Positions 1-64,000 of a DNA stretch of 64,000 bases are shown piece by piece. Position 1 is the first letter of the stretch; each line of letters starts with the position of its first letter. The notes beneath the pieces were generated by a model. It was not told the origin of the DNA and did not search any database. It was given only the letters and a program-made list of their open reading frames with translations. A program made the translations under genes and the position numbers. Origin of the DNA: Firmicutes bacterium CAG:822 (GTDB lineage Bacteria > Bacillota_I > Bacilli_A > RF39 > UBA660); assembly GCA_000432855.1 (NCBI GenBank), contig HF990868.1, positions 84,534-148,533 of the forward strand, written 5' to 3'.

Positions 1-165
1 GACATTTTATTACCTCCATTATTTTCCCCTTAAAAATTTTGAAAATAAGGTAAATCATTAGCATTTTGTAGCATTCAAGTACGTTTAATTCCTTGAAAAA
101 TAAAGGAAAATAAAACATATATATAATGGTACGTTATCCTGTTTTCCCGACCATTTTTTTGTTTA

Positions 166-196
166 TAAAGCCCTAATTGAATAAGGGCTTTTATAA
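166..196. terminator. putative hairpin terminator (AAAGCCCT..AGGGCTTT)
   Basis: Inverted repeat aaagccct/agggcttt with a short T tract, in the intergenic region downstream of the minus-strand ORF 322..639. Confidence 0.35.
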
Positions 197-321
197 TGCC
201 AAAATATTCAGTATAAATAAAGATTGCCGCAACAACATATTAATATTTTTTTGTTGACAACGCATTGGCACCACACCTATTGATATTTTTATTAATTTTA
301 CTATCAAAAAAGCTAATTAAA

Positions 322-639
322 TTAGCTCTTTTCAATATCAACAATATCTGTTAAAGGTATTAGTTCATTATCGATTGTAATTAAATGAGTCGCATTCCTA
401 CCGACAATTCTTTTGGTTACAACCCCGTCTTTTAAAGTAAGTTTAACATCAGCTTTATAAATATAACTAGATGAATTAAATATTTCATTTAATTTTTGAT
501 TAACATTTTTTCCTTTCAACTTGGAAGGGGTTTCCACAGTCCTTTCTTCTTTATTATCAAAAGAACAATATACATCTTCATTATTTCCAGCTTTACCTTC
601 GATCTTATTCGCAAATACCTTTGGTAATTTCTTTTCCAC
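322..639 (-). CDS. hypothetical protein
   Basis: 105-aa ORF with coding-like composition and no recognisable motif. Confidence 0.45.
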   Translation of the reverse strand: MEKKLPKVFANKIEGKAGNNEDVYCSFDNKEERTVETPSKLKGKNVNQKLNEIFNSSSYIYKADVKLTLKDGVVTKRIVGRNATHLITIDNELIPLTDIVDIEKS

Positions 640-673
640 AATATCACCTCTAAATAATCATATGAATTAAAAT

Positions 674-1510
674 TTATAATTTGCTAAAAAAGATATTTAT
701 TTTTTTAGTTATCCAAGTTCCAAATACAAATAAACAAATACCTATAATAATATCTGTGATGGAAAATACTTGACTAAAAGCATCCTCTAACATAATCACC
801 AACGATGCACTCATAAATCCTAAGACACCCGTATAAGCCATCACCTTTTTATTATCAAAAAGCCATGTTATTAATTTAGAAATCAAAATTGTACTAATAA
901 TAAATCCGCTGAAAAACAATAGTAGAGTAGTGACATCAATATTAAAATTAGTTATACTTTCAAAAATAGATAGTAATGTTTCGTACCACCCTAAAGCCAT
1001 AAATATGGCCGTACCACTAACTCCCGGGATAATTGTTGTTAGAGATTCAATTACTCCTATCAAGAAATAGATAAAATTTTTGCCAGCAGTAATGTTTTCA
1101 CCACCATTTAAATTAACTAAAAAGTAAAGTACCGTAAAAGACACTATAAAAACAAAAACAATTTTAACATTAATTTTATTTTTAGTAATTTCATTAGTTA
1201 TTTCTGGAATGCCGCCAGCAATCAAGCCGATAAATAGTAACATAGTTGGCAGATAATAGGCCTCTAGACACCATTTTACACCTTTGCATAACACCCCAAT
1301 ACCCAAGGCTGCCCCAATAAGCAATGAAACTAAGAATTTCAAGTCATCTAGCTTTATTTGTAAAGGCCTAGACATAATTTTTACAAGCCGTTCATAAACC
1401 CCAAATGAAATAGCAATAATAGCTCCGCTCACTCCCGGAATAATTTTAGCTACTCCAATAATAAATCCTTTGCACATTAACATTAAATATTTCATATTAA
1501 AATATATCAC
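674..1510 (-). CDS. polytopic membrane protein, DUF368-like (duplicated IIPGVSG motif)
   Basis: 278 aa, highly hydrophobic, with two copies of an IIPGVSG(A/T) motif suggesting an inverted-repeat topology like DUF368 / undecaprenyl-phosphate translocase family proteins. Confidence 0.5.
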   Translation of the reverse strand: MIYFNMKYLMLMCKGFIIGVAKIIPGVSGAIIAISFGVYERLVKIMSRPLQIKLDDLKFLVSLLIGAALGIGVLCKGVKWCLEAYYLPTMLLFIGLIAGGIPEITNEITKNKINVKIVFVFIVSFTVLYFLVNLNGGENITAGKNFIYFLIGVIESLTTIIPGVSGTAIFMALGWYETLLSIFESITNFNIDVTTLLLFFSGFIISTILISKLITWLFDNKKVMAYTGVLGFMSASLVIMLEDAFSQVFSITDIIIGICLFVFGTWITKKINIFFSKL

Positions 1511-1689
1511 TTAAATAAAACAAATATTACTAGCAAAAATATTCGTATAGGCAGAATATATATGCGTTTAAGCAATAATTTGTAAATTCAAAACAAAAGA
1601 GGGCACATTTAAGCAAAAGACTAAATACATTTATAATGGAATGGTATACTCACTCGTGCAGTAGGTAGTATTTTAGAAAGGAAAAGAAT

Positions 1690-2307
1690 ATGGATAATGA
1701 TAAATTACTATCATCACTAAGCGAACACATTGCCTATTGGTATACTAGTATAAAAGGAGAAAAAGATATTGTCTTTCCAATTAATAATGTGATTAAAGAA
1801 AGAGCTAATCAAATCTTTAGAAATAGATATCACGATGCTAATACGATTATTAGTGAAAATGGTGATATATATAAAATTTCTGTAGAAGTATGCTGTGAAA
1901 GTAATGTATGGTCATATGTCTATTATTTAGATGATATGAAAAAAAACTATCGATTAAAACGTATTTGCAAGGAAATCCTTCCTTATGATTTAAGTGATAC
2001 TAATATTGATAAATTGAACAAAATTATTAAGTTAAAAATTCCTTGTGAAATTCTAACCGTTGAAATTGAACCAGAAAATATAAGTAAGTTAAAAGAAATA
2101 ATTTATCCTTATTTAAAGTGCTACACATATATAAATAGCCGAAAGAGAAAGATTATTGCTTATCCCGATGTTATTGCATATGGAAATAACCAAGTAAAGA
2201 TTCTTCTCAATTATTATCACCACCACCATATGGAAAAGCAAATCAAAAAAATAAAAAAAGCTATATTAAAATATAAAGAGGTTGACATTACTGTTCAAAA
2301 TGTTTAA
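1690..2307 (+). CDS. hypothetical protein (His-run near C-terminus)
   Basis: 205-aa ORF with an HHHH run and no recognisable domain. Confidence 0.45.
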   Translation: MDNDKLLSSLSEHIAYWYTSIKGEKDIVFPINNVIKERANQIFRNRYHDANTIISENGDIYKISVEVCCESNVWSYVYYLDDMKKNYRLKRICKEILPYDLSDTNIDKLNKIIKLKIPCEILTVEIEPENISKLKEIIYPYLKCYTYINSRKRKIIAYPDVIAYGNNQVKILLNYYHHHHMEKQIKKIKKAILKYKEVDITVQNV

Positions 2308-2361
2308 ACGGCAGATAATCTCTTTTTATTTTCATAAAATTTGATGATATAATTAAAATGG

Positions 2362-3846
2362 GTGATAAAAATGCAACAAGTAGTTACAAAAGAAGTTATG
2401 AAAAATAGTGATAAATATACAATCGAGCACAAATGCTCATCTATAGAACTTATGAATAAAGCAGCTGAAGCAGTCATGAATAGTTATCCTTTTAAAGGCA
2501 AAGTCTTAATTGTTACAGGTACTGGTAATAATGCAGGTGACGGTTATGCTTTAGCTCTTCTTCTAAATAAAGCTCATATTGAAGTTAATATTTTACAAAC
2601 GAAAGCAGAATATTCTAATGACGGAAAATACTATTATGATTTATGTCAAAAAAATAATATAAAAACTTTTTTATATAATGGCACATTTAATTTTAAAAAT
2701 TATGATGTACTAGTTGATGCTATATATGGGATTGGTTTTCATGGTGAGATGCCAGAAGAAAATTCAAATATAATCAATAGAATGAATGAAAGCCACATCC
2801 CAATTGTAAGTATTGATATAAATAGTGGTTTAGACGCTGACAACGGTCTAGCTAAGACATGCATTCATTCCACTCTTACAGTATCTATTGGAGCTTTAAA
2901 TCCAGGTCACCTTTTAAATATGGCTAAAGACAACATTGATAAATTGGTCAATCAAAACATTGGTATTGATATTGTGGATGAACATTACTATCTATTAGAA
3001 CATGAAGAATTTAAAGAATTTTTACCTAAAAGGAAAAACTTTAGTCATAAAGGTACCTATGGTTTAGTCGGAATATTGGGCGGTTCACTAAAGTATAGTG
3101 GCTCTGTTAAATTAGCTAGTCTAAGCTTATCCGCATTAACATCAGGTGCTGGTGTATCGAGATTAATTGTCCCAAATACTATAACAAAAAGCCTTCTTTT
3201 ATATGTTTTGGAAAGTACAATTTTTCCAATCGATGACGATAAAGGGCAGATGGTTTTTAATCCTAAAGAAATAGATAAAGCCTTAGAAAAAGTAACCGCT
3301 CTTTTAATCGGTATTGGATGGGATCAAAATCCAAATAATGAGAAAATATTAACATATATATTAGAGAACTATAATTTTCCAATTGTTATTGATGCCGATG
3401 GTTTAAATATTTTATCTAAAACTAAAAACATTAGACCAAATCTTATATTAACTCCTCATTTAAAAGAGTTTTCTAGACTTACTGGTATAGAAATAGACAC
3501 AATTTCCAAAGATCCTATAACTATAGCCAAAACCTATGCTAAAGAACATAAAATAATTCTTCTTTTAAAAGGACCATCCACTATTATAACTGATGGAAAC
3601 ACGGTTTATTTAATTAATACTGGTTGTAGTGGAATGGCCACTGCTGGCAGTGGTGATGTTTTATCGGGTATTTTAATTGGCCTATTAGGTTATAAAACAC
3701 CAGATATCAAAACAGTTGCCTTTGCTGCGTACATCAATGGATTGGCTGGAGAACTAGCTGAAAAGCAAAAGAGTAGTGTTAGTATGTTGGCTAGAGATAC
3801 AGCTTCATGTTTAGCTAAAGCTATCAAACCATATATTCAAAAGTAA
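2362..3846 (+). CDS. nnr: bifunctional NAD(P)H-hydrate repair enzyme (YjeF-N epimerase + YjeF-C ADP-dependent dehydratase)
   Basis: N-terminal GTGNNAGDGYALA (YjeF-N) and C-terminal GSGDVLSG carbohydrate-kinase-like motif (YjeF-C); 494 aa. Confidence 0.88.
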   Translation: MIKMQQVVTKEVMKNSDKYTIEHKCSSIELMNKAAEAVMNSYPFKGKVLIVTGTGNNAGDGYALALLLNKAHIEVNILQTKAEYSNDGKYYYDLCQKNNIKTFLYNGTFNFKNYDVLVDAIYGIGFHGEMPEENSNIINRMNESHIPIVSIDINSGLDADNGLAKTCIHSTLTVSIGALNPGHLLNMAKDNIDKLVNQNIGIDIVDEHYYLLEHEEFKEFLPKRKNFSHKGTYGLVGILGGSLKYSGSVKLASLSLSALTSGAGVSRLIVPNTITKSLLLYVLESTIFPIDDDKGQMVFNPKEIDKALEKVTALLIGIGWDQNPNNEKILTYILENYNFPIVIDADGLNILSKTKNIRPNLILTPHLKEFSRLTGIEIDTISKDPITIAKTYAKEHKIILLLKGPSTIITDGNTVYLINTGCSGMATAGSGDVLSGILIGLLGYKTPDIKTVAFAAYINGLAGELAEKQKSSVSMLARDTASCLAKAIKPYIQK

Positions 3847-3943
3847 AGCAAAACTAAGCATTTTCACTAAAATTTCACGGCATATTATTGCTTATAAAAC
3901 AATAAATATGTTATTATATTAAAGGAAAGAAGAGGTACAGAAT

Positions 3944-4798
3944 ATGAATGAAAATAAAAGAATGTTAATTTTTTTCATTTCGGTAGTTTTAGTTATAGCT
4001 GTTATCCTAGTTATAGCTTTTTGGCCACAATCTGATACAACGTTTGCCTGTGGAGTAAAAGCCGATAGTGATTATAGTAGATTAGGCAGTGTAAACTATG
4101 AACAATATAGTTGTTTAATGGAACAAGATGATAAAATTGCTCTTGTTGTTTCTGACGGTTTAAACGATGATGAAAAGAAATCGCTTAACGATGTTGCTGA
4201 AAGGATAAGTAAAAGCATTTATTATTTAAGTGATGAAGTATCTAATACAGATTTAAATAATATTAAAGATGACTTAAAAACAGATGAAGTTTCTTACGAT
4301 AACCCAAGTCTAGTCATCATTGAAAATGGAAAAGTTACTGATGGTATAGATAAAAATTTAGATAATAGTGATGATGTCTATGATTTCTTGCAAGACGCTG
4401 GTTTTGCTAAATTTGCTTGTAATGCCACAAGTGATTCCGAATACGAAAATCTTTCGAGATTGACATATGATCAATATCAATGTCTATATGATAGTGGAGA
4501 ACCATTTGTTATGATTCTTACTCAATCTACATGTAGCTATTGTGCACAGTTCTTACCAGTAATTAATGAATATGCTGGTGAAAATAATCTCCCAGTTTAC
4601 TTCTTAGAAATTGATACTATGGATTCAGATGATCTTCAATCAGTCTTTTCTTCATTAAGTTACTTTAGTGATAACTCTGATTGGGGTACACCACTTACTT
4701 TAGGAATTAAAGATAAAGAAGTTGTAACAGAACTTAGTGGTTATACTGATGATACATCATCAATCGAAAATCTATTTACTGAATTAGGATTAAAATAA
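3944..4798 (+). CDS. membrane-anchored thioredoxin-fold protein with internal tandem duplication
   Basis: N-terminal TM helix, then two ~120-aa modules both beginning FAC(G/N)..Y(E/D)QY(S/Q)CL. Only the second keeps a CSYC redox motif. Confidence 0.5.
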   Translation: MNENKRMLIFFISVVLVIAVILVIAFWPQSDTTFACGVKADSDYSRLGSVNYEQYSCLMEQDDKIALVVSDGLNDDEKKSLNDVAERISKSIYYLSDEVSNTDLNNIKDDLKTDEVSYDNPSLVIIENGKVTDGIDKNLDNSDDVYDFLQDAGFAKFACNATSDSEYENLSRLTYDQYQCLYDSGEPFVMILTQSTCSYCAQFLPVINEYAGENNLPVYFLEIDTMDSDDLQSVFSSLSYFSDNSDWGTPLTLGIKDKEVVTELSGYTDDTSSIENLFTELGLK

Positions 4799-4821
4799 TG
4801 AGCAAAAGCTCATTATTTTTT
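4798..4821 (+). terminator. rho-independent terminator (ATGAGC-aaaa-GCTCAT + T tract)
   Basis: Perfect 6-bp stem followed by tattttttc directly after the stop of 3944..4798. Confidence 0.6.
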
Positions 4822-4822
4822 C

Positions 4823-4847
4823 ACAAAAAAAGCATCTATAAATGCTT
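4823..4847 (-). terminator. rho-independent terminator for the minus-strand lipoprotein gene
   Basis: AAGCAT/ATGCTT stem; on the minus strand it is followed by a run of 7 U. Confidence 0.55.
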
Positions 4848-5277
4848 ATTTACAACTATATCCATCTTCTTCTAGAGATTCTTTAACTTGGTCAAATGAA
4901 GAATTATCCGCAATCCCTAAACTTTGTTTAACATCATCACTCATTTTATTGTAATCACCAGATACAGTGACAGATATATTATTATCATCAACTGTAGTAT
5001 TATATTCTAAACCATCTTCTTCAGTATAATCTTTAAATGGTTCTTCTAAACTTTCAACCAGTGTATCTGCATAATCTTTATATTCATCTTTAAGTGCAAT
5101 TGACATAGTCGCTTCATATGACTTAATTTTATTATTATCGAAAGTAATCAATTGTACCTCTTTAGTCTTACCGGCATCAATTTCTTCTTCTTTAGTGCAG
5201 CTTAGTGATTTACTATCACATCCAGTAAGTAATAATCCAAAAATAAAAAATATCGCTAATAATTTAGTCTTTTTCAT
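4846..5277 (-). CDS. lipoprotein, function unknown
   Basis: Signal peptide with LLTGC lipobox; acidic mature region. Confidence 0.6.
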   Translation of the reverse strand: MKKTKLLAIFFIFGLLLTGCDSKSLSCTKEEEIDAGKTKEVQLITFDNNKIKSYEATMSIALKDEYKDYADTLVESLEEPFKDYTEEDGLEYNTTVDDNNISVTVSGDYNKMSDDVKQSLGIADNSSFDQVKESLEEDGYSCK

Positions 5278-5319
5278 TAAATCACCCTAAATTAAGTATA
5301 GCGACAAATTTAATTTTAA

Positions 5320-5661
5320 TCAATAAGTTTTCGTAAAATACAATTTAATTTTAACTAAATTTGTATTAATATATTTATTTTTAATACCATAGTCAAAGAT
5401 ATTTTTAAGCAAATTCATAATTTTTCTAATATAACTTTGGCTATATAAATGACCGTTATAAGTTCTGTTTGTTAAATACATATAAAAATAATCAATATCA
5501 TTGCTAGTCAAATCTTTAATGCACTTATATCCTAAAATATCTTTAATAAAATTATTATAAATTCTATCATAATTTTCTTTACATCTATGATTGTGTATCA
5601 TTTCCTTATAAACCTGATTTAAAGTCTTATCTCCCCCTGAAACAGCAAATTTTACTATCAT
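5320..5661 (-). pseudogene. tyrosine integrase N-terminal (SAM-like core-binding) domain fragment; catalytic domain absent
   Basis: 113-aa ORF with the typical integrase N-terminal pattern (..LNQVYKEMIHNHRCKENYDRIYNNFIKDILGYKCIKDLTSNDIDYFYMYL..YSQSYIRKIMNLLKNIFDYG). It ends 40 bp before the next gene with no room for a catalytic domain. Confidence 0.5.
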
Positions 5662-5804
5662 TTTTACTACTCCTTCTACTACTAAATTAATTTTAAATTA
5701 TTCTTTCTAAATCTATCACAACCTTTACTGCAATAACAATTGTATCATACAAAATCTTCTTCGTTAGCACATAACAAAAAAGACTACATGAAATCTCAAA
5801 AATA

Positions 5805-6536
5805 TTACATGAAATGTATTTGAGTTTGCTGTAATCTTATTTTTTTTATAAAGCTATCTGAAAGTAAATTAATAGTCATCCCGTTTTTAAATTTTATAAT
5901 TTTTACAACCGTATCGATATAAATTACTTGCTCATGATTTATGATACAGCTTCTATGAGAATATTCGAATCTATAATCTAAAATTTGTTTCAATTTTTTA
6001 AGTGTCAATCTAACCTCAGTCATTCCATCACATGTATGGATAATACTTCTTCGCCTCTGGCTATCAGCTTGTATATATATAATGTTTCGCATATCAAATG
6101 TATAAATAATCCCCTGGTCTTTAAATCGAATAACATTGTTTTGAAAACCTAATTTAAATATTTTCTTAAGTTTTTTAAGTAGTTCTTCATGATAATTTTT
6201 TCTTTTAGAAATATAACCTATAAACATCGTGTCACTACTAACAACTTGGCTAATGTATCTAGCTGTATAGCTACTTATAAAAATTAGAAAAGCATTTAAA
6301 TCTTTATTTCTAATCTTTTTAGCCATGTCAATTCCATTTCCATTAGGTGTTTCGATGTCTAAAATATATACTTTATTGTCGAGTTCTTTGCGCATAATAT
6401 CATAAAATTCACTGCCATAATTATTAAAAGCATATATTTTAAAATTGATTTTTTTACTAAGACAAAAATCATTAATAATGTTATAAATTTCCATTAAAAA
6501 AAACTCATTGTCATCACAGATGATAAAATTAATCAT
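5805..6536 (-). CDS. LytTR-family response regulator (REC + LytTR DNA-binding domain), orphan
   Basis: N-terminal receiver (ICDDN...ILDIETPNGNGIDMAKKIR) and C-terminal LytTR (IYIQADSQRRRSIIHT...SHRSCIINHEQVIYID). No histidine kinase gene is adjacent. Confidence 0.8.
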   Translation of the reverse strand: MINFIICDDNEFFLMEIYNIINDFCLSKKINFKIYAFNNYGSEFYDIMRKELDNKVYILDIETPNGNGIDMAKKIRNKDLNAFLIFISSYTARYISQVVSSDTMFIGYISKRKNYHEELLKKLKKIFKLGFQNNVIRFKDQGIIYTFDMRNIIYIQADSQRRRSIIHTCDGMTEVRLTLKKLKQILDYRFEYSHRSCIINHEQVIYIDTVVKIIKFKNGMTINLLSDSFIKKIRLQQTQIHFM

Positions 6537-6662
6537 TTTTCTCGCCCCATACCTATTCGTTAATTAATATAACAGTAATTATTAAATAAAGCAAGAAAAA
6601 ATATATAAGTGAGTAGTTACATATGAAAAAAGTAATTTAATATAATTAAAATAGGTGATAGA

Positions 6663-7322
6663 ATGAAAACAAACTTATCTTTTAACCTAGATAAATTATA
6701 TATAGTAACTGATTTCGATCACACCTTAACTACAAAAGATAGTCAAAATTGTTGGGGTGTACTATCAAGTATTCCAAATGTTAATAAAGAATATATTAAA
6801 AGAAGTCATAAAAATAATGATTATTATCTACCCATTGAACAAGACACTAATCTCGATTACGAAACTAAGAATATGAATATGCAAAGATGGTATACAAACC
6901 ATTTCGATATGTTGATAAAGTATAAAATAAAAGAAATAGAAATTAATGAAATTGGCCAAAGTAAATCCATAATTTTAAGAGATGGTGTAACTGAATTTTT
7001 AAAATTTACAAATAAAAATAATATTCCAGTAATTATAGTTTCAGCTGGTATTTCCAATATAATTGAAAACGTTCTCAAAAGAAATAACTGTTTTTATAAT
7101 AATATTTATATTATTTCCAATATATTTAAATTTAAAGATGGACAAATTAAATCACTAAGAAATCACATAATTCATTCCTTAAATAAAAATGAAATAAATT
7201 TACCAATCAAAATAAAAGAAGTTTTAAAAGATAAAGATGAAGTTATCATTTTAGGTGATAATATAGATGATAGTAAGGTTCATTTAAAAGAAAACAAAAA
7301 AAGCTTACAATTGGTTTTCTAG
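6663..7322 (+). CDS. HAD-superfamily hydrolase, pyrimidine 5'-nucleotidase (cN-III/UMPH-1)-like
   Basis: Motif I IVTDFDHTLT, VSAG and motif IV ILGDNIDD; the cap arrangement resembles the cytosolic 5'-nucleotidase III family. Confidence 0.5.
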   Translation: MKTNLSFNLDKLYIVTDFDHTLTTKDSQNCWGVLSSIPNVNKEYIKRSHKNNDYYLPIEQDTNLDYETKNMNMQRWYTNHFDMLIKYKIKEIEINEIGQSKSIILRDGVTEFLKFTNKNNIPVIIVSAGISNIIENVLKRNNCFYNNIYIISNIFKFKDGQIKSLRNHIIHSLNKNEINLPIKIKEVLKDKDEVIILGDNIDDSKVHLKENKKSLQLVF

Positions 7323-7516
7323 ATTATAATGATTATAATAAATTAAAAAGTTTTCAACAGCACTTTGATATTGTTTACTCTCAAAATTCATCATTTATAA
7401 ATCTAGTAAATATTCTAATAGAAAATAAACCTTCTTAAATACCTTTTATGATAAATAATTGCTTTTACACACAAAAATATATATAATAATTACAATTAAA
7501 TGAAAGGTGTGTTTAT

Positions 7517-8122
7517 ATGCAAGTGGAAAATAAAACGATGTATCACATCCATACCCCAAATAAATATGATGAAATGTGGCAAGAGGGCAATGAGCTCATT
7601 ATAGATGATAACTTCTATTCCGAATGTGGCTTATCAATTCCATATTTCAATACTGATGTTGTCTGTTCAAATGGTAGTTTAATTAGTATAGTTGGTCCTT
7701 TGCGAAAATATTTAGATGAAGGTATAGAAAAATTAACCATGGAAGAAATTAAGACTATATTCGAAGATGTTTATAGAATTTTATATAATAACAACCGAAC
7801 CAAATGTGAGGCCGCATTAGAAATATGCCGAAGAGAAAAGTTTAAATTATGTCCCAGTAGACTTCATTCACTATGGGTAACCGATAAAGATAATTTAGAT
7901 TATTGGCTAAATATTTTAAATGGGAAGGAAATATATGAACTAAACTTAACAGGCACTTTATTTAAAACTAGTGATATTTATATTCCAGATGATAATTTAT
8001 CTTTAGTTCAAGCAATTAAAGCAGCTGAATCTTACTGGAATCCAAATTTTACTGAAGAAGCCGAAGAAAAGAAAGAATATTTATTTCAGGGAACAGCCTT
8101 AATAAAAAGAAAAATTAAATAA
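7517..8122 (+). CDS. hypothetical protein (first gene of a 3-gene + strand cluster)
   Basis: 201-aa ORF, no recognised domain. It sits 23 bp upstream of the ASCH gene. Confidence 0.5.
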   Translation: MQVENKTMYHIHTPNKYDEMWQEGNELIIDDNFYSECGLSIPYFNTDVVCSNGSLISIVGPLRKYLDEGIEKLTMEEIKTIFEDVYRILYNNNRTKCEAALEICRREKFKLCPSRLHSLWVTDKDNLDYWLNILNGKEIYELNLTGTLFKTSDIYIPDDNLSLVQAIKAAESYWNPNFTEEAEEKKEYLFQGTALIKRKIK

Positions 8123-8145
8123 GCTAATTTATAATAGGTGGTAAA

Positions 8146-8565
8146 ATGAAGGCATTAACAATTCAAGAGCCGTATGCAACATTTATAATGCAAGGGTTAA
8201 AAAAGATAGAAACCCGTAGTTGGAAAACCAATTACCGAGGAGAAATATATATTCATGCTGGCAAATCCAAACAATTCTTAAAAACGATAGATAATGAGCA
8301 AGTGCTATCATTAGTAAAACAGAATAATATGAACTATGGTAAAATCATTTGTAAGACTGAACTTGTAGATTGCATATATATGACAGAAGAATTTATAGAA
8401 TATATAAAAATTAATTATCCAGAAGAATATAAATTAGCTATATATAAAGTGGGAAGATATGCTTGGGTTTTAAAAAATACTAAAAAATTAAATACTAAAA
8501 TACCCACCAAAGGTAAATTAAACATATGGACTTATAATAAAAATGAGGTTAAATATGGAAGATAA
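8146..8565 (+). CDS. ASCH (PUA-like) domain protein
   Basis: N-terminal MKALTIQEPYATFIMQGLKKIETRSW matches the ASCH-domain opening; 139 aa. Confidence 0.7.
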   Translation: MKALTIQEPYATFIMQGLKKIETRSWKTNYRGEIYIHAGKSKQFLKTIDNEQVLSLVKQNNMNYGKIICKTELVDCIYMTEEFIEYIKINYPEEYKLAIYKVGRYAWVLKNTKKLNTKIPTKGKLNIWTYNKNEVKYGR

Positions 8566-9122
8566 AATATGTATATCATGGAAGTTCACAACAAGGATTA
8601 AAAATAATCAAAAAGAATAAAAGCACTCATGGTAAGCCATGGGTATATGCAACGTTATCCAAAACAATTTCTACAATTTTTATAAGCAATAAAGGTAGTG
8701 ATTTATATTACTATTTAAATGGTGATGGAGCAGAAAATAACCCAGTAATTCTAGTAGAAAGAAAAGAAAATATGTTTAAAGATATTTTTAACGTTTCAGG
8801 TTCACTTTATACATTAAGTGGCAAAAACTTTATTTCTGGAAAAACTGGGTGGCCAGCCGAAGTAGTTAGTGAATTTGATGAAGATATTATTCACGAAGAA
8901 AATATAGATAATGTTTTTGAAAAACTTAAAGAATTAAATGACAAAGGAGAATTACAACTCTACTTATATCCTAATAGGCCAACTTTTATTCCGAAAGATA
9001 ATAGTGATTTAATTCATAAAGTCATAAGCTGGGGGAAAAGAGGCATAAACATAGACCAATTTTTTAAATTATACCCAGAATTAAAAGAACAATATTTAAA
9101 TCAATTAAAAAAAGAAAAATAA
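8555..9122 (+). pseudogene. hypothetical protein, frameshifted at an A4 run (8564-8567); ATG 8555 overlaps the ASCH gene stop
   Basis: A stop-free frame from 8553 encodes ..KYVYHGSSQQGLKIIKKNKSTHGKPW.. continuous with ORF 8772..9122, but has no in-frame ATG/GTG/TTG. ATG at 8555 (ATGGAAGATAA overlap) is one A out of frame. Confidence 0.4.
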
Positions 9123-9166
9123 ATTCATCTTCTTTTCGTTTCACAAAATAATTTTATGTTATAGCA

Positions 9167-9493
9167 TTAATAATACCAATTTTTAAACAAATTGGTGTTT
9201 TTCTCTCTTTCTTTTCTTTTTTTCCTATTTTCATCTCTCAATTTTTCGACATACTTGATATGATTTTTCTTTTTTAATTCAAAACATATAGGATCAAATA
9301 AATTAATTAAATCAAATAGATCATCATATTTTTGATCTAAATAATTTAAATCATTATCAATTTTATCAATAAATTCATTAGTAATATTATCATCATTTAA
9401 TATTTCATTAATTCTTTTGATTAAATCTTGAATTAAAGTAAAATCATCATCATATTGAGTATCGTTTTCTAGACTTTTCAAAATGTCTAGCAT
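9167..9493 (-). CDS. small acidic protein with basic KR-rich tail (paralog 1)
   Basis: 108 aa; ~85% identical to 10878..11186, and the upstream promoter region is duplicated with it. Confidence 0.55.
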   Translation of the reverse strand: MLDILKSLENDTQYDDDFTLIQDLIKRINEILNDDNITNEFIDKIDNDLNYLDQKYDDLFDLINLFDPICFELKKKNHIKYVEKLRDENRKKRKEREKNTNLFKNWYY

Positions 9494-9636
9494 TTTGTTT
9501 AAACTTTCTTCTATAATGTTTATCTCCTCCTTCCTCCTTATAAATTTATAAACATATTAACACTTCTTGTTATAAAGCTCAATGTTACATTATGATAGAA
9601 AAAAATTTTAAAAAAGTGATATAAATGTGGTATTGT

Positions 9637-9693
9637 AAAATAAAAACCCTTATAAAATAAGGACTAAACCACTAAATTGGTGGAGAATAGGAG
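9637..9693 (-). repeat. partial copy of the tRNA-Ala 3' end (16 nt) plus its terminator hairpin; direct repeat of 12031..12087
   Basis: 54 of 57 nt identical to 12031-12087, including the cccttat/ataaggg hairpin and ttggtggagaataggag (tRNA 3' end incl. CCA). Confidence 0.8.
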
Positions 9694-9826
9694 TTTTCTT
9701 TATAAGATTTAATAAAAATTAAAAAGTTTGTTTTTCCTTTATTTTTAAGCATTTTCGTTTACTTTTTTTTAAAAGATTTAATGTGAATTTTTTTAAAATT
9801 AAGGAAAAAGTGATAAAAAAGTGATA

Positions 9827-10390
9827 TTATGCTAGAGCTGGTTTATTATGTAAAGCACCAATTTTTTTTACAAAACCAGTTTCTTGCTCTTTTTCTTTTT
9901 CGCCAAATTGTTCGTTTAAAGCTAAAACACTACTTTTATATCTATTGTATGCAAAATCATAGTCGCCATTTTCGATAGCTTTAACACAAGCTTCTACAAT
10001 ATGGCTATATATATAATTATATATTTGTTCATTGTCATCTAATGCATCGATATTTTTGACTATTATAGGTGCAACATTATAATATAGTTCAATGTCCTCT
10101 TTTGAAACAAAATTATCTCTAAACCATCTTAAAACAGTTAATTCATAGCAGTTATCATCAAATTCATCCTGAAAATGTTTCATACAAGCAGATGTTAAAT
10201 AACATTGACCACTGGTTGATTCTTTTTTGCCATCAACTTTAGTAACAATTTCAACTTTTTTACCCTCACTAACTTTTATGTGTGCAGTATCATGTGGAAC
10301 AGCACGGCTACTAGGACTATATACATCAATTTTTGCTCCTTTTCCATTACTATATGGTGTTACTTTAATTTCTTTATCATTATCTGACAT
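9827..10390 (-). CDS. hypothetical protein with Cys-rich CYxTSxC..ELTVLRWFRDNF motif
   Basis: 187-aa ORF; shares an LR(R/W)FRDN-containing Cys motif with the C-terminus of 29410..30519. Confidence 0.5.
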   Translation of the reverse strand: MSDNDKEIKVTPYSNGKGAKIDVYSPSSRAVPHDTAHIKVSEGKKVEIVTKVDGKKESTSGQCYLTSACMKHFQDEFDDNCYELTVLRWFRDNFVSKEDIELYYNVAPIIVKNIDALDDNEQIYNYIYSHIVEACVKAIENGDYDFAYNRYKSSVLALNEQFGEKEKEQETGFVKKIGALHNKPALA

Positions 10391-10823
10391 TTTTCTCTTC
10401 TCCTCTCATATTAATTAATTTTTTTCTTAACTGCATTATTTCAGACAACCATATAACGGCTTCATCAGAAAGCTCATCTTCATTGCCTGTATCAACCTCA
10501 AAAATATACTTTTCCTTTAGCTTATCTAATTTATTATAGATATCTAATAATTCGTTAGGCATAATAAAATCTAAATTTCTAATAGTTTGAAATTTCGTCC
10601 CCCACTCAACTATCTTATCTAGTATTTGTTTAATTTCTTTATGGTCGTTTTGATAAGTTTTTAAGTTTGCCATCATAGACAATGGGCCGATTAATCTTGT
10701 GAATGCAACATATAATTTACTTTCTACTTCATATAAGTTTCTCTGCAAATTATTATCATTATTTTCCAATGTTAACCTCCAATCCTTTAAAGAAAAAAAT
10801 AAAATAATAATTCTTATATTCAA
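10380..10823 (-). CDS. hypothetical protein (true start probably internal, MMANLK..)
   Basis: The low-complexity N-terminal 50 aa look non-coding; the downstream part is coding-like. Confidence 0.35.
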   Translation of the reverse strand: MNIRIIILFFSLKDWRLTLENNDNNLQRNLYEVESKLYVAFTRLIGPLSMMANLKTYQNDHKEIKQILDKIVEWGTKFQTIRNLDFIMPNELLDIYNKLDKLKEKYIFEVDTGNEDELSDEAVIWLSEIMQLRKKLINMRGEEKNVR

Positions 10824-10877
10824 TTATAAATAATATTATTACTTTTTATTATAGGCAGCAATATTTTTATTCTTTCT

Positions 10878-11186
10878 TCAGTTATTTTTAACTTTATCTC
10901 TTTCTTTTCTTTTGTTCCTATTTTCCTCTCTCAATTTTTCGACATACTTAATATGATTTTTCTTTTTTAATTCAAAACATATAGGATCAAATAAATTAAT
11001 TAAATCAAATAAATCATCATATTTTTGATCTAAATAATTTAAATCATTATCCATTTTATCAAGAAAGTCATTAGTAATATTGTCATCACTTAATATACTA
11101 TTAATTCGCTTGATTAATTCTTGAATTAAAGTAAAATCATTATCATATTGATTGTCGCTTTCTAGACTTTTTAAAATGTCTAGCAT
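10878..11186 (-). CDS. small acidic protein with basic tail (paralog 2)
   Basis: 102 aa, paralog of 9167..9493. Confidence 0.55.
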   Translation of the reverse strand: MLDILKSLESDNQYDNDFTLIQELIKRINSILSDDNITNDFLDKMDNDLNYLDQKYDDLFDLINLFDPICFELKKKNHIKYVEKLREENRNKRKERDKVKNN

Positions 11187-11370
11187 TTTGTTTAAACTTT
11201 CTTCTATAATGTCTATCTCCCCCTTATAAATTTATAAACATATTAACACTTTTCTTATAATTTATCAATACTTTATAAAATAAAACGACCATGTAACGTA
11301 TCCGAATGTCATTTTTAGGGAATATTAATTGTTATAATGATGAAAACTATAAATGACTGGCGGTGAATAT

Positions 11371-11589
11371 ATGAAATTTCGGCTAAATGATTATGAAACA
11401 AAAGATGTAATGCGAATTTTAAGGGAATGGACTGAATTAGATCGAAAAGAATTTGGAAAATCAATTAGCCGAAGTGCCAAAAGTATAAAAAGTTATGAAA
11501 ATGGCGAACGAAATTACACCGTTCAGTTACTAAAAGATATTATTAAAAAGTATAATATCACAGTAGTTTTTGAAAAGAATAAAAAATAA
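11371..11589 (+). CDS. small HTH (XRE-like) DNA-binding protein
   Basis: RBS GGCGGTGA 6 nt before ATG 11371. Helix-turn-helix-like segment LREWTELDRKEFGKSISRSAKSIKSYENGER. Confidence 0.45.
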   Translation: MKFRLNDYETKDVMRILREWTELDRKEFGKSISRSAKSIKSYENGERNYTVQLLKDIIKKYNITVVFEKNKK

Positions 11590-12030
11590 AAGAGTGTCTG
11601 CCAACACTCAAAAGTTATGGGACTGCAATACTGCTTACTACTAATTTATTTGTCCTGTAATTTTTTTTTGGAAAAATAGTCCACAACAGATAACTTCATA
11701 ATAACCCACATTATAACTTTGGTTATATCTTGTTCGCCAATTGTACTACTTATATTAAATTGAATAATATCTTTTATTTTTAATGGTGATTGTATAGTTC
11801 TATTGTTTGTTCCTAATACTTTATTAATTAAGTCGTTGGCTATATGGTCGCTTCATTTTCTAAATCGTAATATTGCATACTTTTTTCGCCTTTACAAAAA
11901 TATTCATAGCTAAAAAATTCTTGGGTGCTATTAATATTTTCTTCATCTAAATCAAGTATATCTTTAATATTTGATTTTTTAATTTCAATAAGATAATTAT
12001 TAATTAATTTTTCTTATAGTATCATTAACA

Positions 12031-12057
12031 AAAATAAAAACCCTTATAAAATAAGGG
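12031..12057 (-). terminator. rho-independent terminator of tRNA-Ala
   Basis: On the minus strand, hairpin ccctta-ttt-taaggg followed by a U-rich tract (rc of aaaataaaaa) immediately 3' of the tRNA. Confidence 0.65.
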
Positions 12058-12071
12058 CTAAACTACTAAAT

Positions 12072-12148
12072 TGGTGGAGAATAGGAGACTCGAACTCCTG
12101 ACCCCCTGCGTGCAAAGCAGGTGCTCTAGCCAACTGAGCTAATTCCCC
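12072..12148 (-). tRNA. tRNA-Ala (anticodon UGC)
   Basis: The reverse complement reads GGGGAAUUAGCUCAGUUGG...CCUGCUUUGCACGCAGG...GGUCAGGAGUUCGAGUCUCCUAUUCUCCACCA. It has a G3:U70 pair, anticodon loop UUUGCAC, a T-loop GTTCGAG and an encoded CCA. Confidence 0.9.
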
Positions 12149-12238
12149 ATCAGACAAATTACTCATTAAGTATATCATTAAAATCTATATAAAGTCAATA
12201 TATTTTATACTTTTTATAAAAAAAGATGATAATTTTTA

Positions 12239-13354
12239 TCATCTTGAGTATTCTTTTACCTTGTTTTTAAGCTTTAATGTTAATATTAATAAAATAATTA
12301 AGATTAGAATCTTCAAATAGTCAAAAAAGTGACTAGTATTAGCTACACTTGATGTAGTTTTATTATTATCCACTTTTAAAACATGTTGATATTGAGTAGG
12401 AAGTTTAACCTTAAAAGATTTATCAATAGAACTTTGTTCTAATATTGGTGTCTTTACATTCATAAAATTTATTTCTTTATTTTTTGGAGTAATTTTATTT
12501 GTTTCTTCTTGTATCGGTAGCTCCTTTATTGTATTTACAGAACTGAAATCACTATTTATAATTGGAACATCAATATAATCGTTTTCATCCCTATAAATAT
12601 AATCCTCAAATGGTTCTGTTAAATATTGGTCATAGTATTCTTTTTCAAGTTTGTAGGACTGATACTTATAATCTTGGTATTGATATAATTTTATTTCGCC
12701 TTTATAAGTTAAATCAGAGGATACATCTAATTTATCTAAACTATAAATATCTTCATAGGCGTTTGCTTTTATTGAACTATTTTGTCCATATAATGTAATA
12801 TTTTCCATAAAAGCTATCGTATTTAATTGACTTACCAATTTATCTCCGTTCTTAAAATAAATATAAAAACTATGAGTATCTTTCCCATCCCCACTTTTTC
12901 CAGTTATAATTAGACTGTTAAGATCATAATCACCATTTAAATCATATCGTACATAATCATCACCACTTAAAACATCACTACTACTTTCATATATAATTTC
13001 TTTGCCTTCGCTTTCAATTTTAATATCATTTATAATTTCATCTTTATCAACCTTAATTTCTATTGTATTAATCTTTGGCGTTTTTAAATAGTGATATCCA
13101 TTATATTCATAAATTTTTCTCCCATCTTTTTCTAGAGGTTTAACCGGTAATAATTCACTTAATTGTTCTTCAAAATATTGATTTTCATCAATCGATGGAA
13201 ATTTATCACTAACTTCATCTTTTGAAACAATGGGACCTAACACCTTATTTAATCGATAATACTTATACTTTCTTATAACATTATTGTCACTTTCCAAACC
13301 TTTAACGGGAATTACCAACATTAGCAAAAAAACTAAGAATAAAAATTTTTTCAT
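12239..13354 (-). CDS. secreted/cell-surface protein, Tyr/Asp/Lys-rich, C-terminal hydrophobic anchor
   Basis: Signal peptide MKKFLFLVFLLMLVIPVKG; C-terminal LKILILIILLILTL followed by a KNK tail. Confidence 0.55.
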   Translation of the reverse strand: MKKFLFLVFLLMLVIPVKGLESDNNVIRKYKYYRLNKVLGPIVSKDEVSDKFPSIDENQYFEEQLSELLPVKPLEKDGRKIYEYNGYHYLKTPKINTIEIKVDKDEIINDIKIESEGKEIIYESSSDVLSGDDYVRYDLNGDYDLNSLIITGKSGDGKDTHSFYIYFKNGDKLVSQLNTIAFMENITLYGQNSSIKANAYEDIYSLDKLDVSSDLTYKGEIKLYQYQDYKYQSYKLEKEYYDQYLTEPFEDYIYRDENDYIDVPIINSDFSSVNTIKELPIQEETNKITPKNKEINFMNVKTPILEQSSIDKSFKVKLPTQYQHVLKVDNNKTTSSVANTSHFFDYLKILILIILLILTLKLKNKVKEYSR

Positions 13355-13593
13355 GTACTCTCCTTTCTAAGCCCCTCTATAATAAAAATACGACATTATC
13401 GCCTTTATTTCCTTCTTATTTATATAAATTTTGTAAATTTATTTTTAATATTATAAAAAATTATGGTATAATATCGACTGCTCAAACACATTGAAGCATG
13501 TTTAGACACCGTAAAAACACAAACAAATCAAGGGTTTCTTTACTTTTATACTGAATTTTGTTATACTTTAAAAGTATAGACAGGTGATAAAAT

Positions 13594-14175
13594 ATGAAAA
13601 TAAAATCCGTAGATTTAGCAATTTCGGCTATTCGACGAAGTCAATATCCAACTGATAATAAACCGGAATATATGTTAGTTGGTAGATCAAACGTTGGTAA
13701 AAGTAGTTTTATAAATACAATCATAAACCGTAAAAACTTTGCGAGAACATCTAGTAGACCAGGAAAAACTCAAACAATTAATTTTTATAATGTCAACGAT
13801 GAATTCTATTTAGTAGATGCGCCTGGATACGGTTTTGCCCAAGTGAGTAAAACCAAAAGAAAAAAATTTGGCTTAATGATTGAAGATTATTTAGTAAACC
13901 GAAAAAACCTTAGAGGTGTATTCTTACTAATTGATTTTCGTCACCGTCCAACTAACGATGATATATTAATGTATAACTTTTTAAAATACTATAAATTACC
14001 AGTAACTATTGTTGCGACAAAGGTTGATAAAATAGGTATTACTGCTAGACAAAAGCAGAGAAATATGATTTTAAATGACCTTGATTTAGTAGTCGGTGAT
14101 GAATTCGTCATGTTTTCCAGTTTAACTAAAGATGGTAAAGAAGAAATCCATAAAAAAATTGAAAGGACAATGTAA
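13594..14175 (+). CDS. engB: ribosome biogenesis GTPase EngB/YsxC
   Basis: G1 GRSNVGKSS, DAPGYG, TKVDK; typical ~190-aa YihA/EngB. Confidence 0.9.
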   Translation: MKIKSVDLAISAIRRSQYPTDNKPEYMLVGRSNVGKSSFINTIINRKNFARTSSRPGKTQTINFYNVNDEFYLVDAPGYGFAQVSKTKRKKFGLMIEDYLVNRKNLRGVFLLIDFRHRPTNDDILMYNFLKYYKLPVTIVATKVDKIGITARQKQRNMILNDLDLVVGDEFVMFSSLTKDGKEEIHKKIERTM

Positions 14176-14224
14176 TTTTATAACACTATAATATTAAGTT
14201 TCATACACTATTTTAGGTGATAAA

Positions 14225-14710
14225 ATGAAACTTATAATAGATGATAACATTGTCGTTTTTTTAGATAAAGTTTACCTGCAAAACCTTGATTTAACAAATC
14301 AAAACTTAATTGAAAAAAAACTAGTCAAATTAATTAATAAACTTCAAAACAAATATACTATAGATTTAAATGGTTATTATAATGTCTATATCCATAAAGA
14401 TATAAACTATGGACTGATTATAGACATGCAGAAAGAAGAGCTAGAATATATAGATTATTTTAATAACCAATTAGAACTCAATATTGAAATAATTGAAGAC
14501 TCTTTTTTATATAAAATAGAAGACATTTTTACTATAAATAAAAACTTATTAAATAAATTTATTATATATAAAAATGGTTATACATTCTACCTTAAACCAA
14601 AAGCAAACCTAAGTAGTATTGAACTTGGAATGATTTTAGAAAATGCTGAAATTTTATATGGCAAAGAAGCTAAAAAAATAGAACAGAAAAGTCAAATAAT
14701 AAAAGTGTAG
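14225..14710 (+). CDS. hypothetical protein, weak MecA-adaptor-like pattern
   Basis: 161 aa; the N- and C-terminal patterns loosely resemble short MecA-like adaptor proteins (inference only). Confidence 0.4.
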   Translation: MKLIIDDNIVVFLDKVYLQNLDLTNQNLIEKKLVKLINKLQNKYTIDLNGYYNVYIHKDINYGLIIDMQKEELEYIDYFNNQLELNIEIIEDSFLYKIEDIFTINKNLLNKFIIYKNGYTFYLKPKANLSSIELGMILENAEILYGKEAKKIEQKSQIIKV

Positions 14711-14719
14711 GTGATAATT

Positions 14720-16033
14720 ATGAGAAAACAAGTAGTCGCATTAGTCGGAAGACCAAACGTCGGAAAATCAACAATATTTAACCGTTTAGTCGGTAGTAAG
14801 GTTGCCATAATTGAAGATACCCCAGGAGTTACTAGAGATAGACTTTATGGAACTGTAAATTACTTAGATTATAGCTTTCATCTTATCGATACTGGTGGCA
14901 TTGACATAACTACTGGTAATTTTAATACTGAAATCAAAGGACAAGCCGAAATTGCTATAGATGAAGCTGATATCGTTGTTTTTGTCGTTGACGGAAAAGA
15001 AGGTTTAACCGCTAATGATTATACCGTTAGAGATATATTAAAGAAAAGTGGTAAACCAGTAATAGTTGCCATAAATAAAACCGATTCTAAAGCCTATGAA
15101 GAACATAAATATGATTTCTATGACTTAGCTTTCGATAACTACATCGAATTATCTGCTGAGCACAATCTTGGAATAGGAACCTTATTAGATGAAATAACGA
15201 AAAACTTTAAAGAAATCAAAGATGACTATGATGAAGAAGTTATTAAATTTTCGATAATTGGTAGACCAAACGTCGGAAAAAGTAGTTTAGTAAACGCTTT
15301 ATTAAACGAAGACAGAGTTATTGTCAGTCCAGTTGCTGGAACAACAAGAGATGCCATTGATACACCATTCAAATATCATGAAAAAGATTTTGTGGTTATT
15401 GATACTGCTGGTATGCGTAAACGCGGAAAAATCTATGAAAACGTCGAGAAATATAGCTTATTACGTTCATTAAAAGCGATTGATAGATCTGATGTCTGTG
15501 TTATTGTCATAAATGCCGAAGAAGGTATTATTGAACACGACAAACATATTGCTGGCTATGCTATTGAAGCAGGAAAAGCTGTTGTCATTGCTGTCAATAA
15601 ATGGGACACCGTTGAAGATAAAGATAAAGCTATGAAGGAATGGAAAGAAGAAATTAAATATCAATTTGGGTTTATGCCATATGCTAAAGTTGTCTTCCTA
15701 TCAGCTTTAACTAAAAAACGTATTCATACCTTAATGCCAGAAATTATTAAAGCCAATGAAAACGCTCATAAAAAAATACCTACAAGTGCTTTAAATAGTG
15801 TTATAACTGATGCCTATGCTTTAAATTTACCACCTTCATACAAAGGTAAAAGACTAAAAATATACTTTTCAAATCAGAGTAGCATTTGCCCACCAACTTT
15901 TAATATTCAGGTTAATAGTAAAGGCTTAATACACTTTTCATATGAAAGGTATTTAGAAAATAAAATAAGAGAGAACTTCGATTTTACAGGCACCCCAATC
16001 ATCTTAAACTTTAAAAACAAAGGAGAGCAGTAG
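14720..16033 (+). CDS. der: ribosome-associated GTPase Der/EngA (tandem GTPase domains + KH-like domain)
   Basis: Two G-domains (GRPNVGKST and GRPNVGKSS; DTAG twice; NKxD). Start moved to ATG 14720, preceded by GGTGA. Confidence 0.92.
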   Translation: MRKQVVALVGRPNVGKSTIFNRLVGSKVAIIEDTPGVTRDRLYGTVNYLDYSFHLIDTGGIDITTGNFNTEIKGQAEIAIDEADIVVFVVDGKEGLTANDYTVRDILKKSGKPVIVAINKTDSKAYEEHKYDFYDLAFDNYIELSAEHNLGIGTLLDEITKNFKEIKDDYDEEVIKFSIIGRPNVGKSSLVNALLNEDRVIVSPVAGTTRDAIDTPFKYHEKDFVVIDTAGMRKRGKIYENVEKYSLLRSLKAIDRSDVCVIVINAEEGIIEHDKHIAGYAIEAGKAVVIAVNKWDTVEDKDKAMKEWKEEIKYQFGFMPYAKVVFLSALTKKRIHTLMPEIIKANENAHKKIPTSALNSVITDAYALNLPPSYKGKRLKIYFSNQSSICPPTFNIQVNSKGLIHFSYERYLENKIRENFDFTGTPIILNFKNKGEQ

Positions 16034-16076
16034 CCTTATAAAACCTCCCGCATATATTAATGTAGGAGGTTTTAAA

Positions 16077-16319
16077 ATGGCATTTTCAGATAGCTTTTTC
16101 AAACGTGTAGAAAAGAAAACCAATGTAAATAAAGAAACAATCTTAGACCTAGCAAAAAAACTTCAAGAAGGAAATTTAAAAGATGAAGGAACTTTAAGAG
16201 AAGTAATTAGTGAATTAAGTCAAATGACAGGTAGACCAGTCTCCGAAGAAAATCAAAAGAAAATCATTGACGCTGTTGTCAATGACCAAGTACCAAAAGA
16301 CATTGATAAAATGATTTAA
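16077..16319 (+). CDS. small protein, SpoVIF-family-like
   Basis: 80 aa; FFKRVEKKTNVNKETILDLAKKLQEGNLKDE..PVSEENQKKIIDAVV pattern resembles stage VI sporulation protein F. The SD lies inside a hairpin. Confidence 0.45.
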   Translation: MAFSDSFFKRVEKKTNVNKETILDLAKKLQEGNLKDEGTLREVISELSQMTGRPVSEENQKKIIDAVVNDQVPKDIDKMI

Positions 16320-16334
16320 TCAATGTCTTTTATA

Positions 16335-17300
16335 TTATAGTTTATTATGCAATTTTAAAATAGAAATAAGCATCTTATCACGATATTCAGCTAAAGAAGC
16401 ATCATCATTACCAATTTCTTTAGGTCGATTCTCTAAAGCCTCTTCTACACCTTTTCTCGCAATCTCTGGAAATTCTTCTGGAAAATCTTTAAAATCAGCC
16501 ATATCGTGAAGCCATAAACTAATAGATGGATTTAAATGTTTCATAAGTCCATCAATATGACCTTCACCGCCACCTAATTCAAAAACTAAACTAGGTCCCA
16601 TAATCGCCCATCTAAGTCCTGGACCAAAAGTTACCGCTTTATCTGCATCTTCGATTGTACATACACCTTTCATAACTAGATTACACACTTCTCTATAAAC
16701 TGCCATTTGAATACGGTTACAAATAAATCCTAATGCCTCTTTTTGTAAAACAACAGGTTCTTTATCGATTAATTGGTAAAATTCTTTAGCTACTTCTACA
16801 ACTTTAGGATCGGTTTTGTCACCTTTAGTAAGCTCTACTAGTGGAATTAAATGTGGTGGATTATAAGGATGGGCTCCTATAAACCTTTCAGGGTGTTTCG
16901 CATTTTTAGCTATTTCACTAACAAGTAGTCCAGAAGTCGAAGATGCAATAATTGTTTCACTTGATGTATATTTTTCCATCTCTTCAGCCATCTGACGTTT
17001 AACTTCATAATTTTCAGGACCTGATTCGGTAATAAATTGTACATCTTTAACAGCTTCTTCCATTGAAGTTGTATAATTTATTCTTTCTTCAATTTCTGTA
17101 ATTTCATCTTCAGTTACAACATCATTTTTCATTAAATTAAGTAAGCTTTCATGAATTCTTTTTTTAGCTAAATCAAGTTTTTCCTCAGTTAAATCATAGA
17201 CATTTACTGATAACTTCTTTAAAGAATAATAAAGTGCCCAGCTATAACCAATAACTCCCGCACCTACACAAGCTACTTTTTTAATATCTTTTGCTTCCAT
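16335..17300 (-). CDS. 3-hydroxyacyl-CoA dehydrogenase family protein (L-carnitine dehydrogenase-like)
   Basis: Rossmann motif ACVGAGVIGYSWA and AHPYNPPHLIPLVEL signature of the 3HCDH / carnitine dehydrogenase family. Confidence 0.75.
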   Translation of the reverse strand: MEAKDIKKVACVGAGVIGYSWALYYSLKKLSVNVYDLTEEKLDLAKKRIHESLLNLMKNDVVTEDEITEIEERINYTTSMEEAVKDVQFITESGPENYEVKRQMAEEMEKYTSSETIIASSTSGLLVSEIAKNAKHPERFIGAHPYNPPHLIPLVELTKGDKTDPKVVEVAKEFYQLIDKEPVVLQKEALGFICNRIQMAVYREVCNLVMKGVCTIEDADKAVTFGPGLRWAIMGPSLVFELGGGEGHIDGLMKHLNPSISLWLHDMADFKDFPEEFPEIARKGVEEALENRPKEIGNDDASLAEYRDKMLISILKLHNKL

Positions 17301-17423
17301 ATCATCGCCTCCATTATAATTGTAGTTCTATGAAAAAAATAAAGCAATATTAAATCAAACCTATAAGTGTTAAATAGTGTACATAAAATAGTAAAAAACT
17401 TTATATTTAATCGAGCTTTTTCT

Positions 17424-17451
17424 TCATATTTATAATTTTTCCTCATATATT
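17424..17451 (+). promoter_or_regulatory. putative sigma-E-type promoter upstream of spoIVA (TCATATT -13 nt- CATATATT)
   Basis: Matches the B. subtilis sigma-E consensus kmATATT-(~14)-CATACAmT; ~24 nt upstream of the ATG at 17475. Confidence 0.35.
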
Positions 17452-17474
17452 TAAATGAAGAAAGTAGGGATAAT

Positions 17475-18761
17475 ATGGAAAAAATAGACATTATCAAAAA
17501 TATCACCGAACGAACAGGTGGAGATATTTATTTAGGAGTAGTAGGAGCCGTAAGAACTGGTAAATCAACCTTTATTAAAAGGTTTATCGAAAATCTCGTT
17601 GTTCCTAATATTGAAGATGAATATGAAAGAAAAAGAACCTTAGATGAAATTCCCCAATCAGCGCAAGGTAAAACTATCATGACTACTGAGCCCAAATTTG
17701 TTCCAAGCAATGCCGCTAAAATAAAAATTGATGATTTTACCGCTGATGTAAGATTAGTTGATTGTGTTGGATACATTATCGAAGGGGCCAAAGGTTATGA
17801 AGATGAAAATGGTCCTAGAATGGTTCACACCCCATGGTATGAAGAGTCAATACCATTTGTCGAAGCAGCTGAAATAGGCACTGAAAAAGTTATTAAAGAT
17901 CATTCGAGTATTGGGGTTTTGGTCACGACTGATGGCTCTATTGGTGAATTTGAAAGAAGTGACTATGTCGAAGCCGAACAAAGAATAGCTAAAGAACTAA
18001 AAGAAATAGGTAAACCATTTATTGTCATTGTCAATTCAACACATCCAATGTTGCCAGAAACTGAAAATTTAGCTGAAAAATTAAAAGAAGAATATGGTGC
18101 TCCTGTTATACCAATGAATATTGACAACATGAGTGAACGAGATGCTTATAATATTTTAAGAGAAGCACTATATGAATTTCCAGTCGTATGTATCGATGTT
18201 GAAATGGCCGATTGGGTCGCATGTTTAGAGCCAAATAACTGGTTAAAAAAATCATATATTGATGCCATTAGAAATAGTATTCATGAAATAGATAAACTTA
18301 GAGATATTGAACAAATAACCGGCAAATTAGAGGAATGCGAATATATTGAAAAGGCCTATCTATCAGAAGTGGATACCGCAACCGGTAATGTTAGGGTAAC
18401 CTTAAAAACACCAGCCAATCTTTACAACGAAGTATTAAAAGATATAATTGGTGTAGACATTACTAGTCGTTCCCAATTACTTAGTCTATTTCAAGATTTA
18501 GGCGAAGCCAAAAGAGAATACGACCAAGTAAAAGACGCTTTAAAGATGGTTAAGCAAACTGGTTATGGTGTTGCTTCACCAACCTTAAATGATATGACAC
18601 TAGACACTCCAGAAATAATCAAACAAGGAAGTCGTTATGGTATTAAATTGAAAGCCGTTGCTCCTTCAATTCACATAAGGAATATAATTCTGATGTTACT
18701 GTATTTGAAAGATGTCTTAATGCAAAAAGTAAGAAAAAATATGATTTCATTTACAATATAG
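17475..18761 (+). CDS. spoIVA: stage IV sporulation protein A, 5' segment (residues 1-400, then 28 element-encoded codons to a stop)
   Basis: MEKIDIIKNITERTGGDIYLGVVGAVRTGKSTFIKRF (Walker A), ..LKAVAPSIH collinear with SpoIVA. Homology ends at codon 400 (18674) and the tail IRNIILMLLY.. is unrelated. Confidence 0.85.
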   Translation: MEKIDIIKNITERTGGDIYLGVVGAVRTGKSTFIKRFIENLVVPNIEDEYERKRTLDEIPQSAQGKTIMTTEPKFVPSNAAKIKIDDFTADVRLVDCVGYIIEGAKGYEDENGPRMVHTPWYEESIPFVEAAEIGTEKVIKDHSSIGVLVTTDGSIGEFERSDYVEAEQRIAKELKEIGKPFIVIVNSTHPMLPETENLAEKLKEEYGAPVIPMNIDNMSERDAYNILREALYEFPVVCIDVEMADWVACLEPNNWLKKSYIDAIRNSIHEIDKLRDIEQITGKLEECEYIEKAYLSEVDTATGNVRVTLKTPANLYNEVLKDIIGVDITSRSQLLSLFQDLGEAKREYDQVKDALKMVKQTGYGVASPTLNDMTLDTPEIIKQGSRYGIKLKAVAPSIHIRNIILMLLYLKDVLMQKVRKNMISFTI

Positions 18762-18827
18762 AGAGTTATATAAGTATATAGAATATGTGCTGAAAAGCAT
18801 ATTTTTTATTTAATGGAAGTGAGAAAA

Positions 18828-19694
18828 ATGTCTAAAAAGAAAATGGGTATAGGAACAATAGATATTAATAAAAAATTTAAAGATCAAGAAGAAGCTAGTA
18901 GATATGCTAAAAGATTAAGAGAATATATTCGTTATATCTGTAAAAAGTATAATTATCAAGCAAGTGTTATGACAGTTATTAGTAATACAAAAAGTGATGT
19001 TACTTCATTAAGATATGTTCACAATGGGAAAAGAGGTAGACCTCGGAAACAATTAGTAGTTATGAATACTTATATGGCGAATGTTTGGTATAAAGGAAAT
19101 TTTAATACAGATTGGCATATTCATATTTTAATAGTAAGTAAACCTAGTTATGCACTTAGAAATCATATAAAAAAGTATGTTGATAAAAATTGGATTAATA
19201 TAGCTAATATTCGCGAAAAGAAAGAATTTGATATTAGTATGTTAAATAAAAAGAAAGTCTATAAAAAGACTTGTAATATTAAAATAGCTGATTATTTTAT
19301 TAATCAAAGTGCGGAAATAAGGTTTATGTCTTGTAATTATAGTGATGAAGATGATTTCAAATATAGTCTTAAAGATTATTATAAAGAATATATGAAGTTT
19401 CATTATAATTACATTAAACTTCATAGAAAAAATAAATCTTTGGGAATAACTATGAGCGAAGAAGAATTTATAAAAAGATATGCTAAGATAGAAAGTAAAT
19501 TTAAAATGATTGAAGATTATTTTTATAATATAACAAAAGAAGATGAAGAAAAAGCGAGAAAAGATTTTTTAAAGGAAATTAAAATATCAAAAATTATGGA
19601 AAATTATAATAAAATGCAGAATGTTAAATGTTTTAGAGCAGCTGATGGTAGTTTATTTATAATAAGAAGGAATGAAGAAGAAAGTATATTTTAA
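18828..19694 (+). CDS. hypothetical protein with possible HUH motif (WHIHILIV)
   Basis: RBS GGAAGTGAG before ATG 18828; an HxH-hydrophobic motif and downstream Tyr/Lys motifs suggest, weakly, a Rep/relaxase-like HUH protein. Confidence 0.4.
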   Translation: MSKKKMGIGTIDINKKFKDQEEASRYAKRLREYIRYICKKYNYQASVMTVISNTKSDVTSLRYVHNGKRGRPRKQLVVMNTYMANVWYKGNFNTDWHIHILIVSKPSYALRNHIKKYVDKNWINIANIREKKEFDISMLNKKKVYKKTCNIKIADYFINQSAEIRFMSCNYSDEDDFKYSLKDYYKEYMKFHYNYIKLHRKNKSLGITMSEEEFIKRYAKIESKFKMIEDYFYNITKEDEEKARKDFLKEIKISKIMENYNKMQNVKCFRAADGSLFIIRRNEEESIF

Positions 19695-19761
19695 CTGTCA
19701 TATAATAGATATGTATATAATCAGTATATAAATAATACAGAGATAAAACGAAAACAAATAT

Positions 19762-19790
19762 AAAAATCTCATGTTTAAATGAGATAAAAT
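19762..19790. terminator. bidirectional hairpin terminator (ATCTCAT-gtttaa-ATGAGAT) between convergent genes
   Basis: Perfect 7-bp stem flanked by A/T runs on both sides. Confidence 0.5.
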
Positions 19791-19883
19791 AGTATAAATT
19801 ATTTAATATTTGTTCTATATATTTATTTTGATTATGTTGAAAATAAAAGCTTTATTTAATAAAATTTAAGAAATGAGTATAGA

Positions 19884-20219
19884 TTATTTATCATTAAGTC
19901 CATCAATATAACTATTTATTTTAGCTTTATCAATAGTTGAAAGATTTCTATATTTATCTAGTAATTGTAATTCATCTTGTGGTAAAGAACTTGAAAAAGC
20001 GTTATTAATAGAATAATCTATATCAGTTCTCTCTAATAGATAATCAGTAGTAGTATTTAAGTAATCAGCAATTTTAATTAATGTATCAGCACTAGGTTTA
20101 GCTTTATTATTAAGATAAGCACTAATAGTTTCTTGAGTAACTCCAATTTGAACTGATAAATTTATTTGAGTAATGTTTTTCTTAGTCATAAGAGCTTTTA
20201 AATTTTTCATACATAACAC
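19884..20219 (-). CDS. XRE-family HTH transcriptional regulator
   Basis: ITQINLSVQIGVTQETISAYLNNKAKPSADTLIKIADYL is a typical cI/Cro-type HTH; divergent from the next operon. Confidence 0.75.
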   Translation of the reverse strand: MLCMKNLKALMTKKNITQINLSVQIGVTQETISAYLNNKAKPSADTLIKIADYLNTTTDYLLERTDIDYSINNAFSSSLPQDELQLLDKYRNLSTIDKAKINSYIDGLNDK

Positions 20220-20346
20220 CTCTATATCATTATAAATTTTATAAATTGTATTTTTAGATATTGTATTTATAATATATATAGATATAACTTGTATTTTGTA
20301 GAAATATAGTATATAATAAATTTATATTAGAAAGAGGTTGTTTGTA

Positions 20347-20940
20347 GTGGGAGAAAAAAAATTATGCAAATATTGTAAATCAGAAATTGATAAAAAAGCT
20401 AAAATATGTCCTTTTTGTAAACGAGGTCAAGGCAATGTTGTTCTTAGATTACTATTTGTATTTATTATTATAACTTTTGTTATCACAGTTCTTGCAAGTT
20501 TAGGAGATAGTTCAAATAGTACATCTAATGAAAAGAAAACAGTAAATATGGGAGAAAAAGTTACAGTTAATGATGTTGATTATATAGTTAATGAAAAGAA
20601 AATACAAAAAGAAATAAGTGTAGCTAGTGGTTATTTTAAATATACAGCTGATGGTAATTATTTGTTAATAAATATTACAATTACTAATAATAGTAAAAGT
20701 TCAATAAATATTGACTCAACAGATTTTAGATTAAAAGATGAAAACGGAGCTACATATTCAGCAAGTATATTAACAAGTGTTGATAATATGGATATGCTTA
20801 ATTTTGAAACAATAAATCCAAATGCAACTGAAAGTGGTTATATAGCTTATGATATAGCAAATACTGATTTACATTATACATTAACAATTGATGGCGATGA
20901 GTTTTTTGATTCAGCTGGAATAGAAGTTTCTATTCAGTAA
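20347..20940 (+). CDS. zinc-ribbon / single-TM protein with DUF4352-like extracellular domain
   Basis: GTG 20347 sits 9 nt after AGAGG. CKYC..CPFC zinc ribbon, then a TM helix, then a beta-rich domain (..YIAYDI..) resembling DUF4352. Confidence 0.5.
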   Translation: MGEKKLCKYCKSEIDKKAKICPFCKRGQGNVVLRLLFVFIIITFVITVLASLGDSSNSTSNEKKTVNMGEKVTVNDVDYIVNEKKIQKEISVASGYFKYTADGNYLLINITITNNSKSSINIDSTDFRLKDENGATYSASILTSVDNMDMLNFETINPNATESGYIAYDIANTDLHYTLTIDGDEFFDSAGIEVSIQ

Positions 20941-21183
20941 GGTTTAAGTCTAATAGTAATATTAGGCTTTTATTTTTGATTTAATAATGTATTTTTAAGC
21001 AATAAGAGATTATCATATATTTTATTGAATTATTATATTTGACTTGTTATAAAGCGATTATGTTAAGAAATATAATATAATTTGAACAAATAGATTAAAA
21101 AGTCGGGACAAAGAATAGTTGAAGATATATAATATTTAAAAAATCATTGTTTTTTAGTGTATAATAGGTTTTGGTGATGTTAT

Positions 21184-23169
21184 ATGGAACAAAAGTACAT
21201 GGATGAAGATGAAGTAATAAGTCTTATAGACAATTATGTAAAAAACGTTAAAATAGATTATGCAATTCTTTTAGATGGTGCTTGGGGAAGCGGAAAAACT
21301 AAATTTATACAAGAAAAAGTAATAAAAAAGCTTAATGATGATTATAAAAAAGAAAAGTCAAAAACAAAAGATGATAAAGATGAAAACATTAAAGCAAAAA
21401 GACCTATATATATATCTTTATATGGTATAAACTCTATAGATGATATTAAGTCACAATTATTACAATCAATTATAAGAAGTGAAAAAATAAAAAAATATAT
21501 ACCAATAATTAACATTGGTGCTACTATAGTTGATGATATAGTAAAATCATGTTCAAATGTTTCTGACATAAGTAAAAAAATAGAAGATTTAGTTACATTT
21601 TTTTATAAATTAGATAATACAGTTATATTCTTTGATGATTTAGAAAGGTGTAATCTTAATATAAATTTAGTATTAGGATATATAAATCAATTAGTTGAGC
21701 ATAATCATTTAAAAGTTGTTTTAATTGCAGATGAAAACAAGATTGGAAAACTGAATTATGAAGATAATAAAGAATTAAAATATTTAACTGTTTTAAATGA
21801 ACACATTGATTTTCAGCAAACAGAAAAAAAAGATATAATGGGTAATCATCAACAAGGAAATACTACATTTACTATAGAAGATATAGAAAATCGTTCAAAG
21901 ATGTTATTTAGAGAAAATATATTTTATAATGAGATAAAAGAAAAATTAATTGGTCAAACAATATATTTTAAGCCAAATATAAACAATATATATGATATTA
22001 TGGCAAATGAAATAATTTCAGATGCAAAAGTTAAAGATATAGTTAATGAAAAGAAAGAACTTTTAATTAGTATGCTATCAAAAAAAGAACATTTGAATTT
22101 GAGAACTTTACAATTTATTTTTCAAACATTTGAAACATTAGTTAAAATTTCAATGGAGGAAGTAGATTTACGAGATTTTAAAGATCAATATTTAACAAAT
22201 TTATTTGAATATTGTATATTAAAATCAATACAGATTAAAAATGGGCAAACATCATATAATTGGAAAGAAAATCAAGAATTTGGAACAATATATTTAGGCG
22301 ATGAAAAAAATGAATATAATTATAATAATTATGTAAATGGATTCAAATTTGTTGATGATTATTTAATGTATTCTTATATAGATAAAGCAGCAATTAAAAC
22401 AACGCTTGAAAATTATATTTATGTTAAAACATTAGAAATTGAAAACCCTAATGATCCATTATATAAGCTAAAAAAATACTGGTTAATTCCAGAACAAGAG
22501 TTAGAAAATATAGTTGATGAAATTATAGATAATATTAGTAAAAATAAATATGTTCTAAATTTATATTCTAAAATTGTATTTTATTTTGCTTGTATTTTTG
22601 ATATGGGAATATGTGAAGATAAAATCAATAATGCTATAAAATTATTAGAAAAGAACATAGAAGAAGAGTGTGTTCAGGGTACATTTGAAGAAGAAAGATT
22701 ACATACAAATTCAAAAAGTGTTTCTCAGAAATATAAAGAATTTATGAAAAAAATAAGAACATTAGTAAATAAGAAAGAAACAAAAACTAAACATGATGAA
22801 ATAATAAAAATTTTAGAAAGCAATAATTGGGGAAGTGAGTTAAAAGAATATTGTAAAACAAATGTTGGACAATTTCTTGAAGACAAAAAATACGCATATT
22901 TGTTAAATATTGAATTAATTATTAATAATATTAAAAATAAAAATATAGAACAAATATATGAATTCTTATATTCGTTACAACAAATATATGGTTTTTCTAG
23001 TGTAAAGGATTATTTTATAGAAGACAAAAATATTTTAATTAATTTAAAACAAGAGTTATCTAATATAGATAATATTGACAAAGTAAAAAGATATGTAATT
23101 AATGATATTATTTCTTTATTAGATGATGTCATTAATATTTTAAATTCTAAAAACGAAAAAGCAAATTAA
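21184..23169 (+). CDS. KAP-family P-loop NTPase
   Basis: AILLDGAWGSGKT is the diagnostic KAP Walker A (G-x-WG-x-GKT); 661 aa, long helical C-terminal region. Confidence 0.7.
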   Translation: MEQKYMDEDEVISLIDNYVKNVKIDYAILLDGAWGSGKTKFIQEKVIKKLNDDYKKEKSKTKDDKDENIKAKRPIYISLYGINSIDDIKSQLLQSIIRSEKIKKYIPIINIGATIVDDIVKSCSNVSDISKKIEDLVTFFYKLDNTVIFFDDLERCNLNINLVLGYINQLVEHNHLKVVLIADENKIGKLNYEDNKELKYLTVLNEHIDFQQTEKKDIMGNHQQGNTTFTIEDIENRSKMLFRENIFYNEIKEKLIGQTIYFKPNINNIYDIMANEIISDAKVKDIVNEKKELLISMLSKKEHLNLRTLQFIFQTFETLVKISMEEVDLRDFKDQYLTNLFEYCILKSIQIKNGQTSYNWKENQEFGTIYLGDEKNEYNYNNYVNGFKFVDDYLMYSYIDKAAIKTTLENYIYVKTLEIENPNDPLYKLKKYWLIPEQELENIVDEIIDNISKNKYVLNLYSKIVFYFACIFDMGICEDKINNAIKLLEKNIEEECVQGTFEEERLHTNSKSVSQKYKEFMKKIRTLVNKKETKTKHDEIIKILESNNWGSELKEYCKTNVGQFLEDKKYAYLLNIELIINNIKNKNIEQIYEFLYSLQQIYGFSSVKDYFIEDKNILINLKQELSNIDNIDKVKRYVINDIISLLDDVINILNSKNEKAN

Positions 23170-23364
23170 TTATATTTAGCGTTTAAAAAAGTACACATTT
23201 TCAAAGATTTAAAATAGTAGTTATTTTAAGTCTTTTTTTGTTTGTAAAAGTATGTTTTATAATTTTTAAATATTTAAAAAGTTTTTGGACTTTTTCAAAG
23301 TATCGGGAGTGACAATATTAAAATTTGTTTATAAAATTAAAGTAAAGTGGAAAGGAGTTTTAAA

Positions 23365-23595
23365 GTGAACAAATCAATATTAATTAAAATAGTAAAATGG
23401 ATTTGTGATGGTTATGTTGATGCTTTAATCACAGGAATAGAAGAAAATGAAAATTATTTTCCTTATACTATCGCAGTTATTCATTTTATAGATGAACTTC
23501 AAAGAAAAAACATTAAAATTGATTATAAAGAAATATTTAATGACTCTATAATTGATAATGTTTTAAAAGAAGCAAATGATTATTTAATGAGGTGA
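23365..23595 (+). CDS. small hypothetical protein
   Basis: AAGGAG RBS 8 nt before GTG 23365; its stop is 4 nt before the invertase gene. Confidence 0.4.
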   Translation: MNKSILIKIVKWICDGYVDALITGIEENENYFPYTIAVIHFIDELQRKNIKIDYKEIFNDSIIDNVLKEANDYLMR

Positions 23596-23599
23596 TATT

Positions 23600-24196
23600 T
23601 TGAAAAATAAAGTATTTGGTTATGCTAGAGTTAGCAGTAAAGAACAAAACGAAGAAAGACAATTATCAGCATTTCAAAAATTTGGTATTGATGAAAGAGA
23701 TATTTATGTTGATAAACAAAGCGGTAAAGATTTTAATAGAAAAGAATATCTTACACTTAAAAATATATTAAGAGAAAATGATTTATTAGTTATTAAAAGC
23801 ATTGATAGATTAGGAAGAAATTACGATATGATAGTTAATGAGTGGAAAGATATTACTAAGAATATTAAAGCAGATATTGTTGTTATTGATATGCCTTTAT
23901 TAGATACTAGAAAAAATAAAGATTTATTAGGAACATTTATTAGCGATATTGTATTACAAATATTATCGTATGTCGCAGAACAAGAAAGAACATTTATTAA
24001 GCAAAGACAAAAAGAAGGTATTTTAGTAGCTAAGAACAATGGAGTTAAATTTGGTAGACCAAAAATAGAAAAACCACAAAATTTTGATATTGTGGTTAAT
24101 AAATGGAAAAATAAAGAAATCAAAAGTAAAGATGCTATGAAGCTATTAGGACTTAAAGCAAATACATTTTATAATATGGTTAAAGATATTAGTTAA
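23600..24196 (+). CDS. small serine recombinase (resolvase/DNA-invertase type)
   Basis: VFGYARVSSKEQNEERQ (catalytic Ser), a resolvase N-terminal domain and a C-terminal HTH; 198 aa. Confidence 0.8.
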   Translation: MKNKVFGYARVSSKEQNEERQLSAFQKFGIDERDIYVDKQSGKDFNRKEYLTLKNILRENDLLVIKSIDRLGRNYDMIVNEWKDITKNIKADIVVIDMPLLDTRKNKDLLGTFISDIVLQILSYVAEQERTFIKQRQKEGILVAKNNGVKFGRPKIEKPQNFDIVVNKWKNKEIKSKDAMKLLGLKANTFYNMVKDIS

Positions 24197-25079
24197 TCGG
24201 ATAGTTATTTTCATAATTATTAATAAAGTCTTTTAATATACTTATATCATTAGTCTTTAGATATTGTTTCATAGCTTCTTTATATCGTTTCTTATAATTA
24301 TCAATATATTCTAAAGAAACATATTTGTTATTATTAAGACGATGTAAAAAATTAGTATGTTTTTTATTCAACTGTAAATATTGATAAGTCTTTTTTAAAA
24401 TCATTGACTTTTTGGCACAAGTAATATCTTTATCATTAAATTTAGTAATTCGTTTACAATATTTAGAATCAGTTTCAGTGGTTAAATAATATCTATCACA
24501 TATATCACATTTTTTAAGACAGTATTTTCGTTTAGAAGTAAATACACAATGTAAAAAACTAATTAGCATATCTGATATTTCATATTTACTTTTATTAGTA
24601 AATATAGTTTTTTCAGAAATTAGATTAAAATTACTATCTGATAATTGTTCTTCTAATAGTGATTTTCTTTCACTAATAGGAAATAACATTTTAGGGTTTT
24701 TAGTATTTTTTATAATAACATTATTATCATAATCAGTCTTATTTATTGTTGTATTTGTGTTTCTTCCATTATTTTGAACTGAAAAATCATAACTAGTAAG
24801 TTTGTCAAAATTAGTATATAAAAATCTTTCAGAAATAGGAGAAATTTGAGTTTTAGATGATACTAAAAAAGTAAACCAAGTTGAATTATCTATATAATCA
24901 TAATTAGTACTTTCAAATAGTCTTTCTAAAAACATTTTAGAATATTCATCTTTCATAATGCAAAAATCAAAAATTTCGTGAAAATCTAGTTTTATAAGTT
25001 TATTATCTGATTTAATTGCGATTTCTTTTGTATTTAGATTTTCATAAAATGTCATTATTTTATAATGCTCATTGCTCAT
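24189..25079 (-). CDS. hypothetical protein with C-terminal Cys cluster (CLKKCDICDRYY...C..C)
   Basis: 296-aa ORF convergent with and 8 nt overlapping the invertase gene; no recognised domain. Confidence 0.45.
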   Translation of the reverse strand: MSNEHYKIMTFYENLNTKEIAIKSDNKLIKLDFHEIFDFCIMKDEYSKMFLERLFESTNYDYIDNSTWFTFLVSSKTQISPISERFLYTNFDKLTSYDFSVQNNGRNTNTTINKTDYDNNVIIKNTKNPKMLFPISERKSLLEEQLSDSNFNLISEKTIFTNKSKYEISDMLISFLHCVFTSKRKYCLKKCDICDRYYLTTETDSKYCKRITKFNDKDITCAKKSMILKKTYQYLQLNKKHTNFLHRLNNNKYVSLEYIDNYKKRYKEAMKQYLKTNDISILKDFINNYENNYPIN

Positions 25080-25273
25080 ATAATATCATCTCATTTCTTT
25101 ATTATATATATAGAAAATGTTTTTGCAAAAACTTCTTCAATATAAAGATTACTATATATTATATTTGTTATATAATCAAATTGTCAATTAATTAAATGAA
25201 AATTATTGTCAATTGCTTAAGATAATATATAATACATAATTTTCATAAAATGGACTAGAAAGGAAGATTATAT

Positions 25274-25552
25274 ATGACATTTATGAGTGAATATGATGAC
25301 AATAACAATTTAATTAAAGAGTCTTTGATAGATAAATATGGTAATGAAGAAGTATCATATTTAAACGAAGATTTAGATAAAGAGTTAAATGGTATACAGT
25401 TGTTTAAAGATTTAGGCACATTTTATAAATTACAATTAACTATCAATAAACAAATGTATGAAAGCGGTGATATATCTAAAGAACTTTATAATAAAGTTGA
25501 AGATATAATACTAGATAGAATAAAACCATTTCAAAAATATATTAATAATTAA
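25274..25552 (+). CDS. small hypothetical protein upstream of large serine recombinase
   Basis: 92 aa, acidic; AGGAGG-containing junction to the recombinase gene 13 nt downstream. Confidence 0.45.
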   Translation: MTFMSEYDDNNNLIKESLIDKYGNEEVSYLNEDLDKELNGIQLFKDLGTFYKLQLTINKQMYESGDISKELYNKVEDIILDRIKPFQKYINN

Positions 25553-25565
25553 AGGAGGTGTCATA

Positions 25566-27197
25566 ATGGAACTATATCGTATAAGAGAAGAATTAAAAAC
25601 AAAGAGTATAACAGATATTCCTTTAAGAGTAACCTTTTATGCTAGAGTATCTACTGATAAATATGAACAACTAAATTCATTAGAAAATCAAGTTTCTTAT
25701 TTTAAAGATTTAATAAAGCAAAATAAGAACTGGACTTATGTTGATGGATATGTAGATGAAGGTATTAGTGGTACATCAACAAACAAAAGAGAAAGTTTCT
25801 TAAAAATGATAGAAGATGGTAAAGAAAAAAAATTTGATTTAATCTTAACAAAAGAAGTTTCAAGATTTGCTAGAGATACATTAGATAGTATTGCAAATAC
25901 TAGATTATTGTTAAAATATGATGTTGGAGTACAATTCATAAATGACGGAATTAATACATTAATGCCTGACTCAGAACTAAGATTAACTATTATGTCTTCA
26001 CTAGCACAAGATGAAGTCAGAAAATTATCAGAGAGAGTTAAATTTGGTTATCAAAGGTCAATAAAAAGTGGCAGAGTATTAGGAAATGATGATATTTGGG
26101 GTTATGATAAAAAAGATGGAAAACTTACTATTAATGAAGAAGAAGCAAAAATGATTAGAAGAATATTTGAACTATATACAACAGGAAAATATGGTTTGAA
26201 TACAGTATCAAAAATTATCTATAAAGAGGGATTTAAAAACAAAAATGGTAATAAATTATCAATGACAACAATTAGTTATATCATTAGAAATCCAAAATAT
26301 AAAGGTTATTACTGTGGAAATAAGTCAACAATAGTTGATTATAAACTTAAAAAGAAAATTAAGAAAGATCAAGAAGATTGGGTAATGTATGAAGACCATG
26401 AAACAGTACCTCCAATCATAAGTGAAGAACAATGGGAATTAGCACAGACTATTTATAATAAAAGAAGTGCAAAATGTAGTGATGTAGATAAAAGAATATA
26501 TCAAAATAGATATACTTTTAGTGGAAAAATCAAATGTAATTGTCATGATAAAAGTTTTCATAGAAAAGTATATAGATATAAAACAAAAGATGACGCAGTT
26601 GTTTGGTTATGTCCATATAATAATGGAACAAAAGTAGAAAAATGTGATACTCCTGTACTTTATGAAACTGAATTAATGCAAATACTTAGACAACAAATAA
26701 AAGATTTCATTAATCGTAAAGAAAGTATTATTTATTCATTAACTCAGTTATATAAAGAGAATATTAACTTAAGAGATTATGATAAAGAAATCAATAAGAA
26801 ATTAAGTGATATAGAAGTAATTAAAAGACAAAAAGATAAGTTGTTATCACATAATATGAATGATATTATTTCTGATAAAGAGTTTATGATTAGAAATAAT
26901 GAATGTAATGATAAAATTAAAATATTAGAAAATGAAATTGAAAACATTAGAACAGAAAAAAGAAAATCAGATAATATGGAAGAAGAAGTCTTAAAATTAG
27001 AGCAATTAATAGAAGATAAGATAAATTTTCCATCAGATGATATGATAATTGATTTATTAGATAAAATTGTAGTTTATAGCAGTGATGAAACTCATAATGT
27101 AAAACTAAGAATATATCTAAAAATCGGCGAAGAAATTATCGCTGATTATAAAAATCATAAATCACATCAGTTTAATGTTGTCAAGGCATATGATTAG
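25566..27197 (+). CDS. large serine recombinase (resolvase domain + recombinase domain + zinc ribbon + coiled coil); the 3' end crosses the right junction into spoIVA
   Basis: YARVSTDKYEQ catalytic Ser; FARDTLDSIANTRLL; zinc ribbon CNCH...C..C; 543 aa. The last codons and the TAG stop (27195-97) lie in host spoIVA DNA beyond the AT crossover. Confidence 0.9.
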   Translation: MELYRIREELKTKSITDIPLRVTFYARVSTDKYEQLNSLENQVSYFKDLIKQNKNWTYVDGYVDEGISGTSTNKRESFLKMIEDGKEKKFDLILTKEVSRFARDTLDSIANTRLLLKYDVGVQFINDGINTLMPDSELRLTIMSSLAQDEVRKLSERVKFGYQRSIKSGRVLGNDDIWGYDKKDGKLTINEEEAKMIRRIFELYTTGKYGLNTVSKIIYKEGFKNKNGNKLSMTTISYIIRNPKYKGYYCGNKSTIVDYKLKKKIKKDQEDWVMYEDHETVPPIISEEQWELAQTIYNKRSAKCSDVDKRIYQNRYTFSGKIKCNCHDKSFHRKVYRYKTKDDAVVWLCPYNNGTKVEKCDTPVLYETELMQILRQQIKDFINRKESIIYSLTQLYKENINLRDYDKEINKKLSDIEVIKRQKDKLLSHNMNDIISDKEFMIRNNECNDKIKILENEIENIRTEKRKSDNMEEEVLKLEQLIEDKINFPSDDMIIDLLDKIVVYSSDETHNVKLRIYLKIGEEIIADYKNHKSHQFNVVKAYD

Positions 27198-27465
27198 AGT
27201 TGATGTTGAAAGCACCTTTGAACCAATTATAGGTTCGGAAATTCAAAGTAAAGAACTTATTAATTATTTAATGAAGGACAAAGAATCTGGAAGTCAAAAT
27301 ATTTGGAAAAGTGAAATCTTTGGCCGTAGCTTAGACGTTATAGTTCAAGAAGGTATTCAAGCAAAACTATCACTAATGCCAGAAAGTGTTCGCTTTAAAT
27401 TAAAACAAACACTTTCAAAACTAGTAAATAAAGGTTCTGGGAACTTATTCGCCATTGTCATTTAA
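27190..27465 (+). CDS. spoIVA: stage IV sporulation protein A, 3' segment (residues 401-491)
   Basis: MIRVDVESTFEPIIGSEIQSKELINYLMKD..FGRSLDVIVQEGIQAKLSLMPESVRFKLKQTL..GSGNLFAIVI matches the conserved SpoIVA C-terminus. It is in frame with the 5' segment once 18677-27189 is removed. Confidence 0.85.
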   Translation: MIRVDVESTFEPIIGSEIQSKELINYLMKDKESGSQNIWKSEIFGRSLDVIVQEGIQAKLSLMPESVRFKLKQTLSKLVNKGSGNLFAIVI

Positions 27466-27614
27466 TAATCAAAAATATTACCAATAATATAAATTTAATG
27501 CTTTCCCTTTAAATATAAGGAAAATATCGATATAGTAAAATTTTAAATATTTAACACATCATTCACGTCAAAACCGTAAAAAAAGCTTAAAATATATTGA
27601 TTTTTCTAAACAAA

Positions 27615-27626
27615 CATGGTACCATG
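27615..27626. promoter_or_regulatory. perfect 12-bp palindrome CATGGTACCATG overlapping the predicted -10 of hup
   Basis: TTGATT (27597-602), 17 nt, TACCAT (27620-25); the palindrome spans 27615-27626. Confidence 0.3.
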
Positions 27627-27672
27627 TAAATGTAAGCAAGATAGCTTAACAAAACAAGGGAGGTATATTTAA

Positions 27673-27945
27673 ATGACAAAACAAAATTTAGTAAACTATA
27701 TTGCCGAAGAAACAGGAATGACTAAAGCAGATGCTACTAGAGCATTAGATGCTGTATTAAATGGAATTGTAGAAGGATTAAAAAGCGAAGGAAAAGTTAC
27801 TTTAACTGGTTTCTGCACATTTGCAACTCAACACAAAGAAGCTAGACAAGGCCGTAACCCAAGAACAGGTGAAGCTGTAACTATTCCTGCAAGAACAGCT
27901 GTTTCTATCAAAGCTGGCGCAAAATTAAAAGATGCATTAAACTAA
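27673..27945 (+). CDS. hup: DNA-binding protein HU
   Basis: MTKQNLVNYIAEETG..GFCTFATQHKEARQGRNPRTGEAVTIPA..; 90 aa. Confidence 0.92.
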   Translation: MTKQNLVNYIAEETGMTKADATRALDAVLNGIVEGLKSEGKVTLTGFCTFATQHKEARQGRNPRTGEAVTIPARTAVSIKAGAKLKDALN

Positions 27946-27967
27946 GGCTTTGACGCCTTTTTTTAAT
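27944..27967 (+). terminator. rho-independent terminator of hup
   Basis: AAGGC-tttgac-GCCTT followed by 7 T. Confidence 0.65.
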
Positions 27968-27987
27968 ACAACAATGGAGATGAATTA

Positions 27988-29100
27988 ATGTTTGAAACCG
28001 CAATTAGACTTTTAGAAAAAATTAATAGTTATGGGTACACCGCATATATGGTTGGAGGATACCCGCGAGATTTATATTTGAAAAGAACCTTTACTGATAT
28101 AGATATATGTACTGATGCTACCCCTATGGAATTACATCAAATTTTTTCTGAAGTAGTAACTACTAACTCAGAATATGGGTCAGTAACAATAGTCTTTGAA
28201 AAGACCAAATTTGAAATTACAACCTTCAGAAAAGAATTTAAATATAAAGATCATCGAAGACCAGAAAAAATAGAGTATGTCGATACTTTAGAAGAAGATA
28301 TTAAAAGAAGAGATTTTACCATAAATACTTTATGCATTGATAAAGATGGTAATCAAATTGATTTAATTGGGGCTAAACAAGATTTAGATAATAAAATAAT
28401 CAGAACAGTTAGTAATCCTAAAATAAGCCTTAAAGATGATGCCTTACGTATTTTAAGAGCTATTAGATTTGCAACTACTTTAAATTTTACTATTGAGCCT
28501 AAATTAAAAACATATATCCGCAAATATGGACATCTATTAAAAAAAATATCAAAAGATCGAAAAAAGGACGAATTAGATTTAATATTTTCTAGTCCTAATA
28601 AAGCCTATGGAATTGAACTTTTAAATTCATTAAAACTTAGTGATTATCTAGAAATTCCAAACTTAAAGAAAGCTAAAATTACTCCATCAATGATTGTCAC
28701 TTGGGCTCAGTTAGATGCTTTAGATAAATATAATTTTAATGCCATAGAAAAAGAAAGTATTAGAAAAATAAACGAAGTTAAAGATAAAAATCTTTTAGAT
28801 AATCATGTCTTATATAATTATGGTTTATATATTTGTACTATGGCTGCTGAATTAACCGAAACTGATAAACAAAAGATAAATGAAAAATATGCTAGAATTC
28901 CGATAAAAAGTAGATTGGATATTGCTATCAGCCCAATGGAAATATGTGAACTATTAAATAAAGAAGCCGGTTCATTTCTAAAACCACTTTTATCTGATTT
29001 AGAAAACCAAATATTAGATGGAAAATTATCTAACGAAAAAGAAGAATTAACTAACTATATTATAAATACATATAAAACCGAAGAAACTATAAACTCATAG
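27988..29100 (+). CDS. cca: CCA-adding tRNA nucleotidyltransferase
   Basis: Pol-beta head GGYPRDLYL..DIDICTD and the tRNA-NT body domain; 370 aa. Confidence 0.82.
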   Translation: MFETAIRLLEKINSYGYTAYMVGGYPRDLYLKRTFTDIDICTDATPMELHQIFSEVVTTNSEYGSVTIVFEKTKFEITTFRKEFKYKDHRRPEKIEYVDTLEEDIKRRDFTINTLCIDKDGNQIDLIGAKQDLDNKIIRTVSNPKISLKDDALRILRAIRFATTLNFTIEPKLKTYIRKYGHLLKKISKDRKKDELDLIFSSPNKAYGIELLNSLKLSDYLEIPNLKKAKITPSMIVTWAQLDALDKYNFNAIEKESIRKINEVKDKNLLDNHVLYNYGLYICTMAAELTETDKQKINEKYARIPIKSRLDIAISPMEICELLNKEAGSFLKPLLSDLENQILDGKLSNEKEELTNYIINTYKTEETINS

Positions 29101-29409
29101 TTTCTTTTAATTTATTCTTCCACATAACCAATCAACTGAACAATTATATTCTTTCGCAAACTTTCAAATATATACTGTTAGAATCAAAACATTATTATTT
29201 TCATAAGTATATTATGTAGAATCAATAGTATTTGAAGAACTCATAATCTTTTTTGTGATTTATAAATTTTATTTTTACAAAATAGTTATTAAATGTTTAC
29301 TATATTATATGACAAAGTTGTGATATAATTAAGTAAAGTAGATGAGTAAATAATGTAGTAATATATATAATTTACAATCTAATAAAATATGTAGAAAGAA
29401 GGAGAGAAC

Positions 29410-30519
29410 ATGGCCAAAACCGCCTTAGAAGCATTACAATGTCCTAAATGTGGTTGAGCAGTTGAACTTGATAGTAATCAAGAATATGGGGTTTGTAAAT
29501 ATTGTGGAGCAAAAGTACAGAACACAAATTTTAAGAAAATTAAAGGAGAAGTAAAAATAATAGGAAATCCAACTGTAGAAAACTTTATAAAATTAGCAAA
29601 AAGAGACTATGATGACGAAAACTATAATGAAACATTAGAAAAATATAATAAAGTTTTAGACATTGAACCAGATAATTGGGAAGCTGTTTATAAAAGAGGA
29701 ATATGTATTACAAAAACAACCACTCTTGGCGCATTTAGAATGGACGATATTGTTAAAGGCTCAAAAAATGCATTAAAGATTATTGAGGAAAACAAAGAAC
29801 TAAAAGTAAATATAAATCAAATAAAATTAGATATGGCATATGATATATTAATGTCTTGCTATGAAATGTTTAGATTTGCATTAAATCATTATAACGAATT
29901 TTGGGAATTGGAAAATTCTGCATCTGAAATGTGGAATAGGGAAGCAGCAGTATTAAATGCGGCTGAATATGCTGCAACACTTATAGAAGGTATACCAGAC
30001 GATAAAATAAAGACTACAATATCTGGAGAAACAAAAAAAGATGTATTATTATCTGCATACGATGCAATAATTCTTTGCTGCGTTACAATTTGTCAAACAA
30101 GAAGTTATAAAGATTTAAATAGTTATCCTAAAACTTGGATAAAAGATGAATATAGAAATAATTATGTTCAGATTTATGATAAATATTCAGCAAAGATAAA
30201 AGAAATTGATCCTAATAAAGAAATCAAGAAAATTCAAAGAACAGGTAATCAGGGATGTTATATAGCTACCTGTGTGTATGGCTCATATGATTGTCCAGAA
30301 GTATGGACCTTAAGAAGATTCAGAGATAATGATTTAGCAAAGAAATGGTATGGAAAATTATTTATTCATATTTATTATTCCATTAGTCCTACGATTGTTA
30401 AATTATTTGGTAAAAGCAAATGGTTTAAAAGCATATTTAAACCTTCATTAGATAAACTTGTAAAAAGATTAAAAGAACAAGGATATGAGTCATCACCATA
30501 TGATGATCAAACATGGTAA
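29410..30519 (+). pseudogene. zinc-ribbon + TPR-like protein with conserved Cys-containing C-terminal module, interrupted by in-frame TGA at 29455-29457
   Basis: Strong RBS GAAGGAGAG before ATG 29410. MAKTALEALQCPKCG-TGA-AVELD..CKYCG continues in frame into ORF 29740..30519; C-terminal GCYIATCVYGSYDCPEVWTLRRFRDN. Confidence 0.55.
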
Positions 30520-30561
30520 TTATACTAATTCCAGCTTTAATACATTTATAAAGACAACATC

Positions 30562-30587
30562 AAAGTCCATTTTTGGACTTTTTTCTA
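30562..30587 (+). terminator. rho-independent terminator (AAGTCC-attttt-GGACTT + T run)
   Basis: Perfect stem followed by 6 T. Confidence 0.6.
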
Positions 30588-30644
30588 TACATATTCTTGT
30601 AAAGAAGTAGATATTTAAGTTATAATAAATAACAAGGTGATTTT

Positions 30645-31274
30645 ATGACAGGAAAGATAATAGAACTCATGAAACATGGTCATATTTTAGTTCCCATGGC
30701 CTTACTTCAAAATTATAAAAAATTAAAATTAACTGATAAAGAGTTAATTGTTTTAATCTATTTATTAGGCGCTAATGAATTTGATCCCGAAAAAATGTCT
30801 AAAGATTTAAATATAAAATTAGCTGACATTTTAAAATTAATTGATAGTTTAACTAGTAAAGATATGTTAAAAATATCTGTTAAATCTGGTAAGGTCTGCG
30901 AAGAATATATTGATTTAGATGAAATGTATAATAAACTAGCCATGAGTATGATAAATGACAAAGAAGAAGCTCCTAAAACCACCATATATGATAAATTTGA
31001 AAAGGAATTTGGTAGGACTCTGTCACCTATGGAATATGAGATTATTGGTGCTTGGATTGATGGTAATTATACTGAACAGTTGATTGAACTTGCTTTAAAA
31101 GAAGCTGTTTATAATGGTGTATCTAACTTAAGATATATTGATAAAATATTATCTGAATGGCATAAAAAAGGTATAAAAACCGAAAATGATATAAAAAAAG
31201 ATCATGAAAAACGTAACAAACAAAAACCAAAGAAGGAAGTATTTGACTATGACTGGCTTAACGAAAAAGATTGA
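30645..31274 (+). CDS. dnaD: DnaD-domain replication initiation/membrane attachment protein
   Basis: C-terminal DnaD/DDBH2 pattern (YEIIGAWIDGNYTEQLIELALKEAV..YIDKILSEWHKKGI); conserved dnaD-nth adjacency. Confidence 0.7.
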   Translation: MTGKIIELMKHGHILVPMALLQNYKKLKLTDKELIVLIYLLGANEFDPEKMSKDLNIKLADILKLIDSLTSKDMLKISVKSGKVCEEYIDLDEMYNKLAMSMINDKEEAPKTTIYDKFEKEFGRTLSPMEYEIIGAWIDGNYTEQLIELALKEAVYNGVSNLRYIDKILSEWHKKGIKTENDIKKDHEKRNKQKPKKEVFDYDWLNEKD

Positions 31275-31884
31275 AGATTATCTAGATGAATTATTTCCAA
31301 ACCCAAGATGTGAGTTAAATTACAACAAAGATTACGAACTTCTTTTAGCAACCATGTTAAGTGCTCAAACCACCGATAAAAGAGTTAATTCAGTAACCGC
31401 TATTTTATTTAAAAAATATCCAACTTTAAAAGAATTATCTGAAGCTAATATTATTGATGTTCAAAATATCATTAGACCTATTGGTACCTATCATAAAAAA
31501 GCTCAAAATTTAATTGAAATAGCCAAAAGATTAGAAGAAGATTATCATGGCCAGCTACCTAATAATCGGGAATATTTAGAAAGCCTTCCAGGCGTTGGAA
31601 GGAAGACCACTAATGTTGTTTTAAGTAATATATTTAATGTACCTTGTATTGCTGTAGATACTCATGTATCTAGAGTAAGTAAAAGATTAAACCTAGCTAA
31701 AGAAAGTGATGGCCCTTTAGAAATAGAAAAGAAATTAAACAAAAAATTTAAAAAGGAAGACTTATGTAAAAGGCATCATCAACTAGTTTTATTTGGTAGG
31801 TATCACTGTTTAGCTAGAAATCCTAAGTGTGAAGAGTGTAAGTTAAAAGAAATGTGTAAATACTATAAACACCTTAATAAGTAG
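31249..31884 (+). CDS. nth: endonuclease III
   Basis: HhH-GPD LPGVGRKTTNVVL, catalytic Lys/Asp context, C-terminal 4Fe-4S C..C..C..C. Start set at ATG 31249 after RBS AGAAGGAAG. Confidence 0.9.
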   Translation: MTGLTKKIEDYLDELFPNPRCELNYNKDYELLLATMLSAQTTDKRVNSVTAILFKKYPTLKELSEANIIDVQNIIRPIGTYHKKAQNLIEIAKRLEEDYHGQLPNNREYLESLPGVGRKTTNVVLSNIFNVPCIAVDTHVSRVSKRLNLAKESDGPLEIEKKLNKKFKKEDLCKRHHQLVLFGRYHCLARNPKCEECKLKEMCKYYKHLNK

Positions 31885-31895
31885 GTGTTTTTTCA

Positions 31896-31926
31896 TACAA
31901 AAAAGCGATAGCTTTGAGCTATCACT
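31896..31926 (-). terminator. terminator of ponA (hairpin AGCGATAGCT/AGCTATCACT + U run on minus strand)
   Basis: 10-bp stem (one mismatch) with aaaaaa on the + strand side; lies between convergent nth and ponA. Confidence 0.6.
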
Positions 31927-34900
31927 CGCTAACCGTAATTGTTTTAGTTAAAGTAGTAACTGTTTCACCTTGATAAGTAACTTTATAACTAAAGGTATAA
32001 CTGTCAGCTGTTTTACCAACAACGTTTTTCCAATTACTTACCGGTGTACCAGTTGAATCAGTAACTGTTAAAGTAATATCTACATCATCACTGTTAGTAA
32101 TGTCTTCACCATCTAATGTTACAGTTACAGGTTTTACTGGCTCAGAATGAATTGAACCGACCTTTAATGAAACGTTAGCATCACCATTTAAAGTAGCTTT
32201 AACATCACTAGCTGATACTCCTTGATAATCCACACTAACTTCAACACCACTGCTATCGCTACCAGAGAAATTAGAATATCCAGTCTTAACGACAATCGTT
32301 GGTGAATCTATATTAGGTAATTTTACTGTAGCTGAAGTATCACTAGTTGTTGTTAAAAGAGTTAAATCATTACCATTCTTATAATATATTTTATAAACTA
32401 AACTTCCTAAAACACGATTATTATAATTCATTATATAAGATAAATAACTATTTTGGTCTTTGGCCAATCCAAATGCCTTTTCGACAAATGGTTGCCAATA
32501 ACTTTTATTAAGTGCCTCAGGAGTACTTACTCCAGACCAAGATATAGTTGCTCTATTACCAGAAACACTAGCTTTAAGATTAGATACATTATTTAATGTA
32601 TTAAATCTAGCTGACACCTCAGTTGGTTTAGTACTTTCTCTAAACAACTCAGTTGTTTTTGCACTATCAGGTGTATTTTCACTAGGAAGTAGAGAAGTAC
32701 CTGTATTTCTTTCAACTGTAACTTCGACAACTTCATCTGGTTTTTCAAATTTAGCATCCGCATCAAAGAATTTTTTAGCTACTGCATTAAACAATCTTGA
32801 GTTTTGTGCCGAACCAAATCTATTATAATATTTACTAGAATTACTTGGATAACCATACCATACGGCAATCGAATAATCAGGATTATAACCTGCAACCCAT
32901 AAATCGTTAACTGCATTATTAGGTAAGCCTAATTTTTTCTGAGTTTCTTCATCATAGTTACTTGTACCAGTCTTAGCTGCATAAGTTGCACCGTTAATAT
33001 TTCTATAACGACCAAGTGCATTTTCAGCTGTATCGACAAGCATATCAGTTATCATATAAGCTGTTGCTTCACTCATAACTCTTGTTTTTTCTGGTTCATA
33101 TTCTTCAACTTCACCAGTTTCATCAAATTCTATTTTAGTAACAGTATGTGGTTCAATATAATATCCACCAGTTGCAAATGCTGAATAAGCTCCAGCTACA
33201 GATAATGGATATTCACCATTATAACCACCAATCGCATCAGCTTCATATAATTTACCACTATCATCCATTCCTGGATGTAAGCCAATACTTGTTGCAAATT
33301 CTTTAATCTTATTACTATCAACACTTTGGAATGTCTTAACGGCTGGAACATTTCGAGATTCAACTAAAGCCTGTCTCATTGTAATAATACCTTTATAATT
33401 TCCATCCCAGTTGTTAACTGGTGTACCATCACTATAAGTGTGTTGTGAATCAATAATTGGATGATCAGTATTCCAGTTATTGTATTCAATTGCTGGACCA
33501 TAATCATAAAGTGGTTTAGCGGTTGAACCGATTTGTCGTACATTACCACCTGAACCAGTCGCAAAGTCTTGCCATGTTTCACCTTCTTGGTTACGTCCAT
33601 TACTAACGGCAACTATACCACCAGTTTCGTTGTCTATAGCCACAACACCAGCTTGAACAACATCATTTTCCCATTTATAATTTTTTCCTTCCATTATGTC
33701 ATTTAAAGCGTCTTGTTTTTCTTTGTCCATAGTTGTATAAATTTTCATTGAAGATTGATAAGGATTTAATCCTGTTTTTTCTTCAACTTCTTCAGCCACC
33801 GCATTTATAAATCCGCGATATTGAAGGTTATCAGTCGTTGAACTATTACCTTTAATTACAATTTTATCAACTGTCATCTTTTTAGCTATTTCATATTCTT
33901 GATCTGTAATATATCCATGACGTTTCATTAGACTTAATACAACAAGTCTTCTTTCTTCTGTTTTTTCTGGATTAATATTAGGGTCATATGATACTGGAGA
34001 TTGGAATAAACCAGCAATCATCGCTGCTTCAGATATATTTAAATCTTTAGCTTCCTTATTAAAGTAAGTTTCTGCAGCTTGTTCAACACCATAAGCTCCA
34101 CTACCTAAATAATAAGAATTCGCGTAAAACTCTAATATTTCTTCCTTAGAATAATTAGGTTCTATTTGAAACATTGAAATATATATATCGGTAAATTTAC
34201 GTTTAATACCTTCCCATCCAGTTGCGACATTTGAAGTGTATTGGTTTTTAGAAACCTGCATAGTAAGGGTAGACGCTCCACCCGCATCTTGACCTAAAAG
34301 CTGACCAAATGATGCTTTCATAAAACGTGGTAAATCAAAACCATTGTGTTCAAAGAAACGTGAATCTTCAGTTGCCACAATCGCATTAATTAACTCTTCT
34401 GACATATCATCATACGAAATTTTTTGCCTCATTTCCGCACCCAACTTCGCATATGTATCTCCGTTGACATCAACTAAAGTACTTGCTTCTTTAGAATATA
34501 ATTTATCAGGATCAAACTTACCTGCTGTAACCGCAATATATATAAAGAAAACAATACCGGCAATGATACAAATTAAGAAGAAAATTAAAAATCCAAGTAA
34601 AATTTTCTTACCAAGTTTTTTCTTTCCATTTTTCTCCTTTGTCTTTTTCCCTTTTTTAGCCACTTTATCACTTCTTTCTTCCAAAGCCACACTAACTTTC
34701 TCAGCTTCTTCATTTAAATTATCATTTTCACTATCAATAGTTTTGATAGATTTCTTTGTCTCATCTCTAGTTTTAAGTTTCTTTTTCCATTTTATAAAAG
34801 GAATAACCCAAATTAAATTTACTGCTATAAATACTACTAAGCCGACCAAAAAATTAACTACTAAAGTGCCTATCAGTAAAATAATAATTGATAAAATGAA

Positions 34901-34951
34901 TACTAGTAAATTAAATGGATCCTTTTTAAAAAAAGCTTTTAATTCTTTCAT
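31922..34951 (-). CDS. ponA: bifunctional class A penicillin-binding protein 1A (glycosyltransferase GT51 + transpeptidase) with long C-terminal Ser/Thr/Val-rich extension
   Basis: TM anchor, GT51 motif ATEDSRFFEHNGFD, transpeptidase STAKP; the C-terminal ~250 aa look beta-rich and repeat-like; ponA-recU synteny. Confidence 0.9.
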   Translation of the reverse strand: MKELKAFFKKDPFNLLVFILSIIILLIGTLVVNFLVGLVVFIAVNLIWVIPFIKWKKKLKTRDETKKSIKTIDSENDNLNEEAEKVSVALEERSDKVAKKGKKTKEKNGKKKLGKKILLGFLIFFLICIIAGIVFFIYIAVTAGKFDPDKLYSKEASTLVDVNGDTYAKLGAEMRQKISYDDMSEELINAIVATEDSRFFEHNGFDLPRFMKASFGQLLGQDAGGASTLTMQVSKNQYTSNVATGWEGIKRKFTDIYISMFQIEPNYSKEEILEFYANSYYLGSGAYGVEQAAETYFNKEAKDLNISEAAMIAGLFQSPVSYDPNINPEKTEERRLVVLSLMKRHGYITDQEYEIAKKMTVDKIVIKGNSSTTDNLQYRGFINAVAEEVEEKTGLNPYQSSMKIYTTMDKEKQDALNDIMEGKNYKWENDVVQAGVVAIDNETGGIVAVSNGRNQEGETWQDFATGSGGNVRQIGSTAKPLYDYGPAIEYNNWNTDHPIIDSQHTYSDGTPVNNWDGNYKGIITMRQALVESRNVPAVKTFQSVDSNKIKEFATSIGLHPGMDDSGKLYEADAIGGYNGEYPLSVAGAYSAFATGGYYIEPHTVTKIEFDETGEVEEYEPEKTRVMSEATAYMITDMLVDTAENALGRYRNINGATYAAKTGTSNYDEETQKKLGLPNNAVNDLWVAGYNPDYSIAVWYGYPSNSSKYYNRFGSAQNSRLFNAVAKKFFDADAKFEKPDEVVEVTVERNTGTSLLPSENTPDSAKTTELFRESTKPTEVSARFNTLNNVSNLKASVSGNRATISWSGVSTPEALNKSYWQPFVEKAFGLAKDQNSYLSYIMNYNNRVLGSLVYKIYYKNGNDLTLLTTTSDTSATVKLPNIDSPTIVVKTGYSNFSGSDSSGVEVSVDYQGVSASDVKATLNGDANVSLKVGSIHSEPVKPVTVTLDGEDITNSDDVDITLTVTDSTGTPVSNWKNVVGKTADSYTFSYKVTYQGETVTTLTKTITVSE

Positions 34952-35520
34952 ACATTACCTCCAAAATATAGTTTATCTAAAACTTCCAAATAGTCCACTC
35001 GTGGATTGTATTTATCATTAATTATATACCCATTTTTTTCAAAATATGAAAGTGGTATCGATTTACGAGTGCTTTCTTCTAAAAATTTAGTCAAAGTTTC
35101 AATAGGTAATAAAAAAGTCTTGTTAATCATTGTAAATCTTACAATTATAAATCCAATTCCACCGTGTTTATATATACGTTTCAAATGATTAATTTGGTGT
35201 TGATGAATATTACTTAAAGGAAAAGAAGTCTTAAGTTTAGTTTCCTTAGCTTCAAAATCTATATATTTTCCTTTATATATACCATTGTAATCGGTTGTTG
35301 ATGGAGTTCGAAAATAGCCTTCCTTAATTACCGCCTCCATCCTCGATGGATAGTTAACCTTAGATATGGTAATTGGCGTCGGCTTTTTATATATAACTGC
35401 AATATCGTTTGCTAAATAATAATCGTTGCTGGCCTTTAAATCAGCCTCTAATGTCATACCTCTATTCGCATACGTATTTATATTTCTAAAACTAGTTCTA
35501 GCCCCTATAATTTTGTTCAT
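34948..35520 (-). CDS. recU: Holliday junction resolvase RecU
   Basis: RecU signature (..YKGKYIDFEAKETK.., GGIGFIIVRF..); overlaps the ponA start by 4 nt as in Bacillus. Confidence 0.88.
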   Translation of the reverse strand: MNKIIGARTSFRNINTYANRGMTLEADLKASNDYYLANDIAVIYKKPTPITISKVNYPSRMEAVIKEGYFRTPSTTDYNGIYKGKYIDFEAKETKLKTSFPLSNIHQHQINHLKRIYKHGGIGFIIVRFTMINKTFLLPIETLTKFLEESTRKSIPLSYFEKNGYIINDKYNPRVDYLEVLDKLYFGGNV

Positions 35521-35815
35521 AATAACACCAACCTAATTATACTATAATTACAAAAATTTGCCAACTTCATAATTAAAAATTAAGAAGTTCTAATTATAGC
35601 TAGTATTGTCGAATTTGTAGCCAGTAAAAAAACTAAATGATATCATAAAACTGGTGAAATAATATGGATATAAATAAAATAAATGCAATGTTTAAAGAAA
35701 TGTTAGATGATGTTAAATATATTAAATTAAAATCGTTTATTCAAACAAAAAAATAAACTCAACTTAAAAATGTTGTTATTTAATCAAATAAAGTGTAAAA
35801 TTACTCAAAAAGGAT

Positions 35816-36478
35816 GTGCGTTTTATGTTAAAAGCTTTTTATATTTTTATCATATATTCTATTCTCGGCTGGCTTATGGAAGTAGTTATTGTTTCCACTA
35901 AAAAAAGAAAAATAACAGACCGTGGTTTTCTTATCGGCCCTTGGTGCCCAATTTATGGATTTGGTGCTTTATTTATAACCTTGTTATTGCGCAAATATTA
36001 TGAAGATCCGCTAGTATTATTCATTATGTCTTTTTTACTTGGCAGTATATTAGAATATATCACTAGTTATTTAATGGAAAAGATATTTCATGCCAGATGG
36101 TGGGATTATAGTGATCATAAATTTCATATAAATGGCCGAATCAGTTTAACAACCTCTTTAGGATTTGGTGCTTTAGGTCTTATCTTAGTTTATGTTTTTA
36201 ACCCTTTTTTTCTTAGAATAGTAAAAAATATATCACCGATAATCTTTAATATTATCATGGTAATTATTTTATTAATTTTTATAATTGATGTCGTAACCTC
36301 TTTTAAGATAATTTATAATCTTAGAAAAGAAAGTTACATAAGTATAAAAGATATTACTGAAACAACAACGGAAGAAGTTAAAAAAGCCCTTAGAGAAAAA
36401 TCAATCTTTAACCGCCGACTTTTAAATTCATTTCCTCATTTAAAGTTTATATTTAAGCAAAAAAAACCATCCAAATAA
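35816..36478 (+). CDS. polytopic membrane protein (GWxxE..GPWCPIYG motif; putative ABC-transporter type IV/CmpB-like family)
   Basis: ILGWLMEVV..FLIGPWCPIYGFGA is a family signature; 220 aa with 5-6 TM helices. Confidence 0.45.
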   Translation: MRFMLKAFYIFIIYSILGWLMEVVIVSTKKRKITDRGFLIGPWCPIYGFGALFITLLLRKYYEDPLVLFIMSFLLGSILEYITSYLMEKIFHARWWDYSDHKFHINGRISLTTSLGFGALGLILVYVFNPFFLRIVKNISPIIFNIIMVIILLIFIIDVVTSFKIIYNLRKESYISIKDITETTTEEVKKALREKSIFNRRLLNSFPHLKFIFKQKKPSK

Positions 36479-36540
36479 CTTTGTTTATCAAAAATATAAA
36501 AAGGTGTGCTATAATAAAAATATAGTAGGAGGGGCTGTTT

Positions 36541-37725
36541 ATGGATAAAAAAACTATTGAAAGAGAAACATTAGACTTTTCTTCCTTACCAAATATCATT
36601 AGATTAATGATTGAAGATAATTCTGATGCAGCTACAGTTATTGATAAATTAATTGAATTAAAAGGAGAAAGTAACGCTTTAGCTACTTTAATTTTATTAG
36701 ATGACATGAACATTAGAGGAATTCAACTATCTATTTTATATAAAATGTGTAATCAAGATATTGAAACTTTTTATGAAACCGTCATCAACATTACTAAAGA
36801 TGATATCGAATTATTAAATCGAACCTCTGCCCCATTATGCGTATATAAAGCAATATTCGAAGGAACTAGTGAAGATAGAAAAAAGTATCCAAATAAGTAT
36901 ATTTTTACCAACGTAGAAAGAGAAAATTATACAAAAAGTAAAGAAAAAAATAATGCTGTGGAAAAAGATTTATACCCAACTATTACTATAGAAGAAGCTT
37001 TAAAAATAATTAAAAATAAAGGATTTAAGTGCGGCTACAAAACGGAATATATTAATGATAACCACATTAAAGAAGTATACTGGATTTTTTATAATAAATT
37101 AGGGGATATTCTTTATACTAATTCATTAGAAAATAAAAACATCTTTCTTTGGAAAGACTCTAAATTAAATGTTGTTCGCTCAAAAGATAATAATAATATA
37201 AATTATGTCATCGAATTAAAAGATCACCCATTTGAAACATATGATAACCTTTTAAAAAATAGTCATGATAAACTAAATGATGATATTAATTCAATTCCAA
37301 TAATCAAGACAATTAAAGGAATTAAATATACTGAAAAAAATCCTAATTATAGTTCATGTGTAACCGCCTTAATATATGATTTACTATCTTTTGAACAAAT
37401 TTATAATGAATTAGATGAAGGACTAAAAGCAATATATAAACCATTATTAGAACAAGCTAGTGACAAGGCTTATGATGAAATTATCAATCATCTAAATGCC
37501 GATGATGGTATTGAAATAGCTACTAATTTGCAAAACATATTAGGTTTTAATTTGAGTAAATCAAAATTACTAGCCGCCAAAGATCGCTTCTGTAAGGCTA
37601 GGGGACATGAAACAAATAATTCTAAGAAAAAATTCTTAAGTAGATTAGTTTCTGATGATCCATATACTAAAGATATGAATCATCGAATTATCGAAGTTTT
37701 AACTAAAGATATTGAAACAATATAA
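36541..37725 (+). CDS. hypothetical protein
   Basis: 394-aa ORF with RBS AGGAGG; no recognised domain. Confidence 0.5.
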   Translation: MDKKTIERETLDFSSLPNIIRLMIEDNSDAATVIDKLIELKGESNALATLILLDDMNIRGIQLSILYKMCNQDIETFYETVINITKDDIELLNRTSAPLCVYKAIFEGTSEDRKKYPNKYIFTNVERENYTKSKEKNNAVEKDLYPTITIEEALKIIKNKGFKCGYKTEYINDNHIKEVYWIFYNKLGDILYTNSLENKNIFLWKDSKLNVVRSKDNNNINYVIELKDHPFETYDNLLKNSHDKLNDDINSIPIIKTIKGIKYTEKNPNYSSCVTALIYDLLSFEQIYNELDEGLKAIYKPLLEQASDKAYDEIINHLNADDGIEIATNLQNILGFNLSKSKLLAAKDRFCKARGHETNNSKKKFLSRLVSDDPYTKDMNHRIIEVLTKDIETI

Positions 37726-37736
37726 TGATAGAAAAA

Positions 37737-37764
37737 ATACCCCATATTAATTTGGGGTATTTTC
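37737..37764. terminator. bidirectional hairpin (ATACCCC...GGGGTAT) between convergent genes
   Basis: 7-bp G/C-rich stem, A run 5' and T run 3'. It overlaps the annotated stop of 37747..38844, so that ORF end may be slightly off. Confidence 0.4.
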
Positions 37765-38844
37765 CATATAATAAGCGTAGTATTCTTCTAAAGTAATATC
37801 ATCTTCATAAATTATTTTAGCCACCTCTTCACCGACATATCTGTAATGCCATGGTTCATATTTATAACCTGTAATATCTTCCTTTCCTTTTGGAAACCTT
37901 AAAATAAACCCATACTTATAAGCATTATTTTTAAGCCAATTGGCCTCGTCAGAGCCCTCAAAACTATCACTAACATTATTTAAATCCGTACATAATCCTG
38001 TTTGATGTTCAGAATATCCTGGTCTAGCCGAATATTTGTCAGCAGCTTCCTGGCCATCTCTTTTAATATATTTGTTATATAAATTCACTTGATAGTTATA
38101 ACTTCTAAAAGCCGACATGTTATAAAGAGAAATATTCTCAAGACTAGCCGCATCGACCATCTTCATTAAAGCCTCCGCCGCATCTTTTCGCATTTTATTA
38201 TTTACGCCTTTGTTATATTGACCAGATAATGTTACTAAGTCATTAGGCGTATAATCTTCTTTTAAATGATAAAATTTATTCACTAATACTAGATTATTAT
38301 CATCTAAATTACTATCATAACTATTACTATAAAAGCCCAAATCAGCTTTAGAATTAACCATACTGATAATTTTTTTGCTATCTTGATTATGACTATTTCC
38401 ATAATCTAAATAACGGGCCACATTGTCATTTATATAATATTTTTCTTTAACTAAACCAGCTAACAAATCGGATGCTGGATAATTCATTAAATCATAACCA
38501 GAATTAATAATTGTAATAATATTGTTAATATTTTCATCTTTATTTTTCACATAATATTCTATGTAATTTTCAAATAAATTTTCTTGATAATTGTTAGAAG
38601 ATAATATACTGATTAAACTTTTATCATAACCAAGTTTTAACACAGAATCATAATCATCATTGGAAACCTTATTTAAAATTAAAGCCACTTCATTATCTGA
38701 ATAACCACTATTTTTAAGTTTATCTTTAATACTTTCGTCTTTTTCCTGATTAAAAAAGAAAAAGAGTGAAGCACTTAAAAGACATAATAATATAATAACT
38801 ATAATTATCCATACCTTTTTATTCATACTCTCACCCTTAATCAT
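37747..38844 (-). CDS. membrane-anchored D,D-carboxypeptidase, VanY/M15B family (paralog A)
   Basis: SARPGYSEHQTGLCTDL and YEPWHYRYVG (zinc peptidase M15 motifs); N-terminal TM. Confidence 0.75.
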   Translation of the reverse strand: MIKGESMNKKVWIIIVIILLCLLSASLFFFFNQEKDESIKDKLKNSGYSDNEVALILNKVSNDDYDSVLKLGYDKSLISILSSNNYQENLFENYIEYYVKNKDENINNIITIINSGYDLMNYPASDLLAGLVKEKYYINDNVARYLDYGNSHNQDSKKIISMVNSKADLGFYSNSYDSNLDDNNLVLVNKFYHLKEDYTPNDLVTLSGQYNKGVNNKMRKDAAEALMKMVDAASLENISLYNMSAFRSYNYQVNLYNKYIKRDGQEAADKYSARPGYSEHQTGLCTDLNNVSDSFEGSDEANWLKNNAYKYGFILRFPKGKEDITGYKYEPWHYRYVGEEVAKIIYEDDITLEEYYAYYMENTPN

Positions 38845-39790
38845 CTAAATAATAAGCATAATATTCATCGTATGTCAAACCACTATCATAAACTTTTTTA
38901 GCTAAATCTTTACCGACATAACGATAGTGCCAAGCCTCGTAATTGTAACCTGTAATTTCTTCTTTACCTTCAGGATATCTTAAAATAAATCCATATTTAT
39001 AACAATTTTCGCTAAGCCATTTAAAAGTTTCGGTATCGGCAAAATTACTCATATTAGCCCCCGGAGAAAAGACGTCTAGAGAAAGCCCAGTCTGATGTTC
39101 TGAAAAATCAGGCCTAGCCGCATAAGTGTCCGCATACTCTTTTCCACGGCTATCTTCATAATCTTCATAAATTTCTTTTTGCTCATCAGAAGTCCTATAA
39201 GAAGAGTTAACAATTAAAGTATATCCATCTTCTTGCGCTGCCGCACTCATTTCTTTAAATGCATCATATACTTCTTGTCTAATACTATTATTAGGATAAG
39301 CATACCAATTACTCATCTCTACTATATCATCAGGCGCATAATTTTCTGGCAAATAAGTATATTTATTTACTAATATCGCATATCCTTTATCCATGTCTGT
39401 TTCTTTAGTATTCGTATAAGGATCATTATTCGCACCAACATTAACTAAAGACACAACTCGACTATAGTCAACTTTAGTATTTCCATATTCGTCATCTATA
39501 TATTTAATATATTTATCATAGTTTTTCCAAAGGAAATACTTTTCTTGAAGAAGAGGAATAAAGTCATCCTCATAGTCGTGTTCTATCGCATAAGTAATAT
39601 ATTTTTCATCAAACTTTAAAATTTCAGAAATTTCATCTTCATTATATCCGGCTTGCCCAAGCCTATATTCGTCACTTGTATAGTGTTTATATAAATTTAT
39701 GCCAACTATCACCAAAATAATCACTAAAATAATTACTATAAGTACAATAATTGGTCCCTTTTTAATTCTACGTTTTTTTGTATAATACAT
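38837..39790 (-). CDS. membrane-anchored D,D-carboxypeptidase, VanY/M15B family (paralog B)
   Basis: AARPDFSEHQTGLSLDV, YEAWHYRYVG; tandem with paralog A, overlapping by 8 nt. Confidence 0.75.
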   Translation of the reverse strand: MYYTKKRRIKKGPIIVLIVIILVIILVIVGINLYKHYTSDEYRLGQAGYNEDEISEILKFDEKYITYAIEHDYEDDFIPLLQEKYFLWKNYDKYIKYIDDEYGNTKVDYSRVVSLVNVGANNDPYTNTKETDMDKGYAILVNKYTYLPENYAPDDIVEMSNWYAYPNNSIRQEVYDAFKEMSAAAQEDGYTLIVNSSYRTSDEQKEIYEDYEDSRGKEYADTYAARPDFSEHQTGLSLDVFSPGANMSNFADTETFKWLSENCYKYGFILRYPEGKEEITGYNYEAWHYRYVGKDLAKKVYDSGLTYDEYYAYYLDD

Positions 39791-39852
39791 ACCATCACCA
39801 TCTTCATTATATCATCTTTCTATAATTAATACTATTAAGAAAATCTTAAATT

Positions 39853-39905
39853 TCTTATTTACACCTTGTCAAAATATGAGAGTCTTTGGAGAATGTAACT
39901 TATTA
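39853..39905. repeat. ~50-bp conserved intergenic motif, copy 1 (TTTACAC..CAAAATATGAGAGTCTTTGGAGAATGT..)
   Basis: Near-identical to 47957-48010; lies ~170 bp upstream of ruvX. Confidence 0.6.
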
Positions 39906-40076
39906 ATATATCTAATGGTAATATTTAGGTAAGATAAGATAGTAAAATAAAAAAACAACAAACTTAAAACTGTAAATTTACAAATTATTTACACCAACTT
40001 AAATTTCCATAATTGGCTATACAAAAATTAAAATAAATGGTATAATTTTAATGTACATAAATAGAGGGTGGTTAAC

Positions 40077-40493
40077 TTGAAATATTTAGGTCTAGATTTA
40101 GGAACCAGAACACTTGGCGTTTCTATATCGGATATGACAAAAACAATTGCAACCGCTTATGGAACTATTCATTTTGAAGATAGTAATTATGATGAAGCCA
40201 TAAGTAAGCTATCATCTATTGTGCAAAAAGAACCTATTGAAAAAATCGTTCTAGGTTTCCCTAAAAACATGAACGGCACAGTAGGTCCCAGGGCTTTAGT
40301 AACCTTAGATTTCAAAAAAAAGTTGGAAGATACCTTTAATATTCCTGTAGAGATGCAAGATGAAAGGTTGTCAACTAAAGAAGCCAGTGGTTATATGATT
40401 GCGGCTGATATGTCTAGAAAAAAGAGAAAACAAAAAATAGACAGCCTTGCAGCCAATATCATTTTACAAACATATTTAGATAGAAAGGACTGA
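40077..40493 (+). CDS. ruvX: Holliday-junction resolvase-like pre-16S rRNA nuclease RuvX/YqgF
   Basis: (M)KYLGLDLGTRTLGVSISD typical N-terminus. TTG 40077 preferred over GTG 40068 (RBS GAGGGTGG 7 nt upstream). Confidence 0.82.
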   Translation: MKYLGLDLGTRTLGVSISDMTKTIATAYGTIHFEDSNYDEAISKLSSIVQKEPIEKIVLGFPKNMNGTVGPRALVTLDFKKKLEDTFNIPVEMQDERLSTKEASGYMIAADMSRKKRKQKIDSLAANIILQTYLDRKD

Positions 40494-40498
40494 AAAAT

Positions 40499-40837
40499 AT
40501 GCAAGACGCTAATGAAACTGTAAAATTCAAAGCAATTGACGATGAAGGAAGACAATTAGATTGTGAGGCATTATTCTTATTCGAATCTCCAGAAACAAAG
40601 AAAAATTATATTGTTTATACTGACCATTCAATCGACAATGAAGGAAACACTAAAGTATATGCTTCAATTTATGATCCAAAAGATTTAAAATCTGATGAGA
40701 ATAACGAGTTTGCAGCTTTACCTTTAAAACCAATTGAAACCGAGAAGGAATGGAAAATAATTGAAACTATCTTAAACGAAATGCAATCACAAATTGAATC
40801 TGCTAGCAATAACGCTGACCAAACTTCTCAAAACTGA
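40499..40837 (+). CDS. DUF1292 (YrzB-like) protein
   Basis: Small acidic protein conserved between ruvX and mltG in Bacilli. Confidence 0.7.
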   Translation: MQDANETVKFKAIDDEGRQLDCEALFLFESPETKKNYIVYTDHSIDNEGNTKVYASIYDPKDLKSDENNEFAALPLKPIETEKEWKIIETILNEMQSQIESASNNADQTSQN

Positions 40838-40850
40838 GTAGGTTTTTACC

Positions 40851-41930
40851 TTGAAAAAAGTTCGTAAATTTAAAGTAGGTAAATTCTTACTCTTTTTATT
40901 GCTTCTCATCATTATTTTAGTTTTAATTGCTCTTGGTATATATAAATATGAAACAAGCGCTGTTAGTTCTAATACTGATTCTAAGATTATTACCGTTGAT
41001 GAAGGCGATAATTACATTTCCATTGCTAGTAAACTAAAAGAACAAAACTTAATTCGTTCGGAAACATTTTATAGATTATACTTAAGATTTGCTAATCCTG
41101 GTACTTTAATGAGTGGTGATTATGAACTAAACGAAGCTATGAGTGTTCCAGAAATTATCAAAGTTTTAAGTGACGAAAATAGTAGAGATAGTACAGTCAA
41201 AATAACATTTAGAGAAGGTTTAAATATTACTCAAATTGCAAAAATTGTCGAAGAAAAGACAGATATTACAGCTGAAGAATTCATAAACAAACTTGCCGAC
41301 ACATCATATTTACAAAGCTTGCAACAAGATTATTGGTTTTTAACCGATGAAATTTATAATAGTGAAATATATTATCCTTTAGAAGGGTATTTATATCCAG
41401 ATACTTACCATTTTGAAAAAAGTGAGTTAAACATCGATGATATTGTCAGAAAGATCCTAGATAACACAGAAGCTAAATTGGAGCCTTATAAAGAACAGTT
41501 ACAAAGTGGTACTTATACAACCCATCAAATTTTAACCTTAGCTTCTATTGTCGAACTAGAAGCTGTATCTGATTCTGATAGAGCTACGGTTGCTGGCGTT
41601 TTATATAATCGTTTAAATGATAATTGGTCATTAGGCTGTGATGCTACTACTTACTATGCTGCTAAAAAGTCAATGACCGAAAGCTTAACCCAAAGTGATT
41701 TAACTGCTTGTAATGGCTATAATACTAGATGTACATCTATGACCGGATTACCTGTAGGTCCGATTGATAATCCAAGTATTAGTTCAATTGAAGCCGCTTT
41801 AAATCCTACTGAGAGTGATTATTATTACTTTGTTGCTGATACTGACAAAAAAGTTTATTTTACAAAAAATGCGACTGAACACGATAGAATAATTGCAAAG
41901 TTAAGAGATGAAGGTAAATGGGCAGCATAA
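40851..41930 (+). CDS. mltG: endolytic murein transglycosylase MltG (YceG/YrrL)
   Basis: TM anchor + YceG-like domain (..YLYPDTYHF.., ..TGLPVGPIDNP..); TTG start. Confidence 0.82.
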   Translation: MKKVRKFKVGKFLLFLLLLIIILVLIALGIYKYETSAVSSNTDSKIITVDEGDNYISIASKLKEQNLIRSETFYRLYLRFANPGTLMSGDYELNEAMSVPEIIKVLSDENSRDSTVKITFREGLNITQIAKIVEEKTDITAEEFINKLADTSYLQSLQQDYWFLTDEIYNSEIYYPLEGYLYPDTYHFEKSELNIDDIVRKILDNTEAKLEPYKEQLQSGTYTTHQILTLASIVELEAVSDSDRATVAGVLYNRLNDNWSLGCDATTYYAAKKSMTESLTQSDLTACNGYNTRCTSMTGLPVGPIDNPSISSIEAALNPTESDYYYFVADTDKKVYFTKNATEHDRIIAKLRDEGKWAA

Positions 41931-42505
41931 CAAACTTAGAAATATATGCCAAAGAAAACAATGTTCCAATCATTCAAAAAGAAGGTTTAAACTTTCTTAT
42001 AGAATACATCAAACAAAATAATGTTAAAACTATTTTAGAAATAGGAACTGCCATCGGATATTCATCAATCAATATGGCATTAGTTTCTGATGATATTCAA
42101 ATTACAACAATTGAAAGAAACGAAAAGATGTATAAACAAGCTATTAAAAACATCAAAGATTTTAATTTAGAAAATAGAATTAACGTTATATATGGAGATG
42201 CCTTAGATACGGTTGTTCAAGGTAAATATGATTTGATATTCATTGATGCTGCTAAAGCACAGTACATTAAATTCTTTGAAAAATATAAACAAAACTTACA
42301 AATGAGCGGCACAATAATTACTGACAACTTAAATTTTCATGGTTTTGCACTCCATCCAGAAGAAATCCACAGCAAAAATCTTAAAGCCTTAGTCCAAAAA
42401 ATAAATAATTATAAAGATTTTCTAATTAACAATAAAGAATTCCAAACTGTTTTTTACGAAATCGGTGATGGGATTGCTGTCAGTAAGTATAATAAAATGG
42501 ATTAA
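41918..42505 (+). CDS. SAM-dependent O-methyltransferase, YrrM/TrmR-like
   Basis: Class I MTase motifs (ILEIGTAIGYS, DLIFIDA); synteny with the yrrM position. Confidence 0.7.
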   Translation: MGSITNLEIYAKENNVPIIQKEGLNFLIEYIKQNNVKTILEIGTAIGYSSINMALVSDDIQITTIERNEKMYKQAIKNIKDFNLENRINVIYGDALDTVVQGKYDLIFIDAAKAQYIKFFEKYKQNLQMSGTIITDNLNFHGFALHPEEIHSKNLKALVQKINNYKDFLINNKEFQTVFYEIGDGIAVSKYNKMD

Positions 42506-42574
42506 TTTCCATTTTTTTGTGTAAAAATTAAACACTTATGATATAATTGTAATAGTAGAAAAGGGGTATGTTAT

Positions 42575-43303
42575 ATGACTGAGAGTGTTGATATTAAGAA
42601 AATTAAAGCTAAAGCACGTAAAAGTTTAACTGGAAAATATTTTGATGTAGTTGTTGCTATTTTGATCTATGGACTTTTATGTTTTATGAGTGTGGCTACT
42701 GCTAAATTTATTAAAGAACCACCAATGATGATTTTTTTAAATTTAATCATTACTAGTTTATTTTACATGGGTTTATTACAAATAATGATAAAAATAGCCC
42801 GTAATAAAAAACCTTCATTTAATGAATTATTTCAAAGAACTGATGCCTTTTTCCGATGTGCAGCTATAACCATTGTATTTTTAGCTATCAATGTCATTTG
42901 CGCATTATTAGAATATACAGCGTTTAATTCATTAATTGTCTTTATTTCTTACCAAACTGATTTAAATATTGCATTATCTTCATTTATGATTGTAATTGGA
43001 ATTATATTAAGTGCGGCTATCATCGTATTTTGGGTTGTACTAATGTTATGTTTATCTCAAAGCTATTTCATTTTATATGATAATGAAGATATGCCATTAG
43101 GAGATATTTTTAGATTAAGTATGGACATGATGGATGGACATAAAACAGATTATATTATATTATGTTTAAGCTTTGTTGGTTGGGTTTTCCTAGGAATATT
43201 TACCCTTGGAATTCTATATTTGTGGTTAATTCCTTATGTTTTTGTTAGTATGGCCAACTTCTATGATAAGATAAAAAAAGATGTTAAAATACTAGATGCT
43301 TAA
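42575..43303 (+). CDS. DUF975-like polytopic membrane protein
   Basis: 242 aa, 5-6 TM helices. Confidence 0.5.
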   Translation: MTESVDIKKIKAKARKSLTGKYFDVVVAILIYGLLCFMSVATAKFIKEPPMMIFLNLIITSLFYMGLLQIMIKIARNKKPSFNELFQRTDAFFRCAAITIVFLAINVICALLEYTAFNSLIVFISYQTDLNIALSSFMIVIGIILSAAIIVFWVVLMLCLSQSYFILYDNEDMPLGDIFRLSMDMMDGHKTDYIILCLSFVGWVFLGIFTLGILYLWLIPYVFVSMANFYDKIKKDVKILDA

Positions 43304-43326
43304 AAGTCATAAATATGACTTTTTTC
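43304..43326 (+). terminator. rho-independent terminator (AAGTCAT-aaat-ATGACTT + T5)
   Basis: Perfect 7-bp stem directly after the stop. Confidence 0.6.
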
Positions 43327-43395
43327 ATTTGGCTCAATATAAGTGGAAAAATATTTCTTTTTCTGATATAATCTTTTATTGACTGGAGGCGTAAT

Positions 43396-44199
43396 ATGAG
43401 TAAAGTTGCCGCGATAATTAATAGTTTAGATGAGGCTAGCAATATAAAAGACTATATTGACGCCTATCTTGTACCTTTAAAAGATTTAAGTATCAATTAT
43501 ATTAATACTTTTTCTTTGGAAGATATCGAAAAAATAAAGCAATTTGATAAAGAAATTTTTGTTGTTATAAACAAAAACATTCATAATAATGAATTATCCT
43601 TATTAGAACAATCTTTAAAAGAAGTAGATAAATTAAACATAAATGGTATTATTTTTTACGATATTGCCTTAGTAAATATAAAAAATAAACTGGGTTTACA
43701 AACCCCGTTAGTTTGGAATCAGGAACACCTCTCAACCAACTATGGAACTGTGAATTATTGGTATAAAAAAAGTGTGGAATATGCCTATCTTTCATCGGAA
43801 CTTACCAAAAGAGAAATAGATGAAATTCAAAAAAATACAAAATCCAAATTATTTGTGAATGTATTTGGCTATATTCCTATGTTTACCTCTAGAAGACATC
43901 TAATTCAAAACTATTTAGATATCTTTAATTTAAAAAGTAAAAATAAAAACACCATTAGAAAAGAAGGTAAAAGTTATCCAATAAATGATACTAATTTAGG
44001 AACTACAGTTTACTCTAATTATATTCTAAATGCTGTGGATATTGATTTTAGTAATATTGATTATTTAGTTTTTAACAGTAATCTTATAGATGAAACTGAT
44101 TTTCAAAATGTTTTAAAAGATTACCAAAAGCATAAAGAAAATAAATTTCCAAAAGAAACAGGATTTCTTTATAAAGAAACAATATATAAGGTGAAGTAA
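43396..44199 (+). CDS. peptidase U32 family protein (YrrN-like)
   Basis: U32 fold signature region. Paired with the following U32 gene as in B. subtilis yrrN-yrrO (a family implicated in tRNA U34 hydroxylation). Confidence 0.6.
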   Translation: MSKVAAIINSLDEASNIKDYIDAYLVPLKDLSINYINTFSLEDIEKIKQFDKEIFVVINKNIHNNELSLLEQSLKEVDKLNINGIIFYDIALVNIKNKLGLQTPLVWNQEHLSTNYGTVNYWYKKSVEYAYLSSELTKREIDEIQKNTKSKLFVNVFGYIPMFTSRRHLIQNYLDIFNLKSKNKNTIRKEGKSYPINDTNLGTTVYSNYILNAVDIDFSNIDYLVFNSNLIDETDFQNVLKDYQKHKENKFPKETGFLYKETIYKVK

Positions 44200-44200
44200 A

Positions 44201-45382
44201 ATGAAAAAACCAGAGTTATTAGCCCCAGCCGGCGATTTAGAAAGATTAAAAATAGCTTTGTTATATGGTGCGGATGCCGTTTATATCGGTGGTGCTTTTA
44301 ATTTAAGAGCTAATGCCGATAACTTTAAATTAGATGAAATTAAAGAAGGTGTCGAATATGCACATAAATTAAATAAAAAGGTTTATGTCACCGTTAATAT
44401 TGCTATGCATAATAAAGAATTAGAGAAAGTTAAAGACTATTTAATTAATCTAGATAAAATAGGTGTCGATGCCATTATTGTCAGTGATCCAGCAATTATT
44501 GAATTAGCAAAACAAACAAATCTAGAAATTCACTTATCAACCCAAGCTTCTACTTTAAACAAAGAAGCCATAGAATTTTGGAAAAATGAAGGTGTAACGC
44601 GAATTGTTTTAGCTAGAGAATGTACTAAAGAAGATATTATTGATATCAAAAAAAGTATCGATATTGAATTAGAAGTTTTCATACATGGTGCCATGTGTGC
44701 CTCTTATAGTGGAAGATGTGTTTTATCAAACTTTTTAACAAACAGAGACTCCAATAGAGGTGGATGTAGTCAAATCTGTCGGTGGGATTTTGATTTATAT
44801 GATGACAACCATCATCTACAAGGTGAAAAGCCATTTACTTTTTGTACCAAAGATTTATCTATGGCTAAACACATTCCGGAGTTAATTGATATAAATGTCG
44901 ACAGTTTAAAAATTGAAGGACGTATGCGTTCAATATACTATATTGCAACTGTTGTCAAAGTATATAGAACGTTAATTGATGATTATTGTCACAATCCCAA
45001 AAAATATGAATATAATTTAAAGTATGAGGGAACATTAAGAAGGGTAGCTAACCGCGATTCAATTACTCAATTTTTCGATGGCAATTTTGGAAAAGATGTT
45101 CAGTACTATAATGGTAGACAAGAAATCACCAATCAAGACTTTTTAGGCCTAGTACTAGAGTATGATGAAAAAACAAATTTAGCTAAATTGCAGCAAAGAA
45201 ATTACTTTAAAAAAGATGATAAAGTGGAAATATTTGGACCTGATAAGGACTTTGAATTTACCATCGAAGACATATATGACGAAGATAAAAATCCTATCGA
45301 TATTGTCCGTCATCCCAAACAAATAGTTTACCTAAAAGTACCTAAAAAAGTAAGTGTAAATGACATGATGAAAATATGTTGA
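44201..45382 (+). CDS. peptidase U32 family protein (YrrO/TrhP-like)
   Basis: ELEVFIHGAMCASYSGRCVLSNF..GGCSQICR U32 consensus (E-x-F-x-H-G-x-C-x-SGRC). Confidence 0.8.
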   Translation: MKKPELLAPAGDLERLKIALLYGADAVYIGGAFNLRANADNFKLDEIKEGVEYAHKLNKKVYVTVNIAMHNKELEKVKDYLINLDKIGVDAIIVSDPAIIELAKQTNLEIHLSTQASTLNKEAIEFWKNEGVTRIVLARECTKEDIIDIKKSIDIELEVFIHGAMCASYSGRCVLSNFLTNRDSNRGGCSQICRWDFDLYDDNHHLQGEKPFTFCTKDLSMAKHIPELIDINVDSLKIEGRMRSIYYIATVVKVYRTLIDDYCHNPKKYEYNLKYEGTLRRVANRDSITQFFDGNFGKDVQYYNGRQEITNQDFLGLVLEYDEKTNLAKLQQRNYFKKDDKVEIFGPDKDFEFTIEDIYDEDKNPIDIVRHPKQIVYLKVPKKVSVNDMMKIC

Positions 45383-45442
45383 CAAAGCATAAAATATGTA
45401 GTAATATTTTATGGAGTAAATAGAAAACTGAGGTGAAAAACA

Positions 45443-45913
45443 ATGACAAATACAGATGAAGTTTACGTAACTGAACAAGGTTTAGAAGATATGAAAAAAG
45501 AATTAGAATATCTTAAAATGGAAAAAAGACCGGCAGTTATTGAAGCTTTAAAAGAAGCTAGAGCCTTAGGCGATCTAAGTGAGAATGCCGAATACGATGC
45601 TGCTAGAAATGAACAATCAGAAACTGAAAATCGTATAGCAATCCTTGAAAAACAAATTGAAAAAGCAATCGTTATTAAAAACGTTAAAACCGATAAAGTT
45701 TCAGTTGGTAACACTGTTGAATTAGAATATGTTGGCGACGACGACACCGATACTTATACTATCGTTGGTGTTAAAGAAGCAGATCCATTTGCTAACAAAA
45801 TCTCTAATGAATCACCAATTGCTAAAGCAATAATGGGTGCTAAAGTTGGGGATGTCGCTACTGTTGCTAGTCCAAACGGTGAATATCAAGTTAAAATTGT
45901 AGCTATAAGTTAA
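45443..45913 (+). CDS. greA: transcription elongation factor GreA
   Basis: Coiled-coil N-terminal domain, LGDLSENAEYDAAR, and a C-terminal FKBP-like domain. Confidence 0.92.
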   Translation: MTNTDEVYVTEQGLEDMKKELEYLKMEKRPAVIEALKEARALGDLSENAEYDAARNEQSETENRIAILEKQIEKAIVIKNVKTDKVSVGNTVELEYVGDDDTDTYTIVGVKEADPFANKISNESPIAKAIMGAKVGDVATVASPNGEYQVKIVAIS

Positions 45914-45936
45914 GGACATTTATGTCCTTTTTAATT
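45912..45936 (+). terminator. rho-independent terminator of greA
   Basis: AAGGACAT-t-ATGTCCTT followed by a T run. Confidence 0.65.
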
Positions 45937-46056
45937 TACGCAAAATAAAAAAAGCAAATTGTTAAAATTTGCTTGTGTAACGAATAGTTATATTATATAA
46001 TGTATATAGGGAATACATTAACAGTTGGGTGCTTGCCTCCGAAAGGAGGTGATGAA

Positions 46057-46131
46057 ATGACTAAAAAAGATTTTTTAATCTCCGCTTTAATCATTATCAT
46101 CCTTCTACTTATAATTTTATTATTTCAATAA
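46057..46131 (+). CDS. 24-aa hydrophobic peptide MTKKDFLISALIIIILLLIILLFQ (candidate small membrane protein / type I toxin-like)
   Basis: Strong SD GGAGGTG 7 nt before the ATG. The SD is paired in the hairpin CCTCC-gaaa-GGAGG (46036-46049). A single TM helix. Confidence 0.35.
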   Translation: MTKKDFLISALIIIILLLIILLFQ

Positions 46132-46391
46132 TGAATTATAAAAAGAAAAAGCACTCAATTTACTTTCATCAGTAGATTAAGTGCTAACCCAATTATTGGG
46201 CAAGTACTCAACTTTGGCTTGTTAAGTATTCCCTTTTTTATTTTATGAGATTTCTCTCATCTATATACATCATAACACAAAATTAACTTTTTTTCAATAA
46301 TGCAAAAAACACAAAAATTATTTTTCTTGACTTCTCACTATATTACCTTTACAATAGAATTAGGGAGAAAGTTCCCGTATGGAGGTAAAAT

Positions 46392-47945
46392 ATGAACAAT
46401 ATTGTTTTCTCCATATTGCTGATCTTAATTGGTCTTTTTGTTGGTATTATCTTTATGATAATTTTAAATTCTATTAAATTAATGAACGCTTCCAAAAAAG
46501 TACAAAGTCTACTTGATAATGCGAAAAAGGAAGCTGATAAATTAAAACGCGATAGCATTTTAGAAGCTAAAGAAGAAAATCATAGATTAAAAGTTGAATT
46601 AGATAAAGAAACAAAAGAAAAGAAACAAGAAATTAAAGACTCCGAAGAACGTCTTTTAGCACGTGAAGAGAGTATGGATCGTCGTGACCAAACTCTTCAA
46701 AATAGAGAACAAATGCTAGAAGACAAAGAAAACAATTTGATACTTAAGCAAAAAGAAATTCAAGAAAAGCAATTGGAGTTAGAAGAAACAAAAGAAGAAC
46801 AATTAAAATTACTTGAAAAAATAGCTGGCTATACTAAAAAACAAGCTAGAGAATTAATTATGAAAAAAGTCGAAGATATGATGAATTTAGAAATCACTTC
46901 ATATATTAAAGACCGTGAAGCCGAAGCCAAATTGCAAGCCGATAAAAGTTCTAAAGAAATGTTAGTTAGTACTATGCAAAGGTATGCTGCTGATATTGCT
47001 GGCGAGCAAACCGTTACTGTTGTGACATTGCCAAACGATGAAATGAAAGGGCGTATTATCGGAAGGGAAGGAAGAAACATCAGAACCATTGAAGCTGTTA
47101 CTGGCGTTGATTTAATTATCGATGATACCCCAGAAGCTTTAGTCTTATCTAGCTTTGATCCTTACCGAAGAGAAATAGCTAGACTCACTCTAGAAACATT
47201 AATTAAAGATGGAAGAATTCATCCTAGCCGTATTGAAGAAGTTTATGATAAAACAGTCAAAGAAATGAAAGCCGAGTTAATTGAAATAGGTAATAATGCC
47301 TTATTTGAATTAGGTATAACAAAAATGGAACCAGAACTAGTTGAAACGATTGGTAAACTACAGTTTAGAACAAGTTATGGACAAAATGCCTTAAAACATT
47401 CACTAGAAGTAGCTAATTTAGCTGGACTTTTAGCCGGTGAATTAGGAGAAAATATTACTTTGGCTAAAAGAGCCGGACTTTTACACGATATTGGTAAAGC
47501 CATTGACCACGAAGTTGAAGGTAGCCATGTTGAATTAGGGGCTAACTTAGCTAGAAAATATGGTGAAAATGAAATAGTAATTAATGCTATTGAATCACAT
47601 CATGGTGATGCTGAACCAACGAGTATTATCAGTACCCTCGTTGCCATTGCAGATACTATTTCAGCTTCAAGACCAGGAGCTAGAAACGACTCATTAGAAA
47701 ATTACATTAAGAGATTAACTGAACTTGAAGAAATTGGTAATGATGTCGAAGGTGTTGAAAAAGCCTATGCTGTTCAAGCGGGTAGAGAACTTAGAGTTAT
47801 CGTTAAACCAGAAGAAATCGACGACTTAGAAAGTCATAAAGTAGCTCGAGAAATTAAAAACAAAATTGAAGAAAGCTTACAATATCCAGGTACAATTAAA
47901 GTTGTTGTTGTAAGAGAAACTAGAGTAACCGAAGAAGCTAAATAA
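46392..47945 (+). CDS. rny: ribonuclease Y
   Basis: N-terminal TM helix, coiled coil, KH domain and HD domain ([10 protein letters not shown]); 517 aa. Confidence 0.92.
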
Positions 47946-47960
47946 CGGCTTCTTTTTTCT
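47931..47960 (+). terminator. rho-independent terminator of rny
   Basis: GAAGAAGC-loop-GCTTCTT followed by a T tract; overlaps the stop. Confidence 0.6.
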
Positions 47961-48010
47961 TTACACTTTTCGCAAAATATGGGAGTCTTTGGAGAATGTG
48001 GTAATTAAAT
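47957..48010. repeat. ~50-bp conserved intergenic motif, copy 2 (TTTACAC..CAAAATATGGGAGTCTTTGGAGAATGT..)
   Basis: See 39853-39905. Confidence 0.6.
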
Positions 48011-48124
48011 AAACAAAATAAACTATAAAATAATCTTATTAAGATACAGTAACAGTTAATAATATAAACAAAAAGCTTTAGCTTTACATATTGTAAAAAT
48101 ATAGAAATCTTTGAAGAATAATAC

Positions 48125-48508
48125 CTAAATTGTAGGGTTTTCCTCTGATGTAATATTACTTCTAGATTTTACCCCTACATAAAGGACAATCGCAGCTGCA
48201 ATAAAATTAAATAAACTCGCATCTATTTGTAAATTGGCAAATTCATCTTCAGAGTTGTATTTTTCTTTGACATTTTTATCGCGAATATTAATATAAATAA
48301 AAAGCGCTGCAACGATAAACATAATAGTTCTGTTAAAAATTAAAATATCAAGACTTTCTTTCTCACTATATATTGGTGGCTTTTTTTCAAGTTTTAGCAA
48401 AAAGTCATAAGATAGAGTAATTGATATAATCGTGGTAAAAAGCAAGACAAAAGATAAAAGTATTTGTAGTTTTATAAGTTCCGATTCTTCTAAATCGTAA
48501 TTTGTCAT
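48125..48508 (-). CDS. small membrane protein
   Basis: 127 aa with 3 TM helices; its stop overlaps the upstream deacetylase gene by 4 nt. Confidence 0.45.
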   Translation of the reverse strand: MTNYDLEESELIKLQILLSFVLLFTTIISITLSYDFLLKLEKKPPIYSEKESLDILIFNRTIMFIVAALFIYINIRDKNVKEKYNSEDEFANLQIDASLFNFIAAAIVLYVGVKSRSNITSEENPTI

Positions 48509-49722
48509 TCACTTTCCCTTAAAGTTTTAAGTTCTAAAAGTTCTGTTACTGTTACAAATTTATATCCTTGTTTTTTTAAACTTTCAATCATATCTTCCAA
48601 AGCATTAAGTGAATAATCATGATTGTCATGCATTAAAATAATGCTGCCACTTTTTACGTTAGGTAAAACATTTTTCAAGATTTTATCTTTAGTTTTAACT
48701 TGCCAATCTCTAGAATCAACATCCCATAAAACAAATTTTAAATCAGTATAACTCTTTAAAGTATTTGTATATCCACCATAAGTTGGTCTAAATAGCGTTG
48801 GAGTAAAACCAGTAACCTTTTTAATTGCTTCCTGTGTTTTATTTAGTTCTTCTTGAAATTCTTCTTTGGATAACCTTGTTAGTAATTTATGATCGTAAGA
48901 ATGATTTCCTATCTCACTTCCTTCCTCCAGCATTCGCCTAAGCGTATCACTATAAAACTCGACCTTGTTGCCAATTAAAAAGAATGTCCCACATGCATTA
49001 TATTTTTTTAAAACATCTAAAATTTTATTTGTATATTTACTAGGACCATCGTCGAAAGTCAAAGCAACCACTTTATCATCTATAGACACATTTCTTTTTT
49101 TTATAGATAAATAAGTATCTTTACCTTCATTTATATCTATATCCACCAGCATCTTCAAACTATCCAAAGGAACATCTATGTATATTAATTCATCGTGTTT
49201 ACTCTTGATTTCTGCTGGATTAAAATAAAGGGTTAGATTTTCATCATCAATAGTAAAATAGTCATAACTGACATCGCTTAAATAATCCATATCCGCATCT
49301 TGATATTTTTCCAAGAGTTCTTTTTTTATCTCATAATCTAAGCCATTTAAATCTTCAACTAAATCTTCCATTGTTAAAAACTTATCGTTTGTTTTATTGT
49401 AAGTAAATGTCTTTATTTTATTAATAGTTTTATCAGTCACTATTTCTGTTTTTAAACTGACGTTTATAATGTCTTCATTAATTTCTTTATACGTATAAGA
49501 AATATTAAGTTCTGGTATCACTGAAGAATCCATATTTTTAAAATTATAATAAGTCTGATTCACGTAACTACTAATCGCATCATCTAAAACATTAATATTA
49601 GTCACTGGATAATTAATTGATACTAGTTCATCATTTGAACTAATATAACTTTCTACGTTTTTTTCTTTCTCACAGCCACAAAGTAATAAAACAAGTATCA
49701 CTAAAATTGTCACTTTCTTCAT
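48505..49722 (-). CDS. polysaccharide deacetylase (NodB domain) lipoprotein with N-terminal accessory domain
   Basis: Lipobox LLCGC; NodB motifs TFDDGP, HSYDH, LMHD. Confidence 0.8.
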   Translation of the reverse strand: MKKVTILVILVLLLCGCEKEKNVESYISSNDELVSINYPVTNINVLDDAISSYVNQTYYNFKNMDSSVIPELNISYTYKEINEDIINVSLKTEIVTDKTINKIKTFTYNKTNDKFLTMEDLVEDLNGLDYEIKKELLEKYQDADMDYLSDVSYDYFTIDDENLTLYFNPAEIKSKHDELIYIDVPLDSLKMLVDIDINEGKDTYLSIKKRNVSIDDKVVALTFDDGPSKYTNKILDVLKKYNACGTFFLIGNKVEFYSDTLRRMLEEGSEIGNHSYDHKLLTRLSKEEFQEELNKTQEAIKKVTGFTPTLFRPTYGGYTNTLKSYTDLKFVLWDVDSRDWQVKTKDKILKNVLPNVKSGSIILMHDNHDYSLNALEDMIESLKKQGYKFVTVTELLELKTLRESE

Positions 49723-49954
49723 CTAAATCACCCTTAAACAAGTATATGTTTTGTTTGTATTCTATATACCTAAAAAGCGAACATTTTACCTTTTATATTT
49801 ACAAATATTCACGATTTTTTTAAAAGTCAAAAATATAAAAAATAAGAAAATAGAAAAAAACCAAAAATTAAAAAGACGTATTTTTGACAAAAAATCAAAA
49901 ATAACAAAAGTGAAGAAAAAAACGCACAAACTAAACAAAAATAAGGGCAAAACC

Positions 49955-49970
49955 GTGTACTAAAGTACAC
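49955..49970. promoter_or_regulatory. palindrome GTGTACTAAAGTACAC in A-rich nrdD upstream region
   Basis: 7-bp perfect inverted arms, ~200 bp upstream of nrdD. Promoter-like TTGACT-17-TATAAT at 50114-50142. Confidence 0.3.
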
Positions 49971-50166
49971 AAAAGCACAAAAACAAAAATCAAAAAAAGT
50001 AAAAATGTAAAAATGTAAAATTTTACAAAAATTTATTTTTTGAAAAAATATTGAAAAATAAAGGCTCGCGAAATGTCTTAAAAAAAACTTCAAAAAAAAC
50101 GAACATTTCTATTGACTCTCACAATAACGCGGTATATAATCAGTGTAGAAAATATGGGAGGTACTT

Positions 50167-52464
50167 ATGACAATTGAAGAAGAAAAATTAGACTACTTAA
50201 CAGTCATCAAACGTAGTGGGAAAAAGGTTGAATGGAATGGTACTAAAATTGCCATTGCCATCAAAAAATCCTTTGATAGTCTAGAAAAGGGCGAAGAAAA
50301 AAGTTATTCAGAAAAAGACGTTAATAAAGTTTATAATGCAGTTATCAAACGCATAGAAAAAGAATATAAAAATGAAGAAAAAATTAAAATAGAAGCTATT
50401 CAAGATTTAATTGAAGCTGAACTTCAAAAACAAGGGTATCCAGATGTTTATAAAGCATTTGCTGATTACCGTGAAAGAAGAAATATTTCAAGGCAAGTTT
50501 TCTTCGGTGAAAAGAAACAACACAAATTTTTAAAAGCATTAGAAAGTTTAGGACTAAAATCATCTTACGAAGAAAATGCTAAGAGAGAAAATGCTAATGT
50601 TGACGGTGATACTGCCATGGGAACAATGCTTCAATATGGCTCAACCGTTTCTAAAGAATTTGCTAAGGCATATTTAATGAAACCAAAATTCGCTGAAGCT
50701 CACGACAATGGTGATATTCATATTCACGATATGGATTTCTTACCAATGGGTACTACAACTTGCTGCCAAATAGATATCCGTAAACTATTTAAAAATGGTT
50801 TCTCAACAGGCCATGGTTATCTAAGAGAACCAAAAGATATTATTAGTTATACCGCTTTAGCTGCTATTGCTATTCAAGCCAATCAAAATGATCAACACGG
50901 TGGCCAAGCTATTCCAGCTTTTGATTACTATATGGCTCCAGGCGTTTTGGCTACATTTAAAAAACAATTAAAACAAGCCATTTATGATTATTTAGATTTA
51001 ACTGATTTTGAATATTTCATAAATATGGATAGAGTAGCTAAAGAAATAGATAAATTAAAAACTATCGATATAGATTTAAGTATGTTTGATTCATTTACTA
51101 AAGATTCAGACCAAGTAAAAAGGTTATTCAAAAAAGCTTATGAAAAGGCTTATGAAAAAACCGATAGACAAACATATCAAGCAATGGAAGCATTTATTCA
51201 TAATTTAAATACTATGCATTCAAGAGCTGGTGCTCAAGTACCATTCTCATCAATTAACTTTGGAACAGATACGTCACCAGAAGGTAGAATGGTCATGAAA
51301 AATTATTTACTTGCTACTGATGCTGGTTTGGGAAATCATGAAACTCCAATTTTTCCAATTTCAATTTTCAAAGTAAAAGAAGGAGTTAATTATAATGAAG
51401 GAGATCCAAACTATGATTTATTTAAATTATCTTGTGAAGTTTCCGCAAAAAGATTATTTCCAAACTTTTCATTTATCGATGCTCCATTTAACTTAGAATA
51501 TTATAAACCAGACGATTACGAAACAGAAGTAGGATATATGGGTTGTCGAACTAGAGTTTTAGCTGATATAACATCAGATTATCCAGTAACTCCAGGTAGA
51601 GGTAACCTCTCATTCACATCTATTAATTTACCAAGATTAGGTATTAAACACGGAATTGTCAGCGGAGAAACTGATTTAGATGGTTTCTTTAAAGAATTAG
51701 AAGAACTAATGGAATTAGTAAAAGATCAATTACTTGAAAGATTTGAAATACAATGCTCTAAGAGAATTTATAATTTCCCATTCTTATTAGGTCAAGGAGT
51801 TTGGATGGACAGTGAAAAACTAAAACCGACAGACCGCTTAAGAAAAGTCTTAAAACATGGCACGCTTACAATTGGTTTTATCGGATTAGCCGAATGTTTA
51901 AAAGCATTAATTGGTAAACATCATGGTGAAAGTGAAGAAGCCCAAAAACTAGGACTAAAAATAATTGGATTTATGAGAAAGAAACTAGATGAATACTCTA
52001 AAGAATATAATTTAAATTTCTCATTGATTGCAACCCCAGCTGAAGGGTTATCAGGTAGATTTACCAATATTGATAAAGCTATATATGGAAAAATAAAAGG
52101 TGTAACTGACAAGGATTATTATACAAATTCATTCCATGTTCCAGTTTATTATAATATTTCAGCTGTTAAAAAAATTCAAATAGAAGCTCCATACCATGCT
52201 CTTACTAATGGTGGACATATCACTTATGTTGAGTTAGATGGTGATACCGCTATGAATGTTGATGCATTCGAAAAAATCATTAGAGTTATGCATGATAATG
52301 GTATTGGTTATGGTGCTATAAATCACCCTGTAGACCGCGACCCAGTTTGTGGATATACTGGTGTAATTGGTGATTTCTGTCCAGGATGTGGACGTAAGGA
52401 AGGCGAAGGCGTTCCAATGGAAAGAATAAAAAACGCAAGTTTAAACTCTTGCGGAGGAAGATAG
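50167..52464 (+). CDS. nrdD: anaerobic ribonucleoside-triphosphate reductase NrdD, ending at TAG before the glycyl-radical domain
   Basis: ATP cone, class III RNR core and C-terminal Zn-ribbon cysteines (..CGYTGVIGDFCPGCG..). Stop TAG 52462-64. No glycyl-radical motif inside this ORF. Confidence 0.9.
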   Translation: MTIEEEKLDYLTVIKRSGKKVEWNGTKIAIAIKKSFDSLEKGEEKSYSEKDVNKVYNAVIKRIEKEYKNEEKIKIEAIQDLIEAELQKQGYPDVYKAFADYRERRNISRQVFFGEKKQHKFLKALESLGLKSSYEENAKRENANVDGDTAMGTMLQYGSTVSKEFAKAYLMKPKFAEAHDNGDIHIHDMDFLPMGTTTCCQIDIRKLFKNGFSTGHGYLREPKDIISYTALAAIAIQANQNDQHGGQAIPAFDYYMAPGVLATFKKQLKQAIYDYLDLTDFEYFINMDRVAKEIDKLKTIDIDLSMFDSFTKDSDQVKRLFKKAYEKAYEKTDRQTYQAMEAFIHNLNTMHSRAGAQVPFSSINFGTDTSPEGRMVMKNYLLATDAGLGNHETPIFPISIFKVKEGVNYNEGDPNYDLFKLSCEVSAKRLFPNFSFIDAPFNLEYYKPDDYETEVGYMGCRTRVLADITSDYPVTPGRGNLSFTSINLPRLGIKHGIVSGETDLDGFFKELEELMELVKDQLLERFEIQCSKRIYNFPFLLGQGVWMDSEKLKPTDRLRKVLKHGTLTIGFIGLAECLKALIGKHHGESEEAQKLGLKIIGFMRKKLDEYSKEYNLNFSLIATPAEGLSGRFTNIDKAIYGKIKGVTDKDYYTNSFHVPVYYNISAVKKIQIEAPYHALTNGGHITYVELDGDTAMNVDAFEKIIRVMHDNGIGYGAINHPVDRDPVCGYTGVIGDFCPGCGRKEGEGVPMERIKNASLNSCGGR

Positions 52465-52476
52465 GAGGAAAATAAA

Positions 52477-52644
52477 ATGAAAGCAGATGAAAAAAAAGTA
52501 GGAGAAGGAGTAAAATTCGAAAGAATTAGAAGAATTACAGGTTATTTAGTAGGTACTACTGATAGATTCAATAATGCTAAAAGAGCCGAAGAACATGACC
52601 GTGTAAAACACAGTACTGCTGGACTTATGAAAGAAGCTAAATAA
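52477..52644 (+). CDS. separate glycyl-radical domain ORF (RIRRITGYLVG), same frame as nrdD, own SD and ATG
   Basis: AGGAGG (52463-68) 8 nt before ATG 52477. 55 aa with the class III RNR glycyl-radical signature; stop TAA overlaps the nrdG ATG (taATG). Confidence 0.6.
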   Translation: MKADEKKVGEGVKFERIRRITGYLVGTTDRFNNAKRAEEHDRVKHSTAGLMKEAK

Positions 52645-53195
52645 TGAAAATACGTTTAGCCAGCGACTTACAACCAGATAGTATAGTCGATGGCCCAGGA
52701 ATTAGAACCGTCGTTTGGACTCAGGGGTGTAGCCATAATTGTGAAGGATGTCACAATCCAACTACCCATGATTTTAAAGGCGGCTTTTCTGTCAGTACTG
52801 ATGAAGTGAATCAAGAGTTAGATACTCTTTTAGGTCAACAAGGCATTACCTTATCAGGTGGTGACCCAATGTTTCAAGCTAAAGCTTGTGCTGAAATAGC
52901 TAAACATGCCAAAGAAATTGGCTTAAATGTATGGTGCTATACCGGCTTTACCTATGAAGAAGTTCTTAAAAGTAAAGATATGTTAGAACTATTAAAATAC
53001 GTTGATGTTCTTGTCGATGGCAAATTTGATATCAAAGAATTTAGTTTGAACTTAGATTTTAGAGGTTCTAGAAATCAAAGAATTATTGATGTTCAAGCAA
53101 GTTTAAAAGAAAATAAAGTAATTCTAATTGATAAATACATGCATGAACGTACTCATAAAATTGAAATTCCAAGAAAGAAACATGTATATATATAA
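52644..53195 (+). CDS. nrdG: anaerobic ribonucleotide reductase activating protein (radical SAM)
   Basis: GCSHNCEGCHN (CxxxCxxC), ~180 aa, immediately downstream of nrdD. Confidence 0.9.
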   Translation: MKIRLASDLQPDSIVDGPGIRTVVWTQGCSHNCEGCHNPTTHDFKGGFSVSTDEVNQELDTLLGQQGITLSGGDPMFQAKACAEIAKHAKEIGLNVWCYTGFTYEEVLKSKDMLELLKYVDVLVDGKFDIKEFSLNLDFRGSRNQRIIDVQASLKENKVILIDKYMHERTHKIEIPRKKHVYI

Positions 53196-53203
53196 GGAGA
53201 AAT

Positions 53204-53806
53204 ATGAACAAAGAAGGATTAAGAAAATTAACCTATGGTGTATATATTATTAATACCAAAGATAGTGGTTGTGTTGTAAATACTTTGACTCAAGTTACTA
53301 ATGATAATGTAATAGTTGCTATTAATAAAGAAAATTATACCAATACAATGTTAAAAAAATATAAAAAATTTAATGCTACAGTACTTACCCAAAATACCGA
53401 TATGAAAGTCATTCAAACTTTTGGCTTTACAAGTAGTAAAGATACTGATAAATATGTAGATTTTAAAACAGAACGAGATAGTAACGGTATTAAATATCTA
53501 AAAGATCATATGGCAGCATTAATCGAATGCGAAGTGAAAAATGAAATAGATTTGGACACTCATACTATATTTATTGCTAAAGTTATAAATACAAAAAAGC
53601 TATCAGATGAAGAAGTAATGACTTACGATTATTATCATAAAGTAAAAAAAGGCGTAACACCACCAAAAGCACCAACATATGAAAAAACAAAAAAAGGATA
53701 TCGTTGCCCAATCTGTGGTTATGTTTATGAGGGTGACACTTTGCCAGATGATTTCGTATGTCCAATTTGTGGAGCTCCTGCCAGCGTTTTTGAGAAAATA
53801 GATTAA
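53204..53806 (+). CDS. flavin reductase-like domain fused to rubredoxin (high-molecular-weight rubredoxin type)
   Basis: N-terminal FMN-binding split-barrel-like region; C-terminal CPICGYVYEG...CPICGAP rubredoxin. Confidence 0.7.
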   Translation: MNKEGLRKLTYGVYIINTKDSGCVVNTLTQVTNDNVIVAINKENYTNTMLKKYKKFNATVLTQNTDMKVIQTFGFTSSKDTDKYVDFKTERDSNGIKYLKDHMAALIECEVKNEIDLDTHTIFIAKVINTKKLSDEEVMTYDYYHKVKKGVTPPKAPTYEKTKKGYRCPICGYVYEGDTLPDDFVCPICGAPASVFEKID

Positions 53807-53882
53807 ACTATTTTCTTTTTTTCGACATTTATTGACAAAGTAAAATTCCTCTGATATTCTAAAATAGAAAGTAGGGGAGAAA

Positions 53883-55097
53883 ATGAAAAAAAGTTTTAAA
53901 GTTTTATGTCTTATGTTAGTTGCTTTTATGATGTCTGGATGCATGAAATTTAACATGAATATGGATATAAATAGCGACAAAAGTATGAATTTAGAACTTA
54001 TAGTCGCATTTGCAAATGAAATGATGGGAAGTTCTAATGAAACTAATATGGATAATAGTGAAATCCAAAAACTTAAAGATAATGGATTTAATGTTGAAGA
54101 GTATTCTGATGACACTATGACTGGATATACAATTTCCACAAAGATAAATAATATTGATGATGTTAGTACTGAAAAAGATACCATGTTTAATTTAAATGAT
54201 ATTTTCAATGGTGAAAAATTATCTGATATCTTTACCGTAAAAAAAGGCTTTTTCAAAAATACTTATACAGTTAAAATTGGTGAAGAAGAATCAACTGATA
54301 TGACAAATGAACTTGAAGATGATTTAAACTCTACATATTCTAATGACTCATTATTAGCCACAGATGATGCAGATTTATCAATGCTTTTAAATAGTATGGA
54401 TATAAATTTCACAATTAATTTACCATATAAAGCTATAAGTAGTAATGCTACTAATACAGAAAACAATGGAAAAACATTAGTATGGCAACCAACATCAGCT
54501 AGCAATTCTTCTAGTAATATTGAATTTTCTTTTGAACTTTACAATATGACTAACATTTATTTAATGGTTGGAATTGTAATTCTAATTATTGTGATCATTA
54601 TTATTTTAATTGTTAAACATTGCAAAAAAACAAAATCTAATAAATCCTCATTAAACTCACACAAAAATGAGTCAACTTTAAATAATGAAACCGTAGAAAC
54701 ACATGTGACTCCAATAACTGAACCCTCAAATCCAACAAATATTCAGACAAACACAATTTCAAATTTAAATAATGAGACTCTAATCACTACACCAGTTGCC
54801 CAAGTTCAAGAGGTATCACCAGAGCCAGTAGCTACAGCTACTCCAGTTCAAGAAGTCACACCAGTAAAAACTATAGCTCCAACAGGAACTACTGTAACTC
54901 AAGTAGAACCATTCGCATCAGCTCCACAGCCTAGCACACCTGAGCCATTACAAGAAAATCAAAATACTGTGGAAAACACTAATGTTGGCGCAGAACCAAT
55001 AGTAACTGTTAATTCTGAAACTCAAAAACCAGAAAATAGTGTCAACACAGTTACTACTGACATATTTAATGCATTACCAAACGATGAAAACAAATAA
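53883..55097 (+). CDS. lipoprotein with central TM helix and Pro/Thr/Val-rich repetitive C-terminal region
   Basis: Lipobox MMSGC; TM IYLMVGIVILIIVIIIILIV; repeats ..EVSPEPVATATPVQEVTPV.. Confidence 0.5.
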   Translation: MKKSFKVLCLMLVAFMMSGCMKFNMNMDINSDKSMNLELIVAFANEMMGSSNETNMDNSEIQKLKDNGFNVEEYSDDTMTGYTISTKINNIDDVSTEKDTMFNLNDIFNGEKLSDIFTVKKGFFKNTYTVKIGEEESTDMTNELEDDLNSTYSNDSLLATDDADLSMLLNSMDINFTINLPYKAISSNATNTENNGKTLVWQPTSASNSSSNIEFSFELYNMTNIYLMVGIVILIIVIIIILIVKHCKKTKSNKSSLNSHKNESTLNNETVETHVTPITEPSNPTNIQTNTISNLNNETLITTPVAQVQEVSPEPVATATPVQEVTPVKTIAPTGTTVTQVEPFASAPQPSTPEPLQENQNTVENTNVGAEPIVTVNSETQKPENSVNTVTTDIFNALPNDENK

Positions 55098-55111
55098 CAT
55101 AAGATAAAACG

Positions 55112-55136
55112 AAGTCTATAATTAGACTTTTTTTCT
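55112..55136 (+). terminator. rho-independent terminator (AAGTCTA-taat-TAGACTT + T run)
   Basis: Perfect 7-bp stem followed by 7 T. Confidence 0.65.
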
Positions 55137-55198
55137 TGTTAAAATCTTTGAAAATAATTATAGATGTGCTAAAATGATAATATACGAGGGGTGATTAA

Positions 55199-56521
55199 AT
55201 GAAAAGACAAACTTATGTCGATGAAGAAGGCAATCCAATTAACCAGTCATTGGAAAACAAAAAACCATTACTTCGCTTTTTCTTTGTATTTGGAACAATT
55301 CTACCAATTATAATTTTAATTTTTATTGTTGTTGCTGTAATTCAAAATAACAATTGTTTAAAAATATATGACACATTAAAAAGTGCTAGTTTAAAATATG
55401 CCAAAGATCAAGGTAGTATACCAACCCTCGAAGGGGAAAGCACCAGTGTTAGACTAGATGATTTATATAATAATGAATATCTAAGAAGTGCCAGTACCGA
55501 TAACACACTTTGCTCAGGTACTGTAAAAATAACTAAATATAAAAATGATTATGTTTATACCATAGATGCTAGAAATTGTGGCAAATGTTCAGTAAATACT
55601 AAATATGGAGAATGGAGTGCTGAACAAACCGCCTATCCAAGTGGTAAGGCCATTATTGATGTTATTCCTTATTATAATTATTATGATAGAGAAGTGAGTA
55701 CTACTGAATGGACTGATTATTTTGATGATTCACAGTTACAAGATGAAACCTCAGAATATGGTATTAAATTGCCACTAGATGAGGAAGAACTTCCAGAAGT
55801 TCCATCAGAAGGAAATATTGTTAACATCGAAAACCAAACTACATATTATTATCGTTATCGCGACCGTAGTTGGAAATGGTATGACATAGAAGGAGACTAT
55901 TCAGAATTTTCATCCGAACAACCTTCAGGATATGCCAATAGAGATGATAGTAGTGAAATATATACTGAATGGACTGAATGGTCTTTAAATTACCCAGAGG
56001 AAAAAGATTACCGTACTATTGAAAATACCGTCGGTTACAAATTTTATTATCTAAATGATAAAGGTGATAAAGTTTATTATAATAATGGAAAATATACTGC
56101 CAGAGATGATGTTGATACCACAAAATATAATAAAACAGATGAAGATACAACAACCCTATATCGTTATCGCGATAAAAAGTGGCGTTGGTATAATGGTACA
56201 AAACGTAAATACAGTTCATATTCTTCTAGTCAGCCTAGTCAAATGCCATATAAAGATAGAGACACTGAGACATTAGGTAATCCAACATCATGGTATGCCG
56301 AAAGCCGTGTAAATGAAAGTAACCAAGAATACCGTGTAGAGGAAAGAAAACTCATGACTAGATTCAGAATTGAGTATGAAATTTTATCTTTAAAAGTCTT
56401 AGATACCCCATTAAATCATTCGGATTTTGAAGAAAAAGTAAAAATGTCTATACCAGAATTTGCTACTAACGAAAATTATAAATTAGAAGTAACTTATAAA
56501 TTTAAATATCGAAAAAGCTAG
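55199..56521 (+). CDS. membrane-anchored protein with tandem YRYRD-x2-W-x-WY...S-rich repeats
   Basis: N-terminal TM; two repeats TTYYYRYRDRSWKWYD..SEQPSGY and TTLYRYRDKKWRWYN..SSQPSQ. Confidence 0.5.
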   Translation: MKRQTYVDEEGNPINQSLENKKPLLRFFFVFGTILPIIILIFIVVAVIQNNNCLKIYDTLKSASLKYAKDQGSIPTLEGESTSVRLDDLYNNEYLRSASTDNTLCSGTVKITKYKNDYVYTIDARNCGKCSVNTKYGEWSAEQTAYPSGKAIIDVIPYYNYYDREVSTTEWTDYFDDSQLQDETSEYGIKLPLDEEELPEVPSEGNIVNIENQTTYYYRYRDRSWKWYDIEGDYSEFSSEQPSGYANRDDSSEIYTEWTEWSLNYPEEKDYRTIENTVGYKFYYLNDKGDKVYYNNGKYTARDDVDTTKYNKTDEDTTTLYRYRDKKWRWYNGTKRKYSSYSSSQPSQMPYKDRDTETLGNPTSWYAESRVNESNQEYRVEERKLMTRFRIEYEILSLKVLDTPLNHSDFEEKVKMSIPEFATNENYKLEVTYKFKYRKS

Positions 56522-56540
56522 AGTCAATCTCTAGCTTTTG
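56517..56540 (+). terminator. rho-independent terminator (GCTAGAG-tcaat-CTCTAGC + T run)
   Basis: Perfect 7-bp stem overlapping the stop codon. Confidence 0.6.
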
Positions 56541-56575
56541 TAATTATTAATTATATATTTTGAATATATTTAAAT

Positions 56576-57337
56576 ATGAATAGAATTCACTTAAAAAGAA
56601 AATTTAAATTATCAAAAATAAAGCCAATTAATTTAATTGCTATTTTTATTGTGGCCATTTTAGTTGGAATATATTTTATTTTTGGATATATAAAAGAAAG
56701 AATTATGCCATCAATTTTTAAATATGGAGCCCTAGAAGCAAAAAAGTTTTCAAGTATTATTGTCAATGATGCAATTGATAAATATATAACAGAAAAAGTT
56801 GAGGTGGATAATCTATTTATAGTTTCCACCAATTCAGAAGGAGAAATTACCTCCATTGATTTTAATACAGCATTAATAAATCAATATTTGACAGACACTA
56901 CTAAAAGTATCCAAAAAAACTTAAAATACATAGAAAATGGTGATATTCAAAAAGTTGAATATCAAGCTGATTTATTAGAAAACTATGATAAAGATGCTTT
57001 AAAAAACGGGGTTATTTATTACTTAAATAGTGGTTTTATATTTAATAATCCAATATTTTCAAACTTTGGTGCCCAAATTCCTATAAAAATATCATTAACC
57101 GGTGATGTCATTACCAATATAGCAACTGAAGTTACTAATTATGGAATTAATAATGCTTTAATTAAAGTATATGTTAATATTGAAATTACCGAGCAAGTTA
57201 TACTTCCATATTATGATAAAGAAATAAAAATTGAAAATAAAGTTCCAATTGCTTTAAAACTAGTAACCGGAACCGTTCCAAGTTACTATGGCAATCTAAA
57301 CACCGCAACCCCATCTTTAACTCTGCCAAATAGCTAA
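56576..57337 (+). CDS. yunB: sporulation protein YunB-like
   Basis: N-terminal TM; IPIKISLTGDVITNIATEVTNYGINNALIKVYVNIEI..KVPIALKLVTGTVP matches the YunB family core. Confidence 0.6.
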   Translation: MNRIHLKRKFKLSKIKPINLIAIFIVAILVGIYFIFGYIKERIMPSIFKYGALEAKKFSSIIVNDAIDKYITEKVEVDNLFIVSTNSEGEITSIDFNTALINQYLTDTTKSIQKNLKYIENGDIQKVEYQADLLENYDKDALKNGVIYYLNSGFIFNNPIFSNFGAQIPIKISLTGDVITNIATEVTNYGINNALIKVYVNIEITEQVILPYYDKEIKIENKVPIALKLVTGTVPSYYGNLNTATPSLTLPNS

Positions 57338-57367
57338 ATTATGTTATAATAAACATAGGTGATATAA

Positions 57368-57649
57368 ATGAAAAAATATAAAATAGAAAATAATGATTAT
57401 GAATTAATCAAAGATTATAAAAATGGTTTTGATTACGACGCCATAAAAGAAAGATATACAGAATATTTTGATGATTATGATTATATTTTAGGTGATTGGT
57501 CATATGGTAAATTACGTCTAAAAGGTTTCTGTGAAAAAAATAATCCAAAATTTAAACCTATAAATGATATCGAAAAAGCCGAAGAATATATTAAAAGTAA
57601 TGGCGCATACGATTGTAAATACTTTATCTTAAAAAAAATATACAAATAA
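57368..57649 (+). CDS. small protein, YutD (DUF1027)-like
   Basis: 93 aa; ..YDYILGDWSYGKLRLKGF.. pattern; YunB/YutD neighbourhood as in Bacillus. Confidence 0.4.
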   Translation: MKKYKIENNDYELIKDYKNGFDYDAIKERYTEYFDDYDYILGDWSYGKLRLKGFCEKNNPKFKPINDIEKAEEYIKSNGAYDCKYFILKKIYK

Positions 57650-57730
57650 TTGTATATTTTTTCCATTCAATTTATCTAGTAAAAAATTGAATAATCTGAT
57701 ATAATGAATTAATGATAGGGAGGCACATCT

Positions 57731-58829
57731 ATGGAACTAAAAGAAACTATAAATTTATATGAAAAATATTTAGATAAACTGCAAGATTTATGGAGGTCAC
57801 TTTGACCCCGAAAGCAAGCAAGCAAAGATAAAAGAATTAGAAAATGAAATGTCAGCCCCCAATTTCTGGGATGATACAAGACACAGCGAAGAAGTAATTT
57901 CTTTATTAAATAGTGAAAAAAAAGTTCTAAACGATGTTAAAAACCTATTAGATGAAGCGACAGATTATTTAGAAATGGCAAAAGCTTTAGAAAATGACGA
58001 TGAAGAAAGTTTAACGTGGCTTGAAGAAGAAAGTAAAACTCTTGAACCAAAAATCGATGAAGTTGAAACAATGATACTTCTAAGTGGTGAGTATGATAAA
58101 AACGATGCGGTCTTAGAAATCCATTCGGGTGCTGGTGGTACCGAAGCATGCGATTGGGCTAATATGCTTTATCGAATGTATTCAAGATATGCTGAAAAGA
58201 AAAACTACAAACTAGAAGTTGTCGATGAACAACCTGGCCTAGAAGCCGGTATTAAAAGTATTACGGTTATTGTTAAAGGATTGTATGCCTATGGATATTT
58301 AAAAAATGAAAAAGGAATTCATCGTTTAGTAAGAATTTCTCCATTTGATTCAGGTGCAAGAAGACATACTTCATTTGCCTCAGTAGGTGTTACTCCGGTC
58401 ATCGATGATACAGTTAAAGTAGATATCAACGAAAAAGATTTAAAAATCGACGTTTTCCACAGTAGTGGAGCTGGTGGACAAAGCGTCAACACCACTGATA
58501 GTGCTGTTAGAATCACCCATTTACCAACAGGTATTGTCGTAACTTGTCAAAACGAAAGAAGTCAAGTTCAAAATAAAGCAAAAGCCATGCAGATTTTAAA
58601 AAGTAAGTTATATGAAATAGAAGAAGAAAACAAGAAAAAAGAATTACAACAGTTAAAGGGTGAACAAAGAGATATCAATTTTGGCTCCCAAATTAGAAGT
58701 TATGTTATGCATCCATATTCATTAGTTAAAGATCATCGAACCAATTGTGAGGAAACTAATGTAAATAAAGTAATGGATGGCGATTTAGATAAATTTATCA
58801 ATGCTAATTTAAGGAGGAATGCCGGATGA
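57731..58829 (+). CDS. prfB: peptide chain release factor 2, with programmed +1 ribosomal frameshift at CTT TGA C (57800-57806)
   Basis: ORF0 MELKETINLYEKYLDKLQDLWRSL + internal SD GGAGG (57792-96) + CUU UGA C. The +1 frame continues DPESKQAK..SPGQ-type RF2 body (GGQ motif SGAGGQSVN). Confidence 0.9.
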
Positions 58830-59713
58830 TATTTGCTAAAAAAAAGCAAATAGATAATAACAATCTTTTAAAAGAAATTACTGGTAGTAAAAAAATAAAG
58901 CGTTATGTTATGTTTTTCATTGGTGTATTTTTATCAGCTTTTGCTTTTAATGTTTTTTTAAAACCCTGTAATTTGACTTTTGGTTTAAGTGGTCTTTCAA
59001 TTATTACTGAAAAATTTTTTAACATCGATCCATCACTAGTAATCTTAATTGGTAATGTTCTTTTACTAATTGCGAGTTTCGTGTTTCTAGGCATGGAAAA
59101 GACCAAATCAACAGTTTTAGGTTCTATTTTGTACCCAGTTTTAGTCAAAGTTACTGAAGTTTTCCCAGAATACATTAATCTGGGTGATACTGAGACTATC
59201 GTTATTGCTCTTTGTGGCGCACTTATAAGTGGTGTTGGTACCGGTCTAGTTTTTAAAAATAACTTTACAACTGGTGGTACTGATGTTTTAAAACAAATTT
59301 TATCTCAATATGGGAAAATGCCATATAGTAAAGCTAATCTATATTCTGAGGGTCTAATTATGGCTGCTGGTGGCGTCTTCTTTGGGTGGCAATCATTTAT
59401 ATATTCAATAATAACTTTATACTCATCAGGCATTATTAGTGATAGAGTAATATTAGGTATTTCAGAATATAAGACATTAGAAATAATTACTACCGAAGAA
59501 AAAGCTATTAAAGACTTTATTATGGAAACTTTAAATCACGGTGTTACCGAAATAGATGCCCAAGGTGGTTATACAAATAAAAGAAAAAAAGTCTTATTGT
59601 GTGCCATTCCAACCAGAGAATACTTTGTGGCCACCGAAGCCATAAAAAAACTAGACCCCGAAGCTTTCGTTATTGTTATAGATACTTATGAAATACAAGG
59701 ACATAAAGCCTAA
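58826..59713 (+). CDS. YitT-family membrane protein (DUF161 + C-terminal DUF2179)
   Basis: 5 TM helices, Gly-rich GTGLVFKNNFTTGGTDV, C-terminal soluble domain; 295 aa. Confidence 0.65.
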   Translation: MIFAKKKQIDNNNLLKEITGSKKIKRYVMFFIGVFLSAFAFNVFLKPCNLTFGLSGLSIITEKFFNIDPSLVILIGNVLLLIASFVFLGMEKTKSTVLGSILYPVLVKVTEVFPEYINLGDTETIVIALCGALISGVGTGLVFKNNFTTGGTDVLKQILSQYGKMPYSKANLYSEGLIMAAGGVFFGWQSFIYSIITLYSSGIISDRVILGISEYKTLEIITTEEKAIKDFIMETLNHGVTEIDAQGGYTNKRKKVLLCAIPTREYFVATEAIKKLDPEAFVIVIDTYEIQGHKA

Positions 59714-59734
59714 TTAGTAGAAAGAAGTGATATA

Positions 59735-60430
59735 GTGGATTTAATCAGGATGACAAATGTAAAAAAAACCTACAAAACCGGTGTTACGGCTATTCAAGAT
59801 TTAAATCTTAGAATAGCTAAAGGTGATTTTGTCTTTATAATTGGTTCTACCGGTTGTGGTAAAAGTACTTTGATCAAGATGCTTTATCGTGAAGAAAAGC
59901 CGACATCTGGTCAAATAATTGTCGGAGGAATTGATGTTGGTAAACTAAGAAACGGTAAAGTTTATAAAATTAGAAGAAAAATAGGTGTTGTTTTCCAAGA
60001 CTATAAATTATTACCTAAATCAACAGTTTATGAAAACGTCGCTTTTGCTCTTGAAATATTTGGTTTACCTAAAGATGAAATTCATGCCAAGGTTCTTAAA
60101 GTTTTGGAACTAGTTGGCCTTAAAAATAAAATAAAAAACTACCCATCACAACTATCTGGTGGAGAACAACAACGTGTTGCTATTGCTAGGGCTATTGTTA
60201 ATGGTCCAAAATTATTAATATGTGACGAACCAACTGGAAACTTAGACCCATCAACGGGTATGGAAATTATGGAAGTTTTAGAAGAAATTAATAAATTAGG
60301 CACAACAATTATTATGGTTACTCACGATATTAATATCGTAAAAAAAATGAACAAAAGAGTTATTGTATTAGATTCAGGCAGAGTATTAAAAGATTATGAG
60401 AAAGGAACTTATAGCAATGAAAACATTTAG
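59735..60430 (+). CDS. ftsE: cell division ATP-binding protein FtsE
   Basis: GSTGCGKST Walker [15 protein letters not shown] signature, Walker [13 protein letters not shown]; followed by ftsX. Confidence 0.88.
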   Translation: MDLIRMTNVKKTYKTGVTAIQDLNLRIAKGDFVFIIGSTGCGKSTLIKMLYREEKPTSGQIIVGGIDVGKLRNGKVYKIRRKIGVVFQDYKLLPKSTVYENVAFALEIFGLPKDEIHAKVLKVLELVGLKNKIKNYPSQLSGGEQQRVAIARAIVNGPKLLICDEPTGNLDPSTGMEIMEVLEEINKLGTTIIMVTHDINIVKKMNKRVIVLDSGRVLKDYEKGTYSNENI

Positions 60431-61316
60431 AATTATTGGAAGAAACTTCCGTGATGCCTTTAAAGGTGTCTTTAGAAACTTTTCATTATCCTTTGCCTCT
60501 ATCTCTTGTATAACCATAACCCTAATTGTTGTTGCTGTTTCTATGGTTCTTTCTAATAACGTCGATAATTTTACTCAACTAGTTGAAAGGGACGTTACAA
60601 TTGTTGCTTTCATCGATAATGAATACAATGATGAGCAAATCGATGAAATTAAAGATAAAATAAGTGTTATTGATAATGTTGATACTTATGAATTCCGTTC
60701 AAAACAAGATATCACCACTGACATGCGTGATTCATCTGAAGTCTTCGATAGTATTATGAAAAACTGGACTGATGAAGAAAATCCAATTCAAAACACCTTC
60801 CAAGTTAAAGTTAAAGACATTGACAAAATAGATAATGTAGCTAAAGAAATAGAAAATATCGATGGTATAACCTTAGTCAAATATGGTGAAGGTATGGTTG
60901 AACAATTAATCTCTACATTTGATTTTGTTCATAAAATCTGTATTGGTGCCGTTATTGCCCTAATTTTAGTTACTGCATTCTTAATTTCTAATACTATTAA
61001 AATTACTATCAATTCTCGTCAAAGGGAAATTGGTATCATGAGATTAATTGGTGCATCTAACCTAAATATTAGAATTCCATTTATCATTGAAGGTCTACTT
61101 CTAGGTGCTTTAGGTTCTATAATTCCAATTCTTACAACCGTTTATGGATATAATGCATTATATAGACATTTTGATGGACATCTATTCTCACAATTTATTA
61201 AATTGATTGAACCTGTCCCATTTGTCTATACTACTTCTTTGATTCTTCTAGGAATTGGTATCCTAGTTGGTATGTTTGGTTCATGGCGAGCAGTAAGAAA
61301 ATACTTAAAAATTTAA
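60417..61316 (+). CDS. ftsX: cell division permease FtsX
   Basis: MKTFRIIGRNFRDAFKGVFRN matches the FtsX N-terminus. 4 TM helices with a large extracellular loop; overlaps ftsE by 14 nt. Confidence 0.85.
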   Translation: MKTFRIIGRNFRDAFKGVFRNFSLSFASISCITITLIVVAVSMVLSNNVDNFTQLVERDVTIVAFIDNEYNDEQIDEIKDKISVIDNVDTYEFRSKQDITTDMRDSSEVFDSIMKNWTDEENPIQNTFQVKVKDIDKIDNVAKEIENIDGITLVKYGEGMVEQLISTFDFVHKICIGAVIALILVTAFLISNTIKITINSRQREIGIMRLIGASNLNIRIPFIIEGLLLGALGSIIPILTTVYGYNALYRHFDGHLFSQFIKLIEPVPFVYTTSLILLGIGILVGMFGSWRAVRKYLKI

Positions 61317-61321
61317 TTTAC

Positions 61322-61348
61322 AAACTCTGGTTCATTTCAGAGTTTTTT
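61322..61348 (+). terminator. rho-independent terminator of ftsEX
   Basis: AAACTCTG-gttcattt-CAGAGTTT followed by a T run. Confidence 0.6.
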
Positions 61349-61401
61349 CTATACTTTATGAAAATATTGTGATATGATTAAAGTAGAGAGTAGGGGTTAA
61401 A

Positions 61402-63918
61402 ATGATTGAATTTAAAAATGTCAGTAAAATCTATAAAACTAAAAAAGGAGTAGAAACTAAAGCCTTAAATAATATCAATCTGAAAATTGGTAATAAAGGC
61501 CTAGTTTTTATAGTAGGTAAATCTGGTAGTGGTAAATCAACTATGTTAAACTTACTAGGTGGACTAGATAATATAACAAGCGGTAAACTATTCATAAATA
61601 ATAAAGACATAAGTAAATTTAAAAACAAACAGTATGATGCATATAGAAATACTTATGTGGGTTTTATATTTCAAGAATTCAATATTTTAGAAAATTATAA
61701 TGTTTATGAAAACATTGAACTAGCTCTAAGACTTCAAAACAAAAAATCATCTAAAGAAGAAATTGATAATTTATTAAAAAAACTTGGACTAGAAAATTTA
61801 GATCAAAGAAAAATAAATGAACTATCAGGAGGACAAAAACAAAGAGTAGCTATCGCTAGAGCCCTAATCAAAAACCCTGAAATAATTTTAGCTGATGAAC
61901 CAACTGGAAACCTCGACCAAACATCTAGTAAACAAATCTTTGATTTATTAAAAGAAATATCTAAAGAAAAACTAGTTATAGTCGTATCTCATGACATGGA
62001 ATCCGCAAAAAACTATGCCGATAGAATAATCGAAATATCAGATGGAAATATTATAAATGATACCAATCCAGAAATAGACATAACTGAAGAAAAATTCAAT
62101 CTAAAAAAATCTAAACTACCATTTTCTTATAGTATTAAAATGGCTTTAAGAGGCTTAACTATAAAACCATTCAAATTATTTATGACATGTGTTTTAACCG
62201 CCATGGCTTTAATATTCATGGGTTTTACCATTAACTGTTATTTATTTAATGAACCAGAATTTATAGCTAAAACATTAAATGATAATAATAGACATGTCTA
62301 TAGTATATCTAAAACAAAATTCGATGGTGATGGAGACTCTTTTGCTACACCTCTCACAGATAAAGATGTCAAAAAAATAGAAAAGATAACTGGTTCTACA
62401 GTAAGTAAAGGATATCACTTACAGAATAATGAATATCTTTTAGAATTTGAATTTGGAGAAGTAAATCCAGATAATAGACCTGATTATTATATCAGTTATC
62501 CATATATAGATAACTTTATAGAATTAGAAGATGATAGAATTCCAGGAAAAGTTATTGGTAATCTTCCAAAAACCGATAGAGAGCTTGTAATTCATAAATA
62601 CCTAGCCGAATACATTATAAAATATGGTGTTGTTGATAGTGAAAATAATCTATATAAACCATCCAGTATCGAAGATTTAATAAATTCAAAACATGAATTA
62701 AAATTAGGTGAAAACGCTGTAACTATAAGTGGTGTTGTCGATGATAATAATACCCCGCTTGAAAAGTACAAAGATGGTTCTAGTATTTATGATTTTGATT
62801 TAAGAACCTTTTATAGTGATATATATGTCGCCGCTTCAAGTAATGTTTATGTAAAAGGTTTTACTAAAACTGTAAAATTAAATAATACTGCCATTAATCT
62901 TTTAGATGGAATATATATAGAAAAAGTAATTGATAAAAAAAATGAATACGATCAGTGGAATGGCGAAAGCGGTTTTAAAAATATTAAAGATAATGCCAAA
63001 GAAGTAATAACTAAAGATGGATTAAAGGTTATAAACACCTTAGCTAAAAATGAAGTGGTTTTATCTATAAAAGCCATGCAGAAAATGGACTCTAATTATG
63101 AACAAGGACTAGCACATTATCTTAAACAAAATATGAATACCTCTTATAATATGGCTGTTCAAACATATACTCAAAATTATATGCAAACAGAAAATTTTGA
63201 TAATATAAAAGTCAAATTATATGATAACCGTGAAGGAATAGATGAAACTAGAGATGTTAAAATCATCGGCATCATCATCGATGAAAATTCTTATATTAGT
63301 AATGACTATGCGGAAGAATATGATATTCAAGTAAAATATTTAAATAGTCTATTTATTTATGATGATGATCTAAATCATCTAATAAAAATGTTTAAAAACT
63401 TTAAATACGATAATGGATTAAATATGACCCATGAAGGAGTAGAGTACACCTACAATGTTTATGGTGTAAGTGCAAACAATCTTAATGAAATCATTAGTAC
63501 GTATATAGTTTTAAAAAATTATATTTTAATAGTAAGCCTAGTTTTCACAATCTTTGCTATCTTACTATTCTCAAACTTTATTGGTGTATCAATCTCATAT
63601 TCTAAAAAAGAAATCGGAATATTAAGAGCCTTAGGAGCTAGAAATAAAGACACCTTAAAAATATTTGCTTATGAAGCTCTAATTATTGGAATTATATCTT
63701 GGATTATATCAATAATTGGTTGGAATTACACTTGTGATTTATTAAATAAAAGTATGTTTGGTAACGCATATTATATTTTAAATGGCTTTGTTAAAAGTTC
63801 ACTAATACCTGTTGGAATGTTTATTTTCACCATAATCATATCAGTAATTATAACCGCAATTGCTATTAGAAAAACAAATAAAATAAAACCAATAGATGCT
63901 ATATTAAATAAAAGGTAG
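61402..63918 (+). CDS. ABC transporter, fused ATP-binding and FtsX/MacB-like permease
   Basis: N-terminal ABC ATPase ([32 protein letters not shown]) and C-terminal FtsX-type permease with a large extracytoplasmic domain; 838 aa. Confidence 0.8.
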
Positions 63919-63927
63919 GAATTAAAA

Positions 63928-64000
63928 TGATAGAGTTTAAAAATGTCAGTAAAATCTATAAAACAAAAAAAGGTGTAGAAACCAAAGCCCTAAACAATAT
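63928..64000 (+). CDS. ABC transporter ATPase/permease paralog (5' end only, runs off window)
   Basis: [24 protein letters not shown] is nearly identical to the N-terminus of 61402..63918. Confidence 0.6.

What the first reader, a model, noticed from the sequence alone, without database searches (positions are those of the whole stretch)
52440..52646. NrdD glycyl-radical domain is encoded after an in-frame TAG as a separate 55-codon ORF with its own SD/ATG, overlapping nrdG start
The nrdD ORF ends ...SLNSCGGR-TAG (52462-64) right after the Zn-ribbon cysteines. In the same frame, 15 nt later, ATG 52477 (preceded by AGGAGG at 52463-68) opens MKADEKKVGEGVKFERIRRITGYLVGTTDRFNNAKRAEEHDRVKH..., which carries the class III RNR glycyl-radical signature (R-I-T-G-Y-L-V-G). 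Its TAA overlaps the nrdG ATG. Two readings are possible. The organism may make the catalytic subunit and the radical-bearing domain as two translationally coupled polypeptides, an autonomous glycyl-radical module as known for GrcA/YfiD with pyruvate formate-lyase but not usual for NrdD. Alternatively TAG is read through or is a recent nonsense mutation. In either case NrdD as annotated lacks its essential Gly radical.
Basis: seen in the sequence. Interest (0 to 1): 0.82.

Follow-up and report, generated by a model that had tools for sequence, protein, structure and literature searches.

The report
Two-piece anaerobic ribonucleotide reductase
In this gut bacterium the enzyme that makes DNA building blocks without oxygen has its radical-carrying tip encoded as a separate 55-residue protein, an arrangement that is conserved in many anaerobes, is carried alone by many phages, and was not described in any paper I could search.

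Summary
nrdD (50167-52464) ends at TAG after the Zn ribbon. A 55-codon ORF (52477-52644) with its own AGGAGG and ATG carries the glycyl-radical loop (RRITGYLVG), and its stop overlaps the nrdG start.

It is not an error, a fresh mutation or read-through. The identical mini-protein occurs in 432 collection blocks with the same synteny. Of the 80 closest reference-genome loci, 67 are split the same way, at 27-62% GC and including cultured isolates. They use TAA, TAG or TGA, spacers of -1 to 216 nt and all three relative frames; 64 of 67 have an SD. The core is under purifying selection (pN/pS about 0.15).

Against fused Prevotella copri NrdD (8P23) the cut maps between residues 705 and 707, inside the glycyl-radical domain.

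Also, 74 of 80 viral loci carry the mini-gene alone, among phage genes.

Best reading: a two-subunit class III RNR whose radical-bearing peptide works in trans. This resembles GrcA/YfiD for pyruvate formate-lyase in function, but the peptide is NrdD-derived and not a GrcA family member.

A June 2026 review states that spare-part proteins are known only for formate-lyases. No biochemistry exists, and the complex could not be modelled here.

The parts
50112..50140 (+). Promoter-like site TTGACT-17-TATAAT upstream of nrdD
   Evidence: Best consensus match in the region, 11 of 12. This is a consensus match only, not evidence of function.
50167..52464 (+). nrdD large (core) subunit, 765 aa: ATP-cone, alpha/beta barrel, Zn ribbon and a 20-residue tail. 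It has no glycyl-radical loop.
   Evidence: PF03477 ATP-cone at aa 12-106. PF13597 at aa 141-746 covers model positions 1-532 of 562. PRK07111 scores 1037 bits against a cutoff of 764, model positions 3-714 of 746. It aligns to P. copri NrdD 8P23 residues 8-705 at E = 5e-183. It is 100% identical to NrdD of Firmicutes bacterium CAG:822.
51538..51555 (+). Finger-loop motif MGCRTR (aa 458-463) with the presumed thiyl-radical cysteine C460
   Evidence: It aligns to the MGCRTRV motif of P. copri NrdD. PMC9669993 describes MGCR as the single-cysteine subclass linked to formate-dependent reduction.
52345..52392 (+). Zn-ribbon segment VCGYTGVIGDFCPGCG (aa 727-742), retained on the large subunit
   Evidence: It aligns to the CGY...CPKCG segment of 8P23 and is conserved in all split and fused relatives.
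52402..52428 (+). First copy of the duplicated segment, GEGVPMERI (aa 746-754)
   Evidence: It is colinear with GV.FERI of fused relatives. It shares 19 of 27 nt with the second copy.
52429..52461 (+). Clade-specific C-terminal tail KNASLNSCGGR of the large subunit
   Evidence: It replaces RRITGY... of fused proteins in the alignment. It is conserved within the Bacilli clade.
52462..52464 (+). TAG stop of the large subunit
   Evidence: Relatives have TAA, TAG or TGA at this point.
52463..52468 (+). Shine-Dalgarno AGGAGG, 8 nt before the ATG and overlapping the stop codon
   Evidence: An SD-like motif is found upstream of the small ORF in 64 of 67 split loci.
52477..52644 (+). Small glycyl-radical subunit, 55 aa: variable leader, GEGVKFERI (52501-52527), radical loop RRITGYLVG (52528-52554, with Gly22 at GGT 52540-52542), and a C-terminal helix and tail
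   Evidence: PF13597 positions 532-562 and PRK07111 positions 710-744. It aligns to 8P23 residues 707-738, where Gly711 is the radical site. There are 20 invariant columns across 76 homologues. pN/pS is about 0.15. It is GenBank CCY47106.1, 'putative uncharacterized protein'.
52644..53195 (+). nrdG activase (radical SAM), whose start overlaps the small-ORF stop (TAATG)
   Evidence: TIGR02491 NrdG scores 161.5 bits against a cutoff of 126.1; PF13353 also matches.
53204..53806 (+). Flavin-reductase/rubredoxin fusion gene, last gene of the apparent operon. It may supply electrons to NrdG (inference).
   Evidence: PF01613 and PF21349. It is present next to nrdG only in the window's own species (L001-L009) and not in other split loci.

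Best explanation
The window encodes a class III (anaerobic) ribonucleotide reductase whose catalytic polypeptide is naturally divided into two genes in one operon, in the order nrdD-core, small ORF, nrdG.

The 765-aa core subunit holds the ATP-cone, the ten-stranded barrel with the finger-loop cysteine (MGCR), and the Zn ribbon. The 55-aa subunit is translated from its own SD and ATG. Translation is probably coupled, because the SD overlaps the upstream stop codon and the small ORF's own stop overlaps the nrdG start. The small subunit supplies the loop that carries the radical glycine (Gly22) and the C-terminal segment that, in fused enzymes, lies across the top of the barrel.

Inferred mechanism, not shown here: NrdG installs the radical on the free or loosely bound peptide. 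The peptide then inserts its Gly loop into the barrel next to C460, non-covalently. Catalysis then proceeds as in fused NrdD.

Because oxygen destroys glycyl-radical enzymes by cleaving the chain at the glycine, a detachable 6-kDa radical carrier would let the cell replace only the damaged piece. This advantage is an inference by analogy with GrcA/YfiD and pyruvate formate-lyase.

Many phage contigs carry only the mini-gene. This suggests the peptide works in trans on a host core subunit.
For: Shown by tool results:

1. The split is clean at the Zn-ribbon/Gly-loop junction. The large ORF covers PRK07111 positions 3-714 and the small ORF covers 710-744. Against 8P23 these are residues 8-705 and 707-738.
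2. It is not an error. The exact mini-protein is indexed in 432 collection blocks, and the 23 contigs read (9 places shown) have the same neighbours. All 120 best 90%-cluster hits are 49-77 aa, and all 150 best 50%-cluster representatives are 51-124 aa.
3. 67 of the 80 closest reference-genome loci are split. Stops are TAA 44, TAG 16, TGA 7. Relative frames 0/1/2 number 24/22/21. Spacers run from -1 to 216 nt. 66 of 67 start with ATG and 64 of 67 have an SD. GC ranges from 27% to 62%, and cultured isolates are included.
4. Purifying selection acts on the core 36 codons. Mean pN is 0.13 against pS 0.88, and the median dN/dS is 0.13. Window versus L010 gives pS 0.66 and pN 0.012.
5. The catalytic hallmarks are retained on the large subunit, and a bona fide NrdG is adjacent.
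6. No plus-strand terminator-like site lies inside the operon.
7. 74 of 80 viral loci hold the mini-gene with no nrdD or nrdG within 4 kb. Their neighbours include endolysin, integrase, terminase and replication genes.

From the literature: the GRD of P. copri NrdD is a mobile rigid body that leaves the barrel (PMC11226230). GrcA/YfiD sets the precedent for an autonomous radical domain that restores a GRE (PMC8683613).
Against: - There is no direct evidence here that the 55-aa product is made, binds the core, or carries a radical.
AF2 of the peptide alone gave no confident fold, pLDDT 56.6.
- I could not check whether the genome also has a fused nrdD or another RNR class. Only the ten largest ORFs of this 64-kb window were scanned, and none is an RNR.
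- The oxygen-repair advantage is purely an inference.
- Both halves keep a GEGVxxE segment. Its structural role in a two-chain enzyme is unexplained.
Confidence: 0.85

Rival explanations
1. The TAG is read through or recoded (suppressor tRNA, pyrrolysine, or another programmed event), so that one fused NrdD polypeptide is made and the small ORF is only apparent.
For: In this window the small ORF is in frame with nrdD, 12 nt after a TAG. TAG is the pyrrolysine codon in some anaerobes.
Against: - TAG ends 11 of 52 long ORFs in the window.
- The closest relatives with the same tail use TAA (L014, L011) or place the small ORF in frame +1 or +2 (L012, L021, L023).
- Over 67 loci the three frames are equally common, and spacers reach 216 nt and contain further stops.
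- The small ORF nearly always has its own SD and ATG.
- No tRNA other than tRNA-Ala is found in the window.
Confidence: 0.03
2. The arrangement is a recent nonsense mutation, a decaying pseudogene, or an assembly or sequencing error.
For: A premature stop in an essential-looking enzyme is most often one of these. Two MAG loci (L036, L079) do show extra frame breaks inside nrdD.
Against: - The identical arrangement occurs in hundreds of independent assemblies.
- It is conserved in lineages spanning 27-62% GC, including cultured isolates.
- There is strong purifying selection on the downstream ORF.
- SD and ATG are conserved.
- The large-subunit tails are conserved within clades.
Confidence: 0.01
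3. The mini-protein is mainly a spare part or regulator for a separate, fused NrdD encoded elsewhere in the genome, exactly like GrcA for PFL. In that case the tail-bearing large ORF here would not depend on it.
For: Orphan mini-genes exist away from any nrdD in 8 of 80 genomic loci and 74 of 80 viral loci. That shows the peptide can be useful without an adjacent core gene.
Against: - In the window and in 67 reference loci, the large ORF next to the small ORF lacks the Gly loop and so cannot be active alone by any known class III mechanism.
- The stop/start overlap with nrdG points to stoichiometric co-expression.
- No second nrdD is seen in the window.
Confidence: 0.06
4. The two halves are joined after translation, by a split intein or other protein ligation, or at RNA level by an intron-like element.
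For: Phage nrdD genes are known to be interrupted by group I introns and inteins (PMC3653736).
Against: - The gap is 12 nt, and the tail (11-20 aa) and leader (about 10 aa) are far too short for intein halves.
- No Rfam family, including group I and II introns, matches 49500-54000.
- Tails and leaders differ completely between clades.
Confidence: 0.01

Closest known systems
Canonical fused class III RNR NrdD with activase NrdG (for example Prevotella copri 8P23, phage T4 1H7A, E. coli)
   Same: Same family by sequence: E = 5e-183 to 8P23. It has the ATP-cone, barrel, MGCR finger loop, Zn ribbon, RxxGY radical motif, and an adjacent NrdG.
   Different: The radical loop and C-terminal segment sit on a separate 55-aa polypeptide. 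The large chain ends in a clade-specific tail after a duplicated GEGVxxE segment.
GrcA/YfiD of E. coli and Y06I of phage T4, the autonomous glycyl-radical cofactors for pyruvate formate-lyase
   Same: Both are small stand-alone proteins carrying a glycyl-radical loop, presumed to be activated by the cognate radical-SAM activase and to complement a barrel that lacks a functional radical domain. A phage-encoded version exists in both cases.
   Different: - There is no sequence relationship: hhalign probability is 2%, and there is no PF01228 hit.
- The partner is NrdD, not PFL.
- Here the partner core never had its own Gly loop, so the peptide is an obligate subunit rather than a back-up.
- It is 55 aa against 127 aa, and most members lack GrcA's long N-terminal region.
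Split class II RNR NrdJa/NrdJb of Pseudomonas aeruginosa (PMC4520616)
   Same: An RNR catalytic chain is expressed as two polypeptides from adjacent genes and remains functional.
   Different: It belongs to a different RNR class and uses a different cofactor (B12). The cut is at a different position, and the C-terminal piece is large and does not carry the radical.
Class I RNR alpha/beta organisation (NrdA plus radical-bearing NrdB)
   Same: Conceptually, a catalytic barrel subunit receives its radical from a separate radical-storing subunit.
   Different: This is analogy only. NrdB is a ferritin-like metalloprotein that uses long-range radical transfer. Here the radical residue would be inserted directly into the active site.
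Phage nrdD genes split by group I introns, inteins or homing endonucleases (T4 I-TevII intron, Lactococcus phage 949, Aeromonas phage phiAS4; PMC3653736)
   Same: nrdD is encoded in more than one piece.
   Different: Those interruptions are mobile elements or decay. They occur at other positions and are spliced out or non-conserved. Here no element is present, and the two-ORF layout is itself conserved and under selection.

Membership tests
Class III RNR catalytic subunit NrdD (PF13597 / TIGR02487 / PRK07111) | The family HMM is matched above the curated cutoff over the barrel core | tested here: met
   PRK07111 scores 1037 bits (cutoff 764). TIGR02487 scores 592 bits (cutoff 326). PF13597 E = 2e-193.
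Class III RNR catalytic subunit NrdD (PF13597 / TIGR02487 / PRK07111) | Finger-loop cysteine that becomes the thiyl radical (MGCR or MCCR motif) | tested here: met
   MGCRTR at aa 458-463 aligns to MGCRTRV of 8P23.
Class III RNR catalytic subunit NrdD (PF13597 / TIGR02487 / PRK07111) | C-terminal glycyl-radical loop (RxxGY) on the same polypeptide | tested here: not met
   The large ORF ends at model position 714 of 746. RRITGY lies on the next ORF.
Class III RNR catalytic subunit NrdD (PF13597 / TIGR02487 / PRK07111) | Four-cysteine structural Zn site before the Gly loop | tested here: inconclusive
   Only three Cys are present (C728, C738, C741). The first Cys position of CxxC is Asp (DPVC). 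The fused relatives L057-L089 share this, so it is a trait of the subfamily and not of the split.
Class III RNR catalytic subunit NrdD (PF13597 / TIGR02487 / PRK07111) | Cognate radical-SAM activase NrdG encoded nearby | tested here: met
   TIGR02491 scores 161.5 bits (cutoff 126.1) for 52644-53195.
Class III RNR catalytic subunit NrdD (PF13597 / TIGR02487 / PRK07111) | Glycyl radical formation and NTP reduction activity | not testable with these tools
   This needs anaerobic biochemistry and EPR.
GrcA/YfiD autonomous glycyl radical cofactor (IPR011140; Pfam PF01228 Gly_radical) | Sequence membership in the PFL-type glycyl-radical domain family | tested here: not met
   The Pfam scan of the 55-aa ORF returns only PF13597.
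GrcA/YfiD autonomous glycyl radical cofactor (IPR011140; Pfam PF01228 Gly_radical) | Small stand-alone protein consisting essentially of a glycyl-radical loop region | tested here: met
   The 55-aa ORF has its own SD and ATG. The family's median length is 59 aa.
GrcA/YfiD autonomous glycyl radical cofactor (IPR011140; Pfam PF01228 Gly_radical) | Restores activity to a partner enzyme whose own radical domain has been destroyed by oxygen | not testable with these tools
The adjacent partner has no radical loop of its own to lose.
Intein- or intron-split nrdD (phage type) | An intervening mobile element (intron RNA, intein domain or homing endonuclease) lies between the halves | tested here: not met
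   The spacer is 12 nt. There is no Rfam hit in 49500-54000 and no ORF between the halves.

The most novel reading that the evidence does not exclude
Class III RNRs in a large part of the anaerobic microbiota may be true two-component enzymes with an exchangeable, consumable radical subunit. Phages would exploit this by bringing their own copy of the ~6-kDa radical carrier, which loads onto the host's core subunit and sustains dNTP synthesis during infection. If so, this would be the first 'autonomous glycyl-radical cofactor' outside the formate-lyases. It would also be a class III counterpart of the alpha/beta division of labour seen in class I RNR.
Probability: 0.5. Interest if true: 0.9.

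Novelty: new variant of a known kind. Interest (0 to 1): 0.8.

Why it matters
**Relation to published work.** Glycyl-radical enzymes are described as single chains with a C-terminal radical domain. The only known exceptions are the GrcA/YfiD spare parts for pyruvate formate-lyase. A June 2026 review says so explicitly (PMC13450708), and earlier authors speculated that others might exist (PMC8683613).

**Experimental uses.** A naturally split NrdD offers three things:
- A ready-made system to study how the activase reaches a glycine that is buried in the active enzyme, since the substrate is a free peptide.
- A direct test of whether oxygen-damaged RNR can be repaired by subunit exchange.
- An explanation for how strict anaerobes of the gut might tolerate transient oxygen.

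**Annotation.** The large subunits pass all NrdD family cutoffs although they lack the radical site. The small ORFs are labelled 'uncharacterized' or treated as fragments, and RNR surveys with length filters discard them (PMC9531940 removed sequences under 400 aa).

**Phage biology.** The phage-borne copies would be a new kind of auxiliary metabolic gene.

Tried and rejected
1. Alternative genetic code or TAG reassignment. Rejected: all three stop codons end long ORFs in the window, and relatives use other stops and other frames.
2. An RNA element, intron or riboswitch around the junction or upstream. No Rfam hit at E <= 1 in 49500-54000.
3. Modelling the complex.
4. AF2 of the peptide alone with 76 homologues gave pLDDT 56.6. 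This is uninformative, so no fold search was run.
5. A deep MSA for the large subunit. The 120 hits listed were all at least 92% identical, which is too shallow.
6. GrcA family membership. Rejected by the Pfam scan and by hhalign.
7. The downstream flavin-reductase/rubredoxin gene as a conserved partner. It was not found next to nrdG in any other species' locus.
8. Monophyly of the split. In an NJ tree of the large subunits, fused forms fall among split ones. The tree has no support values and the sampling was biased towards small-ORF matches, so no conclusion was drawn.
9. Annotated phage genomes. Only nine unannotated faecal 'Bacteriophage sp.' fragments matched.
10. Seven full-text literature searches and several paper readings found no description of an NrdD split at the Gly loop. 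Subscription-only papers are not covered by this library.
Full report
**1. The observation**

- nrdD runs 50167-52464 (765 aa) and ends ...NASLNSCGGR-TAG.
- AGGAGG at 52463-68 overlaps the stop codon.
- ATG 52477 opens a 55-codon ORF, MKADEKKVGEGVKFERIRRITGYLVGTTDRFNNAKRAEEHDRVKHSTAGLMKEAK.
- Its TAA shares a base with the nrdG ATG at 52644.
- nrdG (52644-53195) and a flavin-reductase/rubredoxin fusion gene (53204-53806) follow.

Family models divide cleanly between the two ORFs. NCBIfam PRK07111 covers positions 3-714 of 746 on the large ORF, at 1037 bits against a cutoff of 764. It covers positions 710-744 on the small ORF. Pfam PF13597 behaves the same way, and NrdG passes TIGR02491.

The window is 27.8% GC and uses all three stop codons. 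TAG ends 11 of 52 long ORFs, so the standard code applies.

**2. Not an artefact, and not a lone case**

- The exact 55-aa sequence is indexed in 432 blocks of the assembly collection. All places shown have the same gene order: polysaccharide deacetylase, 765/766-aa NrdD, the 55-aa ORF, NrdG, then the flavin reductase.
- It is GenBank CCY47106.1, 'putative uncharacterized protein [Firmicutes bacterium CAG:822]'. The large subunit is 100% identical to that organism's NrdD.
- A search of 5.8 billion proteins with the 55-aa query returned only proteins of 49-77 aa among the best 120.
- An exhaustive HMMER search of 1.84 billion 50%-identity representatives gave 2091 hits at E <= 1e-3. The best 150 were all 51-124 aa.

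**3. Comparative anatomy**

I scanned one genome per species with an alignment of small ORFs.

| Class | Loci (the 80 kept loci plus the window itself) |
|---|---|
| Split like the window | 67 |
| Fused | 6 |
| Small ORF with no nrdD nearby | 8 |

Among the 67 split loci:
- The large-ORF stop is TAA in 44, TAG in 16 and TGA in 7.
- The small ORF is in relative frame 0, +1 or +2 in 24, 22 and 21 loci.
- The spacer runs from -1 to 216 nt.
- 66 start with ATG, and 64 have an SD-like motif.
- The small ORFs are 51-75 aa.

Even the nearest relatives, which share the ...NSCGGR tail, differ at the junction. L014 has TAA, L012 is in frame +1, and L021 and L023 are in frame +2. This excludes read-through, pyrrolysine, frameshifting or any other single recoding mechanism, and it excludes a recent mutation.

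The loci span 27-62% GC and include cultured isolates: Acutalibacter caecimuris, Oscillospiraceae bacterium 42-9 and Bacterium 1XD42-1. They also include Desulfovibrio-type, Anaerobiospirillum and Treponemataceae assemblies. A few low-GC loci labelled Muribaculaceae or Rickettsiales are probably mis-binned Bacilli.

**4. Selection**

I compared the 36 core codons (EGVxFERIRRITGY...RVKH) across 81 sequences.
- Mean pN is 0.13 against pS 0.88.
- The median dN/dS is 0.13 for pairs that are not saturated.
- The window versus L010 gives pS 0.66 and pN 0.012.

Twenty columns are invariant across 76 homologues, including G22, Y23, R18 and R19. The N-terminal leader and the C-terminal tail vary freely in sequence and length.

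**5. Where the cut lies**

The closest solved structure is the fused Prevotella copri NrdD, 8P23. The large ORF aligns to its residues 8-705, ending at CPKCGSH. The small ORF aligns to residues 707-738, IDKLQRITGYLVGTTDRWN....

The P. copri paper defines the glycyl-radical domain as residues 676-739. It comprises the Zn site, the buried Gly711 loop, and a tail that runs across the barrel top. The paper shows that this domain behaves as a mobile rigid body (PMC11226230).

The natural cut is therefore inside that domain. The Zn ribbon stays with the core, and the loop plus tail form the peptide. The large subunit keeps the finger-loop MGCR motif at aa 458-463. PMC9669993 links this motif to formate-dependent enzymes.

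**6. How the split may have arisen**

Fused relatives read CPGCGRTEADGVPFERIRRITGYLVG. Split large subunits stay colinear through CPxCGR-x-GEGVxxE. They then diverge into clade-specific tails of 17-51 residues after CPxCGR. The Bacilli type is ...ERIKNASLNSCGGR, the Clostridia and Desulfovibrio type is EKLRELRKKYPNMPHFVGIE, and there is a third, longer type. Every small ORF begins again with xGEGVxFERIRRITGY.

So a short segment is present twice. In the window the copies lie at 52402-52428 and 52501-52527 and share 19 of 27 nt. This looks like an old tandem duplication of the C-terminal region, in which the first copy lost the radical loop.

Fused forms fall among split ones in an unsupported NJ tree. 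That would fit re-fusion by recombination between the repeats, or several independent splits. I leave this open.

**7. Phage copies**

The same scan of IMG/VR gave 552 confirmed stretches. Of the best 80 loci, 74 have the mini-gene with no nrdD or nrdG within 4 kb.

Neighbouring genes in three loci are endolysin, serine integrase, terminase small subunit, Holliday-junction resolvase, exonuclease, replication initiator, DNA methyltransferase and HicB.

The orphan in Bilophila wadsworthia ATCC 49260 (L078) encodes the same protein as viral L136, so it probably sits in a prophage.

A few orphans (L038, L063, L102) have an extra 60-110-aa N-terminal region with no Pfam match.

No PHROG, Pfam or NCBIfam model is dedicated to the mini-protein. 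Deposited phage records contain it only in nine unannotated faecal fragments.

**8. Mechanism**

*Shown:* there are two separately initiated, co-oriented, tightly packed ORFs under selection. The catalytic hallmarks are on one, the radical motif is on the other, and the activase gene is next to them.

*Inferred:* NrdG abstracts hydrogen from Gly22 of the peptide. The peptide inserts its loop beside C460 and lays its C-terminal helix over the barrel, as in fused enzymes. Oxygen cleavage would then destroy only the peptide, which can be replaced. The phage copies suggest that the peptide functions in trans.

The closest functional precedent is GrcA/YfiD and T4 Y06I for pyruvate formate-lyase (PMC8683613). 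The mini-protein is not a member of that family.

**9. Novelty**

Seven full-text searches and targeted reading found no description of an NrdD split at the Gly loop.
- The large RNR phylogeny discarded sequences under 400 residues (PMC9531940).
- Known split nrdD genes in phages involve introns, inteins or decay at other positions (PMC3653736).
- The split class II NrdJa/b is the nearest precedent within RNRs (PMC4520616).

Subscription-only literature could not be searched.

**10. Limits**

- No expression or biochemical data exist.
- The complex could not be modelled, and the peptide-alone model is not confident.
- Only 64 kb of the genome is visible, so a second RNR elsewhere cannot be excluded.
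- Taxon labels of MAGs are imperfect.

**Verdict**

The feature is a member of a widespread and apparently undescribed two-gene form of class III RNR, with a phage-borne stand-alone version.

Noticed in passing
L090-L169 (IMG/VR contigs), e.g. L110:4001-4126, L136:4001-4117, L099:4001-4135: 74 of 80 viral loci carry an orphan NrdD-type glycyl-radical mini-gene (about 40-75 aa, with SD and ATG) and no nrdD or nrdG within 4 kb. It sits among endolysin, integrase, terminase and replication genes. It may be a phage-encoded radical subunit for the host RNR, analogous to T4 Y06I for PFL.
   Followed up: partly
L078:4001-4117 (Bilophila wadsworthia ATCC 49260) and L136: The orphan mini-protein of this cultured Bilophila strain is identical to one on a viral contig. 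It is flanked by a DNA methyltransferase, a replication initiator and HicB, so it is probably prophage-borne.
   Followed up: partly
L038:~3800-4120, L063:~3850-4120, L102:~3650-4130: A longer variant (about 90-160 aa) has a 60-110-residue N-terminal region with no Pfam match ahead of FERIRRITGY. The architecture recalls GrcA (N-terminal region plus radical domain). No nrdD is nearby.
   Followed up: partly
window 52429-52461 and the C-termini of large subunits in L010-L089: 22 of 62 split large subunits have at least two Cys in their last 10 residues (...CCGR, ...CDC, ...CCK, ...HCDC). 23 of 257 small subunits have a Cys pair after RVKH. A free C-terminal Cys pair recalls the redox-shuttle tails of class I and II RNRs. 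Its function here is unknown.
   Followed up: partly
window 52345-52392 (aa 727-742): In this NrdD subfamily, split and fused alike, the first Cys of the canonical CxxC...CxxC Zn site is Asp (DRDPVCGY, against NRCLDCGY in P. copri). That leaves three Cys ligands.
   Followed up: no
window 53204-53806: A flavin-reductase (PF01613) fused to a rubredoxin-like domain lies 8 nt after nrdG, preceded by AAGGAG. It could be an electron donor for activating NrdG. It is adjacent to nrdG only in this species and not in other split loci.
   Followed up: partly
L057, L059, L077, L080, L082, L089 versus neighbouring split loci: Fused NrdDs fall among split ones in an NJ tree of the large subunits. The duplicated GEGVxxE segments that flank the tail, spacer and leader could mediate precise re-fusion by recombination.
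   Followed up: partly
L036:2870-3957 and L079:1926-3969: In these two MAG loci the nrdD large ORF is additionally broken into two or three frames. This could be assembly error or genuine decay.
   Followed up: no
window 21178-27197: A KAP-family P-loop NTPase (663 aa) and a large serine recombinase (557 aa) lie close together. They may be part of an integrated mobile element.
   Followed up: no
window 17436-18761 and 56564-57337: SpoIVA is encoded here, and a YunB-like sporulation protein is called on the matching contigs L001-L009. The source organism therefore appears to be a spore-forming Firmicute. Contigs of up to 1.3-1.5 Mb carry these proteins, which suggests a small genome.
   Followed up: no
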